NCBI GenBank assembly: GCA_002269645.1
Contig: NIVC01001383.1
Span: 1-64,000 of the forward strand
Source of the DNA: Macrostomum lignano
Taxonomy: Eukaryota
Direction of reading: 5' to 3'
Length of the DNA: 64,000 nt
Shown: one piece after another, positions 1 through 64,000 of the stretch
How the letters are laid out: each line of letters starts with the position of its first letter
Numbering within the stretch: position 1 is the stretch's first letter
The notes under the pieces: model-generated
The model's input: only the letters and a program-made list of their open reading frames with translations
Database searches by the model: none
What the model was told of the DNA's origin: nothing
Position numbers and translations under genes: made by a program

Positions 1-92
1 TTTTTTGACACAAAGCCGATTTCCTTATGGCGAAATACATAGTAAGTACAGGCCCAAAAAAATGGCAGAGTCCGAAATTTCATGTGCACGCA
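1..92 (+). repeat. Left terminal inverted repeat (truncated by window start)
   Basis: 1-72 is the exact reverse complement of 14609-14680; the match continues to 92 with 4 mismatches. Confidence 0.95.
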
Positions 93-524
93 GTCTGAAA
101 TTCCAAGTGCACGCTAAATATCTTTTACGCAACGTGATTATTCAGACGAATTGCATATCCACCTGTCCAAAATACAAGTAACCGATTCTAGCAATGGTGA
201 CACAAACACACTTCAAAGGATTCCATTCAAGACAAATTTACTCCAAAGCTATTCACACATTTCAAGTGTTTTTGAAATATTGAAAACTTGTGAATATTAT
301 CACCCTTTTGAAGAAAGATAGTAAATGATCTATTCTTGAGTGCCTATAGAATTTTTGCACCAACTTGAGCAGATGGTTTACAGATACTATGTCAACAACT
401 GCGTCAACATGCTTCTTCTTTATACTATATATATATACGAACACACTGACACAGAAAATATTAAATAACTTAAACCAAGTTTACATTATACTACTTGTTC
501 AACTATACTTACATCTTAAGTGAA

Positions 525-1473
525 ATGAAGCGATCACGTCAGCAGGAATTGGCCGAGCGCTATGTTAAACAAGGTAAGATAATCACCTACTCTAGTTCAG
601 TTTTCTTTTTTAGATTGACTGTTCGCTATAGTTTAGTTTCTAGATTGATTGTTAGTTCGGTTTCTGTTTAGACCGATCCTCTGTTTGTTCAGTCTCTAGA
701 TTGATTTTCTGCTAGTTCGGTTTCTGTTTAGACTAATACTCTGCTAGTTCAGAATTTCTAGATTGATTGTCTGCTAGTTCGGTTTCTGTTTAGACTGATT
801 CTCTGCTAGTTCAGTTTCTATATACATTGTATACATGCACCTATACCAAATTTCCCTCATCTTATCCATTATTATAGCATTCAAGAATGGTTTCTTCACG
901 CGGCCACCTCCAGATCAGTGCAAACGCATTTGCCACGACACCACCACATCCAATTCTGCTGCAAGAGCATCATATTCTACATCTCTCGCCAGAGTAACCT
1001 CGATTCATGTCGAGAGACAGACAACTGAGCTAGATCGCATTTACACAAGAACTGATGTTATTCAGTCAATTAGGCAGCAATCGAACCCACGACCAACTGA
1101 CCAACTGCAGTATGCACCACCACCACCATCACCAACCAGCTACAATGACCCAACAAAGCAAACTTGCAGTAAGCCTACAAGTACCAAACCAACGACAGCA
1201 ACTGAAACACCATCATCATCAATTGCTATTTCTACCCAAGTTCAACCGCTGCTAAACTCGCCAATTATTGTACAGAAGGACATCAAGTCTGTAAAAGTCT
1301 CTCAAATGAGCACAGGCTTCTACCAAGTAGAATTACAAAGACCTGTAATACAACTCAAGTATTTGAATATTGGGACCTATCTTAAAAAGACATTTTTTCT
1401 AACTCTTCATAAAATTTTGCCAGCAATGTGTCCAAGTAATTGCTCTTTTAGTATATATCAAACAAGTCTGTAA
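525..1473 (+). CDS. Polinton gene 1, spliced (525-573 + 878-1473), unknown P/S/T-rich protein
   Basis: ATG AAG CGA..CAA G|GTAAG donor at 574; TTATAG| acceptor at 877; phase 1 joins MKRSRQQELAERYVKQ to the 835..1473 ORF frame (AFKNGFFTRPPPDQC). Confidence 0.6.
604..820. repeat. About 59-bp tandem repeat (two ~29-bp subunits) inside the intron of Polinton gene 1
   Basis: Repeats of tagattgattgtctgctagttcggtttctgtttagactgattctctgctagttcag. Confidence 0.85.
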
Positions 1474-1639
1474 TCAATAATATAATCTCTATAAATTCAT
1501 TATTCTAAAAAATTCTTTCAATTTTATTCGCCATTTATTGAAATTATTTAATTCAATATAAAGTCAATATCTTGTACAGTCATCATTAAACAAAAATTAT
1601 TAATCCATGCAAATAATTTTTTTTCATACGTTTCTTTAG

Positions 1640-2335
1640 CCATGGTCTGGCTTTTGCCTCAACAGTATGATTTAGCTGTGGTCCAGCTTTTGCCTCAACA
1701 GTATGATTTAGCTGTGGTCCAGCTTTTGCCTCAACAGTTTTTAGCCGTGGTCCGGCTTTTTTGCCTCAGCAGTATGATTTAGCTGTGGTCTAGCTTAAAA
1801 CTGCATCAACAGTGATTTAGCTATAGTCCAGGCTTAACTACCTCAACGATGATTTAGCTATAGTCAAGGCTTAACTGTCTCAACAGTAATTTTAGCTGTT
1901 GTCCAGACTTAACTGCCTCAACAGTGATTTTAGCTGTGGTCCAGGCAACTGTCTCAACAGGGATTTAGCTGTAGTCCGATTAGCTTAACTGTCCAGTTAT
2001 TTAGCTGTGAGCCAAGCAGCAGCACCCGTCTCAACAGTGAGAATTAGCTATGGTCAGCTTTACCTCAACTGTGATTTGGCTGCTGTGGTCTAGCATAACT
2101 GACTCAACAGTAATTTTAGCTGTAGTCGTCCAGCTTAACCACCCGTCCAGTTTTATAACCATGGTCCAGCTTAACCACCGTCTCAACGTACAGCGATTTA
2201 GTCGTGGTCCAGCTTAACCGTCTCAACGTACAGTGATTTAGCCATGGGTCTAGTAGCAATTAACCGTATCAATAGTGATTTAGCCGTGGTCCAGCTTAAC
2301 TGTCTCAACACAGTAATTTAGCTTAGTCCAAACAG
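1640..2335. repeat. Degenerate ~36-38-bp tandem array inside the Polinton
   Basis: About 18 units of consensus gatttagctgtggtccagcttaactgtctcaacagt with many indels and no spacers. Confidence 0.9.
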
Positions 2336-3033
2336 CATTTGTGTGTCAACTGCACTGACTGCATGCGGTTATAGCAGCGGCAGTCATTATAGTCCCAACA
2401 AGCTGCGCGTCGCAGCATGATAGTGTAACTCTATATAGCTTCTGCTCAATATAGGACTGCAAAAGCTGAGTTACAACTATACCTTTTTCTGTTTGAAAAG
2501 TAACACTCTATATATAGGTTACTCAAGCAATCTCTTGTCACCGTGCGAGCTAAAAAATTCCAACATGCAAGCAAAACTTTCAATAAATTAATTTCATAGC
2601 ACCGCGTGCAGCTTATTTTTACTCTAAAATCCAAGATTGCTAATTTTTCAAGTCGCAAAATATTTTAATTACATTCTACTTGAGAACAAAACCAATCTAA
2701 TGAAGCAGCAACCAGCAGTCTTCTTATTAAACGCTTGCCATCGTGTTACTCTTGCAAATTTATAACTAGTGTGCCTAAGATTCATTAATTTTATTGTATA
2801 AAATATCAACCTACATTTGCGTAAAATTAGACCTAATCATGCAACCCACCCTAGAAACTTATGCCACCTTTGGCACGCAACAATGTCTTAATCAGCACGC
2901 AACAATTAAATTTGTTTACTAGTTCACAAACAGCATGCAAAGCTTGCTATAAATACAAGACCCGAAATGGTCAATTTTTCATGAGCTCAATCATTACAGC
3001 AAAAGAAATACTATATTCAATTGCTTGTAAGAC

Positions 3034-4232
3034 ATGGCAGCTTGCATCAAGACGGAGTCAATTGTACGCTCCGACTCGAGTCCGATTTTTTACGTTGGAG
3101 AGCAGTCTACAACCACGACTGGTTCGTCCTGCCAGTTTCGATCTATTGCGTGGAAACCATCAATCGAGTGTACAAAATGGTACCCAATTATATTGCAAAC
3201 CAAGGCTCCAATGGAGCTTTTTCGTGGAATCGCAGAAAGGCCAGAGCTCGATCATCCGTCTTGCAGACACGACTCTCGCGACGCAGTAAGTGTCCAATTT
3301 CATCCAGACAGCTGCGATAAGGAACTCTTCCACTCTCTCCGGTGAGCACCATATTAAATTTATACAATTAATTTTAGGAAACTATATTCATAATTTATAT
3401 AATGTTTTGCAGTCAAGTCGAAAAAGGTCTATCGGTCAAGTTGAACGAGATTCAAGATGCTCGACCCTTGGCACGACTAACAAAACCAGCTCATCAGCAT
3501 GCTAACGACGTCCTCGAGTTTGTGCCTCAACAATGGCTGGCTATAAAGCCTGCTTACCCTTGTGCCACAATCAGGATCAGCAACGATCATCCACACGGGA
3601 AGGAGGTGTCCATTTCCGATTTCAAAGGTGTCAGCGGTACCTACCAAATGACAGTGCAAGCAACGAGCTTGTATTGTCCAAAAGGCTGCCTCGTCTGGCG
3701 CATTACATTCGCTGTGCGCTCTCTGACACTCATAGAATCTTCCGACAACATGTTGCAGCGCCTCGACATGTTCAAGGGAGTGCTTGCACACCTACCCGCG
3801 ACCAAGTCAGCAATTAGAAGCAGGAGTCCGTCCCCAACATCTACCTGTGAGCAAGAAGAAGCAAATGAACAAAGCCTGCAGAATTCAAGCCAGGTGACAC
3901 CTGCCAAGTCACCTGCAAAGCGTCGGTCTACCACCACCGTATCGAAGAAGTCGACTACATCGAATGCAGCGCCAGCCTCTATTGAACCGCCGCCTAAAAA
4001 GCAAGTTCGAAAACGCAGCGGTGCAAAACAGCAAAACAATTCTGCCGAAGCTGGTGCAGATGGCACAGACTGGGTGGAGGCTCCACCAGCAAAGATCTTG
4101 GTGAGTACACCTGCCTCTGGAACCAGGGTAGCGTCCAAGGAGACAGCATTTTTAAAGCGTGCTGCTGCGGACGCTACTACAGCTAGCGTGTCTTCATCGG
4201 ACGACTCGTACAGCAGCTCTGATGATGAGTAA
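3034..4232 (+). CDS. Polinton gene 2, spliced (3034-3341 + 3413-4232); putative OB-fold ssDNA-binding protein with basic linker and acidic tail
   Basis: CTC CG|GTGAG donor at 3342 and TTTTGCAG| acceptor at 3412 join ORFs 3034 and 3402 in phase 2; motifs PIILQTKAPMELFRG and YQMTVQATSLY..WRITFAVRSL; ends SSSDDSYSSSDDE. Confidence 0.6.
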
Positions 4233-4442
4233 CAAAATTTTTGACTAATTTTATCCAAGTTTTAACTAACTTATTCCACTATATTTATCAAATTTTTGGC
4301 TAGGGAAATATTATTTTTTAGGGAAAAGCTCAAAACATTTTTTGCTACTCCTTGTACGCTAACCAGGTTTTGTAATTTAATATTAGAATTTACGATAGTA
4401 TAGTCATGTTTAACTTTTCTTATTATTTATTTTCCGTTTTAG

Positions 4443-5000
4443 CGACTTGTCCTATTAATAGTTACTGCGAGTCTGAAGCTGCACCCGTTTGAAAAATTTG
4501 ATTTAAAGCAGACCAAACAGAAGCTACAGACCAGAAACCGGTTTTGCAAACTATTCCTAAGCCGACCAACAATGCTAAAGACAATTTATTCAAATGCTAA
4601 AATCCAACTTTATCCAGCAGGAAAACTAACTATATATGGCTGTAAATCAAATTCTCAGATAGTCTCAGTTTTACGATTTATCAACGACACTATTAATTGT
4701 GTAGATTTTGATTCAGTAAAAATTCAGAGCAGTACCTATGTCGGCTTTATTGGTCATCTTTGGCCAAAATTCGGTTTCTCTAGTCTAAAAAGATATGCAG
4801 GCTACTATTCGAATTATCTGGTTGGATACGATGCAGAAAATTTCCCACAAGCAGTTTCTGTTAGATCAGCATCAAAACCAAGGCTTTTTTGTAACATATT
4901 TTTTTCGAAAAAGTTTGTTATTATGGGCGTTCAAAACACTCATGAATTGAATAATATTCTTAACCATGTCAAGGATTTTTTAATCTCTGTTAATAACTAA
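4443..5000 (+). CDS. TATA-binding-protein (TBP)-like protein, both pseudo-repeats present; start codon uncertain
   Basis: AKIQLYPAGKLTIYGCKS ~ TTALIFSSGKMVCTGAKS; VKIQS ~ FKIQN; YDAENFPQAVSVRSASKPRLFCNIFFSKKFVIMGV ~ [33 protein letters not shown]; frame open from the acceptor at 4441-4442 (first strand LLIVTASL..FDLK lies upstream of the 4572 ATG). Confidence 0.85.
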   Translation, partial: RLVLLIVTASLKLHPFEKFDLKQTKQKLQTRNRFCKLFLSRPTMLKTIYSNAKIQLYPAGKLTIYGCKSNSQIVSVLRFINDTINCVDFDSVKIQSSTYVGFIGHLWPKFGFSSLKRYAGYYSNYLVGYDAENFPQAVSVRSASKPRLFCNIFFSKKFVIMGVQNTHELNNILNHVKDFLISVNN

Positions 5001-5223
5001 ACTTAACAAGTAAACAATTGCTGTCAAATCGCAGTTGCGATGCATTCTTTTACAAACATTTTGTCTTTTTTTATTTATTTACCAATTGTTTTCTCTAATA
5101 GTAAACGTGTCAGCTATACCTATAACTAACCAAATCATCATTTTTCTTACAGCCGCAAATGACAAACCGGATCATCTATTAATATTATGCTCGATACGCT
5201 CGTTGTCGAGCTAGGTGCACACA

Positions 5224-5937
5224 ATGCCGCGTGCACAATGCCAAATCTGCAGAAAAAAGTTCAGTAATCAAGCCGAGCTGCATGCTCACTCGCATGGTGC
5301 TTGTTTTTCACCGCAACGATTACTGACCGGATCGCTGCAAAACCTGATCGAAAACCCACCAGATGGGTGGTCCATCGCTTTGCGCGAGTCAGCTCATCGT
5401 GGTCGGGTAAATTTTGTCGAATTTACTCCCACTCTTGAACAACAAGGCAACAGCTCTGGCGAGTTACTTCCTGGCGAGTTGATTGCGTCTTTAAGAGAAC
5501 CAATATTTAAAATATTGGAAAAAATTGGCTCACCCAGTTTATTAATAAGAGTCTGCTTTCACTTGAAAGTGACACTATTTCGACCGAAAACAGCAGCAGA
5601 CGACAACGATGGCTCGAGCAGCGAAGAGATCATTTCGGTCTATTTTAATACCAACATTGCGACAATATCATTTGATGAGACGATTGCAAACAGTGACATG
5701 CTGTTATCTCCCGAGGCCTACAATGACTGGTTCGCACGCGTTATTAATCAGTTGTTAATAAAAATTGACAATTTTCAATCTCGAGGTAGTAATTGGCAAT
5801 ATAGAGCAATCGAGCAGCTAGACTTGATGCTCTGCGTTTATCGCAAAAGCCATGCAAGCACACTGTCAACAAATACGTCCCACGGTGGTGTGGGGGCGGG
5901 CGGCGGCAGTGGTGGTGGTGGCGGCGGTGGTGGTGGT

Positions 5938-5969
<32 letters not shown>

Positions 5970-6105
5970 GCGCGGGGAGTCCGGTCCAGTCCGGTCCGGT
6001 CCAGTCCGGTCCGGTCTGGTTAAGCAGCAATCGTTTAAAGTTCCAGTCTCAATCGGTCGCAAAGCTGGAGCAGTACTGCTTCTAAAGCCGCACAGAGCAG
6101 TTTAA
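5224..6105 (+). CDS. C2H2 zinc finger plus N-terminal (terminal-protein-like) region of Polinton protein-primed PolB; no polymerase domain
   Basis: CQIC..HAHSH finger; IDNFQSRGSNWQYRAIEQLDLMLCVYR and SFKVPVSIGRKAGAV match, by recall, the GSGW and SYI.LP..I..K.A blocks of Polinton pPolB N-termini. Confidence 0.7.
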
Positions 6106-6400
6106 AGCATCAAGACTATTTAAGAGTCTTACACAAGCGACAACTTGTGTTTTCGCGCATACAGTCCATTCGTTCTCGAAAACAGAAAGTTTTTTTTGAT
6201 GCAACAAAGAAAACTTGCACTAAGCTTCTTCGATACGAAGCGATCCTGGACAAGTTCAATTAATTCGCTACCCTTTGGACACTGGCACTTGGCTAATTAA
6301 TTAACAATATGCTCTGATCTCTTTTGTTGTACAAAGTAATAGCATGCTATAGAAGACTGTAACCCATCATTAATTTTTTCATTGATCATTATTTACAATA
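6106..6400 (+). pseudogene. Disrupted continuation of the pPolB N-terminus (vOTU-like protease remnant)
   Basis: Same frame after two TAA stops reads SDNLCF (OTU-type D..C motif); frameshifted RYPLD and IDHY pieces follow; similarity ends before dUTPase. Confidence 0.5.
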
Positions 6401-6592
6401 AATAAATGATACCGGCATTCGTTTAAATTATAATTTTAGCACTTTTTTGTGTTTAATTATTTGAAAAAGTATATTTTTTATAGTTAGATTCTCAAGACTA
6501 AGCTTGTGTTTGTAGTAGACGTAAATGTAGTGCTATCGTTCATGTTTCAAGAAAAAAAACTTTTTTTTAAACTTTCAGCTACAAGAATCGAC

Positions 6593-7075
6593 ATGAATCC
6601 CGAGCAGCAGCAGCAACAACAACTAACTGATCGTAAGCTTTTAGTTGAACGTCTATACGATTCGGCAACGATTCCGACCCGAAAAACTGTCGGGTCGATC
6701 GGGTATGATCTTTGCGCTGGCGTCGATGGTACCATTCCGGCCTACGAGTCCCGGAGTGTGCGAACCGGACTCAAAATTCGCTTACCGCCTGGTACCTATG
6801 GCAGGATAGCGGGACGTTCCAGCATGGCTCTGCACAGCTTATTTGTTGGCGGTGGCGTAATCGACCCCGACTATACTGGTGAAATCTGTATAGTCTTGTT
6901 TAATTACAGTCCGGAAGACTTTGAGTACTATGCCGGGCTCAGTATTGCACAACTGGTTCTGGAGCAGGCCGTGCTTGCTTCAGTCTATGTGACTGAAGCA
7001 GACAATTCGATTCGGATGATTGAGCCGCCGACCAAGCGGCGCGGCTTTGGCGGCTTTGGCAGCACTGGCCAATAA
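6593..7075 (+). CDS. dut: dUTPase (trimeric type), Polinton-borne
   Basis: All five motifs: GYDL, RIAGRSS, GGVIDPDYTGEI, IAQLV, RRGFGGFGSTG; likely ATG at 6593. Confidence 0.97.
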   Translation: MNPEQQQQQQLTDRKLLVERLYDSATIPTRKTVGSIGYDLCAGVDGTIPAYESRSVRTGLKIRLPPGTYGRIAGRSSMALHSLFVGGGVIDPDYTGEICIVLFNYSPEDFEYYAGLSIAQLVLEQAVLASVYVTEADNSIRMIEPPTKRRGFGGFGSTGQ

Positions 7076-7166
7076 GTATAATAATAATAATAAACTGATT
7101 TTTTTCTTTGGTGATTGGTGCACTATGCGAGAGCTTTGTAAATACTATAAGCAATTTTAAAAATTT

Positions 7167-7610
7167 ATGCCTAAAATATATGTTGTAAAAATGTCTCCAG
7201 CGAAAGATCGAGGTTTTAAAAAGAAAAAGAAGAGCATTCGTAAAAAGAAGAAATCTATTAGAAAGATTAATAAAAAGCAACAAGGTTATGGTGTCGTAAA
7301 TTGGTTAATTAATCATTTACCATTTGAAGCACATTTACCCGGCGGATATCAGTTTTGTGGTCCAGGTACGCAACTGCAAGCTAGGCTAGCAAAAGGACAA
7401 CGAGGAATTAATCGGCTTGACAATTTGTGCATGCTTCACGACGTGGCCTATGATAAAAATTCTGACGTGCAAGAGAGGTTAAAAGCTGATAAGCTATTAG
7501 AATCTGGTGCACGAGAGATTGCCCACGATCCGTCTACTGGTTGGAAAGAAAAACTAGCTGCGAAGTTGGTTACCAAGGTTATGCAAGTTAAGCAACGCTT
7601 TGGTGCTTGA
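7167..7610 (+). CDS. Parvovirus VP1u-type phospholipase A2 with Lys-rich N-terminus
   Basis: HLPGGYQFCGPGT Ca-binding loop and DNLCMLHDVAY catalytic HD; second ATG at 7191 may be the real start. Confidence 0.9.
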   Translation: MPKIYVVKMSPAKDRGFKKKKKSIRKKKKSIRKINKKQQGYGVVNWLINHLPFEAHLPGGYQFCGPGTQLQARLAKGQRGINRLDNLCMLHDVAYDKNSDVQERLKADKLLESGAREIAHDPSTGWKEKLAAKLVTKVMQVKQRFGA

Positions 7611-8302
7611 AAATGCAGCAGCCATACAATATGCAACTAGCTCACGATTCTACATTTATTATTGCTGGACCTTCAAACTCGGGTAAAACTGAATGGACGT
7701 TGCGTTTGTTGACTGAACGAAAAGAATTATTTGATAAAAAACCGTGCCGTCTTGTTTGGTGCCATGGATCAAGTTTGAAACCAGACGATCAACAACGAAT
7801 TAGAACATGCTGGCAAAAAAGCGGTCTTGACCCTATTGTTTTTGTACCCGAATTCACACCACAGATGATTAATCGTTTTTTACCACACGATTTGGTTGTT
7901 GTTGACGACTTGCAAAGCGAGATTGCTAAGTTGCCAGAATTTACTAGTATGTTTACAAAGCATGCGCATCATATCCCTTTGACTTGTCTGTACCTTTGTC
8001 AAGGTCTTTTTAACAAGTCTGATCCAGAAGCACGCATGCGAAGTTTATCAGCTAGTTATATTTGTCTAACTCGTAGTGTGCGCGATCGAACCACAGTTGA
8101 ACATCTCGGTCGACAAATGTATCCGCGTAATAGTAGGTTTCTAGTGAATGTGTATGAAGACGCAACAAATAACAAACCTTTTTCATATTTATTCATTGAC
8201 CTGCGGCAAGTGACACCAGATTTTTTACGATTGAGAACAGGAATATTTTCTGGTGATGAACAAGTTGTCTATACTCGTGAATGTGATGCAAAGTTTGTGT
8301 AA
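7607..8302 (+). CDS. A32/FtsK-like genome-packaging ATPase
   Basis: Walker A GPSNSGKT, Walker B LVVVDDL, HHIPLTCLYLCQ motif. Confidence 0.95.
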   Translation: MKMQQPYNMQLAHDSTFIIAGPSNSGKTEWTLRLLTERKELFDKKPCRLVWCHGSSLKPDDQQRIRTCWQKSGLDPIVFVPEFTPQMINRFLPHDLVVVDDLQSEIAKLPEFTSMFTKHAHHIPLTCLYLCQGLFNKSDPEARMRSLSASYICLTRSVRDRTTVEHLGRQMYPRNSRFLVNVYEDATNNKPFSYLFIDLRQVTPDFLRLRTGIFSGDEQVVYTRECDAKFV

Positions 8303-8359
8303 TATTATTATAAGCAAATTATAAACTGTTGTCAATATTAGTTTGTGTTTTATTTCAAA

Positions 8360-9349
8360 ATGAGTTTTTACGTTTTTTTGCCGTCAAACGATATCAGTTA
8401 CGAAACCAACTCGCCTAATGAATTTCGAGTGCGACTAACTGAACCAATAAATTTATTGAACGGATTCTTCGAGGTTGCACTAGTTGAATTACTGTGCCAT
8501 GGAGCAATTACGACGCCAAATGCTCATCGTGAGCGTCGATTTGAAGTTCCATATTTTGCGGACATTGACTCAATAATACGATTAAAGAAAAACTATTGGG
8601 GTCGTGTTTGGGCAGAGGCAGACTTGGATGCTTACGTTTCCTGGCAACCGTCTGGTACAGATGAAAAATTTGCCTGGCTTTTACGAAATTCAGGCGAAAA
8701 AACTATTGGATTAGAACTACCAGTTACATTTATGGACGCTTTCAAATTTGACTCTTGGAAGAAACTTTCTGGACTTGTCTCGGAAAAATTATCAAAACCT
8801 GCCGCTGGTAGTGTACAACCACCGGATGGTTCATACTTGGATTTGATAAAAAGTCTCGACAATACTCTAGCGCTAGTACCTGAGAACTATTATGTTTTTT
8901 ATTGTGTTCTATCGCCTGGTGAAGCTATACGACTTGTTTCGCATGGAGACTATCTTCGAAAAACGGAAGGAGAAGTGTACATCAAAGTACACCAATATTG
9001 GTTGAGAAATCGTGTTTGGCGCATTAACAAAACCTACTTGGATGCTGTGCTACCTTCTCCGATGCCTAGTAAAACGGTTTACATGTACTGTTACACAGAT
9101 ATAATCGAGTATCAAGCAGTGGGAAGTACATCAGTACCGTTGCTTCGAGTTGTGGAACTCCAACAAAAGAAAAACGGAGAACTTATACGCGATAGCAGTG
9201 CATTGCAAACACCCTACTACTTGAAAACAAATCGACAACAAATTCACGAGATTTCGATTCGACTATCGGACCAGCGCGGAAAACCGTTTAATTTTGATCC
9301 GGGAGCACACGTTGTTGTCGTACTGCATTTTAAACATAGGTCGGACTAA
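8360..9349 (+). CDS. Minor capsid protein (penton)
   Basis: FYVFLPSN..N.PNEFRVRL..FEVALVEL and MYCYTDII..VG...PLLRVV..ISIRLSDQRG..VVLHF, typical of the Polinton single jelly-roll mCP. Confidence 0.92.
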   Translation: MSFYVFLPSNDISYETNSPNEFRVRLTEPINLLNGFFEVALVELLCHGAITTPNAHRERRFEVPYFADIDSIIRLKKNYWGRVWAEADLDAYVSWQPSGTDEKFAWLLRNSGEKTIGLELPVTFMDAFKFDSWKKLSGLVSEKLSKPAAGSVQPPDGSYLDLIKSLDNTLALVPENYYVFYCVLSPGEAIRLVSHGDYLRKTEGEVYIKVHQYWLRNRVWRINKTYLDAVLPSPMPSKTVYMYCYTDIIEYQAVGSTSVPLLRVVELQQKKNGELIRDSSALQTPYYLKTNRQQIHEISIRLSDQRGKPFNFDPGAHVVVVLHFKHRSD

Positions 9350-9405
9350 TTTATAAGCAAAGATTAATTGTGTAATAGAAAATTTTGTGAATTTGTTTTG
9401 TAAGA

Positions 9406-9834
9406 ATGAGCGAACTAACAGAAAAAGGAAAACAAAATGCTCGCTCATTGTGTCAGTGTGCTTTTTTACTACAAATTGTTTATCGGCTAAAGCATCCAAA
9501 GCAGAGAAAAAGTTTTTTACAAACACTTTCAGAGTCGGAGATACGATGTCTAGTAGACTTTCTGTTTAATATTATTAGTGGACGTATTAAAATTAGTAAC
9601 TGTAACAAAAGACGACTTGAGAAGCATCGCAGATATATACGCCAGCTTTTGGAACAGAAGACTCCAATTACTGCAAAAAGGAAAATACTTGTCCAACACG
9701 GAGGATTTTTACCTTTTTTGGCTCCAATTATTGCCGCTCTACCTGCTATAAGCACTGCGCTTGGGATAACGTCTGGAGTAGTTGGTACCGCCGCGGGAGC
9801 AGCGAATTTAATACGATCAATTCAACGAAAGTAG
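9406..9834 (+). CDS. Conserved Polinton protein with C-terminal GG|FLPFL amphipathic segment (candidate membrane-lytic core protein)
   Basis: RKILVQHGGFLPFLAPIIAALPAI.. hydrophobic tail after an adenain-like GG site. Confidence 0.75.
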   Translation: MSELTEKGKQNARSLCQCAFLLQIVYRLKHPKQRKSFLQTLSESEIRCLVDFLFNIISGRIKISNCNKRRLEKHRRYIRQLLEQKTPITAKRKILVQHGGFLPFLAPIIAALPAISTALGITSGVVGTAAGAANLIRSIQRK

Positions 9835-9844
9835 TAGGAATATA

Positions 9845-10534
9845 ATGCGAACTAACGAGAGTAGTAGTTTTCAACGAATGTATCTAGTACCTGAATCTGT
9901 GTATCAATCTGCATGTCAAGGTGCAGAGCAAGGATCGTCACCAACTGCTGAGACACCTCGAAAAACTGAAGTTTTAGACGCACCGCAAGATGCTCTGGCA
10001 AAAAATATGGTGGAAATGAGAGACCAAATGGATAACTTGGACAAGGAAATGGAAAAGGAGCCAAATTACACAGCTCAATTGAAACGAAGCAGATTGGAAG
10101 ACAAACTTTTAAAATTGCGCAAAGTCTATCGCACTGGAGACGAGGACAATCTGTCACTTGTTCGCAAAGGGACTACTGTAAGAAGTTCATATGCCAGCGA
10201 ATCAAGGGAAATTCCTAAAGTTTTTTTACCACGTTTCGAAGCTCTCGCTCAAAACCTATTTTCGGACATGGACAAGAATGCAGAACCAATGCTGGCTAAT
10301 TTGACTGATGCCGAGATACAAGATCTCATGGAATATGTTGTTCGAGACAGACCGCTTAAGCGACACGAGACTCAACCGCCTAGTGGACTAAAAACATTTT
10401 TAGACTTTCTTCGAAAACGTGGAATCGCAGCAAACCAAATCGGGCGTCATGTACGAAACGAGCTAATGTCTGCTCCAAAAACTGTTGCAAAGGAGGATCT
10501 TAGTCTGTTTGAAAATTATCAAACACTGAATTAA
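9845..10534 (+). CDS. Polinton hypothetical protein
   Basis: 229-aa ORF with a RMYLVPESVY N-terminal motif like those in other Polinton ORFs, co-oriented in the structural block. Confidence 0.7.
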   Translation: MRTNESSSFQRMYLVPESVYQSACQGAEQGSSPTAETPRKTEVLDAPQDALAKNMVEMRDQMDNLDKEMEKEPNYTAQLKRSRLEDKLLKLRKVYRTGDEDNLSLVRKGTTVRSSYASESREIPKVFLPRFEALAQNLFSDMDKNAEPMLANLTDAEIQDLMEYVVRDRPLKRHETQPPSGLKTFLDFLRKRGIAANQIGRHVRNELMSAPKTVAKEDLSLFENYQTLN

Positions 10535-10646
10535 GTTGTTTTAAAATTACAGATTACGTTTTAACAAAATTGATTCGAGCACTATAAGCTTTTTAAAAAG
10601 GTTAATTTTTTGTTTATGAAAAATATATAGTTTAATAAGACAAACC

Positions 10647-10835
10647 ATGTCATCTATCTTCCAAAAACTTTTGATTCGTCTCTGTGAGTTTTTTTGCATA
10701 AAATCTGAATGTGTGCCGTTTCTGGGAAAGGAGCACAACGAGGATACTGACGGAGATTCGATCGAGGCTTCGTTCTTTTGTTGCAACTGTCAAACGACTA
10801 GCATCAATCTAACTGATGATGAAGCGAGTGCGTAA
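10647..10835 (+). CDS. Small Cys-containing ORF overlapping the integrase start
   Basis: 62 aa; TATAAGCT 64 bp upstream; function unknown. Confidence 0.4.
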   Translation: MSSIFQKLLIRLCEFFCIKSECVPFLGKEHNEDTDGDSIEASFFCCNCQTTSINLTDDEASA

Positions 10836-11976
10836 GGAAATTGAAGAATTTTTGACGGATGCTTTTTTTAACTTGAACAGGCCTACTTCATTTAGTGGTA
10901 ACAAGACTATACTTGTTCGTGAAGTACGTAAAAAGTTTCCACAGATTACGAACAAAGTTGCAAAGCGCGAAGTTGATAATTGGGTGCGATCAACAAATGA
11001 GCATCATTTATTTCGAAAAACACGACGAAACTTTCCAACTCCAAAAATTAGTGTGCCACCAGTTGCAAAGTTTCAGTTTCAAATCGATTTGGCAGATTTA
11101 CCTCAATACAAGACGGAAAATCGAGGTTATCGTTACATACTTGTTCTTATCGACTGTTTTACTAGAGTTGTACGACTAAGACCATTGCGTACAAAGAAGC
11201 CTTCAGAAGTTAGTCAAGTATTACTAGAGATTTTTCGAAGTGGTTTTAAGCCTGTTTATTTACAAGGTGATGCTGGTATGGAGTTTCTCGGAAGAGCTAC
11301 ACGTCAAATGCTGAAACAGGAAGGAGTTCGATTTTTTGTTAGCCAAAGCAATTACAAGGCAAGCATGGCTGAACGATTTATCCGCTCGTTAAAGGAACGT
11401 CTATTACGATACTTTCGAGCAAAAAATTTACCTCGATGGTTTGACATTTTACCGCAATTGGAAGATAATTTCAACTCTAGTCCTCATCGATCCTTGAGTG
11501 GAGAAACACCAAAACGGGTAGAGACAGACCCGCATTTACAAGGAATTTTGTGGGACAAAATGTTTGCGAAGTCGTACACTAAAAAGAATGAGAATAAATT
11601 TAAAGTTGGTGATTGGGTTAGAATTACACGACGTCGAGGAACATTTGAAAAAGGATACACTACGACTTGGAGTAATTCAAAATATCGCATTCATCGTGTA
11701 CACTTGACAGACCCGCCAATGTACGAATTAGTGGACCCTGAAGATGGATTTGAAGTGCTGAAAGGAAGGTTTAACCAAGCGGAACTAATGTTGGTAAACG
11801 AGACAGATGAAACACCTAATGAAATTGAAAAAGTTATTGAAACTGATCGAGCGAAAAATGGAAGTCGTCTGTATCTAGTAAAATGGAAAGGTATGCCAAT
11901 CTCAAGAAGTCAGTGGTTAAACGAAAATGATCTTGACGCAAAGACTGCTAAACTATTTTCTAAAGTGTATAAGTAA
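10816..11976 (+). CDS. Retroviral-type (rve) DDE integrase with C-terminal chromodomain
   Basis: QFQIDLAD / LQGDAGMEF / MAERFIRSLK triad; KFKVGDWVRI; IEKVI..YLVKWKG..SQWL chromodomain. Confidence 0.97.
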   Translation: MMKRVRKEIEEFLTDAFFNLNRPTSFSGNKTILVREVRKKFPQITNKVAKREVDNWVRSTNEHHLFRKTRRNFPTPKISVPPVAKFQFQIDLADLPQYKTENRGYRYILVLIDCFTRVVRLRPLRTKKPSEVSQVLLEIFRSGFKPVYLQGDAGMEFLGRATRQMLKQEGVRFFVSQSNYKASMAERFIRSLKERLLRYFRAKNLPRWFDILPQLEDNFNSSPHRSLSGETPKRVETDPHLQGILWDKMFAKSYTKKNENKFKVGDWVRITRRRGTFEKGYTTTWSNSKYRIHRVHLTDPPMYELVDPEDGFEVLKGRFNQAELMLVNETDETPNEIEKVIETDRAKNGSRLYLVKWKGMPISRSQWLNENDLDAKTAKLFSKVYK

Positions 11977-12017
11977 CACATGAATTGGGATTGCATGACG
12001 AAGAGAAGACTGTTGAA

Positions 12018-12476
12018 ATGGATCCTATTTTTGCTTTTTATTCTGGTCCGAATAGATCTGCTGAAGGTGGAGGTGGATATGGCATTCCTGTTTACGAAGG
12101 TTACGGTTTTTTGTCAAATTTGGCGGACAGATTGGTGTATCCTGTACTACGCAACGCAAAGAAAGATTTCTTGGATCGTGGTCTGGAGTATTTGAAAAGT
12201 GCGACAGCAAAAATTGGTATGGGTCGGAAGCGTCACTTGGACACAGAATCGAGCGAAGAGATGTTTAATACAACTGCAGTTTCGAGACCAAAGCGAAGGA
12301 AAAGAACCAGTGGAGTGGCTATAAGCTTAGGAAAGAAGAAACGGCAAAAGAAACGACGAACAAGACAGTGTGGAAAGGGACGCGTGAACAAAAGAAAACG
12401 CAAGAAGACCGGTGGTATAGGAAAACGTCGAACTGCTACTGCAAGCAAGAAACTTTTTAGTCTGTTTGAAAAGTAG
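12018..12476 (+). CDS. Arg/Lys-rich core (pVII-like) DNA-condensing protein with adenain-type sites
   Basis: GGGYG|IP, EGYG|FLSNL and CGKG|R motifs followed by long K/R tracts; probable ATG at 12018 (ORF track 11985). Confidence 0.75.
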   Translation: MDPIFAFYSGPNRSAEGGGGYGIPVYEGYGFLSNLADRLVYPVLRNAKKDFLDRGLEYLKSATAKIGMGRKRHLDTESSEEMFNTTAVSRPKRRKRTSGVAISLGKKKRQKKRRTRQCGKGRVNKRKRKKTGGIGKRRTATASKKLFSLFEK

Positions 12477-12477
12477 C

Positions 12478-13800
12478 ATGAACCATTTGCTTGGACCTGA
12501 TATTGCTGCTCTTAAAAGTGAATTGTCGCTATTTGATCAAAGTCCTGTTCAGTTTAGTGTTTTGGATAATCGATATACTAACATTCAACCGCAACATGGT
12601 ATTACAAAAGGATCACCTATCGAATTTGAAGTTGTGCCTGCAGGCGATTTGTATTTGGATCTACAAGAAACTGTGCTCACGGTATGCTTCAGCGTTAGTG
12701 ATAGTGAAGGTGAACCTATAGATGCAACGAAAAATTTTGTTTGTTTGAATAATTTGGTTATTGGAACATTGTTTGAGGACGTTCAATTTACTATTGGCGA
12801 TACTGTAGTTGAAGGTGGTAGTTTTATGTATCCATACAAGGCTATGCTTCTTACATTACTGGAATATGGACATACAGCTCAGAAGGCTGGTTTACTGCCG
12901 TGGGGGTTTTACAAGGATACAGCTGGTAAAATGAATGCAACAAGTGAAAACGATGGACGAACAAAGAGGCAGGCGCTCATTGCTAACAATAGGCGGTGCA
13001 CTGTATCGGGGCCGTTATTCTTGGATTTGTTTCGTCAGCCTCGGTATCTACTATCAAAGACACCACTACGGATCAAGCTCATACCGGCAAAAAGTAAATT
13101 TGTCCTGAGCGGGTCAACATTAGAAGCTGGTGCGGTTTTAAAAGACTATGAGATCAAGTTTTTGCGTGCAGAACTACGATTGCGGTTTGTTCAACCCTCG
13201 CCGAGTGTTATCAGTGCACATGCTCATGGACTTAAAAGTCACAATGCATTATATCCGCACCGAAGTCTAAGCCTTGGTACGTTTACTATACCCCGAGGAT
13301 CGTCTAGCCATACGCATGAAAATTTGTTTCCTAGTGGGGTACCACGGCTTTTATTGATGGCAATCGTAAGCAACAAGGCATTCAATGGAAGCATGGACAC
13401 AAATCCGTTCAACTTTGAGCATGCAAATGTGAGCAGCATTGGTGTGTTTGTGAATGGAGACTCGGTACCATCGCGTCCGCTGCAGACAAACTTTGGAGAT
13501 GATTGTGTGACAGAGTATAATTTTTTGCTACAACAGCTTGGAATCTATCTACAGGGACGAGATATTGGATTTAATATGCTGGATTACGCCAATGGTTACT
13601 CAATTTTTGCATTCAGTCTTGGAAGTGAACCTGGTGTCGGACGGGGAGTGCAACTGTATAAGGAAGGAAATGTAAAACTAGAGTTACGCTTCAATGCTGC
13701 AACTAGTACCGTGTACAACGTCATATTTGGAGGTATATTTGACAAGCAACTGCAACTGACTGAACTTCGCGACATTGTTCCTGGCACAGTATGGAAGTAA
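12478..13800 (+). CDS. Double jelly-roll major capsid protein (hexon-like)
   Basis: KSELSLFD..PVQFSV, PIEF...YLDL, LDLFRQPRYL, NPFNFEHANV; Polinton MCP pattern, 440 aa. Confidence 0.95.
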   Translation: MNHLLGPDIAALKSELSLFDQSPVQFSVLDNRYTNIQPQHGITKGSPIEFEVVPAGDLYLDLQETVLTVCFSVSDSEGEPIDATKNFVCLNNLVIGTLFEDVQFTIGDTVVEGGSFMYPYKAMLLTLLEYGHTAQKAGLLPWGFYKDTAGKMNATSENDGRTKRQALIANNRRCTVSGPLFLDLFRQPRYLLSKTPLRIKLIPAKSKFVLSGSTLEAGAVLKDYEIKFLRAELRLRFVQPSPSVISAHAHGLKSHNALYPHRSLSLGTFTIPRGSSSHTHENLFPSGVPRLLLMAIVSNKAFNGSMDTNPFNFEHANVSSIGVFVNGDSVPSRPLQTNFGDDCVTEYNFLLQQLGIYLQGRDIGFNMLDYANGYSIFAFSLGSEPGVGRGVQLYKEGNVKLELRFNAATSTVYNVIFGGIFDKQLQLTELRDIVPGTVWK

Positions 13801-14354
13801 TTGATTCTATCCTAGATCGTGGTGTAACAGATCGCTTCCTTCGCAATGTTGTATCGAAATTGTGCGCACATTTTTTAAATGTTGTATTTCTTGGTGTTTT
13901 TCCTCAAAACTTTGTTGGTGGACTTAGACGCTTACCTTTAGACGGTAAAGACTATTTTTTTATCGTTAATACTGACGTCTCCAACCTGCCCGGAAAACAT
14001 TGGGTATGCGTTTGGGTTTATGGTCATCGAGCAGGTCGCGGTAGCAAACGACTTGGTGAATATTTTGATTCTCTTGGTCTAGTACCATTGCCAAGAATAG
14101 CAAAATGGCTAGGAAAAGAATGTGGAAATTCGAAAAATTGGTGTTATAGTCGCTTTGCTATCCAAGACCCACAGAGTGGAAGTTGTGGATTTTGGGTAAT
14201 TTTTTATATTTTTCATAAGTTGACTACCAGAGGAAACCTAGAGTGTTTTATTCGAAGCGTTTTTAAACGGAATATAATTCGCACTGGTTCGTTTCGATAC
14301 TTGTATGCTAAATTACGCAATTTTGTTTTACGAGTGCTGCCTCAATATTTGTAA
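13791..14354 (+). CDS. Adenain-type (C5) cysteine maturation protease
   Basis: FIVNTD..PGKHWVC, EYFDSLG, IQ...SGSCG (His-Asp-Gln-Cys). Confidence 0.95.
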   Translation: MEVIDSILDRGVTDRFLRNVVSKLCAHFLNVVFLGVFPQNFVGGLRRLPLDGKDYFFIVNTDVSNLPGKHWVCVWVYGHRAGRGSKRLGEYFDSLGLVPLPRIAKWLGKECGNSKNWCYSRFAIQDPQSGSCGFWVIFYIFHKLTTRGNLECFIRSVFKRNIIRTGSFRYLYAKLRNFVLRVLPQYL

Positions 14355-14588
14355 ACTCGCTAATTTGTGCGTCAAATTGTGTTTGTATCTAGTTGAAATA
14401 TACAATACTGCTTGAAAAGAAGAATTTAAATGCGTTAAGTTATACGCGAAATAAGCTTTGTGTCAAATTGAATTTTGGTTGGGCTTGTAATTAGCTGCAT
14501 TCATTGCGGATAGAATTTAGGTGGATAGACAGGTGTTTGCGTAAAAGTGATTCAGCTAATTGGTTAATTCATTGCGTAAAAGCTAGTT

Positions 14589-14692
14589 TGCGTGCACGGC
14601 AAATTTCAGACTCTGCCATTTTTTTGGGCCTGTACTTACTATGTATTTCGCCATAAGGAAATCGGCTTTGTGTCAAAAAAACGTATACTACT
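14589..14692 (-). repeat. Right terminal inverted repeat
   Basis: Reverse complement of 1-92 plus terminal ACGTATACTACT; followed by GGTGGG (predicted 6-bp TSD, unverifiable in this window). Confidence 0.95.
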
Positions 14693-15199
14693 GGTGGGGG
14701 GGGGGCGCCACATGCAGGAGCCATGCACAGTTTACAATGTGATAAATCTATTTGTGACCGCAGACAGGGCAGGCACCGATTTTTAAAAGAGCCGAAAATC
14801 TGCGGGTGCCCCGTGTTTGATTGGCGCTATGAATGGGTTTGCAACACTGTTGCATCACCGTATTATATATATATTATACTATAGCAATCGGATTGACTGA
14901 TTTTGATGAGCTGCTGGTTTGACTTTTACAGCACATTGTCAAAGTGATCGTTCGGTCCGGCGAGCTCAAATGCGAGACACACACAATGCCTTCATATTGG
15001 GCATTTCTAGACAAGATTGAGTGCGAGAACCATGAGGTTATTTATGTAAAAGTCGCGTGTTCCAAAGCCAGCCACCGTCAGTCACGCACTAATAATTATA
15101 TAGCTGCAAAATTATTAGTATTAATATGGTAGGTAAGTCTAAGTGCCTAAGTGCCTTCTAAGTTTCAAAAGTTCCTATAATTAGGTGCCAAAAATTCCT

Positions 15200-15410
15200 T
15201 CCAGTGGTGCTAGAAGTTCCTTCCAGTTCCAGTGGCATCAGAAGTTCCTTCCAGTGGCGCCAGAAGTTCCTTCCTATGGCGCTAGGAGTTCCTTCCAGTG
15301 GCGTCAGAAGTTCCTTACAGTGGCGCTAGGAGTTTCTTCCAGTGGCGCCAGAAGTTCCTTACAGTGGCGCCAGAAGTTCCTTACGGTGGCGATGACAAGA
15401 AAACCAGTGG
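15200..15410. repeat. About 22-bp minisatellite (ccagtggcgccagaagttcctt)
   Basis: Direct tandem copies visible. Confidence 0.85.
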
Positions 15411-16237
15411 CGCCATGAATTTCTTCCATTTTACAATTTTTTCAAAGTTTTTAGTTCTCGGTTTTTCTGCGAAGAAGAGAAAATGAATAAAAACAAAAAT
15501 GCTAGTTTCCTCGCATACTCTAATCTTTCCCGCATCTCCGAGGCTCCAAGAGTCTGCACTCCGCGGCTGGGGGAACTCGCGAATGAGCAACTAGCGCCAG
15601 CACCGCTATAAACTGCTCGCACGACGGCTCCCTGATTGAAGCACGCCGCTCGCTGTCTCTGTCCAGACGAGGACTTGTTTGGACAGAGAGTTGCCGCCAT
15701 GCCAGCTAAGAGGCGAGACTGCCTGTCTCCGCATGGGCAGGGATTTCTTGCTAATAATGCCCCCTCCCCCAAGGGAGGTTGAGACAGTCGCAGACTCCCG
15801 TGTTTGTGGTGGCGGTTCTGGAAAAACATGCCGGGGGCCGGGGCAGTTTTTGCCGGACATGGGGGATATACGAGCTATAGCTGCTGGTACCTGAGTTTGC
15901 CCCCCTCCCCACATTCCCTTATCTAGCAGTCATTACCTATATTTAGTCGCCAGGGCCCTCCCCACCGAATGTGTTTACTATATAAGAAATGTAAAGCAAG
16001 AATAACACAAAATTATTTGTCAAGCTGCTTGTTTAGCAAAAAGCACGACGCCACATGCAGATGAAAATCTGGCGCTTATATATAACAGTTATAAAACTGC
16101 CCCCTTCCCAATGTTCATGGCGTTCAGAGATGAATATTGGCTAGTGGCGAACTAATTGTCGGCAAAACTTTAAAAAGTTAAATCTCTTAATTTTTTATTT
16201 TTGTTTATCCCAAAAAGATTTTAGACTTTTGTGAAGT

Positions 16238-16790
16238 TTAAGGTCCATGTCTTGTGTTTTAGGTCTAATGAAGTTTAGGTCTTGTGAAGTTTAAGTCTAA
16301 TGAAGTTTAGGTCAAATGAAGTTTAGGTCTAATGAAGTTTAGGTCTAATGAAGTTTAGGTCTAATGAAGTTTAGGTCTAATGAAGTTTAGGTCTAATGAA
16401 GTTTTGGTCTAATGAAGTTTAGGTCTAATGAAGTTTAGGTCTTGTGAAGTTTAAGTCTAATGAAGTTTAGGTCAAATGAAGTTTAGGTCTAATGAAGTTT
16501 AGGTCTAATGAAGTTTAGGTCTAATGAAGTTTAGGTCTAATGAAGTTTAGGTCTAATGAAGTTTAGGTCTAATGAAGTTTAGGTTTAATGAAGTTTAGGT
16601 CTAATGAAGTTTTGGTCTAATGAAGTTTAGGTCTAATGAAGTTTAGGTCTAATGAAGTTTAGGTCTAATGAAGTTTAGGTCTAATGAAGTTTAAGTCTAA
16701 TGAAGTTTAGGTCTAATGAAGTTTAGTTCTTGTGAAGTTTAAGTCTAATGAAGTTTAGGTCTTATAATAAGTTTATGTCTTGTGAAATTT
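16238..16790. repeat. 16-bp minisatellite (gtttaggtctaatgaa)
   Basis: Period 16 (16321 to 16337). Confidence 0.95.
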
Positions 16791-17269
16791 TTGTGTTGTG
16801 AAGTTGGTGCGGTAATGAGTGAAGCGATATGAGGAGTTGTGTTATGAATGTTGCGCGCCATCTTTGAGCGCCCCTTGATACTCCAGCTCCAGATGCCACT
16901 TCATATCTAGTACTCCCTGCCGAGCAAGCGCTGTCTCGAGCCAGACAGATCCACGCTGCCCAACCCCAGAAACTCGAAACTTAGCCGCTGCAGACTGGCG
17001 TCGATGCGACGTGCAGAAAACTCAGACAGTTGAGCATGCCGCGACCCCCCCCCCCAACTGCCCGCATAGAAACTTCTTGCCGTGTTAGTTTTGTTATAAT
17101 TTCGAGTATTATTGTGTCTTGCTTGTTGTCTGAATCCGTTCGGTCAGTTTTTTTAAACTAAAACTCGAGCTTCCGTTTCGAGTCCGAAGTCTGGACGGGT
17201 CATTAATAATTCATGCTATTGTGGCGTTGGAATGTTCCTTCACTGGAATTGCCCAACTTTTCTGCTGTC

Positions 17270-17410
17270 TCTACTCCTTCACTGAGGATCTCCGCTCCTT
17301 CACTGAGAATCTCCGCTCCTTCACTGAGGATCTCCGCCATTTCATTGAGGATCTCCGCTCCTTCACTGAGGATCTCCGCTCCTTCACTGGGGATTTCCGC
17401 TCCCTCACCC
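17270..17410. repeat. 21-bp minisatellite (cttcactgaggatctccgctc)
   Basis: About 6 tandem copies. Confidence 0.9.
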
Positions 17411-18104
17411 AGGAAAACTTTAGGAAGGAAGCTAAAGGGAATTTAAAAGAAACCAAAAACAGTTTTTTATTTTCCAGCGTAGGTGACTCCGCACAGAATT
17501 AGCAATTCAGATGGCAGACTGCAGACTTTTCTGTCTGACTCGAAGAGTATAAGAAGTTATGACGGGAACTGAAAACATTGGGATAATTCCGTTCTCGTGA
17601 AATCGTTTGGCGACACGAATTGTCTGCCGAATCGGATTATTTATTTATCCAGGACTATATGATTATTATTAGTAACTGAAACTCCAATAGGTTGCTTTTT
17701 AGTCTGCTTTAAAATCACCTGCTCCAACTTTCGGTATTAGCAGGCACACGGTGAATCCAGGATATCATAAACACTGATATGCCAGCTTTCACGCCGGAGC
17801 TGCAGTATGTAGACAAACTGTCCAAAATGTAACACAGATAGACAACATTTCAACATATTTATAGTTATTTTGCATAAGTGTTTTTTGCTGTTTCCAAGTG
17901 AAAGTTTGCTAGACTGGCTCAAACCACTGGGGATGGGTGCGCCATGTCCTTGATTCGAATTTACTAATAATGCTAATGCATTTAGCTCGAGCTCGTGTTC
18001 ATGCCGACTGTAAATTGCATTTATATATAAAATTTGGCAAGTACTTTTGCACCTAAATGCATTTATTCAATTTTGAAATCAGTTTTTCCTGAGATTTTGA
18101 GAAT

Positions 18105-18665
18105 TCGGGAAGTTTTTTGGGAATGAGGATTGGGAAGTTTTGGGGATTGGGAAGTTTCGAGGATTGGGAAGTTTTGGGGATTGGGAAGTTTCGGGGATTG
18201 GGAAGTTTTGGGGATTGGGAAGTTTCGGGGATTGGGAAGTTTTGGGGATTGGGAAGTTTCGGGGATTGGGAAGTTTTGGGGATTGGGAAGTTTCGGGGAT
18301 TGGGAAGTTTTGGGGATTGGGATTTTTCGGGGATTGGGAAGTTTTGGGGATTGGGAAGTTTCGGGGATTGGGAAGTTTTGGGGATTGGGAAGTTTCGGGG
18401 ATTGGGAAGTTTTGGGGATTGGGAAGTTTCGGGGATTGGGAAGTTTTGGGGATTGGGAAGTTTCGGGGATTGGGAAGTTTCGAGGAGTGGGAATTCTTGA
18501 AGATTGGGAATTCTTGAGGATTGGGAATTCTTGAGGATTGGGAATTCTTGAGGATTGGGAATTCCTGAGGATTGGGAATTCTTGAGGATTGGGAATTCTT
18601 GAGGACTGGGAATTCTTGAGGATTGGGAAGTTTTTGGTATTAAGAAGTTTTGGGGATTGGGAAGT
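18105..18665. repeat. 17-bp minisatellite (ttgggaagtttYgggga) grading into the variant attgggaattcttgagg
   Basis: Period 17 with C/T alternation giving a 34-bp dimer. Confidence 0.95.
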
Positions 18666-21088
18666 TTAGACATTAGTAAGCGCTGATGTGAAATACGAAC
18701 TATATTGATCCGAATAAATTTCATATAGTTTTAATTACTTTTTTGACCTTTTATAATATTTCTACTCTTATTCTTCGGTTTCGAAGTCGGTTTTGTTTTA
18801 TTGTTACGATTGCCGCAAATAATATTCGTTCTCCTACTATCAGCGGTTCCCACGCCAGCGAAAGGTGCTGCTGCAGCCTCCCACGTGCTTCCACGTGGAC
18901 GTGGGAATCAACTGTAAGGAAAAAGATATTGGGAAAGGGAAAAATGCCCAGCCTTAAGTCTGCCCGTTGGCGCTGAACAGGCAAGACATAACTATAGTTA
19001 AAATAGTATAAAATACGGGAAAATGGGCAGCTGAAAAATGGCGTACAAGTGTGTTTGGGCAGTAATAATCCCAATAGCGTGAGCAAAACCAGCCCACCCC
19101 AATTCCCAGCGATGCCGGGATGGGGTGGGGAGAGTTAGGGAAAGGGAATTGATTTCAGCTGCCCCGCTGTCCCGCCTCGGGGAGGATCTGTTGAATGAAT
19201 CTCCATCTAGCGCGGTCTTTGCTCAGTGCGGGTGGCAGGCAGGCAGGCACTGGCCCCCTTATTTTACGACCTAATAACATAACTCATAGTTGGGCTAAGT
19301 TGGAAAGAATGACAAAATCCTTTTTGTCACAATTGCAATTCGAATGCACCTGTATCCTCAATACAGTGTTCTTGCGGCTGCAAGCGCTGTGACAATTTCA
19401 CGAAATAGGGGCGGAAGTTGCCTACGGCAATGGGGGTTGACCCATCTAGATTAGGACCTCCCAGGACAGAATAGACATCTCTCTTGTGGTGCCGAAATAG
19501 CGCTAAAACCTCGACTGCGGGGCCAACTCAAATCTCATGACATTGATATCTCATGACCAGGTCATTGGAGAATTTATCCAGATTTGTAAATCTAGTTAAT
19601 ATCTAGAATTCTATGGACATCGGTTGACAAACTTTTTTACCTTTATCACCAGATAAAGAATTCAGCTCACGACTGCGGGCCTAGGAGTGGAAAGGAGAGA
19701 GAATAAAAGATGAGAGATGAGAGAAGAGGGGAGAGAGAAGAGGGGAGAGAGAAGAGGCGAGACAAGAGAGAAGAGAGAAGAGAGCTGAGAAGAGACAGAC
19801 ATTGAGCGGGCCGGATTGCGATTGTAAAGTTTCAAAGAACCCGAGGGCTGGATTTGGCTGATACCTACTGATTCATGTAGATGCTTCATCTTTACTACTT
19901 TTAGTATGCAGAGACAATTTTGACAAAAGCAATTCACTATTGCATAATCAATCTATTTATTCTGATTTTTGTGGGATCCAAGGGGTGCAACACAACCCAA
20001 AAATTTTTTCAAATAATGTTCGGAACTTTTTATTTACTTATATTATATCATTTCAAGGAGTTTACATGTACCCCAAGAAATACTGGCTCCGCCACTGACT
20101 TATTTTCATTTACATCCAGCAAAAAAGCTTTTAAAATATATGGTTACAATGATAAAACTGTAATTTCAGAATATGCGAGCGTACATGTATCATTTAAAAT
20201 CAAAGTCAAACGATTGACCAAACGATTTATACGTTGATATATAGTTTGAAAGTTGTACGGACGAAATATTTTTAGCAAAATAATAGTTCGGAAAAGTCCG
20301 CTAAGGTCAAAAATGAATAGAATCTGATAAATATTTAATGTGCAGATTTACAAAAATATGCCCCGATTATGGTATTGAAAAGAACTTTTAATGCTTATAA
20401 AATATTTAAAAAATATTGTTCATCGAACCCGGAAAATTGCAAGCCTCAGTATAACCATTTTGGCATATTGATAAGTATTACAAGAGCACAAACTAAACTA
20501 AAGTGCATAATAACCTAAATTTTCTACTGACAGAATCAATTTTACAGTAGAGCAAAAATCAATCCGCATTGGAAATCCATAAAACGTATTTTTAAATTGA
20601 ACGAACATGTATCTCGAATTTTTGAAATTTATCACATCTATTTTATTACTTCAAAGGTAAAAATGTGAAGCTTTTTTGAATCAAAAAAGTTTTATCAAAA
20701 TATAATCATATCAACTTCGGTAAAAAGCGAAAAGTGTAAATTTAAGTAAAAATACAAGAGAGCTAGAGTATTTTGCAAACAAATTTTGATTGATCTGTCC
20801 TCAATTTTGCACTAAGCTTAAAATTTTTGACTAAAAATTTAGGCATAGAATTTTTTAATTCTTCTAAAAATAGCTTTAGTAAATCCTGAAAACATAGTAA
20901 TACATGGAAATAAAATAAAATCCAAAGACTTTACTTTTTCATATTGTTATACGAGCCGTATGTAAGGGTAAAGTAGAACTTATATAATATTATCGTTTAA
21001 ATCGTAACTGCGCTATTTTTATTAGCTGCTGCAGTATATCGATCGCCTAAAAATCAGCTTTGACTGACTGAGCTACTGAACTATAGCC

Positions 21089-24000
21089 ATGTCGGAAGAA
21101 TCGTAAGTCGTTCATTCGAATAAATACATTTAAATAGTTTTTGTACACGCTAATCTGGCCCTCGTATCACAAAATTTCAGTGTGAAAGTAGCAGTCAGAG
21201 TTCGGCCATTCAACCAGAGAGAGAAGGACCGTCAGGCTAAACTCATCATTCAAATGCAGGACAAAAATACAGCTATAACTAACCCTGACAGTGAGTTAAT
21301 TTTTTATCCAGTATTTTATCTCTTTGGGGCTGTATGATATTAGCTGTCATAATATCACTCTTCCTTCCCTGGCATCTCACTTCGCTCCCTGACATCTCAC
21401 TTCGCTCCCTGACATCTCACTTCCTTCCCTGACATCTCACTTCCTTTCTGACATCTCGATTCCTTCCCTGACATCTCACTTCCTTTCTGACATCTCGATT
21501 CCTTCCCTGACATCTCACTTCCTTTCTGACATCTCTCTTTCTTCCCTGACATCTCACTTCCTTTCTGACATCTCTCTATCTTCCCTGACATCTCACTTCC
21601 TTTCTGACATCTCGATTCCTTCCCTGACATCTCACTTCCTTTCTGACATCTTTCTTTCTTCCCTGACATCTCACTTCCTTTCTGACATCTTTTTTTCTTC
21701 CCTGACGTCTCACTTCTCTCCCTGACATCTCACTTCCTTTCATTGATATCTCAATTTCTTCCCTGACATCTAATTTCGTTCCCTGACATCTCACTTCGTT
21801 CCCTGACATCTCTATTCCTGCCCTGACATCTCACTTCCTTCACTGACACCTCGATTCCTTCCCTGACATCTCGATTCCTTCCCTGACATCTCGATTCCTT
21901 CCCTGACATCTCACTTCGTTCCCTGACATTTCGATTTCTGCCCTGACATTGTACTTCTATTCCTGACATCTCGCTTTCATTCCTGACGTTTCACTTTTTA
22001 TGTCAGACATATATCAGTCATGCAGTTTCGCTAGAAATAGCTATATGTAAGTGGCAGCAGTTTAATAAAGTACCAAAATAAAAAAATTATAACAAAACGA
22101 ATCCCAAATATTTCAGATCCTTCAGACGTCAAGACGTTCGCATTCGACTATTCCTACTGGTTAGTGCGCTAAATCGAAGTCTTCACGGCTGAAATTCTGC
22201 AGTAATTGTCCTGACAACCTGTACTTTTTTTAGGTCGCATGACGGATTCGAAGAGAGGCCGGACGGAGTGCTCGAGCCGCAGTCGGCCAGCTCGAACTAC
22301 GCCAGCCAGAAGCGAGTGTTTGGCGACCTAGGCCAGGGCGTCCTTAACAACGCCTTCCTTGGCTACAATTGCTCCCTGTTCGCCTACGGACAGACTGGCG
22401 CGGGAAAATCGTATTCGATGGTTGGCTACGGCAGCAACAGGTTTATTCATGTTGCTATGTGAATATGGGGTTGGCTAATGGGGGTGTCTAATGGGGGTGT
22501 CTAATAGGTTGGCTAATGGAGAATAGCTAATAGATTTTAGGGTAAGCTATTAGAGGGTAGCTAATGGAGGGTAGCTAATAGAGGGTAGCTAATGGAGGGT
22601 AGCTATTAGAGGGTAGCTAATAGAGGGTAGCTAATAGAGGGTAGCTAATAGAGGGTAGCTAATAGAGGGTAGCTAATAGAGGGTAGCTAATAGAGGGTAG
22701 CTAATAGAGGGTAGCTAATAGAGGGTAGCTAATAGAGGGTAGCTAATAGAGGGTAGCTAATAGAGGGTAGCTAATAGAGGGTAGCTAATAGAGGGTAGCT
22801 AATAGAGGGTAGCTAATAGAGGGTAGCTAATAGAGGGTAGCTAATAGAGGGTAGCTAATAGAGGGTAGCTAATAGAGGGTAGCTAATAGAGGGTAGCTAA
22901 TAGAGGGTAGCTAATAGAGGGTAGCTAATAGATTTTAGGTTTAGCTAATACATTGCATCTAATAGAGGGTAGCCAATAGAGGGTAGCTAATAGAGGGTAG
23001 CTAAAAGATTTTAGGTTTAGCTAATACATTGCATCTAATAGAGGGTAGCCAATAGAGGGTAGCTAATAGAGGGTAGCTAATAGAGGGTAGCTAATAGAGG
23101 GTAGCCAATAGAGGGTAGCTAATAGAGGGTAGCTAATAGATTTTAGGTTTAGCTAATACATTGCATCTAATAGAGGGTAGCCAATAGAGGGTAGCTAATA
23201 GAGGGTAGCTAAAAGATTTTAGGTTTAGCTAATACATTGCATCTAATAGAGGGTAGCCAATAGAGGGTAGCTAATAGAGGGTAGCTAATAGAGGGTAGCT
23301 AATAGAGGGTAGCCAATAGAGGGTAGCTAATAGAGGGTAGCTAATAGATTTTAGGTTAAGCTGATACATTGCATCTAATAGAGTGAAATTCTGAGCTAAT
23401 ATGGGTAGATACTACTGCGTGATCTGCACAGTGCGGTCACAAAAACGCCATAAATATCATGAAACACTAATTGCACCTTCACTCCCCCTTCCCAAACGCC
23501 AACACTCCAGAGGTATTGTGCCAATCACGTGCGACGAGCTATTCAAGACGATCGCGGAGAATTCCAGCAATTCCGCACAGGTGACAGCTAAAAACAGTTA
23601 TATTATAATGATCCCGGGTTATTGGCTGAAAATTCCGTCTGATTTAATTCATACAAATTTATGCATGTTTGCTTTAATTCAACATTTTTCTCATTTTTGT
23701 ATGCATGCCTGCGCGCGTAGCTGAGCAAGAAATCCGTTGTCATGGCAACGGAAGAATTCTCAAATCCGGCATCAAATTGAGTCGCAAACTGCTGCCATTG
23801 CAGTTATGCCATTTTGACGTGAACAAAAAACGGGGATAGAGGCGGGAGGCAGGTTTTCTGTTTATAAAAGGAATTTTCACATCTGCTCCGCGCTTATTCA
23901 AACAGCTGGTTTCAGGGATTCGGGAGTGCATCTGGTTGGGTTGGGGAGGGAGGGAACTAGCTCGTTTGGGAGAATATTTGGGAGATTGGGAGAATATTGC

Positions 24001-27000
24001 ATATCTGCTTTTTTCTCTCTTCTCTCTCTCCGCAGACTCTCACAATTGCCATGCAGTTTTTCTCAACCCTGTTGTCATGACAACAGAAACTAAATACTTC
24101 CTTATATATATAACTCAGAGCGAACTATTTGACACAGCTAGTCGCCTGCAGCTACAATGCATGCAGACACGATGGTTTCAATTGAGGTGGATGCAGCTGA
24201 ACCCCCCCCCCTCAACCACCACGCAGCCCCAACCTGAAGGCTGCTTCGTATCGACCAGGGGGAAAGCTTGAAAGCTGCGGGCCTCTTGTTGGCTTCTCTC
24301 TCCTAGTCGTTCTCTCCTTCTAAGCTTGCAGAAGCAGCAATACGTGGCTTCCTGCTTTCTTCTTCCGTTCATTTTAGTACAGTGCAGCCCCAGCCTCAAC
24401 TCCAAGTGTTGCAGGCTCTGCTGCTTTCGGGACGATAAAGCTTGTGGCATCTGGAGCTCTGCACTTGCTGGAAACTGAACTTGGAGAGCCCAGGGATGCC
24501 TGAGATGGCGAGGCAAACATTGCCAGCCCAAGTCGCATGCCTATGTGATTGAGGCAATTGCTTGTTGCTAGGGGCCTAAGTGCAGCCGTGACACTCTATT
24601 TGCCAATCGCTTTCCCGCATGGCTGAAACATTGCAGAGCTCTATTTCGGATTTCAGAACCATCGAGAACTTATGAAAAAGCAGGACTGCTACCAGTACTG
24701 TATTCAGTATATAAGTCGTAAATTTTATTGTTAAACGAACAAATCGTTAAAATACTTTTGCTTTTACGCTTGCTCAGGGAAGTGGAACAATGGGATGGCG
24801 GCTGACTTGAACCTTAGTACGGATTTATAAGGTTTACTTCAGGGGCGCTGATGCATGGCCGTTCTTAGTTGGTGGAGCGATTTGTCTGGTTTGTCTGAGA
24901 ACGAGACTGAAGTCTGCTAAACAGTACGCTGATACATCTTCGTCGGTGCTGACTTCTTAGAGGGACAAGCGGCTTGAAGACTCTCTTATGCAACAAAGTG
25001 AAGCAAAAAAAGCACAGCCGTCAAGCGTGTCTCTTGGTTGCGCGCAATACTTGGTGTTGTGGCGCCCCAATATCCTTGGTGGGCGCCACTGTCTCTCGGT
25101 GGGCGCTCCAACCCCTATCTCATTAGCCAGTGGATGCCATGCTGCTTAAGAAGTGAAAAAGTTTAGCTCCTGTCCTTCGCCAAGCTTGCTCACCTCTTTC
25201 ATTTAAATTCTGGAATTCCCGGGTATCAAGAATCAGGGTCACCTGTTCTCCGACAGCTTGCTTGCTCTCGGTACCTTCACTTGTGTCCCTATACCCGTGT
25301 CCCCACACCCGTGTCCCCTCACATGTTTCCCCACACTTGTGTCCCCACACCCGTGTCATGTCCCCACACCCGAGTCCCCACACCCCGTGTCCCCCACTTG
25401 TGTCCCCAAATCCGAGTCCCTACACCCCGTGTCCCCACACCCGAGTCTTCACCCCGTGTCCCCACACCTGTGTCCCCACACCTGTGTCCCCACACCTGTG
25501 TCCCCACACATATTTCCCCACACCCGTGTCATGTCCCCACACCCCAAGTGTCCCCACACTTGTGTCCCCACACCCGTGTCATGTCCCCACACCCGTGTCT
25601 TCACCCCGTGTCCCCACACCTGTGTCCCCACACCTGTCCCCACACCTGTGTCCCCACACATATTTCCCCACACCCGTGTCATGTCCCTGTCATGATGGCT
25701 AATTATGTGGAGCACAATGTTATTTAGTTGTCAGTCAATGAGAGTTTAGGGGCATGGTCGTGCTTGCGGCCAAGCCAAATCGAGCGCTTGTATTTTGGAA
25801 CTGAAAGAAGGCATACACACTGAAAGATGGTATTGATATACTCGCTTACAACTCGAAGGATTAACAAAGTTTGGACATAGACACAGTTTAAGCACATACG
25901 TATTGGCTGCATTAACGGATCATAAGGCATAACAGTCCCCACACCCCAAGTGTCCCCACACTTGTGTCCCCACACCCGAGTCCCCACACCACCTGTCCCC
26001 ACACCCGTGTCCCACACCAGAGTCCCCATACCCCCGTTTCCTGACACCCGTGTCCCCACATCAGTTTCCCGACACCCATCTCCCACCACGCAGCGCTACG
26101 AGGTGACCTTCTCAATGCTGGAGATCTACAACGAGAACGTCCGCGATCTTCTTGGCGACGCCTCGGCAAAGTCCGGCCTACCGATTCGGCAGCACCCCAG
26201 CCAGGGCTTCTACGTGCACGGCCTGAAGCGGGTGCCAGTGGGCAGCTACAGGGAGATCGAGCAGCGCATGGAGCAGGGCACGGCCAGTCGGACAGTGGCG
26301 GCTACTAATATGAACGCTACGAGTTCCAGGGCGCACACAGTAGTCACGATTGTCTTCGATCAGATTGCTGGCGGCGGCGGCAAAGAGACGAAGAAGAGTA
26401 GCGTTATGAATCTGGTGGACTTGGCAGGTGAGCTCGGAAGATTATTAATGCTTATCGAATACCTGTCTCCCAATACCTGTCTCGAGAATACCTGTCTCGG
26501 AATACCTGTCTCGAAATACCTGCCTCCGAATACCTGTCTCCGAATACCTGTCTCGGAATACCTGTCTCCGAATATCTGTCTCCGAATACCTGTCTCCGAA
26601 TATCTGTCTCCGAATACCTGTCTCCGAATACCTGTCTCGGAATACCTGTCTCCGAATACCTGCCTCCGAATACCTGTCTCGCAATACCTGTCTCGGAATA
26701 CCTGTCTCTGAATACCTGTCTCCGAATACCTGTCTCCGAATACCTGTCTCGGAATACCTGTCTCCGAATACCTGCCTCCGAATACCTGTCTCGCAATACC
26801 TGTCTCGGAATACCTGTCTCTGAATACCTGTCTCCGAATACCTGTCTCCGAATACCTGTCTCGGAATACCTGTCTCCGAATACCTGCCTCCGAATACCTG
26901 TCTCGCAATACCTGTCTCGGAATACCTGTCTCTGAATACCTGTCTCCGAATACCTGTCTCGCAATAACTTTCTCCGAATACCTGTCTCCGAATACCTGTC

Positions 27001-30000
27001 TCCGAATACCTGTCTCGCAATACCTGTCTCCGAATACCTGTCTCCGAATACCTGTCTCCGAATACCTGTCTCCGCATACCTGTCTCGGAATACCTGTCTC
27101 GCAATACCTGTCTCCGAATACCTGCCTCCGAATACCTGGCTCGCAATACCTGTCTCGCAATAACTGTCTCGCAATACCGTATTTACACAATAACTTACCC
27201 ACAATGCATTCCTACGCCAGGTTCTGAAAGGGCGGACAGCACAGGAGCTACTGGCGACAGACTCAAAGAAGGCGCCAACATCAACAAGTCCCTGTCAGCA
27301 CTGGGCAACGTGATCTCCGCTCTGGCTGACCTGTCCACTGGCAAGAAGAAAGTGATGGTGCCCTATAGGGACTCCGTTCTAACTAAGCTGCTGCAGAATG
27401 CTCTTGGCGGCAACAGGTAAATTTGGATGGGATCCAGTTTTATAAGGATGTAATATTGTCAGGATGTAATACTGAGGATGTAAGAATGTAATTCTGTGGC
27501 GCTCATGTTTGGTGCTATTGAGTGCCGAATCGGGTGGCTAATTTGTGTTTGAACTCGTGGAGGTGTCGGTGTAGGGCAGCGCCGGGCAGCGGTAAACCCT
27601 TGGTTCGATTCGCGGCCGCATTCATTTGCTGGGGCTTGTGTGCACGCGAAAATTAGCCACCGGGGTTGTTGTGCGATTCACACCCATCATCGCTAAACCC
27701 CCAAGGCACAGTGCACATGCCTGACGATTAGACAGTCAGGGCCGATGTACACCCTGTGTGAGTGTGTGTACGAGTGCGTGCCTGCGTACAGTATTGGCGC
27801 GCTTGCATGTGCTCAGGAGTCAACTGAATGGGCAGAGTTGCCGTCAGCGCTGGCTGTGGGACCGATGTCGCCGTACGTGCACCGCAACCCTCCTGCGAAT
27901 ATTCATATTTTTAATTGAGTGTCAGTATTTAATAGCCTTTTTGACCCAGCAACTTCTCAGTATAGATAAGCCACTTCTACTGCTAGTAGCATCCAAAGAG
28001 CTTGAAAAACTCGATTGGGAAATTTTAACTCCAGCAAAACGGTGATGATCGCCGCCCTGTCCCCGGCCGACATCAACTACGACGAGACGCTGAGCACTCT
28101 GCGCTACGCTGATCGGGCAAAGAAAATTAAAAATCAAGCCGTAGTGAATGAGAATCCTATGGATAAGCTGCTGCGCGAGCTGCAGGTGAGAATTGAGAGA
28201 GAGAGAGGGTTGAGAGAGAGGTTGGGAAAGAGGGTTGAGAAAGAGGGTTGAGAAAGAGGGTTGAGAAAAAATAGGGTTGAGAGAGGGTTGGGGGTTACAT
28301 TAGAGGGTTGAGAGAGGGTTGGGAGTTACATTAGAGGGTTGAGAGAGGGTTGGGAGTTACATTAGAGGGTTGAGAGAGGGTTGGGAGTTACATTAGAGGG
28401 TTGAGAGAGGGTTGGGAGTTACATTAGAGGGTTGAGAGAGGGTTGGGAGTTACATTAGAGGGTTGAGAGAGGGTTGAGAGTTACATTAGAGGGTTGAGAG
28501 AAAGGAGATTGAGAGAGAAAGTTTGAAAGAGAGAAAGAGAAAGAGAGAGAGGGGGTTGAGATAGAGGGTTGAGAGAGAGGATTAGTGTTAGGTTTGTAGA
28601 GAGGCTGAAACTTTGGGGTCACTCAGTGCTATTTATATAGTGTGACTTGAAGTCTGTCCGGCACGGTCACTCTAAGCTACCATGCAAGAGAATATTCAAT
28701 TTACTAAAAAGAAAACATTCTGCCAACTCCAAAATCCAGATGGAGAACGAACGTTTAAAGAAGGTGCTGGATTCTGGAGATCTGAGTAGCGCAGGATTCC
28801 CGCAGCAACAGCAGCAGACCGGCATGTCCAAAGAAGGTCTATGCTCAATTTCATGAGTACCCTTTGCGGCTGCATGCCAGGCCTTTGTTTTTAGTTTACT
28901 CTCAACTCTTTCTTTCAGACGTGGAAAAAATGCGCAAAGAACTTGAAGAGGAAATTCGGGCCCAGCTGATGTCCAACAGTGAGCTCATGCAGCAGAGCAG
29001 CTCTGACAATTGGGAGGCCAAGGTTGGTCAGGCACTGATTTTCTCATGAAATCAGAAAGATTCCCTGTCTCAGCTAATGTGAGAAATTCCAATCTCAGCC
29101 AATCAGAGGAATCCTGTCTCAACCAATCAGAAAGTTCCCTGTCTCAACCACAGAATAACTAGATGGGTCACTCAGCACATTTGCGTGCAAGCTACTTTCA
29201 GTTCAGTAGTAAGTTAAACAGAAGCATTTTGATGTGTTTTTAAAGCCAAGGCTCATTTATTGACTATTACCCCCCAGCTTGAACCCTCCAACTGCGCCTT
29301 TCCACACTACCCCGGCCCAGCCTCAATTTTTATCGCCTTTCTCAGAATTCCAGCCTAAAGCTGCCATGTACATTTCAGTGGACTGGCTAATGTACATTAT
29401 TACTGACCAATTAGCAAGTTGTTTGCGCCTGCAAGCTTGGGCTTCTAAACTTACCACAGTCATTTTAGCTGCCTGTATCTTTATAAAATAGTCTATATAT
29501 TCTTCTTTGCTACAGAACTAAAAATAGAAATCTGTTTTAATAAGTACGAGTGTATATATGCCTGAGTGGCCCATCTAGTTATTTTAGTATCTGTGGTCTC
29601 AACCAATCAGAAGGATCCCCTGTTTTAGCCAATGAGAGTAGTTCCTGTCTTAGCCAATCAGAAGATTCCCTGTCTCAACCAATCAGAAGATTCCCTGTCT
29701 CAGCTAAGAAATCCGAATTTGATTCCGTGCCAACTCTAACAAACAAAAACTTCAAAGCTCGCCGAAGCTCGAGCCGATCTCGCCCCGGTCAGCGAAGCGG
29801 CAGACAAAAAGTCGCAAATTCCGCACCTGCTGAACCTGAACGAGGATCCAATGCTGTCAGGGGTGGTGGTTCATTTTCTGGAGTCTGCCGAGATTCTGAT
29901 TGGCCGATCGGAGGAGGAATTGCAGCCGCAGATTCGCCTGATGGGCCTGTCAATCTCGAAGCGACATGCCGTGATTGCCCGACTAACTGACACGGAATTT

Positions 30001-33000
30001 GAAATTCGACCGGCAATCCAGGGTGCCAAGACTCTTGTGAATGGCCTGCCGTTGACTGGCCCGATGGAGCTCACTCACAAGGATCGGATTGTGTTCGGTG
30101 AGTAAACTTTCTTAGGTTTCGGTCCTAGCCAGTCAGAGACTAGCTGAATCCTAGCCAATCAGAGAGGAGCATGTTTCTAGCCTATCAGGGAGAAGCATGT
30201 TTTTAGGCAATCACTAGCAATCTAGTGCCCCCCTTCGGGGCGGCCGATAAGAAAGGGGCAAAATTTATTAATTTAAATCCTGGTAGCGATTAGTATGGCA
30301 TGTAATTAGTCAATCATAGATTAGCTAGATCAAAGTCAATCAGGGAGTATCTTGATTCTAGCCAATCAGATTTTAGCTTGATTCTAGCGAATCAAAGAGT
30401 AGCTTTATTATAGCCAATTAGATAGTAGCTTGATTCCAGCCAGTCAGAGTGTAGCTTGATTCGAGCCAATCATGGAGGAGCATGTTTTTAGCCGATCAGA
30501 GACTAGCTGGATCCTAGCCAATCAGAGAGAATCTTGATTCTAGCCAATCAGAGATTAGCTTGACTCTATCCAATCAGAGTGAGATAGATAATCGAATACA
30601 ATGTTCGAATATTCAAAACAAATTGATTCCGGTAGAAAAACAGAAAAAGTAACAAATTCCACTGACACCTGCACCCATTCGCCAATGCCAGGATCAAATC
30701 ACGTGTACGTATTCATCAACCCGAAGAACCGGTCATGCAACGCCGGTTTACCGAAGCGCATCAACTGGGAATTTGTGCAGAAGGAAATTGCCAATGTCAA
30801 GGGTTTTGCCACCGGATCTGCCGGTCTGACTAAAGGCAAGCGATTTATTTACTACTGATAGTAGTGTTCTGACGTACATATAGCACTAAATTTATTGAAG
30901 TTTACGTAAAAACGAATAATTTCAGAGCAAGCAGTTGTGCAGGAGCAAATCTTGGAGCTCATTCCGATGGTAACGGAGGTGAACGCGATCTCCGATGAGC
31001 TGAACAAATATCGATCGTTTGAGGTCATCCTGCTGCCAGTCACTCGACCAGATGGCACCAAGGGGTCTAGGTAGGTCCGCATTGGATGTCTAGATCTAGA
31101 TTAGGTGTCTTACGTAGGTCTAAATTGAGTGTCTTAGGTAAACGTTGTGAGTCCAGTTTGGTCAAGATTTTAGGTATAGGTAACTAGGTAAATATTGGGG
31201 GGTCCAGCAGTATGCTCCATTGACAGTCTCAGTGTTCAACAGCCGTACCCCTCGCCTTTCTCAAATGTATCGACAATAAAACAGCTCTCGTAAACTTAAT
31301 CAATCAACTTATTAACGCTAGTTACAAAGAACTAAATACGGTAAGCGTTTAGCAATTGGACAGGTGTAATCCCTCAGAGATGGGTCTTCTTTTTTCTTTT
31401 TTAAAGTCTTCTTTGAGGCCGCTCTGAGTCAGAACTTTTTACTCGAATTTTCATATATATTTATAGTAAATTTTTGGAGAAAAATGGTTTAAGATCGGAT
31501 ATTTACTTAGGTCATATATGGAGTTATAAGCAAACACAGCTGCTGAAATCCGGTTCCTTGATCAAACAAATGTTGGTTCTACGTAGGGTTCTGAGTCACT
31601 CTGTTTGGACATGACTCATTTTAAATTTACTTTAAGTAGCACATTACTGTATGATTTTAACAGCTCTCTACAAAACCCGCAGGTGCGCGGTGCAGATGCA
31701 GGACCTGCTGAGCGACCTGGAATGGCGCTGGGAGCGCGGAAAGTTCATGAACCGGCGATTCCTCATGCTGGAACTGTACCAACGTTTCCAGGCAGGCGAC
31801 GCATCCGTGCACTCGGTTGCTAAGGACGCCGACCCCTTCTGGGAGCCGCCCGAAGAGGTTACTGTCGGCACTGCCACCCTGTTCCTACAGTCGCTGGCCT
31901 ACTGTCTGGACTTTGAAGATCGACTGCCGATTGTCGATCATCGCGGAGTTGTTGAAGGTCACGTGACTGCCGGCCTGACCCCCTGCGACTCGGACGGCCG
32001 GCCGCTTGGTGAAGACGAATTCGTTGAAGAGCCCGAGGACTTGCTTGGCCGGCCGCTGCGATTCAATGTCCGGATTGAGTCGGCTGAACTGCTCAGACAG
32101 CGTCACGCCCGCGGCGCCTGCCGGGTGACCTTCGCGCTGCTGAGCCGGTCGGCCACAACGCAGACTCTGGCCGATACCGCGGCGCCCAAATTCGCCTTCT
32201 CGGAGAAGTTCAGTCTGGCCAGCGTGCAGCCGCAGCACCTCAAACTGCTGACTCAGGGCAGCGTGACGCTTGAGGTCGGCAGCTCGCATCCACTTCATTG
32301 CACTCCGCGACCCTACCTGGACCCACAATCTAAACCCACCTGGACCCACAATCTAAACCCACCTGGACCCACAATCTAAACCTACCTGGACCCACAATCT
32401 AAACCCACCTGGACCTACAATCTAAACTCACCTGGACCCACAATCTAAACCTACCTGGACCTACAATCTAAACTCACCTGGACCCATAATCGAAACCTAC
32501 CTGGACCCACAATCTAAACCCACCTGGACCCACAATCTAAACCCACCTGGACCCACAATCTAAACCTACCTGGACCCACAATCTAAACCCACCTGGACCT
32601 ACAATCTAAACTCACCTGGACCCACAATCTAAACCTACCTGGACCTACAATCTAAACTCACCTGGACCCATAATCGAAACCTACCTGGACCCACAATCTA
32701 AACCCACCTGGACCTACAATCTAAACTCACCTGGACCCACAATCTAAACCTACCTGGACCTACAATCTAAACTCACCTGGACCCATAATCGAAACCTACC
32801 TGGACCCACAATCTAAACCTACCTGGACCCATAATCGAAACCTACCTGGACCCACAGTCTTATCCGAATTTGTCACCGTGACAACTGTCTATTTTATTTG
32901 CCAGGTGCTGTGCCAGCAGCGCGAAGCCCAATCAGACACTCGGCTGGCCGGCCTGTCCACCAGGCAGCTGCGCGAGCGAATCCGCGTGAGCGGAGGCGGC

Positions 33001-34111
33001 GGCAACGGCGGCGGTGGCGTTACTTCCAGTCCCGGAGGCGCCGGCGAAGGTTCTTCGGGTTTCGATGTTGGCGGAGGTGGCAACGGCGGCGGCGGCGGTG
33101 GCGGCGGGGTGGATGCAGCCGAGCTGAGCCGGGCCCGGGGCGAGCTGGTGGCCCTTCAGCATCGAGTGGCCCGTCTGGAGGCCCGGGAGCGCCGCCTGAT
33201 GCAGCTGTGCTCGGACTGGGCGAGCAAAGCCGACGGCAGCGGCGGGGATTATCACGGCCTGCTGCGGGCCCTGACCGCTCTGGCCAGCGGGCCGGGCGGC
33301 CGATTTCGTGGAAAAGCCGGACTGGTTGGAAAGGTGAACCTTTTGACCCAACCTGTGCTGCTTGTGATATCCGTGATACCTGTAATGCTTGTGATACCTG
33401 TAATGCTTGTGATACCTGTGATGCTTGTGATACCTGTGATGCTTGTGATACCTGTGATGCTTGTGATACCTGTAATGCTTGTGATGCTTGTGATACCTGT
33501 GATGCTTGTGATACCTGTGATACCTGTGATACCTGTGGTGCTTGTGATACCTGTGATACCTGTATTGCTTGTGATGCTTGTGATATTTGTGATGCTTGTG
33601 ATACCTGTGATGCTTGTGATACCTGTAATGCTTGTGATGCTTGTGATACCTGTGATGCTTGTGATACCTGTGATACCTGTGGTGCTTGTGATACCTGTGA
33701 TACCTGTGATACCTGTGATGCTTGTGATACCTGTAATGCTTGTGATACCTGTGATGCTTGTGATACCTGTAATGCTTGTGATACCTGTGATGCTTGTGAT
33801 ACCTGTGATACCTTTCAAAATGAGATGCTTGTATTGCCTGATATACATTTTATACTTGCCACGCGGTTTAAAAATTTTGGCTCCATTGGTGATTGATTTC
33901 CTACCCTTAACATACTGTGTTTTTACCTTGACATTAATTGACCTTTCAGATGATGCAACTGAGAAAAGGAGCGGCAAATGTGGATCAACAGCAGGAGCAG
34001 TTATTGAATGGTGGCGATTCGGCAGTCACAGTGGAGCCACCACCGCCTAGCACTGCTTCTGGAGAGACGGCTGAGTTAGCAAAGAAGAGCAAAACTTGCG
34101 CTGCAATGTAG
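21089..34111 (+). CDS. KIF28: Kinesin-3 family KIF28/KLP-6-like motor, 16 exons (21089-21102, 21181-21290, 22117-22159, 22234-22440, 23511-23580, 26094-26427, 27221-27416, 28035-28185, 28740-28836, 28919-29022, 29758-30097, 30692-30835, 30926-31070, 31683-32274, 32905-33333, 33950-34111)
   Basis: [27 protein letters not shown]-loop, [32 protein letters not shown] and [19 protein letters not shown] domains; exon phases checked as compatible; one GC-AG intron. Confidence 0.92.
21355..21985. repeat. About 20-bp intronic minisatellite (ccctgacatctcacttcctt)
   Basis: Tandem variants in kinesin intron 2. Confidence 0.9.
22545..23350. repeat. 14-bp intronic minisatellite (gctaatagagggta)
   Basis: Tandem copies in intron 4 with higher-order insert units. 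Confidence 0.95.
23734..24086. promoter_or_regulatory. Two palindromic RFX X-box-like sites in kinesin intron 5
   Basis: CCGTTGTCATGGCAACGG (23734-23751) and the perfect palindrome CTGTTGTCATGACAACAG (24069-24086) match the GTTGCCATGGCAAC consensus. Confidence 0.55.
24853..24973 (+). pseudogene. Degenerate 18S rRNA fragment in kinesin intron 5
   Basis: gcatggccgttcttagttggtggagcgatttgtctggtt, aacgagact and acttcttagagggacaag are universal eukaryotic 18S segments; small deletion between them. Confidence 0.9.
25290..26070. repeat. Degenerate (tgtgtccccacacc)-type minisatellite in two blocks (25290-25685, 25935-26070)
   Basis: Tandem gtgtccccacac units. Confidence 0.9.
26460..27175. repeat. 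14-bp minisatellite (gaatacctgtctcc)
   Basis: Period 14 in intron 6. Confidence 0.95.
27570..27900 (+). mobile_element. tRNA-headed SINE family A, copy 1
   Basis: B-box GGTTCGATTC near 27601; body 27700-27830 shared with 36306-36442. Confidence 0.7.
28190..28580. repeat. GA-rich 31-bp minisatellite (gggagttacattagagggttgagagagggtt)
   Basis: Period 31 (28321 to 28352). Confidence 0.9.
29050..30580. repeat. Dispersed degenerate ccaatcag-containing repeats in three intronic blocks
   Basis: Repeated (a)gccaatcaga units at 29050-29150, 29600-29700 and 30130-30580. Confidence 0.75.
32310..32855. repeat. 23-bp minisatellite (tggacccacaatctaaacccacc)
   Basis: Period 23. Confidence 0.95.
33355..33812. 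repeat. 9/18-bp minisatellite (gatacctgtgatgcttgt)
   Basis: Tandem copies in the last kinesin intron. Confidence 0.95.
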
Positions 34112-34512
34112 GACTGACTGACTGACTGACTGACTGACTGACTGACTGACTGACTGACTGACTGACTGACTGACTGACTGACTGACTGACTGACTGACTG
34201 ACTGACTGACTGACTGACTGACTGACTGACTGACTGACTGACTGACTGACTGACTGACTGACTGACTGACTGACTGACTGACTGACTGACTGACTGACTG
34301 ACTGACTGACTGACTGACTGACTGACTGACTGACTGACTGACTGACTGACTGACTGACTGACTGACTGACTGACTGACTGACTGACTGACTGACTGACTG
34401 ACTGACTGACTGACTGACTGACTGACTGACTGACTGACTGACTGACTGACTGACTGACTGACTGACTGACTGACTGACTGACTGACTGACTGACTGACTG
34501 ACTGACTGACTG
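34112..34512. repeat. (GACT)n microsatellite directly after the kinesin stop codon
   Basis: About 100 perfect units. Confidence 0.99.
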
Positions 34513-35009
34513 CAATGAAATCGAGAAGTATCTACTTACATTCCAGAGTAGTGAGTAAACTTATGCACGTACTTTTTGAATCTAATTATGCTTGTAACAT
34601 TTTTCGGCTTTAAATGCATTCTAGTGTGATTACTTATTAAGAGATTATCAATAATTTTTAACAGTACAGTTTTTCAAAGTTCACCGTGAACTTTACGGAC
34701 CATGAAAGTCTAAATTAGCCTTTCTGGTTATTTATTTATTTTTATTTTTACTCTTGTCGACCATGTTGTATTAATAGGTAAGCAGTCATGAAGTTAATTA
34801 ACAAATGTACTAAAAATTTGACAATGCAGAAATTTGGATAACACCGCTGAAAGAACTTGTGCTCACAAGCGTTGTGCCTCATCGAGGAAAGAGAAAATAT
34901 AGGCATTGGTTTGGTTGAAAGCGGAGCGCAAACGAAGTTCATTACTCTTCAATGAACTGGTGGGAATCAAAATGTGCGTCAGTGATTGAGAAGCAAATTT
35001 GAAATGACT

Positions 35010-35660
35010 GATGTGCACGGTTGAGCACAGATGAGCATAGATGAGCACAGATGAGTACCGATGAGCACACATGAGCATATATGAGCACAGATGAGTACTG
35101 ATGAGCACTGATGACCACAGCACAGTTGAGTACAGATGAGCATAGATGAGCACAGATGAGCACAGATGAGCACCGATGAGCACTGATGAGCACAGAATCA
35201 ATTGCTTGCTTGAAACTTGAAGCTGTAAATCAGAGTGAAGAGCAATAATAGGGAAACAGATAAGGAGAAGAGGGAGACAGATAAGGAGAAGAGGGAGACA
35301 AAGGCAGAGAGGAGACAAAAGCAGAGAGGAGACAAAGGCAGAGAGGAGACAAAGGCAGAGAGGAGACAAAGGCAGAGAGGAGACAAAGGCAGAGAGAAGG
35401 AGACAAAGGCAGGGAGAAGGAGACAAAGGCAGAGAGGAGGAGACAAAGGCAGAGAGAAAGAGACAAAGGCAGAGAGAAGGAGACAAAGGCAGAGAGAAGG
35501 AGACAAAGGCAGAGAGAAGGAGACAAAGGCAGAGAGGAGGAGACAAAGGCAGAGAGAAGGAGACAAAGGCAGAGAGGAGGAGACAAAGGCAGAGAGAAGG
35601 AGACAAAGGCAGAGAGGAGGAGACAAAGGCAGAGAGAAGGAGACAAAGGCAGAGAGGAGG
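35010..35660. repeat. 10-bp (gatgagcaca) and 20-bp (ggagacaaaggcagagagRa) minisatellites
   Basis: 35010-35185 and 35255-35660. Confidence 0.92.
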
Positions 35661-36156
35661 ATGGAGGAACACGATAGCAAAATGGCCTGAAAAAGAGGTT
35701 TAGATCGAAGCAGATAGATGCAGTAAAGGCAAAAATATTAATTGCAGTGCAAAATGAGAGCAAACGTGGGCTGAAAAACATACGATAAGAAAGCAAGCTT
35801 AAGGTTTGGTTACGCGGGATTGCAAAAGTTTACGCTATTGCTGTGGGGGCTCAAGCAAAGAGACGAGCGGCGTATTTTGAAAGGAATTATTTCTGCTTTT
35901 TTTGCAAAGCCAATGCAAACAATGCGGCGCCAGTGAGCTGGGGGTCCAGTCCGTCGGGTCCGTTACGACAGCACGGACAGCTGGAGCAGACGGAGGCTAC
36001 ACTCGCATATTGTGCAAATTTAACAGAGGAAGAAAATTCCACAGTCCAAGAACTATTTAAGTATCGTTTCTTATTCAGTAGTCCTTGAGACAAACTCGGT
36101 CGAGAAAGCATAAAAGCGCGCCAGCACTGTACGCAAGCACGCACTCAAACACACGC

Positions 36157-36500
36157 GGGGGGCCATAGCCCAGCGGTCTAGCGCAGGCTCTGGTGTGCCA
36201 GCGACCCAGGCTCGATTCCAAGTGCAGTCACATTAATTTGGGGATGAATTGGAATCTCGGCTTGGCTCTGCTCGTGCAATTAACGGCCTTGAGAGCCAAC
36301 CCCCCCCCCCAAGGCGCAGTGAAGTGTACATGCCTAACGATAAAATAAAGTTAGGGCCGCTGTACACTCCTGTGTGAGTGTGTGCCTGCGTACGTATCCG
36401 CGCGCTTGTGTGCCTGCTCAGGGGAGTCGGCGGAATGGGCAGCAATGCCTCTCGCCGGTTGTGTGCCTATGTTGCTTAAAGTGCGCCAGGGTGCACACAC
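36157..36500 (+). mobile_element. tRNA-headed SINE family A, copy 2
   Basis: A-box TAGCCCAGCGG, B-box GGCTCGATTCC; body ccccaagg..catgcct..agggccg.tgtacac.cctgtgtgagtgtgtg..gcgcgcttg..gaatgggcag shared with copy 1. Confidence 0.8.
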
Positions 36501-36645
36501 CCCCCTGCCTCTAATAAACATACACACGCTCACACAGGGTGTATAGCGGCCCTGACACCCCGTGTATCGTGAGTGTATCGCCCGAATCTGCTTTAGCTCT
36601 TCACGGGCTTAAAAAAGAAACATTTTGAATTGTTCGATACTTTAG

Positions 36646-42100
<5,455 letters not shown>

Positions 42101-44274
42101 TACGAGTATGCATGGTTTAGACAAGCGGCGAGAGAATCCAGCCAGCAATTCCTTATTATTTACTTTCCTAACACTGGCGGGGACACTGGAGGCGAAGGGG
42201 CGTGGCGTCTGGGCCAAAGTAATAGCGCCACTTCGTCCTGTTTTTTTTCCGTTTCTCTCCTCGATCTTCGTCAGCTCTTGGACACGGGGCCTGTAGGAAC
42301 AGGCACATGTGCGGTATACTGCTAATACTACTCGCGTCTCAGTCTAATATGGCCAGTGGAGTTGAGGGTGAGAAACCATGCAGAGAGAGAAAAGGAAGAG
42401 CGCAAGAAGACTATATCGCGCATTGAAGCGCCAAGACAACCGAGACAAAATAGAAAATTGGCCACACTGGGTTGGAGCGTACACCTGCAGGCTGCATTGC
42501 CTTTCTACCTAGCAGCTCGGTGAGCCAAATAATACATACATGTGTATAGCTATATTTTGCTTTTCGTCCTCACCTTTGCATACCTGCGGGCGCCCCTTTC
42601 TTTCTTTTCTTTCCACGCCTCACTACTCGAACCATTGCACCATTTTATTGTGTGCTCAACCACACAGATTTTTCCTGGCTTCTCTGCATTTAGTTTTCCT
42701 AGTAGATTTGTGTGTTCTATTGTACATATAGATTTTTCTATTGTGAAAACAAAATTTTGCGCAATTAAAGCGAACACACTTTTGGAAGATTGGCATAATT
42801 TATGGTAACTGCCAACTGTCACTTACGTAGACTTACGCAACCAATTGCGAGCATCTATTTTAAGCCGATCGTAATTTAGCTAAATATAAATTTAAGTAAT
42901 ATAAGTAATGATAGGTAATAATTAAAATAACGCGAGTAAGTTTTGCCGTGATTAATTTCAACGCACCTAGCCAAATGAAATAACCAGTCAGTTATTTTAA
43001 CCAGGATGCGTCATAATCCCCTATACTAAAATAAGTACTGTAAATAGACAGCCGCATTCTAGAATATGTTTTGCATATTCTTGTACATCATACACTGTTT
43101 AAAATTTATTTGTCGGGCTTCTTATCTTAAGATCAATCTTACGTGCTTCGTCCAACTGCCCTTTTCCGGTTTTAGAATTTTGTGGTCAAATTGGAGTAAC
43201 ATATTGATATTCTGGGGCCAACTTATATACTACGATGCTTTTTTGCCGGACCGATAATTCGGATAGATAATTGTTCACATAAATTCAATCGAGACTCTCT
43301 CACGACAAGTACAAAATACAGTCAAGGCTTTCTTGAAAGTATTAAACAAGTTCCTTCATTCGTATTTATTTTCTTGCACAAAACAAAAACTTCTTAATCG
43401 TTGAGAAGAGCTATGCTATCTTAATATAGGAGTAATTGTTGGATTATTACGAGTCGATTTTAGCGCGAATTTGAGTTGACAGTGAAATACAGAAATTTCT
43501 TAGAAACGTTATACTTTCAAGCTTGCATGGTGTCGTGTCATGACCCCCCGAAAGCCAAAAGCTTCTTTCTTAGTATTTTGTATATTAATACATATAATGT
43601 CGTATACTTACATTGATTTGCTTGGTACTAATAAAGCACACGTATTTTATACATTATTTTACGTGCACTCTTACCATCAGAACTGTTTTGTACTAAACAG
43701 TTTGCTCTCTGCTATACTATACTACCTATATGTGTAGGGCTTACCTATATGTGTACTTAAATTCACATATAGGGCTTACCTATATGTGTACTTGAATTCT
43801 ATTCCGAATTATTATCACAGGCGCAAACAGTCAAGGATACAAGTTCAAGGGCTGCCAAAGTGCCAAGCTGGTTAAATCTATCCAAATCTTAAATTTGCTC
43901 TGCAATACTTCAATACAAAACTTGAAAAGCCTTTTTACTTGCAGATGAAATGCAAATATGTAGTAAAAATGCTACAAAAATAAATAAAAATAACTATTTT
44001 TAGGCAACTAAACATTTGAATGAATAGACATTTTGGCCAGGGGTAGGTAGACCTATAGAAATTTTTGATAGGGGTACATATTTGTTTGGTAATTTGCCCA
44101 TTATAAAATTCACTAGCATAGCATTGATTAAACTGAATCTTTAGATAGATCACTTAACAATTCCTTTTCTTAGTAATTTTCCCTTAACTATCAATATTAC
44201 TTGCACTTTTTATTTCACAAAAACAATAAAAATATACATTGTTATCCAATCAAATATAACATAATATGATAATG

Positions 44275-44845
44275 GGCAATTTCCTAGTTTTGCATGTTTA
44301 ATTATTTTCTATTTGAAATTGTGCATTTATGTGGCCCAAAAACAAATGGGCAATAGAACAAGTTAAAAACTGGTAGTTAGGCCTAAATATCAATAAAATT
44401 TTGTAATGTCAATAGTTTGTTTCTTAAATGGGTATTAAGGGGTATTAAATGCTATAGTAGTGTTGCACCTAATATAGAAAGTTGCCAAATATGTGGTTGC
44501 AGAACAGTCAGCGTTTATGGTAGTCTCCTTATCAATGGTCAGTGCTGCCATCTCTCACATAGTACACTCAAGAGTGCAGAGGTTGATTGGATTGCATAAG
44601 TCTGTAGGTGGCACAATTGTTGTAGGCGCTGGAAGTCTACTAGCCATGTTTTGAGTTTCAATATTTGCAGCTAATCCTTTCCCTTCGCCATCACCTTCGC
44701 TCTTATCACCCTCAGACCTTTATTCCATAGACTATAGACTACGAGGACTATAGAATATATGCCACATCACTTTAGCACAACTGTGCCACATAAACATGCA
44801 ATTTCAAATAGAAAATAATTAAACATGCAAAACTAGGAAATTGCC
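44275..44845. mobile_element. MITE, 571 bp, ~60-bp TIRs
   Basis: ggcaatttcctagttttgcatgtttaattattttctatttgaaattg at the left is mirrored at the right end; flanks tGATAATG / gGATAATG. Confidence 0.88.
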
Positions 44846-46090
44846 GGATAATGTTAGATTATAGGACATCTAAATATCTAAGTTCAAAATAATAAAGTTA
44901 GACTTTTTTGTTTTAGATAAAAGTTTAGATGGAAATTGGCTAGTAGGCAATAAGAAAGGTTAGTTTTCCTTTTATATAGTCTCTATTAGAATAAGTTTAA
45001 AAATCTATAGATGCATAAAGCCTAATATAAGCTACAAAAATAGCCTAAAAGTTTAGCATGCAACAGAAATATTATAAAACATAAAGTATGAAAATGTGAC
45101 ATAAATATTAAAGATAAAAAAATAAGTGTTTTAAGTATGTTATTTTATCTCTTAAATTATTTTATAATAACTCATTTGTTACAATTCCTTTTATATAATA
45201 GCCCCATAATGCAAAACTTTAACCTATACATTTTTATAAATATTTAGCATTGTAGAAAAATTTGCCTCCATTGCCTATCAGTTGCAAAGGACATTAGAAA
45301 ATTTTGAAAATGAGACAGATTATTCTAATAAAGATAAAAGTCAATTATATTTTATCTATATTTATATATCTATTGGATGCAAATTAGATCTATAAATTGC
45401 TAGAGACTAGAAAGCTAAAGAACTTGCTCATAAACTAATTTGCTTTATATTGTAGTGCATTAAAAACTCATATATTGTCATATTTTATATTCATTTTTGT
45501 CATTTCTTCATATTGAATTTTTATTTTAAATTATAAATATAGCTTTTTGCAATTTTTCTGAGTAAAGTTTGGTATATGATAAATGCTTAGTACTATTTGT
45601 TATCTCCTACTTTTGAAAAAAACTCTTATTTAAACAAATAGAAAATCAAGTTTGACACTGATGCAAACATAAGGATATTTGTCTAAATTGATTTTCTGTA
45701 AGCACTATACTACGCAAGGATTTCAGAAAATCAATAATAAAGGCAAACTACCTTTCATATTAAATAGAACCTTTTCAATTCAGTCAGAGCCAAAGTTTCT
45801 ATGGCCTGTTGGGAATGTTGGACCTTCAGCTTCCTCATCTTTTGCTGTCCATTCTTAGCCTTCCTCTCTAAGGAGTTCATTTTGCACTTCTTCCTTTGTG
45901 TTTTCACTCCTGGCCTCAGCTATCATGCTTGATTTCAAAAGATTCTTTTTCTGTCTTTTTTGCTATTTTTGTTTTGCATTTGAAAGGTCTTAGCATAGGA
46001 TTTTCTATTTGAGTAAATCAGTTATAAAAATGCAGGTTTGTCCATATAGACACTTTTGCTCTGGACTTATGCTTGCACTTAGCAGCATAT

Positions 46091-46310
46091 GGGGTTGTAG
46101 CCCAGTGGTTAGAGCATCAGACTCACAACTTAAAGGTTCAACCAATCTCATTCGAAACAGTTTGTGTCCTTGAGCAAGACGATTAACTTTGCATTGCTTC
46201 AGTTCACCCAGCTATAAAATGGGTGCCAGCATTAGTTGGGGTAGTTGAGGGTGTGTGGCGACCCCCCAGTCCTTTGGACTGAACAGCCGTACACAGCCTT
46301 AAATGCGCCA
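46091..46310 (+). mobile_element. tRNA-derived CORE-type SINE
   Basis: A-box TAGCCCAGTGG, degenerate B-box, CORE-like gtgtccttgagcaagac..cagttcacccagctataaaatgggt. Confidence 0.75.
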
Positions 46311-46519
46311 CTCAATAGTAGCAGCTGAGCTTTCGGTTGCACATCTGGCATAGTGCTTACAGAGAATCAATTAAGACAAGCACCATTACGCTTGCATGAG
46401 TGTCTGAATTGATGTTCCGCTTGTTTGAATAAATAGGGAGTTGATTCGAAATAAGAGTTAAAAGGCTAGGATACAATGCCTATAACTGGCTGCAATAACA
46501 AGCTTCAATTTCAATTTCA

Positions 46520-47122
46520 ATGTCAAATTTAAGCGCAGCCAATCCTAAAATCAGTGAAATGTCTCGAACTAGCGTGAAAATAGCGCCAGGCGCTGTCGTC
46601 TGCAGCGAGTGCGAACTGCGAGGCGACATCACGATTGGCCAGCGAACTGTTATCCATCCGAAGGCGCGAATCCTAGCCGAGGCTGGGCCAATCATCATTG
46701 GCGATGGAAATTTAATTGAAGAGGTTGCCGTCATTCATAATAGGCCAGACGAGAGCAATCCAAACGAGAAGGTGATGATAATTGGATCGCAGAACATATT
46801 CGAGGTTGGCTCCCGTTGCGAGGCGGTCAAAGTTGGCGATTTCAACGTACTCGAGGCGCGCAGTTTTGTATCACGTGACACTGTTGTTAGCAATGGCTGT
46901 ACTATTGGCGCAATGTGCAGCGTCACTGGCCGCGAGGTCCTGCCAGACAACTGCGTGGTCTACGGAGCCGCCAGTCATCGGAAAGTGGTCAGCGAGAAGC
47001 CGCCAGCTCAGACTCTGCAATTAGACTTTTTGGCTAAGATTTTGCCCAACTTTCATCATATTAAAAAGGCTGGCGCGAGTTCTGCCGCAGCGGCCGCCGC
47101 TAAACAGCATAGGCCGTCTTAA
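46520..47122 (+). CDS. DCTN6: Dynactin subunit 6 (p27), intronless
   Basis: [47 protein letters not shown] ... [13 protein letters not shown]. Confidence 0.96.
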
Positions 47123-47174
47123 TCGCTTGAGATTGCAATATTGTAGCTCGTAAACTTATTTTATTAACGCTTAA

Positions 47175-47720
47175 GTTGTACTTGTATTAGTAACCTGGAT
47201 TAGTAACCTGGATTAGTAACTTGGATTAGTAAATTGGATTAGTAACTTAAATTAGTAACTTGGATTAGTAACTTGGATTAGTAACTTGGATTAGTAACCT
47301 GGATTAGTAACCTGGGTTAGTAACTTGGATTAGTAACCTGGATTAGTAACTTGGACTAGTAACTTAAATTAGTAACTTGGATTAGTAACTTGGATTAGTA
47401 AACTGGATTAGTAACTTGGATTAGTAACTTGGATTAGTAACTTGGATTAGTAACTTGGATTAGTAACTTGGATTAGTAACTTGGATTAGTAACTTGGATT
47501 AGTAAACTGGATTAGTAACTTGGATTAGTAACTTGGATTAGTAGCTTGGATTAGTAACTTGGATTAGTAACTTGGATTAGTAACTTGGATTAGTAAGTTG
47601 GATTAGTAAGCTGGATTGGTAACTTGGATTAGTAACTTAAATTAGTAACCTGGATTAGTAACCTAAATTAGTAACTTAAATTAGTAACTTAAATTAGTAA
47701 CTTGGATTAGTAAGTTGGAT
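47175..47720. repeat. 13-bp minisatellite (ttggattagtaac)
   Basis: Tandem copies immediately 3' of DCTN6. Confidence 0.95.
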
Positions 47721-48379
47721 TAATGCCTGCAAAGACAACCTGACTTAGTACTCTAATGTAGTTTTTAGTCATTAAGTTTTTAAAAAATTCAACTTAGTGA
47801 ATAAAACCATCGCAAGTGGAAATTAATAATTACCGGTTGCAGATTGAAGGAAGTCTTATGTTTCTGTGAACAACTTAACTAGTATGGATATTATGTTAAC
47901 ACCAATTCGGTTGCTTTTTAATGCTTTGTGGTGACAGCTCTACTAATTTCATTGTTCATTAGATTCCTTGGTGTAATTTTCTAAACTGATTCGCTTACCG
48001 TCTTAGTTCTGATAATTTTGTTATGCTATAAGTCTATTATAATTAATAAAGCTTATTAACAATATACCTGCACCTGGTGTCTGCTTATCTATCCTTGTGT
48101 ATATACTATTGATCACAAAGCATTATATTGAACTTTGTTTAGTAATAAAATATTACAGAAATATATGTGTAATAAGCCTTACACTCAGAGCAAGCTGTTA
48201 TTGCTCATTTTAGTATTGGTAATCTCCAGTACAAAATACATTTCAAATAATTGTGTTGGCTTAATTGCGTTTACCATATTGACAGGCACCGCCGTGGAAG
48301 TGTGTTTTTTGCAAGGGAAAGAGGGCAAGGGTTTCACTGGCTATAATGTTTATTGCCTTAAAGCACTGCAGGCGAGATA

Positions 48380-50290
48380 TTGGTGTCCTTTTAGCGCCAC
48401 AGGGCACATTTTAGTGTCACAGGCCAGAATTTAGCGCCACACACCAAATTTTAGCGCCACACAGCGCCACACATATTTTAGTGCCATTTAAGCACCACAG
48501 GCCAAAATTTAGCGCCACAGGCCAGAATTTAGCGCCACAGGCCTGATTTTAGAGCCACAGACCAGATTTTAGCGCCACAGACCAAATTATAGCGCCACAG
48601 ACAAGATTTTAGCGCCATTTAAGCGCCACAGGCCAGATTTTAGCGCCACAGACCAGATTTTAGCGCCACAGACTAAATTTTAGCGCCACAGACCAAATTT
48701 TAGCGCCACAGACAAGATTTTAGCGCCATTTAAGCGCCACAGGCCAGAATTTAGCGCTCCAGGCCAGATTTTAGCGCCCCAGACCAGATTTTAGCGCCAT
48801 TTTAGCGCCACAGACCAGATTTTAGCGCCACAGACCAGATTTTAGTGCCATTTTAGCGCCACAGACCAAATTTTAGCGCCACAGACAAGATTTTAGCGCC
48901 ATTTAAGCGCCACAGGCCAGAATTTAGCGCCCCAGGCCAGATTTTAGCGCCACAGACCAGATTTTAGTGCCATTTTAGCGCCAGGGACCAGATTTTAGCG
49001 CCACAGACCAGATTTTAGTGCCATTTTAGCGCCCCAGACCTGATTTTAGCGCCAGAGACCAGATTTTAGCGCCACAGACCAGATTTTAGTGCCATTTTAG
49101 CGCCACAGACCAAATTTTAGCGCCATTTAAGCGCCACAGGCCAGAATTTAGCGCCCCAGGCCAGATTTTAGCGCCACAGACCAGATTTTAGCGCCACAGA
49201 CCAGATTTTAGCGCCATTTTAGCGCCACAGACCAAATTTTAGCGCCATTTAAGCGCCACAGGCCAGAATTTAGCGCCCCAGGCCAGATTTTAGCGCCACA
49301 GACCAGATTTTAGTGCCATTTTAGCGCCAGAGACCAGATTTTAGCGCCACAGACCAGATTTTAGCACCATTTTAGCGCCTCAGGACAGATTTAAGCGCCA
49401 CAAGCCAGAATTTAGCGCCCCAGGCCAGATTTTAGCGCCACAGACCAAATTTTAGTGCCATTTTAGCGCCACAGACCAAATTTTAGCGCCACAGACAAGA
49501 TTTTAGCGCCATTTAAGCGCCACAGGCCAGAATTTAGCGCCCCAGGCCAGATTTTAGTGCCATTTTAGCGCCAGGGACCAGATTTTAGCGCCACAGACCA
49601 GATTTTAGTGCCATTTTAGCGCCACAGACCAGATTTTAGCGCCATTTTAGCGCCTCAGGACAGGTTTAAGCGCCACAGGCCAGAATTTAGCGCCCCAGGC
49701 CAGATTTTAGCGCCACAGACCAGATTTTAGTGCCATTTTAGAGCCTCAGGCCAGATTTTAGCGCCACAGGCCAGAATTTAGCGCCACATGCCAGATTTTA
49801 GCGCCAAATACCAGATTTTAGCGCCACATGCCAGATTTTAGCGCCTCAGGCCAGATTTTAGCGTCACAGGCCAGAATTAAGCGCCACATGCCAGATTTTA
49901 GCGCCACATGTCAGATTTTAGCGCCTCAGGCCAGATTTTAGCGTCACAGGCCAGAATTTAGCGCCAACATGCCAGATTTTAGAGCCTCAGGCCAGATTTT
50001 AGCGCCACAGGCCAGAATTTAGCGCCACATGCCAGATTTTAGCGCCAAATACCAGATTTTAGCGCCACATGCCAGATTTTAGCGCCTCAGGCCAGATTTT
50101 AGCGTCACAGGCCAGAATTAAGCGCCACATGCCAGATTTTAGCGCCACATGTCAGATTTTAGCGCCTCAGGCCAGATTTTAGCGTCACAGGCCAGAATTT
50201 AGCGCCAACATGCCAGATTTTAGCGCCTCAGGCCAGATTTTAGCGTCACAGGCCAGAATTAAGCGCCACATGCCAGATTTTAGAGCCACA
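48380..50290. repeat. About 20-bp minisatellite (tttagcgccacagaccagat) with higher-order blocks
   Basis: About 1.9 kb tandem array. Confidence 0.95.
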
Positions 50291-50448
50291 GGCCGCAACA
50301 ATGTCAATACCAGGGGACAGCTGTCCCCTCTGTTTCTGCCCCCCCCCTCTGTTCCCCGGTGCCTCTATCATAAACAATAGACGGATGTATGCAGTGTTAT
50401 TATTATTACTATTAATATCGCTATTGCAGCGCCCAAAGCACAGCAAGC

Positions 50449-53207
50449 ATGCCAGCCTGCGACTCGAATCCCGAGGCAACCTACAAAGCCGTTATCTTGC
50501 TAGGCGGCCCGGCCAAAGGAACGAGATTTCGTCCGCTGTCACTCGACCAGCCGGTTCCATTGATGTCCATCGGCGGCTATCCGTTGATATTTCATCACGT
50601 TGAGGCGTGCGCAGCCGTGCCTGGCATGCGAGAGATCATCCTGATTGGCTACTATCCCAAAGATCAGCTAAGCCAGTTTGTTGACGAATGCCAGCGCAAG
50701 TTCGGCATCAGGATGCGCTATTTGCAGGAGTTCACGCCGTTGGGCACAGCGGGCGGTCTGTATCATTTCCGGGACCAGATTATGCTGGGCGATCCGGCCG
50801 CCTTCTTTGTTATGAACTCTGACGTCTGCTGCGATTTCTCTTTGGCCGATATGCTGGCTAAGCATAGGCCCGGGACCTATACTGTGATGTGCACGGAGGC
50901 TACTAGGTCTCAGAGCGTGCAGTACGGCTGCGCGGTCATACGGAAGGGCACGGACGAGGTGAAGCTTAGCCTACATGTACATGTGACTGGTTAGGGGGTT
51001 TAGTTTGCATTTCTAAGCTCTTCTCTGTCACTACTCTCACCGAACTTTAATCCCCCCGTCTTGCCAGATATTTCCCTCTCCCTTCTCTACCGCTCTCCCC
51101 CGCTCTCTTCTCTACCGCTCTCCCCCGCTCTCTTCTCTACCGCTGTCCCCTGCTCTCTTCTCTACCGCTCTCCCCCGCTCTCTTCTCTACCGCTCTCCCC
51201 TGCTCTCTTCTCTACCGCTGTCCCCTGCTCTCTTCTCTACCGCTCTCCCCCGCTCTCTTCTTTACCGCTCTCCCCCGCTCTCTTCTCTACCGCTGTCCCC
51301 TGCTCTCTTCTCTACCGCTCTCCCCTGCTCTCTTCTCTACCGCTCTCCCCTGCTCTCTTCTCTACCGCTCTCCTCTGCTCTCTTCTCTACCGCTCTCCCC
51401 TGCTCTCTTCTCTACCGCTCTCCCCTGCTCTCTTCTCTACCGCTCTCCCCTGCTCTCTTCTCTACCGCTCTTCCCTGCTCTCTTCTCTACCGCTCTCCCC
51501 TGCTCTCTTCTCTACCGCTCTCCCCTGCTCTCTTCTCTACCGCTCTCCCCTGCTCTCTTCTCTACCGCTCTCCCCTGCTCTCTTCTCTACCGCTCTCCCC
51601 TGCTCTCTTCTCTACCGCTCTCCCCTGCTCTCTTCTCTACCGCTCTCCCCTGCTCTCTTCTCTACCGCTCTCCCCTGCTCTCTTCTCTACCGCTCTCCCC
51701 TGCTCTCTTCTCTACCGCTCTCCCCTGCTCTCTTCTCTACCGCTCTCCCCTGCTCTCTTCTCTACCGCTCTCCCCTGCTCTCTTCTCTACCGCTCTCCCC
51801 TGCTCTCTTCTCTACCGCTCTCCCCTGCTCTCTTCTCTACCGCTCTCCCCTGCTCTCTTCTCTACCGCTGTCCCATGCTCTCTTCTCTACCGCTCTCCCA
51901 TGCTCTCTTCTCTACCGCTCTCCCCTGCTCTCTTCTCTACCGCTCTCCCCTGCTCTCTTCTCTACCGCTCTCCCCTGCTCTCTTCTCTACCGCTGTCCCA
52001 TGCTCTCTTCTCTACCGCTCTCCCATGCTCTCTTCTCTACCGCTCTCCCCTGCTCTCTTTTCTACCGCTCTCCCCTGCTCTCTTCTCTACCGCTCTCCCC
52101 TGCTCTCTTCTCTACCGCTCTCCTCTGCTCTCTTCTCTACCGCTCTTCCCTGCTCTCTTCTCTACCGCTCTCCTCTGCTCTCTTCTCTACCGCTCTTCCC
52201 TGCTCTCTTCTCTACCGCTCTCCCATGCTCTCTTCTCTACCGCTCTCCCCTGCTCTCTTCTCTACCGCTCTCCCCTGCTCTCTTCTCTACCGCTCTCCCC
52301 TGCTCTCTTCTCTACCGCTGTCCCATGCTCTCTTCTCTACCGCTCTCCCATGCTCTCTTCTCTACCGCTCTCCCTGCTCTCTTTTCTACCGCTCTCCCCT
52401 GCTCTCTTCTCTACCGCTCTCCCCTGCTCTCTTCTCTACCGCTCTCCTCTGCTCTCTTCTCTACCGCTCTTCCCTGCTCTCTTCTCTACCGCTCTCCTCT
52501 GCTCTCTTCTCTACCGCTCTTCCCTGCTCTCTTCTCTACCGCTCTCCCATGCTCTCTTCTCTACCGCTCTCCCCTGCTCTCTTCTCTACCGCTCTCCCCT
52601 GCTCTCTTCTCTACCGCTCTCCCCTACTCTCTTCTCTACCGCTCTCCCCTACTCTCTTCTGTACCCCGTTCTTATAAGATCCCGTAGATCCGTCAGAATA
52701 ACCATTAAAGAGAAACTCATAGGCTTGGGTACTTTTGAAAAGCTCAACAATACAGCACTGATCCTCATCAACATTTTCACCTTGATTTGAATTCAAGTCA
52801 GGTGTCTATATACCATATATCTAATCAATGAAACTCCTATTCAGATAATGCACTATGTAGAGAAGCCGGCCACATTTGTCAGCACAATGATCAATTGCGG
52901 CGTGTACATACTCAGCCCCAGCATTTTTCAATACTTAAAATCGGCCGTTAAAGTGCACAAAGATGCACATTTCACGTGAGAAACTCTGCTCCATACGTTC
53001 TAAATTTTGAGTTTTTACAAAATATTAACAACTGCGCCTTATGCATGCATTAATAATCTATAAATCTATTCCTTGCAGCTTCGATCTGTCCTCTCAGTGC
53101 AACGAGTGCGTTCAGATGGAACAAGAGGTATTCCAGCCATTGGCTAGTCGTAACTGCCTATTTGCTTACGTCACGACCCGCTTCTGGAGTCAGGTCAAAA
53201 CCGCTGG
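50449..53207 (+). CDS. GMPPA: Mannose-1-phosphate guanyltransferase alpha, 5' exons only (50449-50958, 52845-52975, 53079-53207)
   Basis: KAVILLGGPAKGTRFRPLS (alpha-type), YLQEFTPLGTAGGLYHFRDQI, HYVEKP..INCGVY, FWSQVKTAG; C-terminal beta-helix exons not found in the window. Confidence 0.92.
51085..52660. repeat. 25-bp pyrimidine-rich minisatellite (ctctcttctctaccgctctcccctg)
   Basis: Period 25, GMPPA intron 1. Confidence 0.97.
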
Positions 53208-53324
53208 GTGAGGCTTCCGTATATATATAGATTCTTTTCACTGTTGACAATACTGCAGGATAGCGAGATACTGCGTAGTTGTAATTCTCGACTGTGTAAC
53301 ATTCTCAAGCTCTTCTCTGCCGCT

Positions 53325-54560
53325 CTTCCCGAACTTTACTACCTACTCAGTTCTGTTCCCGAACTTTACTACCTACTCAGTTCTCTTCCCGAACTTTACC
53401 ACCTACTCAGTTCTCTTCCCGAACTTTACCACCTACTCAGTTCTCTTCCCGAACTTTACCACCTACTCAGTTCTCTTCCCGTAGTTTACCACCTACTCAG
53501 TTCTCTTCCCGAAGTTTACCACCTACTCAGTTCTCTTCCCGGATTTACCACCTACTCAGTTCTCTTCCCGGATTTACCACCTACTCAGTTCTCTTCCCGA
53601 AGTTTACCACCTACTCAGTTCTCTTCCCGAAGTTTACCACCTACTCAGTTCTCTTCCCGAAGTTTACCACCTACTCAGTTCTCTTCCCGAAGTTTACCAC
53701 CTACTCAGTTCTCTTCCCGAACTTTACCACCTACTCAGTTCTCTTCCCGAACTTTACCACCTACTCAGTTCTCTTCCCGAACTTTACCACCTACTCAGTT
53801 CTCTTCCCGAAGTTTACCACCTACTCAGTTCTCTTCCCGGATTTACCACCTACTCAGTTCTCTTCCCGGATTTACCACCTACTCAGTTCTCTTCCCGAAG
53901 TTTACCACCTACTCAGTTCTCTTCCCGAAGTTTACCACCTACTCAGTTCTCTTCCCGAAGTTTACCACCTACTCAGTTCTCTTCCCGAACTTTACCACCT
54001 ACTCAGTTCTCTTCCCGAACTTTACCACCTACTCAGTTCTCTTCCCGAACTTTACCACCTACTCAGTTCTCTTCCCGAAGTTTACCACCTACTCAGTTCT
54101 CTTCCCGGATTTACCACCTACTCAGTTCTCTTCCCGGATTTACCACCTACTCAGTTCTCTTCCCGAAGTTTACCACCTACTCAGTTCTCTTCCCGAAGTT
54201 TACCACCTACTCAGTTCTCTTCCCGGATTTACCACCTACTCAGTTCTCTTCCCGGATTTACCACCTACTCAGTTCTCTTCCCGGATTTACCACCTACTCA
54301 GTTCTCTTCCCGAACTTTACCACCTACTCAGTTCTCTTCCCGAACTTTACCACCTACTCAGTTCTCTTCCCGAACTTTACCACCTACTCAGTTCTCTTCC
54401 CGGATTTACCACCTACTCAGTTCTCTTCCCGAACTTTACCACCTACTCAGTTCTCTTCCCGGATTTACCACCTACTCAGTTCTCTTCCCGAACTTTACCA
54501 CCTACTCAGTTCTCTTCCCGAATTTTACCCCAATTCAGTTGTCTTCCCGAACTTTACCCT
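53325..54560. repeat. 29/30-bp minisatellite (cctactcagttctcttcccgaaYtttacca)
   Basis: Period 30 with 29-bp variants. Confidence 0.97.
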
Positions 54561-54986
54561 CTTTTTGATAAAAAAGCAAACAAAAAATATAAATTTGCAT
54601 TTCTGAAAGATATCTATTTTGAGCAGATTTGTTTGTTAGAGCTGAAGATTTAAAATTTTGTAGAGCGTTTAGTCAATCAGTGAAAAATATCGCTTAGCTA
54701 TAAATACTCGTAGAAAGTCGAAAATCAATCCAGACCACAAAACTGAGGTTTGACCGGTTCTCTTCATCTGCTTAGTAGCTGATTGCAATATATATGAAAA
54801 GGTAGTGGCTATTTTACTGTACAATAGAGGAAATTATAAGACAATAGAGGAAAGAAGAATACGTACGAAGCGACACTGTGCGTTAGACATTAGTAGGCAG
54901 CTGTTCGTTTTGCACAAACCGTGTGTCCTCTCCATCAATCATCGAGTTGCACAAAAAATCCGATTTCGGATGGATTCAACGAGGCC

Positions 54987-57900
54987 TCATTGCCTTCCAT
55001 TGTCGTGACTCTCTCCGATGCTGACTTGGCCGGAGTTGGAGGAGCCGAGCAGTTCAGTTAATCTCGAAGGTTGGCCCAGCTGTTCGCTTGTGGCTTCTAA
55101 GTAGGTAATGCGTCGTTCGATTCTATGCCTGGTTGCGGCATCTAGCAGAGGCGAATTATCGCCCGGTACATCTGGCAAGAATGCGCTGCTGCAAGCTGGC
55201 CGAAATGGCCCTCGAATGCGACGCAGACTTGCGATCAATTGATCTGCATTTGCTTGCCGTGCATAAACCTGGTGACAGCAGTACGCACTTCTAGCCTTCA
55301 GATTGTCCACTTTGGCTAAGAGAACTTCAACTTCTAGTCTTTTGTCCTTTAATTCCTTCGCGATACTTTCAAATGCCTGCAGGATATTGAGCTTCTCCGA
55401 ATTCATCAGCTCAACTTGGCTGTTCAAAGACCGAATTTGGCAGCTTTTTTCTTCCAGATGCAACAATAGCGTCTTTAATTGATGAGCAGTATCAGCCGCG
55501 GGATTTTGCTCTACATCGGCTGCTGTCCCGACGAAGCTAGTCTGTGTGTGCGTTTCTGCAGTAACCCGAGGCTCCAATGACTTTTGTCGATCGATTTGAG
55601 CACTCGGAGATTCAGCAGTTTCATTGAATTCCTTTAATTTTGTCATCGCTTCGGCCAGTTTGCATCGCTCAGCTTCCAACTGTTCTTCAGCAGCCTTTCG
55701 ACAATCGATTTCGGTAGCTTTCAGCTGCATAACACTGCTCAGTTGCTTTGATAGCTCAGCAACTTGAATAGCACTCGCATTCAGCTCCTTTGTCAGATCA
55801 CTTGTTGAAAGCTTTTCGGCTTGAAGCTGTTTTTCTACAGCGATTCGCTGTACCGTCTCTTGATCGATCTTGTCAGTCAGCGACAGATTCTCAGCACGAA
55901 GGAAGTCTATTTCAACGCCGCAAGCTTTAAGCTCTGACTCGAGATCGCCTTGCATCCGATCTTTAGCTGTCCTATGTTCGTCAATGATTTCCTTGAACTC
56001 TTTGCTGAATTCTAACTGAGCATCAATCAGAGATTTAAGTTCAAGACATTTCGATTCCAAAATTTTTACCTGTTGTAACAATCCGTCGCATCGTTGAGTC
56101 GCACTCTGAATAGCGAAATTTTTCTCTCGAATTTGCACTTTCAGCCTCACTATCTCGCTGGACTTTTTATCAATTTCATTAATTAAGTCTCTCTCGCGAG
56201 TCTTTGCTTGATTCTCCAGCATCTGTCGGTTTTTCTGCTCTTGCATATGAGCAGCACTCAGCACTCGAGCCTCTTCAACTGATTCCTTGAGCTGCGCTTG
56301 TATTGTTTCCAAGTGTTGATTGTACTGTTCCGCATCCAGCTGCTTGGAGTCAGTAAGGCTAGCAATCTGTTCGGCTGCATCCTTGAGCTCAGCCTTTATT
56401 GTATGTATCTGTTGAGCATCACACTGTTTTGACTCTGTCAGACTAGCAATCTGCTCGGCTGAATCTTTGAGCTCAGCCTTCATTCTTTCTATCTGTTGCT
56501 GGTACTGATCAGCATCGAGCTGCTTGGATTCTGTCAAGCTCGCAATCTCTTCAGTTGCATCCTTGAGTCGACCCTTCATTGTTTCCAGTTGTTGAGCATC
56601 AGGCTGCTTGAACGCGGTCAGACTAGCAATCTGTTCAGCTGCATCCTTGAGCTCAGCTTTCATTGTTTCTATCTGTTGATTGTATTGATCAGCATCATGC
56701 TTCTTAGACTCAATCAGTGTAGCTATCTGTTCAGATGCACTCTTAAGCTCAGACTTCATTGTTTCGAGCTGTTGATGGTATTGATCAGCATCATGCTTCT
56801 TGGACTCAATCAGTGTAGCTATCTGTTCAGATGCACTCTTAAGCTCAGACTTCATTGTTTCGAGCTGTTGATGGTATTGATCAGCATCATGCTTCTTGGA
56901 CTCAATCAGTGTAGCTATCTGTTCAGATGCACTCTTAAGCTCAGACTTCATTGTTTCGAGCTGTTGATGGTATTGATCAGCATCATGCTTCTTGGACTCA
57001 ATCAGTGTAGCTATCTGTTCAGATGCACTCTTAAGCTCAGACTTCATTGTTTCGAGCTGTTGATGGTATTGATCAGCATCATGCTTCTTGGACTCAATCA
57101 GTGTAGCTATCTGTTCAGATGCACTCTTAAGCTCAGACTTCATTGTTTCGAGCTGTTGATGGTATTGATCAGCATCATGCTTCTTGGACTCAATCAGTGT
57201 AGCTATCTGTTCAGATGCACTCTTAAGCTCAGACTTCATTGTTTCGAGCTGTTGATGGTATTGATCAGCATCATGCTTCTTGGACTCAATCAGTGTAGCT
57301 ATCTGTTCAGATGCACTCTTAAGCTCAGACTTCATTGTTTCGAGCTGTTGATGGTATTGATCAGCATCATGCTTCTTGGACTCAATCAGTGTAGCTATCT
57401 GTTCAGATGCACTCTTAAGCTCAGACTTCATTGTTTCGAGCTGTTGATTGTACTGCTCCGCATCAAGCTGCTTAGAATCAGTAAGGCTAGCGATCTTTTC
57501 AGTTGCATCCTTGACCTGAGCCTTCATTGTTTCCAGTTGTTGATGGAACTGATCAGCATCCAGCTGCTTTGACTCTGTCAAACTGGCAATCTGTTCAACT
57601 GCATCCTTGAGCTCAGCCTTCATTGCTTCCAGCTGTTGATTGTACTGGTCCGCATCAAGCTGCTTGGACTCGGTTAGATGCGCAGTCTTTTCAGATGCAT
57701 TCTTAAGCTCAGCCTTCATTGCCTCTATCTGTTGCTGATGTTGGTCAGTATCGAGCTTGATGGTCTCAGTCAAGCTAGCAATCTTTCCATTTGCATCCGT
57801 CAGGTCAGCCTTCATTGCTTCCAGTTGTTGATGGAACTGGTCAGCATCCAGCTGCTTTGACTTTGTCAAACTGGCCATCTGTTCAGCTGCATCCTTGAGC

Positions 57901-60900
57901 TTAGTCTTCATTGCTTCCAGCTGTTGGTTGTACTGCTCCGCATCAAGCTGCCTGGAGTCAGTCAGGATGGAAATCTGTTCAACTGCATCCTTGAGCTCAG
58001 TCTTCACAGTTTCTATCTGTTGATTGTACTGATCAGCATCATGCTTTTTGGACTGAGTCAGGCTAGCAATCTGTTCCAATGCATTCTTAAGATCAGCCTT
58101 CAGTGTTTCCAACTGTTGAGCATCAAGGTGCTTAGACTCGGTCAGACAAGCAATCTGTTTAGCTGCATCTTTGAGTTCGGCTTTCATTCTTTCTATGTCT
58201 TGATTGTATTGATCAGCATCAAACTTTTTCGACTCAGTCAGGTTATAAATCTCTTCAGATGCATTCTTGAGCTCGGACTTCATTCTTTCCAGCTGCTGAT
58301 TGTACTGCTCTGCATTTTTAAGCTCAGTCGTCATTGCCTCTATCTGTTGCTGATGTTGGTCAGTATCGAGCTTGATGGTCTCAGTCAAGCTAGCAATCTT
58401 TCCATTTGCATCCGTCAGCTCAGCCTTCATTGCTTCCAGCTGTTGATGAAACTGGTCAGCATCCAGCTGCTTTGACTCTGTCAAACTGGCAATCTGTTCG
58501 GCTGCATCTTTGAGCTGGGCTTTCATTGCTTCCAGCTGTTGGTTGTACTGCTCCGCATCGAGCTGCTTGGACTGGGTCAGATTAGCAATCTGCTCAGCTG
58601 CATCTTTGAGCTGGGCCTTCATTGTTTCTGTCTGTTGGTTGTACTGCTCTGCATCGAGCTGCTTAGCCTGGGTCAGATTAGCAATCTGCTCAGCTGCATC
58701 TTTGAGCTGGGCCTTCATTGCTTCCAGCTGTTGGTTGTAATGCTCCGCATCAAGCTGCTTAGACTGGGTCAGATTAGCAATCTGCTCAGCTGCATCTTTG
58801 AGCTCAGTCGTCATTGCTTCTATCTGTAGATGAGATCGGTCAGCATCAAGCTTCTTGGACTCAGTAAGGCTAGAAATCTGTTCAGCTGCATCCTTGAGTA
58901 CAGCATTCATTCTTTCAATCTGTTGATTGTACTGATCATTATCGATCGTCTTGGACTCAATCAAGCTAGTCATCTGTTTGGCAGTATTACTCTGTTCAAC
59001 TGCATCCTTGAGCTGAGCCTTCAATGTTTCAATCTGTTGCTGGTATTGATCAGTATCGAGCTGCTTCGATTTGGTCAAACTAGCAATCTGTTGGCCTGCG
59101 TCTTTCAGCTGAGCTTCCATTCTTTCTATTTGCTGATGGAACTGATCAGCATCGAACTGCTTGGACTCGGTCAGACTAGCAATCTTTTCAGCTGCATCCT
59201 TAAGCTGAGCCTGCATGGTCTCAGTCGTTTCACTGTGTTGGTCAATATTAAACTGTCTTGTCTCATTCAGTTTTGAAACTTGTTCAGTCGCATCATCAAT
59301 TTGAGTGTTGAGGATCTTAATCTGTTTGCTATGATGCTCAATCTCGCATCGCCTAGTCTCGGACAGACTACGCAGCTGCTCTTGCAGCTCACCAATATGG
59401 TCATCTTTTTTAGACAGTCCTTGTTGCATTTCGATCAGATGCTGTGTTTTATCAGTAAGTCTCTGTTCAAGCGTCTTGATATATTCGTGATCAGTCTTTC
59501 TTGCCTCCAGAAGGCTCCGCAGCTGCTCCTGTAACTCTTCATTAAGTCCAATTTTTAAGTTGAGCTCCGAGGTAAGAGAGCTTGCAGATTGTTTCTCAGA
59601 GTCCAACTGTTCTTGTAGTCGTATCACGCCCGTCTCGCTCTCCTGCCTCTGAGTGAGCGCATCGAGCTCTTGCCTGTACCGCTCGATTTCACTATTTCTG
59701 TCCTCCAGCTCAGCCAGAGCCCGAATGAGTCGCTGCCTCTCATCGGCGAGCTCCTGTCGCAGCTCAGCGATCTGCGAGTCGCTAATTGGCGTAGTATCAT
59801 CTTGAGTGCTGACGTTTATCTTATTGCCAAACTTGTCCTCTGCATCTTGCAGTTGCCTATTCAATTCTCTCATCTCTTGGCTCATTTGTCCTAGTTCGCT
59901 CAGAACTTTTCTGAGTCTAGCTCGCTCGTCTTGCAACATTTGCTCTCGCTTTTCCACTGAATCATCAGAAAAGTTGCCTGTCTGCTGGCCTTCGCTTTCA
60001 CTTGCTCTAGCAATCAAGCGATGAAGAGCCTCTTCATTGTGCTCCAGCTTCTGCTGCAGGCCAATCAAAGCTTCAGGTTCGACACCCTGACGCCTATCGG
60101 AAACACCTAAATTCATCCTCGGACTGGTAGATGCCAACTCCGACTTCTCGTCGCTGCTCGTCGCCTCTGTTGTCATTGGAGAGCAGCGGTCAACTCCGTC
60201 TTGCCGGGCCGACTCGTCGGTCAGGTGAGCGAAAATCGTCGCGTCCTGGCAGGCGCTGGACGTCTCGGACTCGCCGGCTGCGCTGGTCAGTCGGGTTCGC
60301 TTCGCGGCTTCATCAGGTCTGGGAGACAAACTGCTTTGTTGTGATGATAGGGTACCGTGCTCTTGTCAACGATTTTTTTAATTGAGCATATCGTGGTTCA
60401 TGCCAATATTTTAAAAAGAATAACTTAATAGTACAAAATTACGAATGTCAAGGAAACCTTCTCTTGCGACTCTAATAGGAATAAAAGCTCCATGGATGCT
60501 AACCCATTGATCTGAGAAGGAACTGCATTTAATTGATCTTTAATAGTCCCGTTTTCTTGCGTTTGATAATAAAAAATCACTGGAAACTATAAAATCTATG
60601 CAGTTGATTTCTGTCACAAACTGTTTAGAGTAAATAAGTAAACTCACCTGTCCAGCTCCATCTCGATGTTCCAGTCAGCCCTGTCGGGAGCCACGTCCAT
60701 CGTTACCGCCGATTCAGTTGGCGGGTTCGACAACTGAAAATGCAGCAAAAGACTTTAAATTAACATTAACATAGCTCTTTAAAGTCGATATGATTCAACG
60801 TTCTTACGAGCTACTAGCAATCAGCACTCCCCCCCTGTTGGAGGCAACAAAGAAACGAAAAATGTTTTCACCCTGTATTGTTAGTACAGTATATTCTAAG

Positions 60901-62754
60901 GAAAATGATTTTTAAAGCACAAAAGCATCAGCCCTGAAAGCCAGATATTTAGCTCCCAAGATATCAGCATCCCCTGTAAGCTTTGGTATCAAAGCCTCCC
61001 TTTAACCCTAACTCTTCCTTTGATCTACCTTTGGCTTGACCTACCAGCCACTTACAGTTGACTCTTGGCATTTCAGCAACCCCCTCATAAGTATTGGCAT
61101 CTCATCGATTACCCCGTGGGTCTTAGCGTCTCAGCAATTCTCCCCAAGAGCCACAGCATTTCAGAAATTCCCTCCCCGAGCCTTGACATCTCAGCAACCC
61201 CCCATAAGCCTTGACATCTCAGCAACTTCCCATTATAGCCTTGACATCTCAACAACCCCCCCCATGAGCCTTGAATCCTCAAAACTCACCCATGAGCTTT
61301 GACATTTCAAAACTCACCCATGAGTCTTGACATTTCAAAACTCACCCATGAGCTTTGACATTTCAAAACTCACCCATGAGTCTTGACATTTCAAAACTCA
61401 CCCATGAGTCTTGACATTTCAAAACTCACCCATGAGCTTTGATATCCTAAAATTCACCCATGAGTCTTGACATCTCAGCAATTTCCCCTGCAAGAGTTGA
61501 CATCACAGTGATTCTCCCCCAAGAGTCACAGAATTATAGTAATCCCCCCGAGCCTTGGCATCAAAGCAATTTCCGAAATGAGCCTTGAAGTCTTGGCGCT
61601 TCCACAAATAATCTTTTATGTTCGACATGGTGGTTATTTTATGGTTTAATCCTCCCTAACCCTAACTGTGCTTAAAGTCACAGCATATCAGCCATCCTCC
61701 CATGAGCCACAGCATTTCAGCAATCCCCCCATAAGTTTTGGCATCTCAGCAATTCCCCATGAGCCTTGAGCCTTCAGCCACAGTATTTCAGATACCCCCA
61801 TGAACCCTGACAACCCAGCAGTTCACCCCCTCCATGAGCCTTGACATCTTAGCAATTCGACCACCAGTCTTTTATGGTTAAACACTAACCTTGCCCTAAC
61901 CCTGCCCCTAAACCCACCTAAAATTTCCAACTAAAATCTAACAAGAAACTGTCATAATACCTTCGTAAGGTGTTCATCACTCTTCGATCCGGTTTCTGTA
62001 TCTTCCATGGTCTAAAAAATGAAGGTTGCTTGTACGCGGTAGCATGCTAATACTGCATATTTGTGCAGCTTAAAGGTATAAGTGGGTTTAAACCTGTTCA
62101 TAAATACCATTAAACACCTTCTGTATCTAGATCTAGGTTGTTTCTCAGTGTTTCTCAAAATACAGCTGCCACTACATTTTGGCTTTCATCGAAAACATCG
62201 TGATGGATGCTAAGACATCCGGATATCACATAAAGCAGATCTGGATCCACTAATTCAACACTAAGCAGCCCAGCAACAGCAACTCACCAAAAGATTCGGC
62301 CGCATCATTTCAATCTCAGTAGGCAAGCAGTGGCTGCTGTTTGAATTTTTACCGTCCTCGCCGCCTTCTTCGCCACCGCTAGCGCAGTTCTGACTATTAG
62401 AGTCCGCAAGTTTATTAACGTCATCCGACATTTTTATCTACAAGAAATTACAATACTAACCGCTTAATTTGTGGTTAGAAGTCAGGCTGAGCTTCCTAAC
62501 TTCAAGGCGATCGAAGCAAATTCTAGACAACTGATTTCTTGTTAAGAAGGCGTCAAATTTTAACAAATACAACAACAGGCAGATCAATAAATTTATATCT
62601 ATGGCCAAACGTAATTGCCCGGGAGCTAAAATAATGCAGGGTAGTGAAATAAGTTTACAAAAACAGAAGTGCACACACACTTGAACATTCTTGCTTCTTT
62701 TTAAAAGAAAACTTACGAAACCACATCTGAACCGGAGACAGTCTCTGCCGTCAT
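54987..62754 (-). CDS. Giant coiled-coil protein with ~30 32-aa repeats; exons 62754-62717 (tentative), 62393-62288, 62011-61961, 60733-60648, 60318-54987
   Basis: 5.3-kb open last exon; upstream exons have canonical sites and compatible phases (2, 0, 0, 2); repeat KKHDADQYHQQLETMKSELKSASEQIATLIES (96 bp). Confidence 0.85.
61080..61860. repeat. Degenerate ~28-bp minisatellite (tgagYcttgacatYtcaRNa..ccca)
   Basis: Tandem units, homogeneous core 61290-61470. Confidence 0.85.
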
Positions 62755-63480
62755 TACTTGACTGTCCGAAGTTTCACATTTAACAGTATCGGAACCGGCG
62801 CATGAAGCTGGCTGGATATAGGTTTACTGGCTTTGCCTTATAGACCTTATGTTCATTCTGCAGTTCTGGATGGAGCCAAAAATCACTGTTTTACCATGCG
62901 ATAGTGCGAGTGATTTACGGTTTCAGGAACTTCATAGTCTTCATAGTTTCTCGGCTCTGTACGTTGAATGATGTGGACCATGCTAAGCTGTCTAATTGCC
63001 AGCCGCTCGAATAACAAATTGTGCCAGCGGCACGGAAGCATCCTTGTCTTCTCCTTGTACTTTGAATAGTGCATAATCAATACAATAATATACAATAGTA
63101 TCATTTCTTAATGCCTACTCTAGAGGTTCTTGGGGTTTTTTCAGAATCATAGTGCCATTTGGCATCCCAGGCCCTCTAAAATATTCAACGAAAAGGAACG
63201 GGTGAATTCGTATTTGAACTCACGAAATGCATATAGTAAATCGAGTTAAAGGCAAATTAGAAACAAGAAAGAACGTAAAAGCAACAAACAAACACATTTC
63301 AAGACAAAGTGCCGCTGTAGCAGTCGCAGAGCACGCGAATAAAAAGATTAATTTTATGCATCCCACTTTGCCTGTACGCCTTGTCTATGTCGCTAGTGCT
63401 TTGCTAGCGGAGATTCTCACTAAGTAACCTCCGCTGCCATAGACAATAAAATTAAAACCGTGAGTCAGATCGAGTTGATT

Positions 63481-63943
63481 CATGGATGAAGGAATAGAAA
63501 TGATTGCTCATCTGAAAGCGAGTCTATGACCAAGACTTCCTAAAAATTGGGATATTACCCCCATGAATTTCATTGGCTGCTTGAATTTAATAAGTCCCCC
63601 CCCCCCAATTTTTTAATGGCTGAAGCTTGTACGCGGGGGAAATTCAACGCGCATGCTAGGCTGTGGTATTAACATAGATAACCTTTTCTCTTGTTTCAAA
63701 TGCTAATTTCTTTCCCTTAAACGTCCTAGCCCAAAGGAAGAAAGCAGTTATAGATGTCTAACGTTAATCGTGACTTTGGAATTCCCCCCCGTACAAACTG
63801 CAGCAAGTAAGAAATTAGGGGACTATTATTAAATTCAAGCAGTCAATGAAATTCATGGGGGGGAATATCCCAATTTTAAGGAAGGGGGTCTTGGCCATAG
63901 ACTCGCTTTCAGATGAGCAATCCTTTCTATTCCTTCATCCATG
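63481..63943. mobile_element. P-element-like MITE, 463 bp, ~170-bp imperfect TIRs
   Basis: Starts CATGGATGAAGGAATAG, ends CTATTCCTTCATCCATG; flanks aGTTGATT / gGTTGATT. Confidence 0.88.
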
Positions 63944-64000
63944 GGTTGATTGAACACTTTCTTCTTCTACCATAGACAAAACGTGTCCCGCTAATACAGG

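What the first reader, a model, noticed from the sequence alone, without database searches (positions are those of the whole stretch)
4443..13663. Candidate element-encoded transcription system: divergent TBP plus a TATAAG(C) variant-TATA box before nearly every structural gene
Seen: TATAAG occurs at 7146, 8309, 9352, 9747, 10583, 11968, 12320 and 13657. That is once upstream of PLA2, penton, the FLPFL protein, ORF9845, ORF10647/integrase, core protein, MCP and protease; the ATPase has only near-matches. Five sites lie 45, 51, 54, 64 and 50 bp from the next probable ATG (7191, 8360, 9406, 10647, 12018). Three are embedded in the upstream CDS (98, 158 and 134 bp). Six are TATAAGC, where my rough composition estimate expects under one in this 6.5 kb, and I saw no TATAAG in 1-7100. 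The same element encodes a TBP-fold protein. Inference: the viral TBP paralogue may read a variant TATA box and switch on late (virion) genes using host Pol II, giving an early/late cascade in a Polinton.
Basis: partly seen in the sequence, partly recalled or inferred. Interest (0 to 1): 0.9.

Follow-up and report, generated by a model that had tools for sequence, protein, structure and literature searches.

The report
Polinton TBP with private late-gene box
A virus-like Polinton element carries its own TATA-binding-like protein and a conserved TATAAGC box before most of its putative virion genes, and two other Polinton lineages in the same animal genome each have their own such protein and a different box, which likely means each lineage switches on its late genes with its own promoter reader.

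Summary
Observation confirmed: 8 TATAAG on the + strand at the stated places, 6 TATAAGC (0 of 1000 shuffles). Six sites are conserved in 4-5 of 5 diverged subfamilies; 9747 (1 of 5) and 13657 (coding Y-K, 3 of 5) are doubtful. ORF 4443-5000 is a TBP-fold protein that keeps the TFIIB-contact glutamate but has a remodelled DNA face. It has no start codon at its first strand and is likely spliced to the upstream SSB-like early gene (joint not seen in 8 runs). New here: two other Polinton lineages in the same genome each encode their own TBP-like protein and have a different box at the same spacing, TATAAATA and YTTAAGAA, near-exclusive by lineage. A TBP-less lineage lacks such a spaced box. Best reading (0.6): the element's TBP selects late promoters for host Pol II, like the herpesvirus TATT system. 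Binding, start sites and timing are untested, and one lineage's box is canonical. This scan noted TBP-plus-box Polintons in other genomes before (unchecked). The window copy lacks most of its polymerase.

The parts
1..92 (.). Left terminal inverted repeat, cut by the contig start
   Evidence: 96% complementary to 14589-14680; window is contig base 1 onward
2948..2955 (+). Canonical TATA box (TATAAATA) 86 nt before ATG 3034, likely early promoter
   Evidence: canonical boxes at the like place in 4 of 5 subfamilies checked
3034..3341 (+). Exon 1 of the early gene
   Evidence: ORF 3034; GT..AG joint 3340-3412 in 6 of 8 runs laid
3413..4232 (+). Exon 2 (ORF3402 frame), SSB-like N-terminal domain plus low-complexity tail
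   Evidence: ESM Atlas first hit 0.94 to a viral cluster with DUF2738 on 10% of members, a lead only; no Pfam or PDB sequence hit
4101..4106 (+). Internal phase-0 splice donor GTGAGT (inferred)
   Evidence: GTRAG at the same K.L|VS codons in 7 of 7 group-1 copies read; joint not seen
4443..5000 (+). TBP-like domain, 185 aa, starts directly behind a conserved splice acceptor (AG at 4441-4442)
5152..6105 (+). Spliced-leader acceptor (5152) and 5' remnant of the protein-primed DNA polymerase gene; most of the gene is missing in this copy
   Evidence: leader loose end in 1 of 8 runs; homology to long ORFs of relatives, one of which hits PF03175
6578..7075 (+). Spliced-leader acceptor (6578) and dUTPase
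   Evidence: leader loose end in 2 of 8 runs, one study; PF00692
7146..7152 (+). Box TATAAGC before PLA2 (7167/7191-7610); ATPase 7613-8302 follows without its own conserved box
   Evidence: 4 of 5 subfamilies; ATPase 1 of 5
8309..8315 (+). Box TATAAGC before putative minor capsid protein (8360-9349)
   Evidence: 5 of 5
9352..9358 (+). Box TATAAGC before pX-like core protein (9406-9834; PF05829)
   Evidence: 5 of 5
9747..9753 (+). TATAAGC inside pX coding sequence, 98 nt before ORF9845; doubtful
   Evidence: 1 of 5 subfamilies; kept only in the 84-97% relatives
10583..10589 (+). Box TATAAGC before small ORF 10647 and integrase (10816-11976)
   Evidence: 4 of 5; rve and chromo domains
11968..11974 (+). 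Box TATAAGT over the last integrase codons, before the basic core-like ORF (12018-12476)
   Evidence: 4 of 5
12320..12326 (+). Box TATAAGC inside the core-like ORF, 158 nt before the putative major capsid protein (12478-13800)
   Evidence: 5 of 5, at 124-165 nt, in unlike flanking sequence
13657..13663 (+). TATAAGG inside MCP (codons Y-K-E-G), 134 nt before the protease (13791-14354); doubtful
   Evidence: 3 of 5; the other two use TACAAA and TATAAA for the same residues
14589..14692 (.). Right terminal inverted repeat and element end

Best explanation
This is a Polinton/Maverick element whose conserved TATAAG(C/T) box sits 41-86 nt before most putative virion genes and likely acts as a variant TATA box read by the element's own TBP-like protein, which would recruit host TFIIB and RNA polymerase II to give an early-to-late switch. 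Inferred steps: (1) host TBP starts the early unit at a canonical TATA (2948); (2) an alternative splice from 4100 to 4443 puts the TBP domain behind the SSB-like protein; (3) this protein binds the lineage's box through a remodelled DNA face; (4) its retained acidic stirrup takes host TFIIB; (5) transcription starts about 25-30 nt downstream. Shown: the box, its conservation and spacing, the TBP fold assignment, purifying selection on TBP-like ORFs, host splicing and leader addition on early transcripts, and that three lineages in one genome each pair a TBP-like gene with a different box.
For: Unbiased 7-mer ranking of upstream windows: group 1 (window's lineage) TATAAGC 26 of 47 vs 0.6 expected; group 2 TATAAAT 12 of 16 vs 0.6; group 3 TTAAGAA 23 of 32 vs 1.2. 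Whole-cassette sense counts of the own box: group 1 7,5,5,9,6; group 2 6,6; group 3 7,7,7,7; foreign boxes on the sense strand 2 in all 11 cassettes. All three groups encode TBP-like ORFs; two complete TIR-bounded group-4 elements give no TBP profile hit and no TATAAG in 19 upstream windows. Box-to-ATG 41-86 nt (sd 10) vs stop-to-box -12 to 276 (sd 72) at 19 sites; no box after the last cassette gene in 10 of 10 elements; no box closer than 30 nt to an ATG in 62 sites of three groups. Group 3's box is not a consensus TATA, while its early PC4-like gene has TATAAAAG. The E188- and F190-equivalents are invariant in 13 of 13 rows, and V161 is T in 12 of 12 viral rows. dN 0.12-0.21 vs dS 0.71-1.82 in 4 pairs, a fifth saturated. 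Precedent: beta/gamma-herpesvirus TBP-like proteins on TATT boxes (PMC4893493, passages).
Against: No binding, start-site or timing data. Group 2's box is canonical and is the same 8-mer as the window's own early TATA. TBP-less group 4 has TATAAAT in 6 of 19 windows (1.5 expected, 1 of 300 shuffles). Wild-type TBP has been crystallised on G(-26) and C(-25) single variants (PDB titles 1qn5, 1qn3). In group 3 the TBP gene itself has the box 74-77 nt upstream, which does not fit a plain cascade. Group 1 lacks the F99- and both Asn-equivalents, group 2 lacks F207, and the model superposes on TBPs with TM only 0.35-0.46 and rmsd about 8-10 A. Only three lineages in one host, and group 1 and 2 TBPs are sisters (95/96), so the pairs are not independent; the one TBP-less lineage is very distant. 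The 4100-4443 joint was not seen in 8 runs.
Confidence: 0.6

Rival explanations
1. The boxes are real promoters but host TBP/TFIID (or its TRF-like paralogue) reads them; weak non-consensus boxes give late timing once templates are amplified, and the viral TBP-like protein does something else (decoy for host TFIIB, Mot1 or NC2, or a general booster).
For: Group 2's box is canonical; PDB titles show wild-type TBP on G(-26) and C(-25) variants; host TBP and a TRF-like gene are present; the viral proteins have lost some DNA-contact residues; EBV BcRF1 binds TATA and TATT alike in vitro (PMC4893493 passage).
Against: One host TBP does not explain why three co-resident lineages each fix a different box at 5-9 sites per element, nor why group 3 fixes YTTAAGAA while its early genes keep consensus TATA.
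Confidence: 0.24
2. The TAAG core is a baculovirus/nudivirus-type late initiator read by a helper virus's RNA polymerase, making the element a satellite; transcripts would start inside TAAG.
For: Groups 1 and 3 share TAAG; the (A/G/T)TAAG late promoter of baculoviruses is recalled, not from a call.
Against: Plain ATAAG is not enriched (11 vs 8.8); flanks are strict and lineage-specific; group 2 has no TAAG box; a floor of 30-35 nt to the ATG and out-of-frame ATGs 9-27 nt after five group-1 boxes fit a start further downstream (weak); each lineage keeps its own TBP-like gene.
Confidence: 0.08
3. The box is a 3'-end or termination signal of the upstream gene, or a by-product of codons and gene packing.
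For: 13 of 19 scored sites lie within 14 nt of the upstream ORF end; 11968 and 13657 are in-frame Tyr-Lys codons.
Against: Spacing tracks the downstream ATG, the first cassette gene has a box 71-276 nt from the upstream stop, and no box follows the last gene in 10 of 10 elements; the MCP box is kept inside unalignable coding sequence in 5 of 5. Codon by-product does fit 13657.
Confidence: 0.04

Closest known systems
Beta/gamma-herpesvirus late transcription: viral TBP-like BcRF1/ORF24/UL87 on TATT boxes (PMC4893493 passages; PMC12529657 abstract and section 16)
   Same: Virus-encoded TBP-fold protein, a variant TATA box before structural genes, host Pol II inferred, early genes on canonical TATA
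   Different: Here a bare 185-aa TBP domain (likely spliced to an SSB-like protein) in a 15-18 kb element; no five accessory factors seen; the E188-equivalent is kept, whereas ORF24 lacks it and is predicted not to bind TFIIB; box differs by lineage; nothing tested by experiment
Polintons/Mavericks/adintoviruses (PMC8502044 and 10.1101/697771 passages; PMC8097293 passages)
   Same: Terminal inverted repeats, rve integrase, pPolB in relatives, ATPase, protease, PLA2, pX, putative capsid genes; 'TBP' appears as a label in figure legends on MELD viruses
   Different: No promoter or motif analysis in the passages searched; TBP is not among the eight vertebrate Maverick core genes named; this copy lacks most of pPolB
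TBP-like proteins of Nucleocytoviricota (ASFV B263R-like, Heterosigma akashiwo virus TBP)
   Same: Nearest look-alikes by features and fold
   Different: Those viruses bring their own RNA polymerase (recalled); this element has none, and its early RNAs are spliced and leader-trans-spliced by the host
Cellular TBP/TRF family (PF00352)
   Same: Two-repeat topology, F190, P191, G216 and acidic stirrup equivalents
   Different: 22% identity to host TBP; F99, N69, N159, V161, L205, T215 equivalents changed (yeast numbering recalled)

Membership tests
Polinton/Maverick | Terminal inverted repeats | tested here: met
   1-92 / 14589-14680, 96%; end near 14692
Polinton/Maverick | Retroviral-type integrase | tested here: met
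   PF00665 33.7 bits over 32.6, plus chromo
Polinton/Maverick | Protein-primed DNA polymerase B | tested here: not met
   Only the 5' part is in this copy; 17 of 19 copies compared have the short spacing; relatives carry a long ORF hitting PF03175. So: a deletion derivative of a Polinton lineage
Polinton/Maverick | Packaging ATPase, protease, jelly-roll capsid proteins | tested here: inconclusive
   Walker motifs conserved; Peptidase_C5 only E 0.038; no Pfam hit for MCP or penton; folds not modelled; names rest on size, order and about 30% identity among lineages
Polinton/Maverick | Target-site duplication | not tested
   Left end is cut by the contig start
TBP family | PF00352 match and two-repeat alpha/beta topology | tested here: met
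   31 bits over 22.9; pLDDT 89; the first 40 listed PDB rows (E 1.6e-08 to 1.2e-05) are TBPs or TBP-containing complexes
TBP family | Saddle geometry of the two lobes | tested here: inconclusive
   pTM 0.62; TM 0.35-0.46, rmsd about 8-10 A
TBP family | Four intercalating aromatics and paired Asn | tested here: not met
   Three aromatics kept (Y, F, F); F99 and both Asn equivalents changed in 5 of 5 group-1 rows
TBP family | Acidic stirrup for TFIIB | tested here: met
   E188-equivalent in 13 of 13 rows, D/E two residues before in 13 of 13; role of E188 from PMC12529657 section 16
TBP family | Binds a TATA-like box and supports initiation | not testable with these tools
   Needs binding and transcription assays
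Beta/gamma-herpesvirus vPIC | TATT box | tested here: not met
   Boxes are TATAAG(C/T), TATAAATA, YTTAAGAA
Beta/gamma-herpesvirus vPIC | Six-protein viral complex | tested here: not met
   No such families among 17 window ORFs scanned; several small ORFs stay unassigned
Beta/gamma-herpesvirus vPIC | Late, replication-dependent kinetics | not testable with these tools
   Only assembled contigs of runs were available
Baculovirus-type TAAG late promoter | Start inside (A/G/T)TAAG, flanks free | tested here: inconclusive
   Starts unknown; ATAAG not enriched; spacing floor argues against

The most novel reading that the evidence does not exclude
Co-resident Polinton lineages run private, mutually orthogonal late-transcription channels in one nucleus: each has evolved its own TBP and box pair (TATAAGC, TATAAATA, YTTAAGAA), and in two lineages the TBP is made as a splice fusion to a single-stranded-DNA-binding protein that ties virion-gene transcription to replicating genomes.
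Probability: 0.3. Interest if true: 0.9.

Novelty: new variant of a known kind. Interest (0 to 1): 0.72.

Why it matters
Whether animal Polintons are autonomous viruses with a timed gene programme, or rely on a helper, is open. A one-protein late switch in a 15-18 kb element would be the smallest counterpart of the herpesvirus late machinery and would argue for autonomy. Three natural TBP and box pairs in one host give a direct swap experiment on how TBP specificity can change, in a protein family known for near-fixed DNA recognition, and possibly orthogonal promoter parts for eukaryotic cells.

Tried and rejected
Start-site hint rejected: contigs of three runs begin at 11994, 26 nt after the 11968 box, but a genomic copy in C877 begins at that same base; a break at 12003 matches a one-base variant; the 12405-to-12346 joint looks like a local duplication. 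No RNA holder listed on record and no raw reads; thin cover over the TBP exon says nothing. No clear initiator consensus at +18 to +41. Outside Polintons could not be had: viral-contig scans with MCP, TBP and ATPase alignments and one metagenome scan found no relatives, so the test on TBP-less Polintons rests on one lineage. Word search with the single TBP found nothing; with the profile, 4 group-2-like proteins; the representative search gave 5 group-1- or group-3-like proteins among 149 examined, without context. Further group-1-like places fetched were mostly broken copies and showed no new box. Group-1 and group-2 SSB-like domains do not match by profile (prob 1.1), and no structure model of that domain was obtained, so 'SSB' is a lead. 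Three pPolB loci (C558, C2286, C173) showed no hit to my reference set and were dropped. No complex prediction was sent. Patikoglou 1999 is not held; I rely on PDB titles, a citing passage and recall.
Full report
The observation. In 7100-14400, TATAAG is seen 8 times against 1.8 and TATAAGC 6 times against 0.35, with 0 of 1000 shuffles reaching either; TATAAGC ranks first of all 7-mers there, so it survives a look-elsewhere check, while plain ATAAG is not enriched. Across the whole window the hexamer is at chance level.

The element. Bases 1-14692 are a Polinton: inverted repeats, rve integrase with chromodomain, dUTPase, PLA2, pX, a weak adenovirus-type protease match. The capsid names rest on size, order and about 30% identity between lineages, not on a fold test. 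At least 40 places in the genome match the TBP region. The window copy keeps only the 5' part of the polymerase gene; 17 of 19 copies compared share the short spacing. In contigs of runs guessed to be RNA, the 3342-3412 intron is removed in 6 of 8 runs, and one leader is attached at 5152 (1 run) and 6578 (2 runs of one study). That leader occurs 58 times in the genome, and 3 of 3 array copies read continue with a GTAAG donor: a host spliced-leader gene ending in AUG, a feature named for flatworms in PMC9851317 (abstract start in the listing). So early RNAs are handled by host nuclear machinery.

The TBP-like protein. ORF 4443-5000 passes the Pfam cut-off, folds with two-repeat TBP topology at pLDDT 89, and its top PDB and viral matches are TBPs, but lobe orientation is not reproduced (TM 0.35-0.46). 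Against host TBP (22% identity) the E188- and F190-equivalents are invariant in 13 of 13 rows and V161 is T in all 12 viral rows; group 1 has lost the F99 and both Asn equivalents (yeast numbers are recalled, host position plus 60). PMC12529657 (section 16) names E188 as critical for TFIIB and says KSHV ORF24 lacks it; here it is kept. TBP-like ORFs show dN 0.12-0.21 against dS 0.71-1.82 in four pairs; the pair with the window is saturated, and group-3 ORFs partly overlap another frame. The first ATG is at 4572, 43 codons into the fold, but 7 of 7 group-1 copies have an acceptor right before the first codon and a phase-0 GTRAG donor in the tail of ORF3402. A splice fusion to that early protein is therefore likely; the leader's AUG would also be in frame. 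Neither joint was seen in 8 runs. ORF3402's N-terminal part resembles viral clusters with DUF2738 on 10% of members; that this family is an SSB is recalled, and one search found no paper.

Conservation of the box. I scored the window and four subfamilies at 67-81% MCP identity (C889, C297, C4619, C1680); near-duplicates (C2529, C4948, C3758, C84, C753, C3153) and broken 84% relatives were left out of counts. Exact TATAAG[CT]: penton, pX and MCP 5 of 5; PLA2, small ORF/integrase and core 4 of 5; ATPase and ORF9845 1 of 5; the protease site is TATAAGG in 3 of 5 and synonymous non-box codons in 2. Spacing follows the downstream ATG (41-86 nt, sd 10) and not the upstream stop (-12 to 276, sd 72) at 19 hand-listed sites (MCP sites not included), and no box follows the last gene in 10 of 10 elements. 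Starts are my picks of in-frame ATGs.

The natural experiment. The same genome holds other Polinton lineages. Group 2 (MCP about 31%) has a short TBP-like ORF behind an acceptor and an SSB-looking ORF; group 3 (MCP about 29%) has a clear TBP-like ORF and accounts for 9 of 9 further TBP-family places fetched. Ranking all 7-mers in 250-nt upstream windows gave TATAAGC for group 1 (26 of 47, 0.6 expected), TATAAAT for group 2 (12 of 16, 0.6) and TTAAGAA for group 3 (23 of 32, 1.2) (two group-1 boxes are counted for two genes each, three windows were cut short by locus edges, orthologous windows are not independent). Counted over whole cassettes the own box occurs 5-9 times per element on the sense strand, foreign boxes twice in 11 cassettes. 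Distances have a floor of 30-35 nt and a mode near 41-60 in all three groups. Early genes carry consensus TATA boxes. Group 4, two TIR-bounded elements, has no TBP profile hit, no TATAAG in 19 windows, but TATAAAT in 6 of 19 at mixed distances.

Mechanism. The simplest account of three boxes in one nucleus is three readers. I put 0.6 on the element's TBP selecting late promoters with host TFIIB and Pol II. Against: no direct data; group 2's box is canonical and equals the window's early TATA; wild-type TBP tolerates G(-26) and C(-25) singly (PDB titles); group 3's TBP gene sits behind its own box, which needs feedback or read-through; group 1 and 2 TBPs are sisters, so there are at best two or three independent pairs. 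Host TBP reading all boxes gets 0.24, a helper polymerase on TAAG 0.08, a 3'-end or codon effect 0.04.

What is known. It works like the beta/gamma-herpesvirus TATT system (PMC4893493, passages) but is not a member: no TATT, no six-protein complex. TBP appears as a label in figure legends on MELD viruses (10.1101/697771 and PMC8502044, passages), with no mention of promoters in either main text. Term searches within PMC8097293, PMC11161782, PMC11296320, 10.64898/2026.10.13.758929 and 10.64898/2026.06.19.733378 found no TATA passage. Five library searches (listings only) showed no paper on a Polinton TBP with a matching late box; subscription papers, figures and supplements were not seen, and the adintovirus supplements may hold more TBP annotations. 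This scan's own notes report TBP-plus-box Polintons in other genomes, one with TATAAAC; I did not check them, and they lower the claim to being first without adding support.

Verdict. A real, conserved promoter-like element with a plausible element-encoded reader; a new variant of a known kind; interest 0.72.

Noticed in passing
window 5152 and 6578: Host spliced leader is trans-spliced onto the polymerase and dUTPase RNAs of the element.
   Followed up: yes
window 10330-10356, 13657-13692, 13932-13961: Contigs in 6 of 8 runs join three 27-36 nt pieces of the element amid unrelated sequence, one joint landing on the 13657 TATAAG; a 43-nt piece 2925-2967 around the early TATA is likewise embedded elsewhere in 2 runs. 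Unexplained; may be a heavily deleted copy or captured fragments.
   Followed up: no
L028, L029, L032, L035, L038 (group-1 relatives), after the TBP ORF: A deoxynucleoside kinase gene (PF01712) follows or overlaps the TBP ORF, in C297 in one frame with it; it is absent from the window's subfamily.
   Followed up: partly
L045-L046 (G000:C416:427378-437596): A 10.2-kb group-2 element with 587-bp inverted repeats and no polymerase ORF seen; like the window's family, a numerous polymerase-less form.
   Followed up: partly
L051-L052 (group 3): Group 3 also encodes a PC4-like transcription cofactor (PF02229, below cut-off) behind a canonical TATA, and an ORF that overlaps the TBP ORF in another frame.
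   Followed up: no
L056-L061 (group 4): TIR-bounded 16-17 kb elements with a divergent putative capsid protein and A-rich TATAAA/TAAAAA runs directly before many ATGs, a different promoter layout that may point to another polymerase.
   Followed up: partly
L043:2990-3532 (G000:C976): ORF with an HPFSDGNGRTAR motif, Fic-like by recall, in a group-2 element.
   Followed up: no
window 835-1473 and 1620-2330: ORF835 of unknown kind, found at another place in the 84% relatives, and a degenerate tandem repeat array inside the element's left arm.
   Followed up: no
window 16000-64000: Host flank is dense in tandem repeats with units of 8-96 nt.
   Followed up: no
G000:C877:115678-117480: Tandem duplication of the core and MCP part beginning at window base 11994.
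   Followed up: partly

What the first reader, a model, noticed from the sequence alone, without database searches (positions are those of the whole stretch)
4443..5000. TBP-like gene inside a Polinton/Maverick
Seen: both TBP pseudo-repeats align by eye (LYPAGKLTIYGCKS; YDAENFP..KPRLFCNIFFSKKFVIMG). Second-repeat intercalating Phe residues are retained (ENFP, NIFF), one first-repeat Phe appears as Tyr, and the DNA-contacting Asn of the QN(I/M)V motifs is replaced (LLIV, KIQSS). Established: TBP homologues are known from large nucleocytoviruses, but I do not recall them as standard cargo of metazoan Polintons. Inference: an altered-specificity TBP or a decoy interfering with host TFIID. The first beta-strand lies upstream of the first ATG (4572), so splicing or a non-ATG start is needed.
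Basis: partly seen in the sequence, partly recalled or inferred. Interest (0 to 1): 0.85.

Follow-up and report, generated by a model that had tools for sequence, protein, structure and literature searches.

The report
Polinton TBP spliced onto DNA-binding protein
A virus-like jumping element in a flatworm genome carries a heavily altered TATA-binding protein that has no start codon of its own and is likely completed by splicing, either onto the element's predicted single-stranded-DNA-binding protein or onto the host's spliced leader, and it likely switches on the element's particle-building genes through a shared TATA-like box.

Summary
Observation confirmed. 4443-5000 is a TBP-fold exon (Pfam PF00352 above cut-off; family profile hits 35 TBP chains) in a ~14.7-kb, PolB-deleted Polinton/Maverick; 22 protein-identical copies and five diverged families lie in the genome. 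It keeps the C-lobe Phe/Pro and the acidic TFIIB-site Glu, but has lost both DNA-contacting Asn and the N-lobe Phe pair (Arg, Tyr). The frame starts at a phase-0 splice acceptor in all families, and the part before the first ATG is under coding constraint. The upstream gene folds like a giant-virus/T7-type ssDNA-binding protein and holds a phase-0 donor at one motif in 8 of 8 families, predicting a 517-aa SSB-TBP isoform. Rival: the host spliced leader ends in ATG, is seen on the next acceptor, and would supply the start. Neither junction was seen at the TBP acceptor in 8 runs. A TATAAG box precedes 8 of 9 right-arm genes, and another TBP-bearing clade uses CTTAAGAA, favouring a late-promoter factor over a decoy. 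The scan noted TBP, box and splice before on other DNA; two note searches found no SSB-fusion or leader reading. DNA binding is untested.

The parts
1..92 (.). Left terminal inverted repeat, cut by the contig start
   Evidence: 96% complementary to 14589-14680; window is bases 1-64000 of its contig
3034..3341 (+). Exon 1 of the upstream gene (predicted ssDNA-binding protein, SSB)
   Evidence: ORF; N-terminus of database protein P0152
3342..3412 (+). 71-nt GT..AG intron
   Evidence: Joint in contigs of 3 of 4 runs laid
3413..4232 (+). Exon 2 of the SSB gene: rest of the OB-fold core, disordered basic region, acidic tail
   Evidence: Model of P0152 matches ASFV CP312R (Foldseek E 2.1e-4; VIA Z 12.3, rmsd 4.3, 183 aligned)
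4101..4106 (+). Candidate internal splice donor (GTGAGT), phase 0 in the SSB frame
   Evidence: Donor-like site at the same motif in 9 of 9 loci of 6 close families and in 6 of 6 loci of 2 distant families; no joint seen in 8 runs
4428..4442 (+). Splice acceptor (pyrimidine tract + TAG), phase 0 to the TBP frame
   Evidence: Same codon position in 9 of 9 loci of 6 families
4443..5000 (+). TBP-like exon, 185 codons, both lobes, no start codon before residue 44
   Evidence: coding constraint upstream of the first ATG
5138..5152 (+). Acceptor that receives the host spliced leader
   Evidence: 23-nt loose end in run X7 equals part of the published leader; leader genes read ATG then GTAAG
5224..6105 (+). 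N-terminal part of PolB (zinc-finger start); gene internally deleted after ~6099
   Evidence: PolB name from motifs read by eye in related copies
6187..6291 (+). Remnant of the PolB C-terminal end
   Evidence: tblastn in identical copy L098, mapped by offset
6593..7075 (+). dUTPase, preceded by an acceptor at 6578
   Evidence: PF00692 E 1.5e-29; acceptor
7146..13662 (+). Eight TATAAG boxes (7146, 8309, 9352, 9747, 10583, 11968, 12320, 13657), 21-233 nt before 8 of the 9 right-arm ORFs; none in 1-7145
   Evidence: kept at matching places in related families
7167..14354 (+). Right-arm cassette: PLA2-domain protein, packaging ATPase, minor capsid, pX, ORF 9845, integrase-chromodomain, ORF 12018, major capsid, protease
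   Evidence: Pfam for PLA2, pX, integrase, chromo, weak for protease; capsid and ATPase names are recalled from motifs and gene order, no Pfam hit above cut-off
14589..14692 (.). Right terminal inverted repeat ending ACTACT

Best explanation
The frame at 4443-5000 is the start-less last exon of a Polinton-encoded TBP-fold protein; it is likely joined in frame, by an alternative splice, to the element's predicted single-stranded-DNA-binding protein, and the product likely binds the TATAAG box in front of the capsid, packaging and integrase genes to switch them on with host RNA polymerase II. Shown: TBP homology, the acceptor, coding constraint, the box and its place, transcription and splicing of the upstream gene. 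Predicted: the SSB fold. Inferred: use of the donor at 4101 (giving a 517-aa SSB-TBP isoform beside the 375-aa plain SSB), binding of the box, recruitment of host TFIIB through the kept acidic loop, and tethering of the TBP to single-stranded, replicating templates so that late genes fire only on genomes being copied.
For: Acceptor at the first codon in 9 of 9 loci, 6 families. Donor-like GTR[AG]G at one Pro-Lys motif, phase 0, in 8 of 8 families, including two whose capsid protein is only ~31% identical; only 11 of 114 Val codons in these ORFs form such a site, 8 of them being these. Identity across families is 0.53 just before the site and 1.0 at it, against 0.16 and 0.24 in the flanks. In the distant families the acceptor lies inside the upstream ORF, 67 or ~197 nt behind the donor. 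Upstream protein folds like ASFV CP312R, T7 gp2.5 and Enc34 SSB. Purifying selection before the first ATG: dN 0.30, dS 1.21 for the one unsaturated family pair. TATAAG[CT] 5-10 times against 0.5-1.0 expected, 0 of 200 shuffles, in 6 of 6 late regions, 0 in the window's left arm; a clade with another TBP has CTTAAGAA instead (3-4 against 0.1 in 6 of 6) and no TATAAG[CT]. E132 invariant in 13 of 13. TBP and box kept in copies that lost PolB.
Against: No 4100-4443 joint in the contigs of 8 runs, while several contigs read through the donor or the acceptor (not all pieces were shown, runs are only guessed to be RNA). No fused protein among 7988 longer candidates or in the 148 profile hits; database gene models run through the donor. 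The motif may be conserved as protein; the pattern was drawn after seeing the data, and kin share codons. SSB homology of the distant upstream genes is weak (hhalign probability 1.6-2.9%). The leader route explains the acceptor without a donor. Both Asn and the N-lobe Phe pair are lost, so DNA binding is not assured. TATAAG is one base from a canonical TATA box and may be read by host TBP. No TBP-less Polinton was found as a control (6 of 6 further loci had one), and no shared box stood out in the two distant families.
Confidence: 0.4

Rival explanations
1. Same late-promoter role, but the protein stands alone: the left arm is an operon-like transcript cut up by spliced-leader trans-splicing, and the leader's terminal AUG is the start codon of a 186-aa mini-TBP. 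This can coexist with the fusion, as both compete for one acceptor.
For: Leader seen on the next acceptor; the published leader ends in ATG (PMC8629364; PMC12582326 says it can act as a start codon); leader genes read ATG|GTAAG in 2 of 8 loci viewed. The PolB start codon is ATG in 5 of 16 loci and an acceptor CAG at the same codon in 7 of 16. Kinase and dUTPase genes also have acceptor-like sites just before their ATG. The leader Met would sit 4 residues before the strand-1 Asn position, the commonest spacing among related mini-TBPs (9 of 35).
Against: No leader seen at 4443 in 8 runs. It does not explain the conserved in-frame donor; PMC8629364 states that trans-splicing dominates where no unpaired donor lies upstream. 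In two distant families the acceptor is inside the upstream ORF.
Confidence: 0.3
2. The TBP-fold protein (fused or not) is a DNA-bending replication or packaging factor that binds the element's own A/T-rich DNA, and host TBP reads the TATAAG boxes.
For: Neighbour and predicted partner is an SSB; the gene sits among replication genes; specificity residues are lost; TATAAG is TATA-like.
Against: Invariant acidic TFIIB-site Glu; the box differs between clades that carry different TBPs; stand-alone TBPs with their own ATG and no adjacent SSB in the other clade.
Confidence: 0.13
3. Decoy: the protein binds host TBP partners (TFIIB, TFIID subunits, NC2, Mot1) without binding DNA and dampens host transcription or defence.
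For: Both Asn and two of four Phe are replaced; the TFIIB-site Glu is kept, so it could titrate TFIIB.
Against: C-lobe Phe, Pro and Phe are invariant or nearly so; the N-lobe that binds host regulators is the altered half; uniform family-specific boxes need a reader.
Confidence: 0.1
4. Translation starts at the invariant Met44 and gives a 142-aa truncated protein, or the frame is a non-functional passenger.
For: Met44 is invariant in 13 of 13; no RNA junction seen.
Against: Codons 1-43 are under purifying selection; the same Met is kept as an internal residue in related mini-TBPs that start further upstream; frames are open in six families at 39-46% identity.
Confidence: 0.04

Closest known systems
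Cellular TBP/TRF family (Pfam PF00352)
   Same: Two-lobe sequence profile, C-lobe Phe-Pro and Phe, acidic loop Glu.
   Different: About 21% identical to host TBP; Asn pair lost; N-lobe Phe pair is Arg and Tyr; no start codon; a clade with host TBP is rejected (AU p 3.6e-7).
Beta/gamma-herpesvirus viral TBP (KSHV ORF24) and TATT late box (PMC12529657, passages read)
   Same: Works like it under the best reading: a viral TBP variant, a non-standard TATA-like box before late genes, host polymerase II, TBP domain as part of a larger protein.
   Different: ORF24 keeps four Phe, lacks the TFIIB-site acids and needs five viral partners; here two Phe are replaced, the Glu is kept, no partner complex is evident and the predicted fusion partner is an SSB.
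Nucleocytovirus TBP-TFIIB pairs (PMC7221094, passages read)
   Same: Virus-encoded TBP with diverged N-lobe.
   Different: Those viruses mostly encode their own TFIIB; no TFIIB match among the 15 ORFs of this element. An own RNA polymerase in those viruses is recalled, none is present here.
Polintons/Mavericks/adintoviruses (PMC8502044, section 3.4 read whole, other passages, one supplement searched)
   Same: Terminal inverted repeats, integrase-chromodomain, capsid module, pX, PLA2.
   Different: TBP appears there only as a label in the Fig. 5 legend, in the section on non-animal datasets; which genome carries it could not be seen. No SSB, splice or late box is described in what I read.
Giant-virus and T7 gp2.5-type SSBs (ASFV CP312R, PDB 8hw5/7yeq)
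   Same: Predicted fold over residues 1-211 and an acidic tail.
   Different: 8-15% identity; intron-containing; predicted alternative C-terminus made of a TBP domain.

Membership tests
TBP fold family (PF00352) | Profile match above the curated cut-off | tested here: met
   31 bits vs 22.9; 2 of 5 related family representatives also pass, 2 fall just under, 1 has no hit
TBP fold family (PF00352) | Two pseudo-symmetric lobes | tested here: met
   Family profile aligns to TBP chains over positions ~16-176; alignment with host TBP
TBP fold family (PF00352) | Saddle structure | tested here: inconclusive
   Single-sequence model pLDDT 46; TBP at rank 46, Z 3.6, rmsd 3.7, 63 aligned
Canonical TBP | Four intercalating Phe | tested here: not met
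   F134, F153 kept; Y57 and R41 in the N-lobe
Canonical TBP | Two base-contacting Asn | tested here: not met
   Leu and Ser at these columns
Canonical TBP | Acidic C-lobe residues for TFIIB | tested here: met
   E132 in 13 of 13, D130 in 9 of 13; sequence only
Canonical TBP | Descent from the host TBP gene | tested here: not met
   AU p 3.6e-7 on a 28-row quick tree
Canonical TBP | Binds and bends a TATA box | not testable with these tools
   Needs biochemistry
Polinton/Maverick | Terminal inverted repeats | tested here: met
   92 nt, 96%
Polinton/Maverick | Retroviral-type integrase | tested here: met
   PF00665 33.7 bits vs 32.6 plus chromodomain
Polinton/Maverick | Protein-primed PolB in this copy | tested here: not met
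   Internally deleted here and in 26 of 30 loci compared; present in a 96%-identical subfamily and in the diverged families. The copy is a non-autonomous derivative.
Polinton/Maverick | Capsid, ATPase, protease module | tested here: inconclusive
   ORFs conserved in order across families; protease PF00770 only E 0.038, no Pfam hit for capsids; names recalled
Polinton/Maverick | Target-site duplication | not tested
   Left end cut by the contig start
Herpesvirus-type vTBP late system | Uniform non-standard box before late genes | tested here: met
   (the genes are called late by their virion role, not by timing)
Herpesvirus-type vTBP late system | Four Phe kept and TFIIB-site acids lost | tested here: not met
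   Opposite pattern
Herpesvirus-type vTBP late system | [quoted passage not shown] | tested here: inconclusive
   No such Pfam match among 15 ORFs; two right-arm ORFs are unexplained
T7 gp2.5/CP312R-type SSB (upstream gene) | OB-fold of this type | tested here: met
   Z 12.3 to CP312R, next rows Enc34 SSB and gp2.5 at 6.4; 101 BFVD matches at E<=0.001, listed rows from large DNA viruses; model mean pLDDT 53.6
T7 gp2.5/CP312R-type SSB (upstream gene) | Binds ssDNA | not testable with these tools
   Needs biochemistry

The most novel reading that the evidence does not exclude
Flatworm Polintons couple genome replication to late transcription with one two-exon switch: the SSB gene is alternatively spliced so that its acidic tail is swapped for an altered TBP, which is carried to replicating templates and reads a family-specific box; the host spliced leader, with its own AUG, can make a free TBP from the same exon.
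Probability: 0.25. Interest if true: 0.9.

Novelty: new variant of a known kind. Interest (0 to 1): 0.74.

Why it matters
How Polintons/Mavericks time their genes is essentially undescribed in the papers I could search. A TBP with a matching box gives a direct test of whether these integrated elements run an early-to-late program like real viruses. An SSB-TBP isoform would be a minimal solution to the old question of how late transcription is tied to DNA replication. Use of the host leader's AUG as a start codon by a mobile element would show deep adaptation to host trans-splicing. TBP-box pairs that differ between clades are also natural variants for studying TBP specificity.

Tried and rejected
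Single-protein homology search found nothing. IMG/VR scan with the family profile found no relative; with a mini-TBP profile it found 4 loci, none with Polinton genes by tblastn. The metagenome scan gave one spurious hit on a bacterial-type contig. Single-sequence TBP model was too poor to use. Complex prediction with part of host TFIIB returned 'no answer', score 0.00, folded without alignments; it is no evidence either way. No listed run is on record as RNA. TATAAG is not enriched in the whole window (32 vs 37 expected); only its position in the element is informative. Upstream ATG at 4406 is out of frame. Atlas search with exon 1 was uninformative; with exon 2 it gave only leads below 0.9 (DUF5871, DUF2738, Pox_I3). 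Pfam and PDB sequence searches do not recognise the SSB. One origin for all Polinton TBPs here was neither shown nor rejected (AU p 0.135). The 97-row tree is a quick tree; the careful search did not finish. A paper search for the yeast TFIIB-site residues returned 0.

Full report
OBSERVATION. The frame 4443-5000 is open for 185 codons with its first ATG at 4572. It passes the Pfam TBP cut-off (31 vs 22.9 bits), and phmmer against the PDB returns only TBP-containing chains, 7 of 7 at E<=10. A profile of nine family members reaches E 2.5e-9; 35 of 37 hits are TBP and most span both lobes. Against the host TBP found in the same genome: F134, P135, F153 and E132 are kept; the N-lobe Phe pair is R41 and Y57; both Asn are replaced. 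Yeast numbering is recalled except F116, E188 and L189, which appear. A structure check failed for lack of a good model.

THE ELEMENT. It spans 1 to 14692 with 92-nt terminal inverted repeats and encodes dUTPase, PLA2, pX and integrase-chromodomain by Pfam, plus ORFs that I name capsid, ATPase and protease from recalled motifs and gene order. PolB is internally deleted at about 6099; 26 of 30 loci compared share this, 4 diverge there, and two of those were shown to continue into PolB. The genome gives 83 matches among 97 candidates: 22 are protein-identical, and five further families lie at 39-46% identity with open frames. The upstream protein is identical to a UniRef entry named from Macrostomum lignano, so the host is taken to be this flatworm. 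TBP-like genes also sit in a second large clade and a third lineage and in 6 of 6 further loci of two more lineages. A quick tree puts this family (13 rows, support 97) among unnamed mini-TBPs, away from host TBP and TRF2; a clade with host TBP is rejected (p 3.6e-7), a clade of all Polinton TBPs is not (p 0.135) (28 of 97 rows used). It is therefore an old element-borne lineage, not a recent capture.

THE MISSING START. In 9 of 9 loci of six families the frame begins right behind a pyrimidine tract and AG, in phase 0. Codons 1-43 evolve like coding sequence: dN 0.30 and dS 1.21 for the one unsaturated family pair, and pN 0.43-0.47 against pS 0.67-0.88 for the window against 8 others. Two sources of a 5' end fit.

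Route A, cis splice. The upstream gene is transcribed and spliced: the 71-nt intron is joined out in contigs of 3 of 4 runs. Its product P0152 folds (mean pLDDT 53.6, core 70-90) like ASFV CP312R (E 2.1e-4; Z 12.3), then Enc34 SSB and T7 gp2.5, with 101 matches in the viral library. In its disordered tail a donor-like site follows one Pro-Lys motif in phase 0 in all six families and in both distant lineages (6 of 6 loci), where the TBP frame again lacks a Met and starts at an AG. Only 11 of 114 Val codons of these ORFs form such a site, 8 being these; conservation peaks at the site. With codon use from these genes, the Val codon alone would fit six times by chance at about 0.02; kinship weakens this. 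The isoform would have 517 residues. Against: no joint in 8 runs, no fused database protein, weak evidence that the distant upstream genes are SSBs, and a motif defined after the fact.

Route B, spliced leader. Run X7 has a loose end at the next acceptor, 5152. It occurs 58 times in the genome, equals part of the published 35-nt leader ending in ATG (PMC8629364, passages), and two of eight loci viewed show ATG followed by GTAAG. PMC12582326 (passages) says flatworm leaders end in ATG that can serve as a start. The PolB start is ATG in 5 of 16 loci and an acceptor CAG at the same codon in 7 of 16; kinase and dUTPase genes have acceptor-like sites just before their ATG. A leader Met would sit at the commonest distance from strand 1 among related mini-TBPs (9 of 35). 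Against: no leader seen at 4443; the conserved donor is unexplained; in distant lineages the acceptor lies inside the upstream ORF. I rate A slightly above B; both may occur.

A TARGET. An earlier scan note (e1-9035083) led me to look for a box. TATAAG occurs eight times on the + strand of the element, each 21-233 nt before one of 8 of the 9 right-arm ORFs, and never in 1-7145. It recurs at matching places in related families. TATAAG[CT] exceeds all 200 shuffles in 6 of 6 late regions; the second clade shows CTTAAGAA in 6 of 6 such regions (weaker in 3 shorter stretches) and no sense-strand TATAAG[CT] in 9 of 9. Both motifs were chosen after inspection. The two distant lineages showed no clear shared box, and I found no TBP-less family as a control.

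MECHANISM. Early left-arm transcription gives SSB, kinase, PolB and dUTPase (partly shown: splicing and leader addition). A minor splice gives the TBP protein (inferred). Its C-lobe grips the box and likely recruits host TFIIB through E132, while the altered N-lobe accepts the non-standard 3' half and escapes host regulators (inferred from sequence; PMC7221094 passages, describe such N-lobe divergence in viral TBPs). If fused to the SSB it would be drawn to replicating single strands (speculative). The complex prediction gave no answer.

KNOWN AND NEW. It works like the herpesvirus vTBP system (PMC12529657, passages) but fails its residue pattern; it is a TBP-fold protein but not a canonical TBP. 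PMC8502044 lists TBP only in a figure legend (its preprint likewise; one supplement file searched, no hit; the figure itself could not be seen). Word look-ups for TBP, TATA and SSB in four other Polinton papers found no such gene. Searches were seen as listings only and showed no paper on Polinton TBP function; subscription papers are not covered. Scan notes already record TBP, box and a splice to the gene in front in this genome, and mini-TBPs in other genomes; they are leads, not support. Two note searches for the leader and SSB-fusion readings returned nothing.

VERDICT. Real, conserved, and part of a probable late-gene switch. New variant of a known kind; interest 0.74; most novel reading probability 0.25, interest 0.9.

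Noticed in passing
window 5224-6291: PolB is internally deleted; 26 of 30 loci compared share the junction and are 98.9-100% identical, so a non-autonomous subfamily has spread recently while keeping SSB, TBP and the capsid genes.
   Followed up: partly
window 5138-5152; L031-L036, L048: Host spliced leader on the PolB acceptor; in other families the PolB start codon itself is replaced by an acceptor, so the leader AUG may start the polymerase.
   Followed up: partly
L031, L033, L035, L037, L039, just behind the TBP exon: A deoxynucleoside kinase gene (PF01712 for L033) follows or overlaps the TBP exon in the diverged families, is in one frame with it in L039/L040, and is absent from the window family.
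   Followed up: partly
L063-L082: A second, high-copy Polinton clade with a different TBP that has its own ATG, placed at the end of the capsid cassette behind an exonuclease-like ORF (named by eye); PF00352 gave 330 candidates in the genome, 150 scored.
   Followed up: partly
L080, L116-L127: Three further Polinton lineages with TBP-like genes; L124 also carries a Fic-like ORF (motif read by eye).
   Followed up: partly
window 629-820 and 1635-2322: Tandem repeats (periods 32/62 and 36-40) in the left arm; the ORF at 835-1473 has no Pfam match.
   Followed up: no
L112-L115, L128, L131: Six of eight leader matches viewed are not followed by the GT donor; four continue with one shared different sequence, perhaps leader capture by another repeat.
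   Followed up: no
L051-L062: Host TBP and a TRF2-like gene each occur at three places in the assembly.
   Followed up: no
P0005-P0147: A large unnamed group of 150-210-aa TBP-like proteins shares Arg/Lys-Pro-x-Met in place of the first Phe and groups with this family (57 rows, SH-aLRT 89); their genomic context was not obtained.
   Followed up: partly

Follow-up and report, generated by a model that had tools for sequence, protein, structure and literature searches.

A recently amplified Polinton family without a polymerase, and a full-length sister element as its candidate helper, in the genome of Macrostomum lignano

Background

Internally deleted DNA transposons and defective-interfering viral genomes share a common pattern, in which the shorter form keeps its cis-acting ends and outnumbers its autonomous relative. 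Non-autonomous Polintons were reportedly listed by Kapitonov and Jurka in 2006, and Polinton replication itself has, to our knowledge, never been demonstrated directly.

The polymerase of Polintons or Mavericks (adintoviruses), pPolB, is outlined in PMC11071308 as a succession of terminal protein (TP), vOTU protease, exonuclease and palm (TP-vOTU-EXO-PALM). The same article relates Polinton TP domains to Y-family little fingers and, in its section 7, places the linking residue between the second helix and the last strand of the TP domain. Vertebrate surveys as described in PMC8097293 defined intact Mavericks by all core ORFs and treated the remainder as fossils, and the C. elegans survey outlined in bioRxiv 10.1101/2024.01.15.575659 demanded pPolB and integrase together. 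Polintons lacking polB have been described from insects including Pieris mannii; they are flanked by terminal inverted repeats (TIRs), apparently mobile and accompanied by polB-bearing kin in the same species, and the mechanism is left open in the account given there (bioRxiv 10.1101/2025.02.07.637071).

The window analysed here is a 64,000-nucleotide stretch of the M. lignano genome (contig NIVC01001383.1, forward strand), of which positions 1-14692 form a TIR-bounded, Polinton-like element of 14.7 kb; the contig begins inside its left end. Compared with an autonomous Polinton/Maverick, this element is alike in its long TIRs starting with AG, its 6-bp target duplications and its rve integrase, and departs from it in pPolB, whose catalytic domains are deleted. 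The family of copies that share its deletion (the deleted family) matches the Polintons of PMC11071308 in its AGT-starting TIRs, 6-bp duplications, rve integrase and likely capsid module and protease but differs from them in lacking the vOTU core, exonuclease and palm, and yet has amplified. A full-length relative in the same genome, the sister, shares with the pPolB described there the TP with its Y-family little-finger fold, the vOTU (Cys296 and His399 in the sister), the exonuclease and the palm. Whereas the loss of polB in the insect elements coincides with LINE or gypsy cargo, as far as the preprint describes them (bioRxiv 10.1101/2025.02.07.637071), the Macrostomum family has a clean deletion without cargo, keeps the predicted TP and exceeds the full form by 17 sites to 2. 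Like non-autonomous deletion derivatives of DNA transposons (PMC3014272), it is collinear with its sister, has kept its ends and was amplified after the deletion; it differs from such derivatives and from defective-interfering genomes in that nearly all trans-acting genes are kept and only the replicase is gone. It resembles the systems with separate TP and vOTU-pPolB genes (adenovirids, PRD1 and the Stylophora polinton, according to PMC11071308) in having a stand-alone TP ORF that ends near the TP/vOTU boundary, but differs in that no polymerase lies in cis, docking extensions are not apparent and the stand-alone TP gives no sign of selection. With Tlr1 and polinton-like viruses lacking a canonical pPolB it has in common a likely capsid module and integrase without an intact pPolB, but those carry a helicase-polymerase fusion instead, according to PMC5499653, whereas the window element has no replacement replicase. 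No TP-retaining, otherwise complete deletion family was described in the literature that we searched, which took in few subscription papers; preprint supplements may hold cases. PolB-less polintons that are apparently mobile are already known, and what is new is a clean, otherwise complete PolB-less Polinton with an identifiable candidate helper.

Results

Inverted-repeat pairing in the window joins 1-92 with 14589-14680, and the 72 bp of identical TIR reported in the earlier note are present. The contig start cuts off the 12 outermost left bases; complete copies elsewhere have an 84-bp perfect TIR with the terminus AGTAGT. The features of the element are as follows.

1..92, forward strand: left TIR; its outer 12 bases precede the contig start, and complete copies begin AGTAGT
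1623..1635, no strand: second deletion point; about 1.6 kb that the sister and another relative have are absent from the window element
3402..4232, forward strand: ORF with an acidic tail that likely encodes a single-stranded DNA binding protein (SSB), as a lead only
4572..5000, forward strand: TBP-like ORF (Pfam TBP, E 2.3e-7, above the cut-off)
5224..6105, forward strand: truncated pPolB ORF of 293 amino acids, with its stop two codons past the junction
6099..6100, no strand: deletion junction, with a 1-base overlap and no GT-AG ends
6100..7100, forward strand: mosaic segment (polymerase tail and dUTPase) with a much greater divergence from the sister than is seen elsewhere in the element
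6593..7075, forward strand: dUTPase (Pfam, E 1.1e-29)
7167..7610, forward strand: phospholipase A2-like ORF (Pfam PF08398, E 3.4e-9)
7613..8302, forward strand: likely packaging ATPase; Walker A motif GPSNSGKT read directly, no family match above the cut-off
8360..9349, forward strand: likely minor capsid (penton) protein; open ORF conserved among related families, no library match
9406..9834, forward strand: adenovirus pX/mu-like core protein (Pfam Adeno_PX, E 2.3e-6)
10816..11976, forward strand: retroviral-type integrase with chromodomain, open ORF of 386 amino acids (Pfam rve, E 4.5e-8; Chromo, E 1e-6)
12478..13800, forward strand: likely major capsid protein (113 homologues, some labelled F54H12.2-like)
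13791..14354, forward strand: likely adenain-type maturation protease (Pfam Peptidase_C5, E 0.038, below the cut-off)
14589..14692, reverse strand: right TIR, terminating ACTACT
14693..14698, forward strand: target-site duplication GGTGGG; the copy in contig C1154 has the identical hexamer beside its left end

The ORF at 3402-4232 had Atlas feature scores of 0.93 and 0.92 to nucleocytovirus clusters, DUF2738 being assigned to 10% of members and DUF5871 to 15%, and of 0.89 to Pox_I3; we take these families to be SSBs, and the ORF is presumably one as well. Short ORFs at 2839-3345, upstream of it, are possibly additional exons. The TBP-like ORF lies directly upstream of pPolB and is kept in related families of the genome (39-65% identity over partial matches). 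Sequence searches against Pfam, NCBIfam, PHROGs and PDB gave no name to the capsid, penton and ATPase ORFs, and their likely labels were assigned by position, motif and general annotation: the packaging role of ORF 7613-8302 is presumed from gene order, the penton role of ORF 8360-9349 is presumed from position, and F54H12.2-like is a label that we take to denote the Polinton capsid. The earlier note had read the element as open in all its morphogenesis and integration genes and as devoid of PolB exonuclease and polymerase motifs. The dUTPase, phospholipase A2-like, ATPase, penton-like, pX, integrase, capsid-like and protease ORFs are indeed open, and no such motif occurs in the six frames of 1-14692. 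A tblastn search of the window with the sister pPolB matched only residues 1-291 and 1340-1411, apart from a chance match (E 0.37) outside the element. Host flank occupies 15000-64000 of the window and includes kinesin motor exons at 26115-30105 (Pfam E 9e-28) amid many minisatellite arrays.

Compared with the sister, the window element lacks 3,163 bp of pPolB at 6099, comprising the vOTU core, exonuclease and palm. Splicing was ruled out as the source of this gap, the ends of which are AA..AA. When the assembly was searched at the DNA level with window positions 5000-7100 and 40 of 92 candidates were scored, at least 29 full-length matches at 98-100% identity were found, together with several further copies that break at 6099. 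The earlier note had expected a recurring junction somewhere near 6100-6500; the same junction does recur, as a single sharp point at 6099 rather than a zone. The two halves of the query lie about 3.16 kb apart in contigs C1136, C2373 and C84, which represent the undeleted sister. This element is collinear with and 96% identical to the window element and 19.6 kb long (19,582 bp in C84), and each of its ends matches the deleted family at 129 of the 130 terminal bases. Its left arm is longer by about 1.6 kb, a stretch that also occurs in a third relative.

The sister thus supplies the full-length pPolB copy for which the earlier note had suggested looking, at two insertion sites. Its pPolB ORF, which has the same start as the one at 5224, is open in two of the three assembly copies (1,411 codons in one of C1136 and C2373 and 1,412 in the other), matches Pfam DNA_pol_B_2 (E 3.6e-20) and has all exonuclease and polymerase motifs; in C84 it is frameshifted in a Gly run, as are several other genes of that copy. 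Residues 612-653 of the protein correspond to an endonuclease VII-like domain (Pfam E 1.4e-11). The next-closest polymerases of the genome reach at most about 80% identity over partial matches and at most 74% over the full palm query. More widely, the genome has many Polinton families with open polymerases (at least 119 PF03175 matches, with 91 of 974 candidates scored). The deleted family did not descend directly from this sister, given a divergence of 4% and a patch at 6100-7100 from a lineage absent from the assembly.

The end of the pPolB gene, 66 codons for residues 1346-1411, is present out of frame at bases 6100-6300 (forward strand), with stops at 6103 and 6121 and an AATAAA at 6397. 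What had been taken for a DNLCF..HY remnant comes from translating this C-terminal tail in the wrong frame (DNLCF at 6139); the motif there is GHW and not HY. In all 30 deleted copies the T run at 6190-6197 exceeds the seven of the sister, with eight in 28 of them and nine in two.

The assembly has 30 places with the exact junction 25-mer and nine with the corresponding undeleted 25-mer, and there are no hits for the reversed controls. The 30 junction places resolve into 17 insertion sites with distinct 6-bp target duplications matched on both sides, six of them inside one contig and 11 across contigs, two of the latter via right halves that stop short of the junction; these site counts depend on hexamer pairing, and many sites occur in two or three contigs. 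By comparison, the undeleted sister occupies two insertion sites, the other six of the nine undeleted-junction places being fragments or a rearranged 8.5-kb derivative. One of the 17 sites (duplication CTAACT) sits within a tandem repeat. Left and right target duplications are unlike in four contigs (deleted copies C4064, C4450 and C4161, and sister copy C84), where either assembly joins are chimeric or copies have recombined.

Contigs, not raw reads, from four public runs of four studies were also compared with the sister. The 3,163-base joint is present in contigs of three of the four runs, from separate studies, and the fourth has no joint and little cover there; one run has a 3,255-base contig that spans the undeleted stretch without differences. 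The same junction at 17 target-duplicated sites, together with the joint in three of four runs, indicates that the deletion is neither an artefact nor a lone dead copy, the two outcomes that the earlier note had named as fatal to its reading (an assembly collapse at 6100-6500, or a single dead copy). Long-read consensus errors and chimeric joins are seen among the copies, and the many sites in two or three contigs could suggest duplication along with the flanks; against an assembly artefact, one dead copy or passive segmental duplication stand the 17 sites, which share one junction but have unrelated flanks and target duplications of their own, and the contigs of three separate studies. We regard this explanation as extremely improbable.

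Other copies differ from the window copy by 0-33 substitutions over 4-12 kb, and 13 of 29 by at most two over 7-12 kb. Nested shared variants define sub-lineages of 15 and 7 copies, which indicates that deleted copies themselves acted as templates. The burst of the deleted family is therefore very young and went through more than one template. All 12 scored ORFs (dUTPase excluded) are open at about full length in seven of the 30 assembly copies, and the integrase ORF is open in most copies that cover it. The poly-Gly linker at 5885-6020 of the window differs in length between copies (the ORF mostly has 293 or 299-301 amino acids) and marks two sub-lineages; several copies are frameshifted in it, possibly through consensus error. 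One deleted copy (C4072) carries in its capsid gene an insertion of about 8.5 kb with a polymerase ORF of another Polinton family, a case of nested Polintons, and another (C877) has an internally duplicated capsid-gene region and one altered base in each terminal repeat.

Two other deletion derivatives were found. The 8.5-kb rearranged derivative (C4827, C2428 and C300) has a separate 1,153-bp pPolB deletion and lacks the integrase and most of the capsid gene; its examined copies share one flank pair and hence represent one insertion, and its joint is present in three of the four runs. The other, in C105 at about 564000-579400, lacks the replication block (SSB-like and TBP-like ORFs, pPolB with TP, and dUTPase), has a 3.8-kb insertion in the penton-like gene and occurs at one place. 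No other amplified PolB-less family of the clade was seen among 20 loci chosen from 90 TP matches, the truncated loci apparently being single old insertions duplicated with their flanks.

The ORF at 5224-6105 contains the GSNW block that the earlier note had pointed out. It consists of a C2H2-like finger (residues 5-22), a predicted terminal-protein domain (about 45-210), a Gly linker (212-265) and the first 25 residues of the vOTU domain, which are non-catalytic. The putative linking residue, Ser189 of GSNW, has its codon at 5788; 41 of the 42 aligned rows have a Ser here. A structure model from this 42-row alignment (mean pLDDT 76.4, about 85-97 across most of the TP domain) has a small finger, an alpha/beta domain at about 45-210 with a sheet and two long helices, and a disordered Gly linker; it places Ser189, adjoined by G188, in the loop connecting helix 163-187 to strand 192-207. 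In a fold comparison with 48,161 chains, the first nine places go to little-finger domains of Y-family polymerases, with a Z of 5.3-7.0 and an rmsd of 3.0-6.4; Z values below 8 are middling, and it is the consistent ranking rather than the score that carries weight. In these respects the model agrees with the D1 domain of PRD1-like terminal proteins, in which a four- to five-stranded sheet and two helices form an LF/PAD-like fold and a Ser or Tyr, with Gly or Pro close by, stands between helix 2 and the final strand. Foldseek matched the TP-domain model to an adintovirus protein (E 9e-9). The top viral match, a C2H2 protein of 560 amino acids from Drosophila-associated adintovirus 2, falls short of a full pPolB in length and is possibly another stand-alone TP-bearing ORF. 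These models suggest that the ORF keeps the whole predicted TP domain with the putative linking Ser intact. The TP domain is open in 27 of the 30 deleted copies and the ORF is in frame up to the junction in 21, although such counts carry little weight in copies this young.

The OTU-like protease that was thought to be retained along with the TP is not. A model of the first 428 residues of the sister protein has an OTU-fold domain at about 268-408 with catalytic Cys296 and His399; the break falls after sister residue 291, five codons short of Cys296, and His399 is deleted too. Homologue searches with the 293-aa ORF passed none of 5,071 candidates at near lengths and one chimeric gene model at longer lengths, and both are silent on stand-alone TPs elsewhere. 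An Atlas search with the TP part gave a best score of 0.85, which is a lead only.

Between the deleted family and the sister, omega is below 1 in 14 of 14 segments (0.04 in the capsid-like gene, 0.13 in the integrase and 0.35 in the TP part), and the TP core, in which the two differ at eight residues, has a pN/pS of 0.24 (p 0.004). As divergence from the sister mostly predates the deletion, these omega values and the pN/pS of the TP core include pre-deletion history. When changes in ORF 5224-6105 were polarised by degraded outgroups, three synonymous and eight non-synonymous changes fell on the deleted branch and eight and six, respectively, on the sister branch, with 11 left unplaced; four of the eight non-synonymous changes on the deleted branch lie in the vOTU stub. 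The ratio on the deleted branch is compatible with neutrality, the numbers being small and the comparison underpowered, and within the deleted family there are too few changes for a dN/dS test. The dN/dS check that the earlier note had proposed for the truncated ORF thus detects no selection after the deletion.

The segment at 6100-7100 is about 85% identical to the sister, between flanks at 95-99%. Its polymerase tail has a dS of 0.56 and an omega of 0.08 and its dUTPase a dS of 0.62 and an omega of 0.07, as against dS values of 0.02-0.10 elsewhere. This dS excess combined with low omega indicates that the segment came from a more distant, once functional lineage. A search for the donor with a 26-mer, allowing one mismatch, found only the 30 junction copies in the assembly, and two older degraded relatives are only slightly nearer to the patch than to the sister. 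The deletion coincides with the left edge of this patch, and a mosaic patch of about 1 kb that begins at the junction points to recombination between co-existing Polinton genomes.

Discussion

We propose that a Polinton lost 3,163 bp in one event, spread to at least 17 sites and was likely replicated in trans by the polymerase of its sister, a reading to which we assign a probability of roughly 0.55. An element copy would be excised or released as linear DNA; the sister pPolB, with its own tethered TP domain and vOTU protease, would start at the shared TIR origin and copy the shorter template (14.7 as against 19.6 kb); the product would be inserted by the element's own integrase or by that of the sister; and the open structural genes may feed a shared pool, as in defective-interfering genomes. 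The fixation of the deletion in all copies, the termini nearly identical to those of the sister and the distinct 6-bp duplications support this proposal, and the earlier note's non-autonomous Polinton with an available helper is well supported by the 17 sites and by a full-length sister with open pPolB and shared ends. Replication by the sister is nonetheless inferred, polymerase-free cut-and-paste could also raise copy number, and one of the three sister copies is frameshifted in several genes.

Most likely, the retained TP ORF is a by-product of where the break fell. It is probably still expressible, judging from its own start codon and the polyadenylation signal that remain. Two points sit less easily with an incidental TP: the two other deletion derivatives, one without TP and one without the integrase and most of the capsid gene, are at a single site each, and what the break spares is very nearly the mature TP as predicted. 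Alternatively, then, the polymerase would be borrowed while the free TP of the deleted family primes, the deletion having yielded directly the TP that vOTU would be predicted to cut off, so that the element would be a TP-encoding satellite. The earlier note had suggested such an own primer, and it is structurally possible, with the predicted TP fold and putative linking Ser intact. The modelled loop position of Ser189, conserved in nearly all rows, agrees with section 7 of PMC11071308, and the little-finger fold matches are those that this article predicts; the TP domain is open in most copies, and no amplification is seen for the derivatives without TP or other genes (n = 2, with differing ages and gene losses). 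However, the changes on the deleted branch give no sign of post-deletion selection (small numbers, degraded outgroups), and a 3.16-kb deletion wholly within the ORF would, by chance alone, leave codon 210 intact in about 41% of cases. According to PMC11071308, moreover, the helical extensions by which stand-alone TPs are suggested to dock on the polymerase are missing from fused TP domains, and a free TP would be expected to lose out to the one tethered to the helper polymerase. Priming by the element's own TP is unlikely in our view. It is likewise only a tentative picture that this is a satellite Polinton with its own primer, SSB, integrase and virion genes, which borrows nothing but the polymerase from a rarer sister that it has outcompeted 17 to 2. 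If true, a satellite with a free TP primer would represent a naturally occurring defective-interfering Polinton and would serve as a living example of how TP and polymerase came apart at the origin of adenoviruses.

It is also possible, though less likely, that no polymerase was involved at all and that the element moved as a large cut-and-paste transposon by means of its own integrase and TIRs, copies being gained through host gap repair or S-phase transposition. Precise ends and 6-bp duplications require the integrase alone, the integrase ORF is open in most covering copies, 17 sites as against 2 would need no helper activity, and internal deletions with a 1-base overlap are typical of aborted gap repair (a general mechanism, as treated in PMC3014272). 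The mosaicism with a third lineage and the low omega of the capsid and core genes (0.04-0.3) fit a virus-like history instead, though a pre-deletion one, and it would be unusual for gap repair to copy 14.7 kb into so many copies without further internal deletions. The earlier note's other suggestion, a lineage on its way to an adenovirus-like arrangement with separate TP and polymerase, is very improbable. Separate TP and vOTU-pPolB genes do exist in a coral Polinton and in adenovirids, according to PMC11071308, and the break lies near that boundary; but such systems hold both genes in one genome, no polymerase gene is left in cis in the window element, and no TP-less partner with an open polymerase was found in the same subfamily in this genome.

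Conclusions

Replication in trans by the sister remains our preferred reading of a very young, clean pair in one genome, in which a polymerase-less family occupies 17 sites and its full-length sister 2, with shared ends and differing TP sequences. The pair separates three questions, namely whether pPolB acts in trans, whether pPolB is needed for transposition and whether a free TP can prime. Polinton surveys that require pPolB and integrase together miss the most abundant active form of this family. The deleted family and its candidate helper are a good test system for the mobility of PolB-less Polintons.
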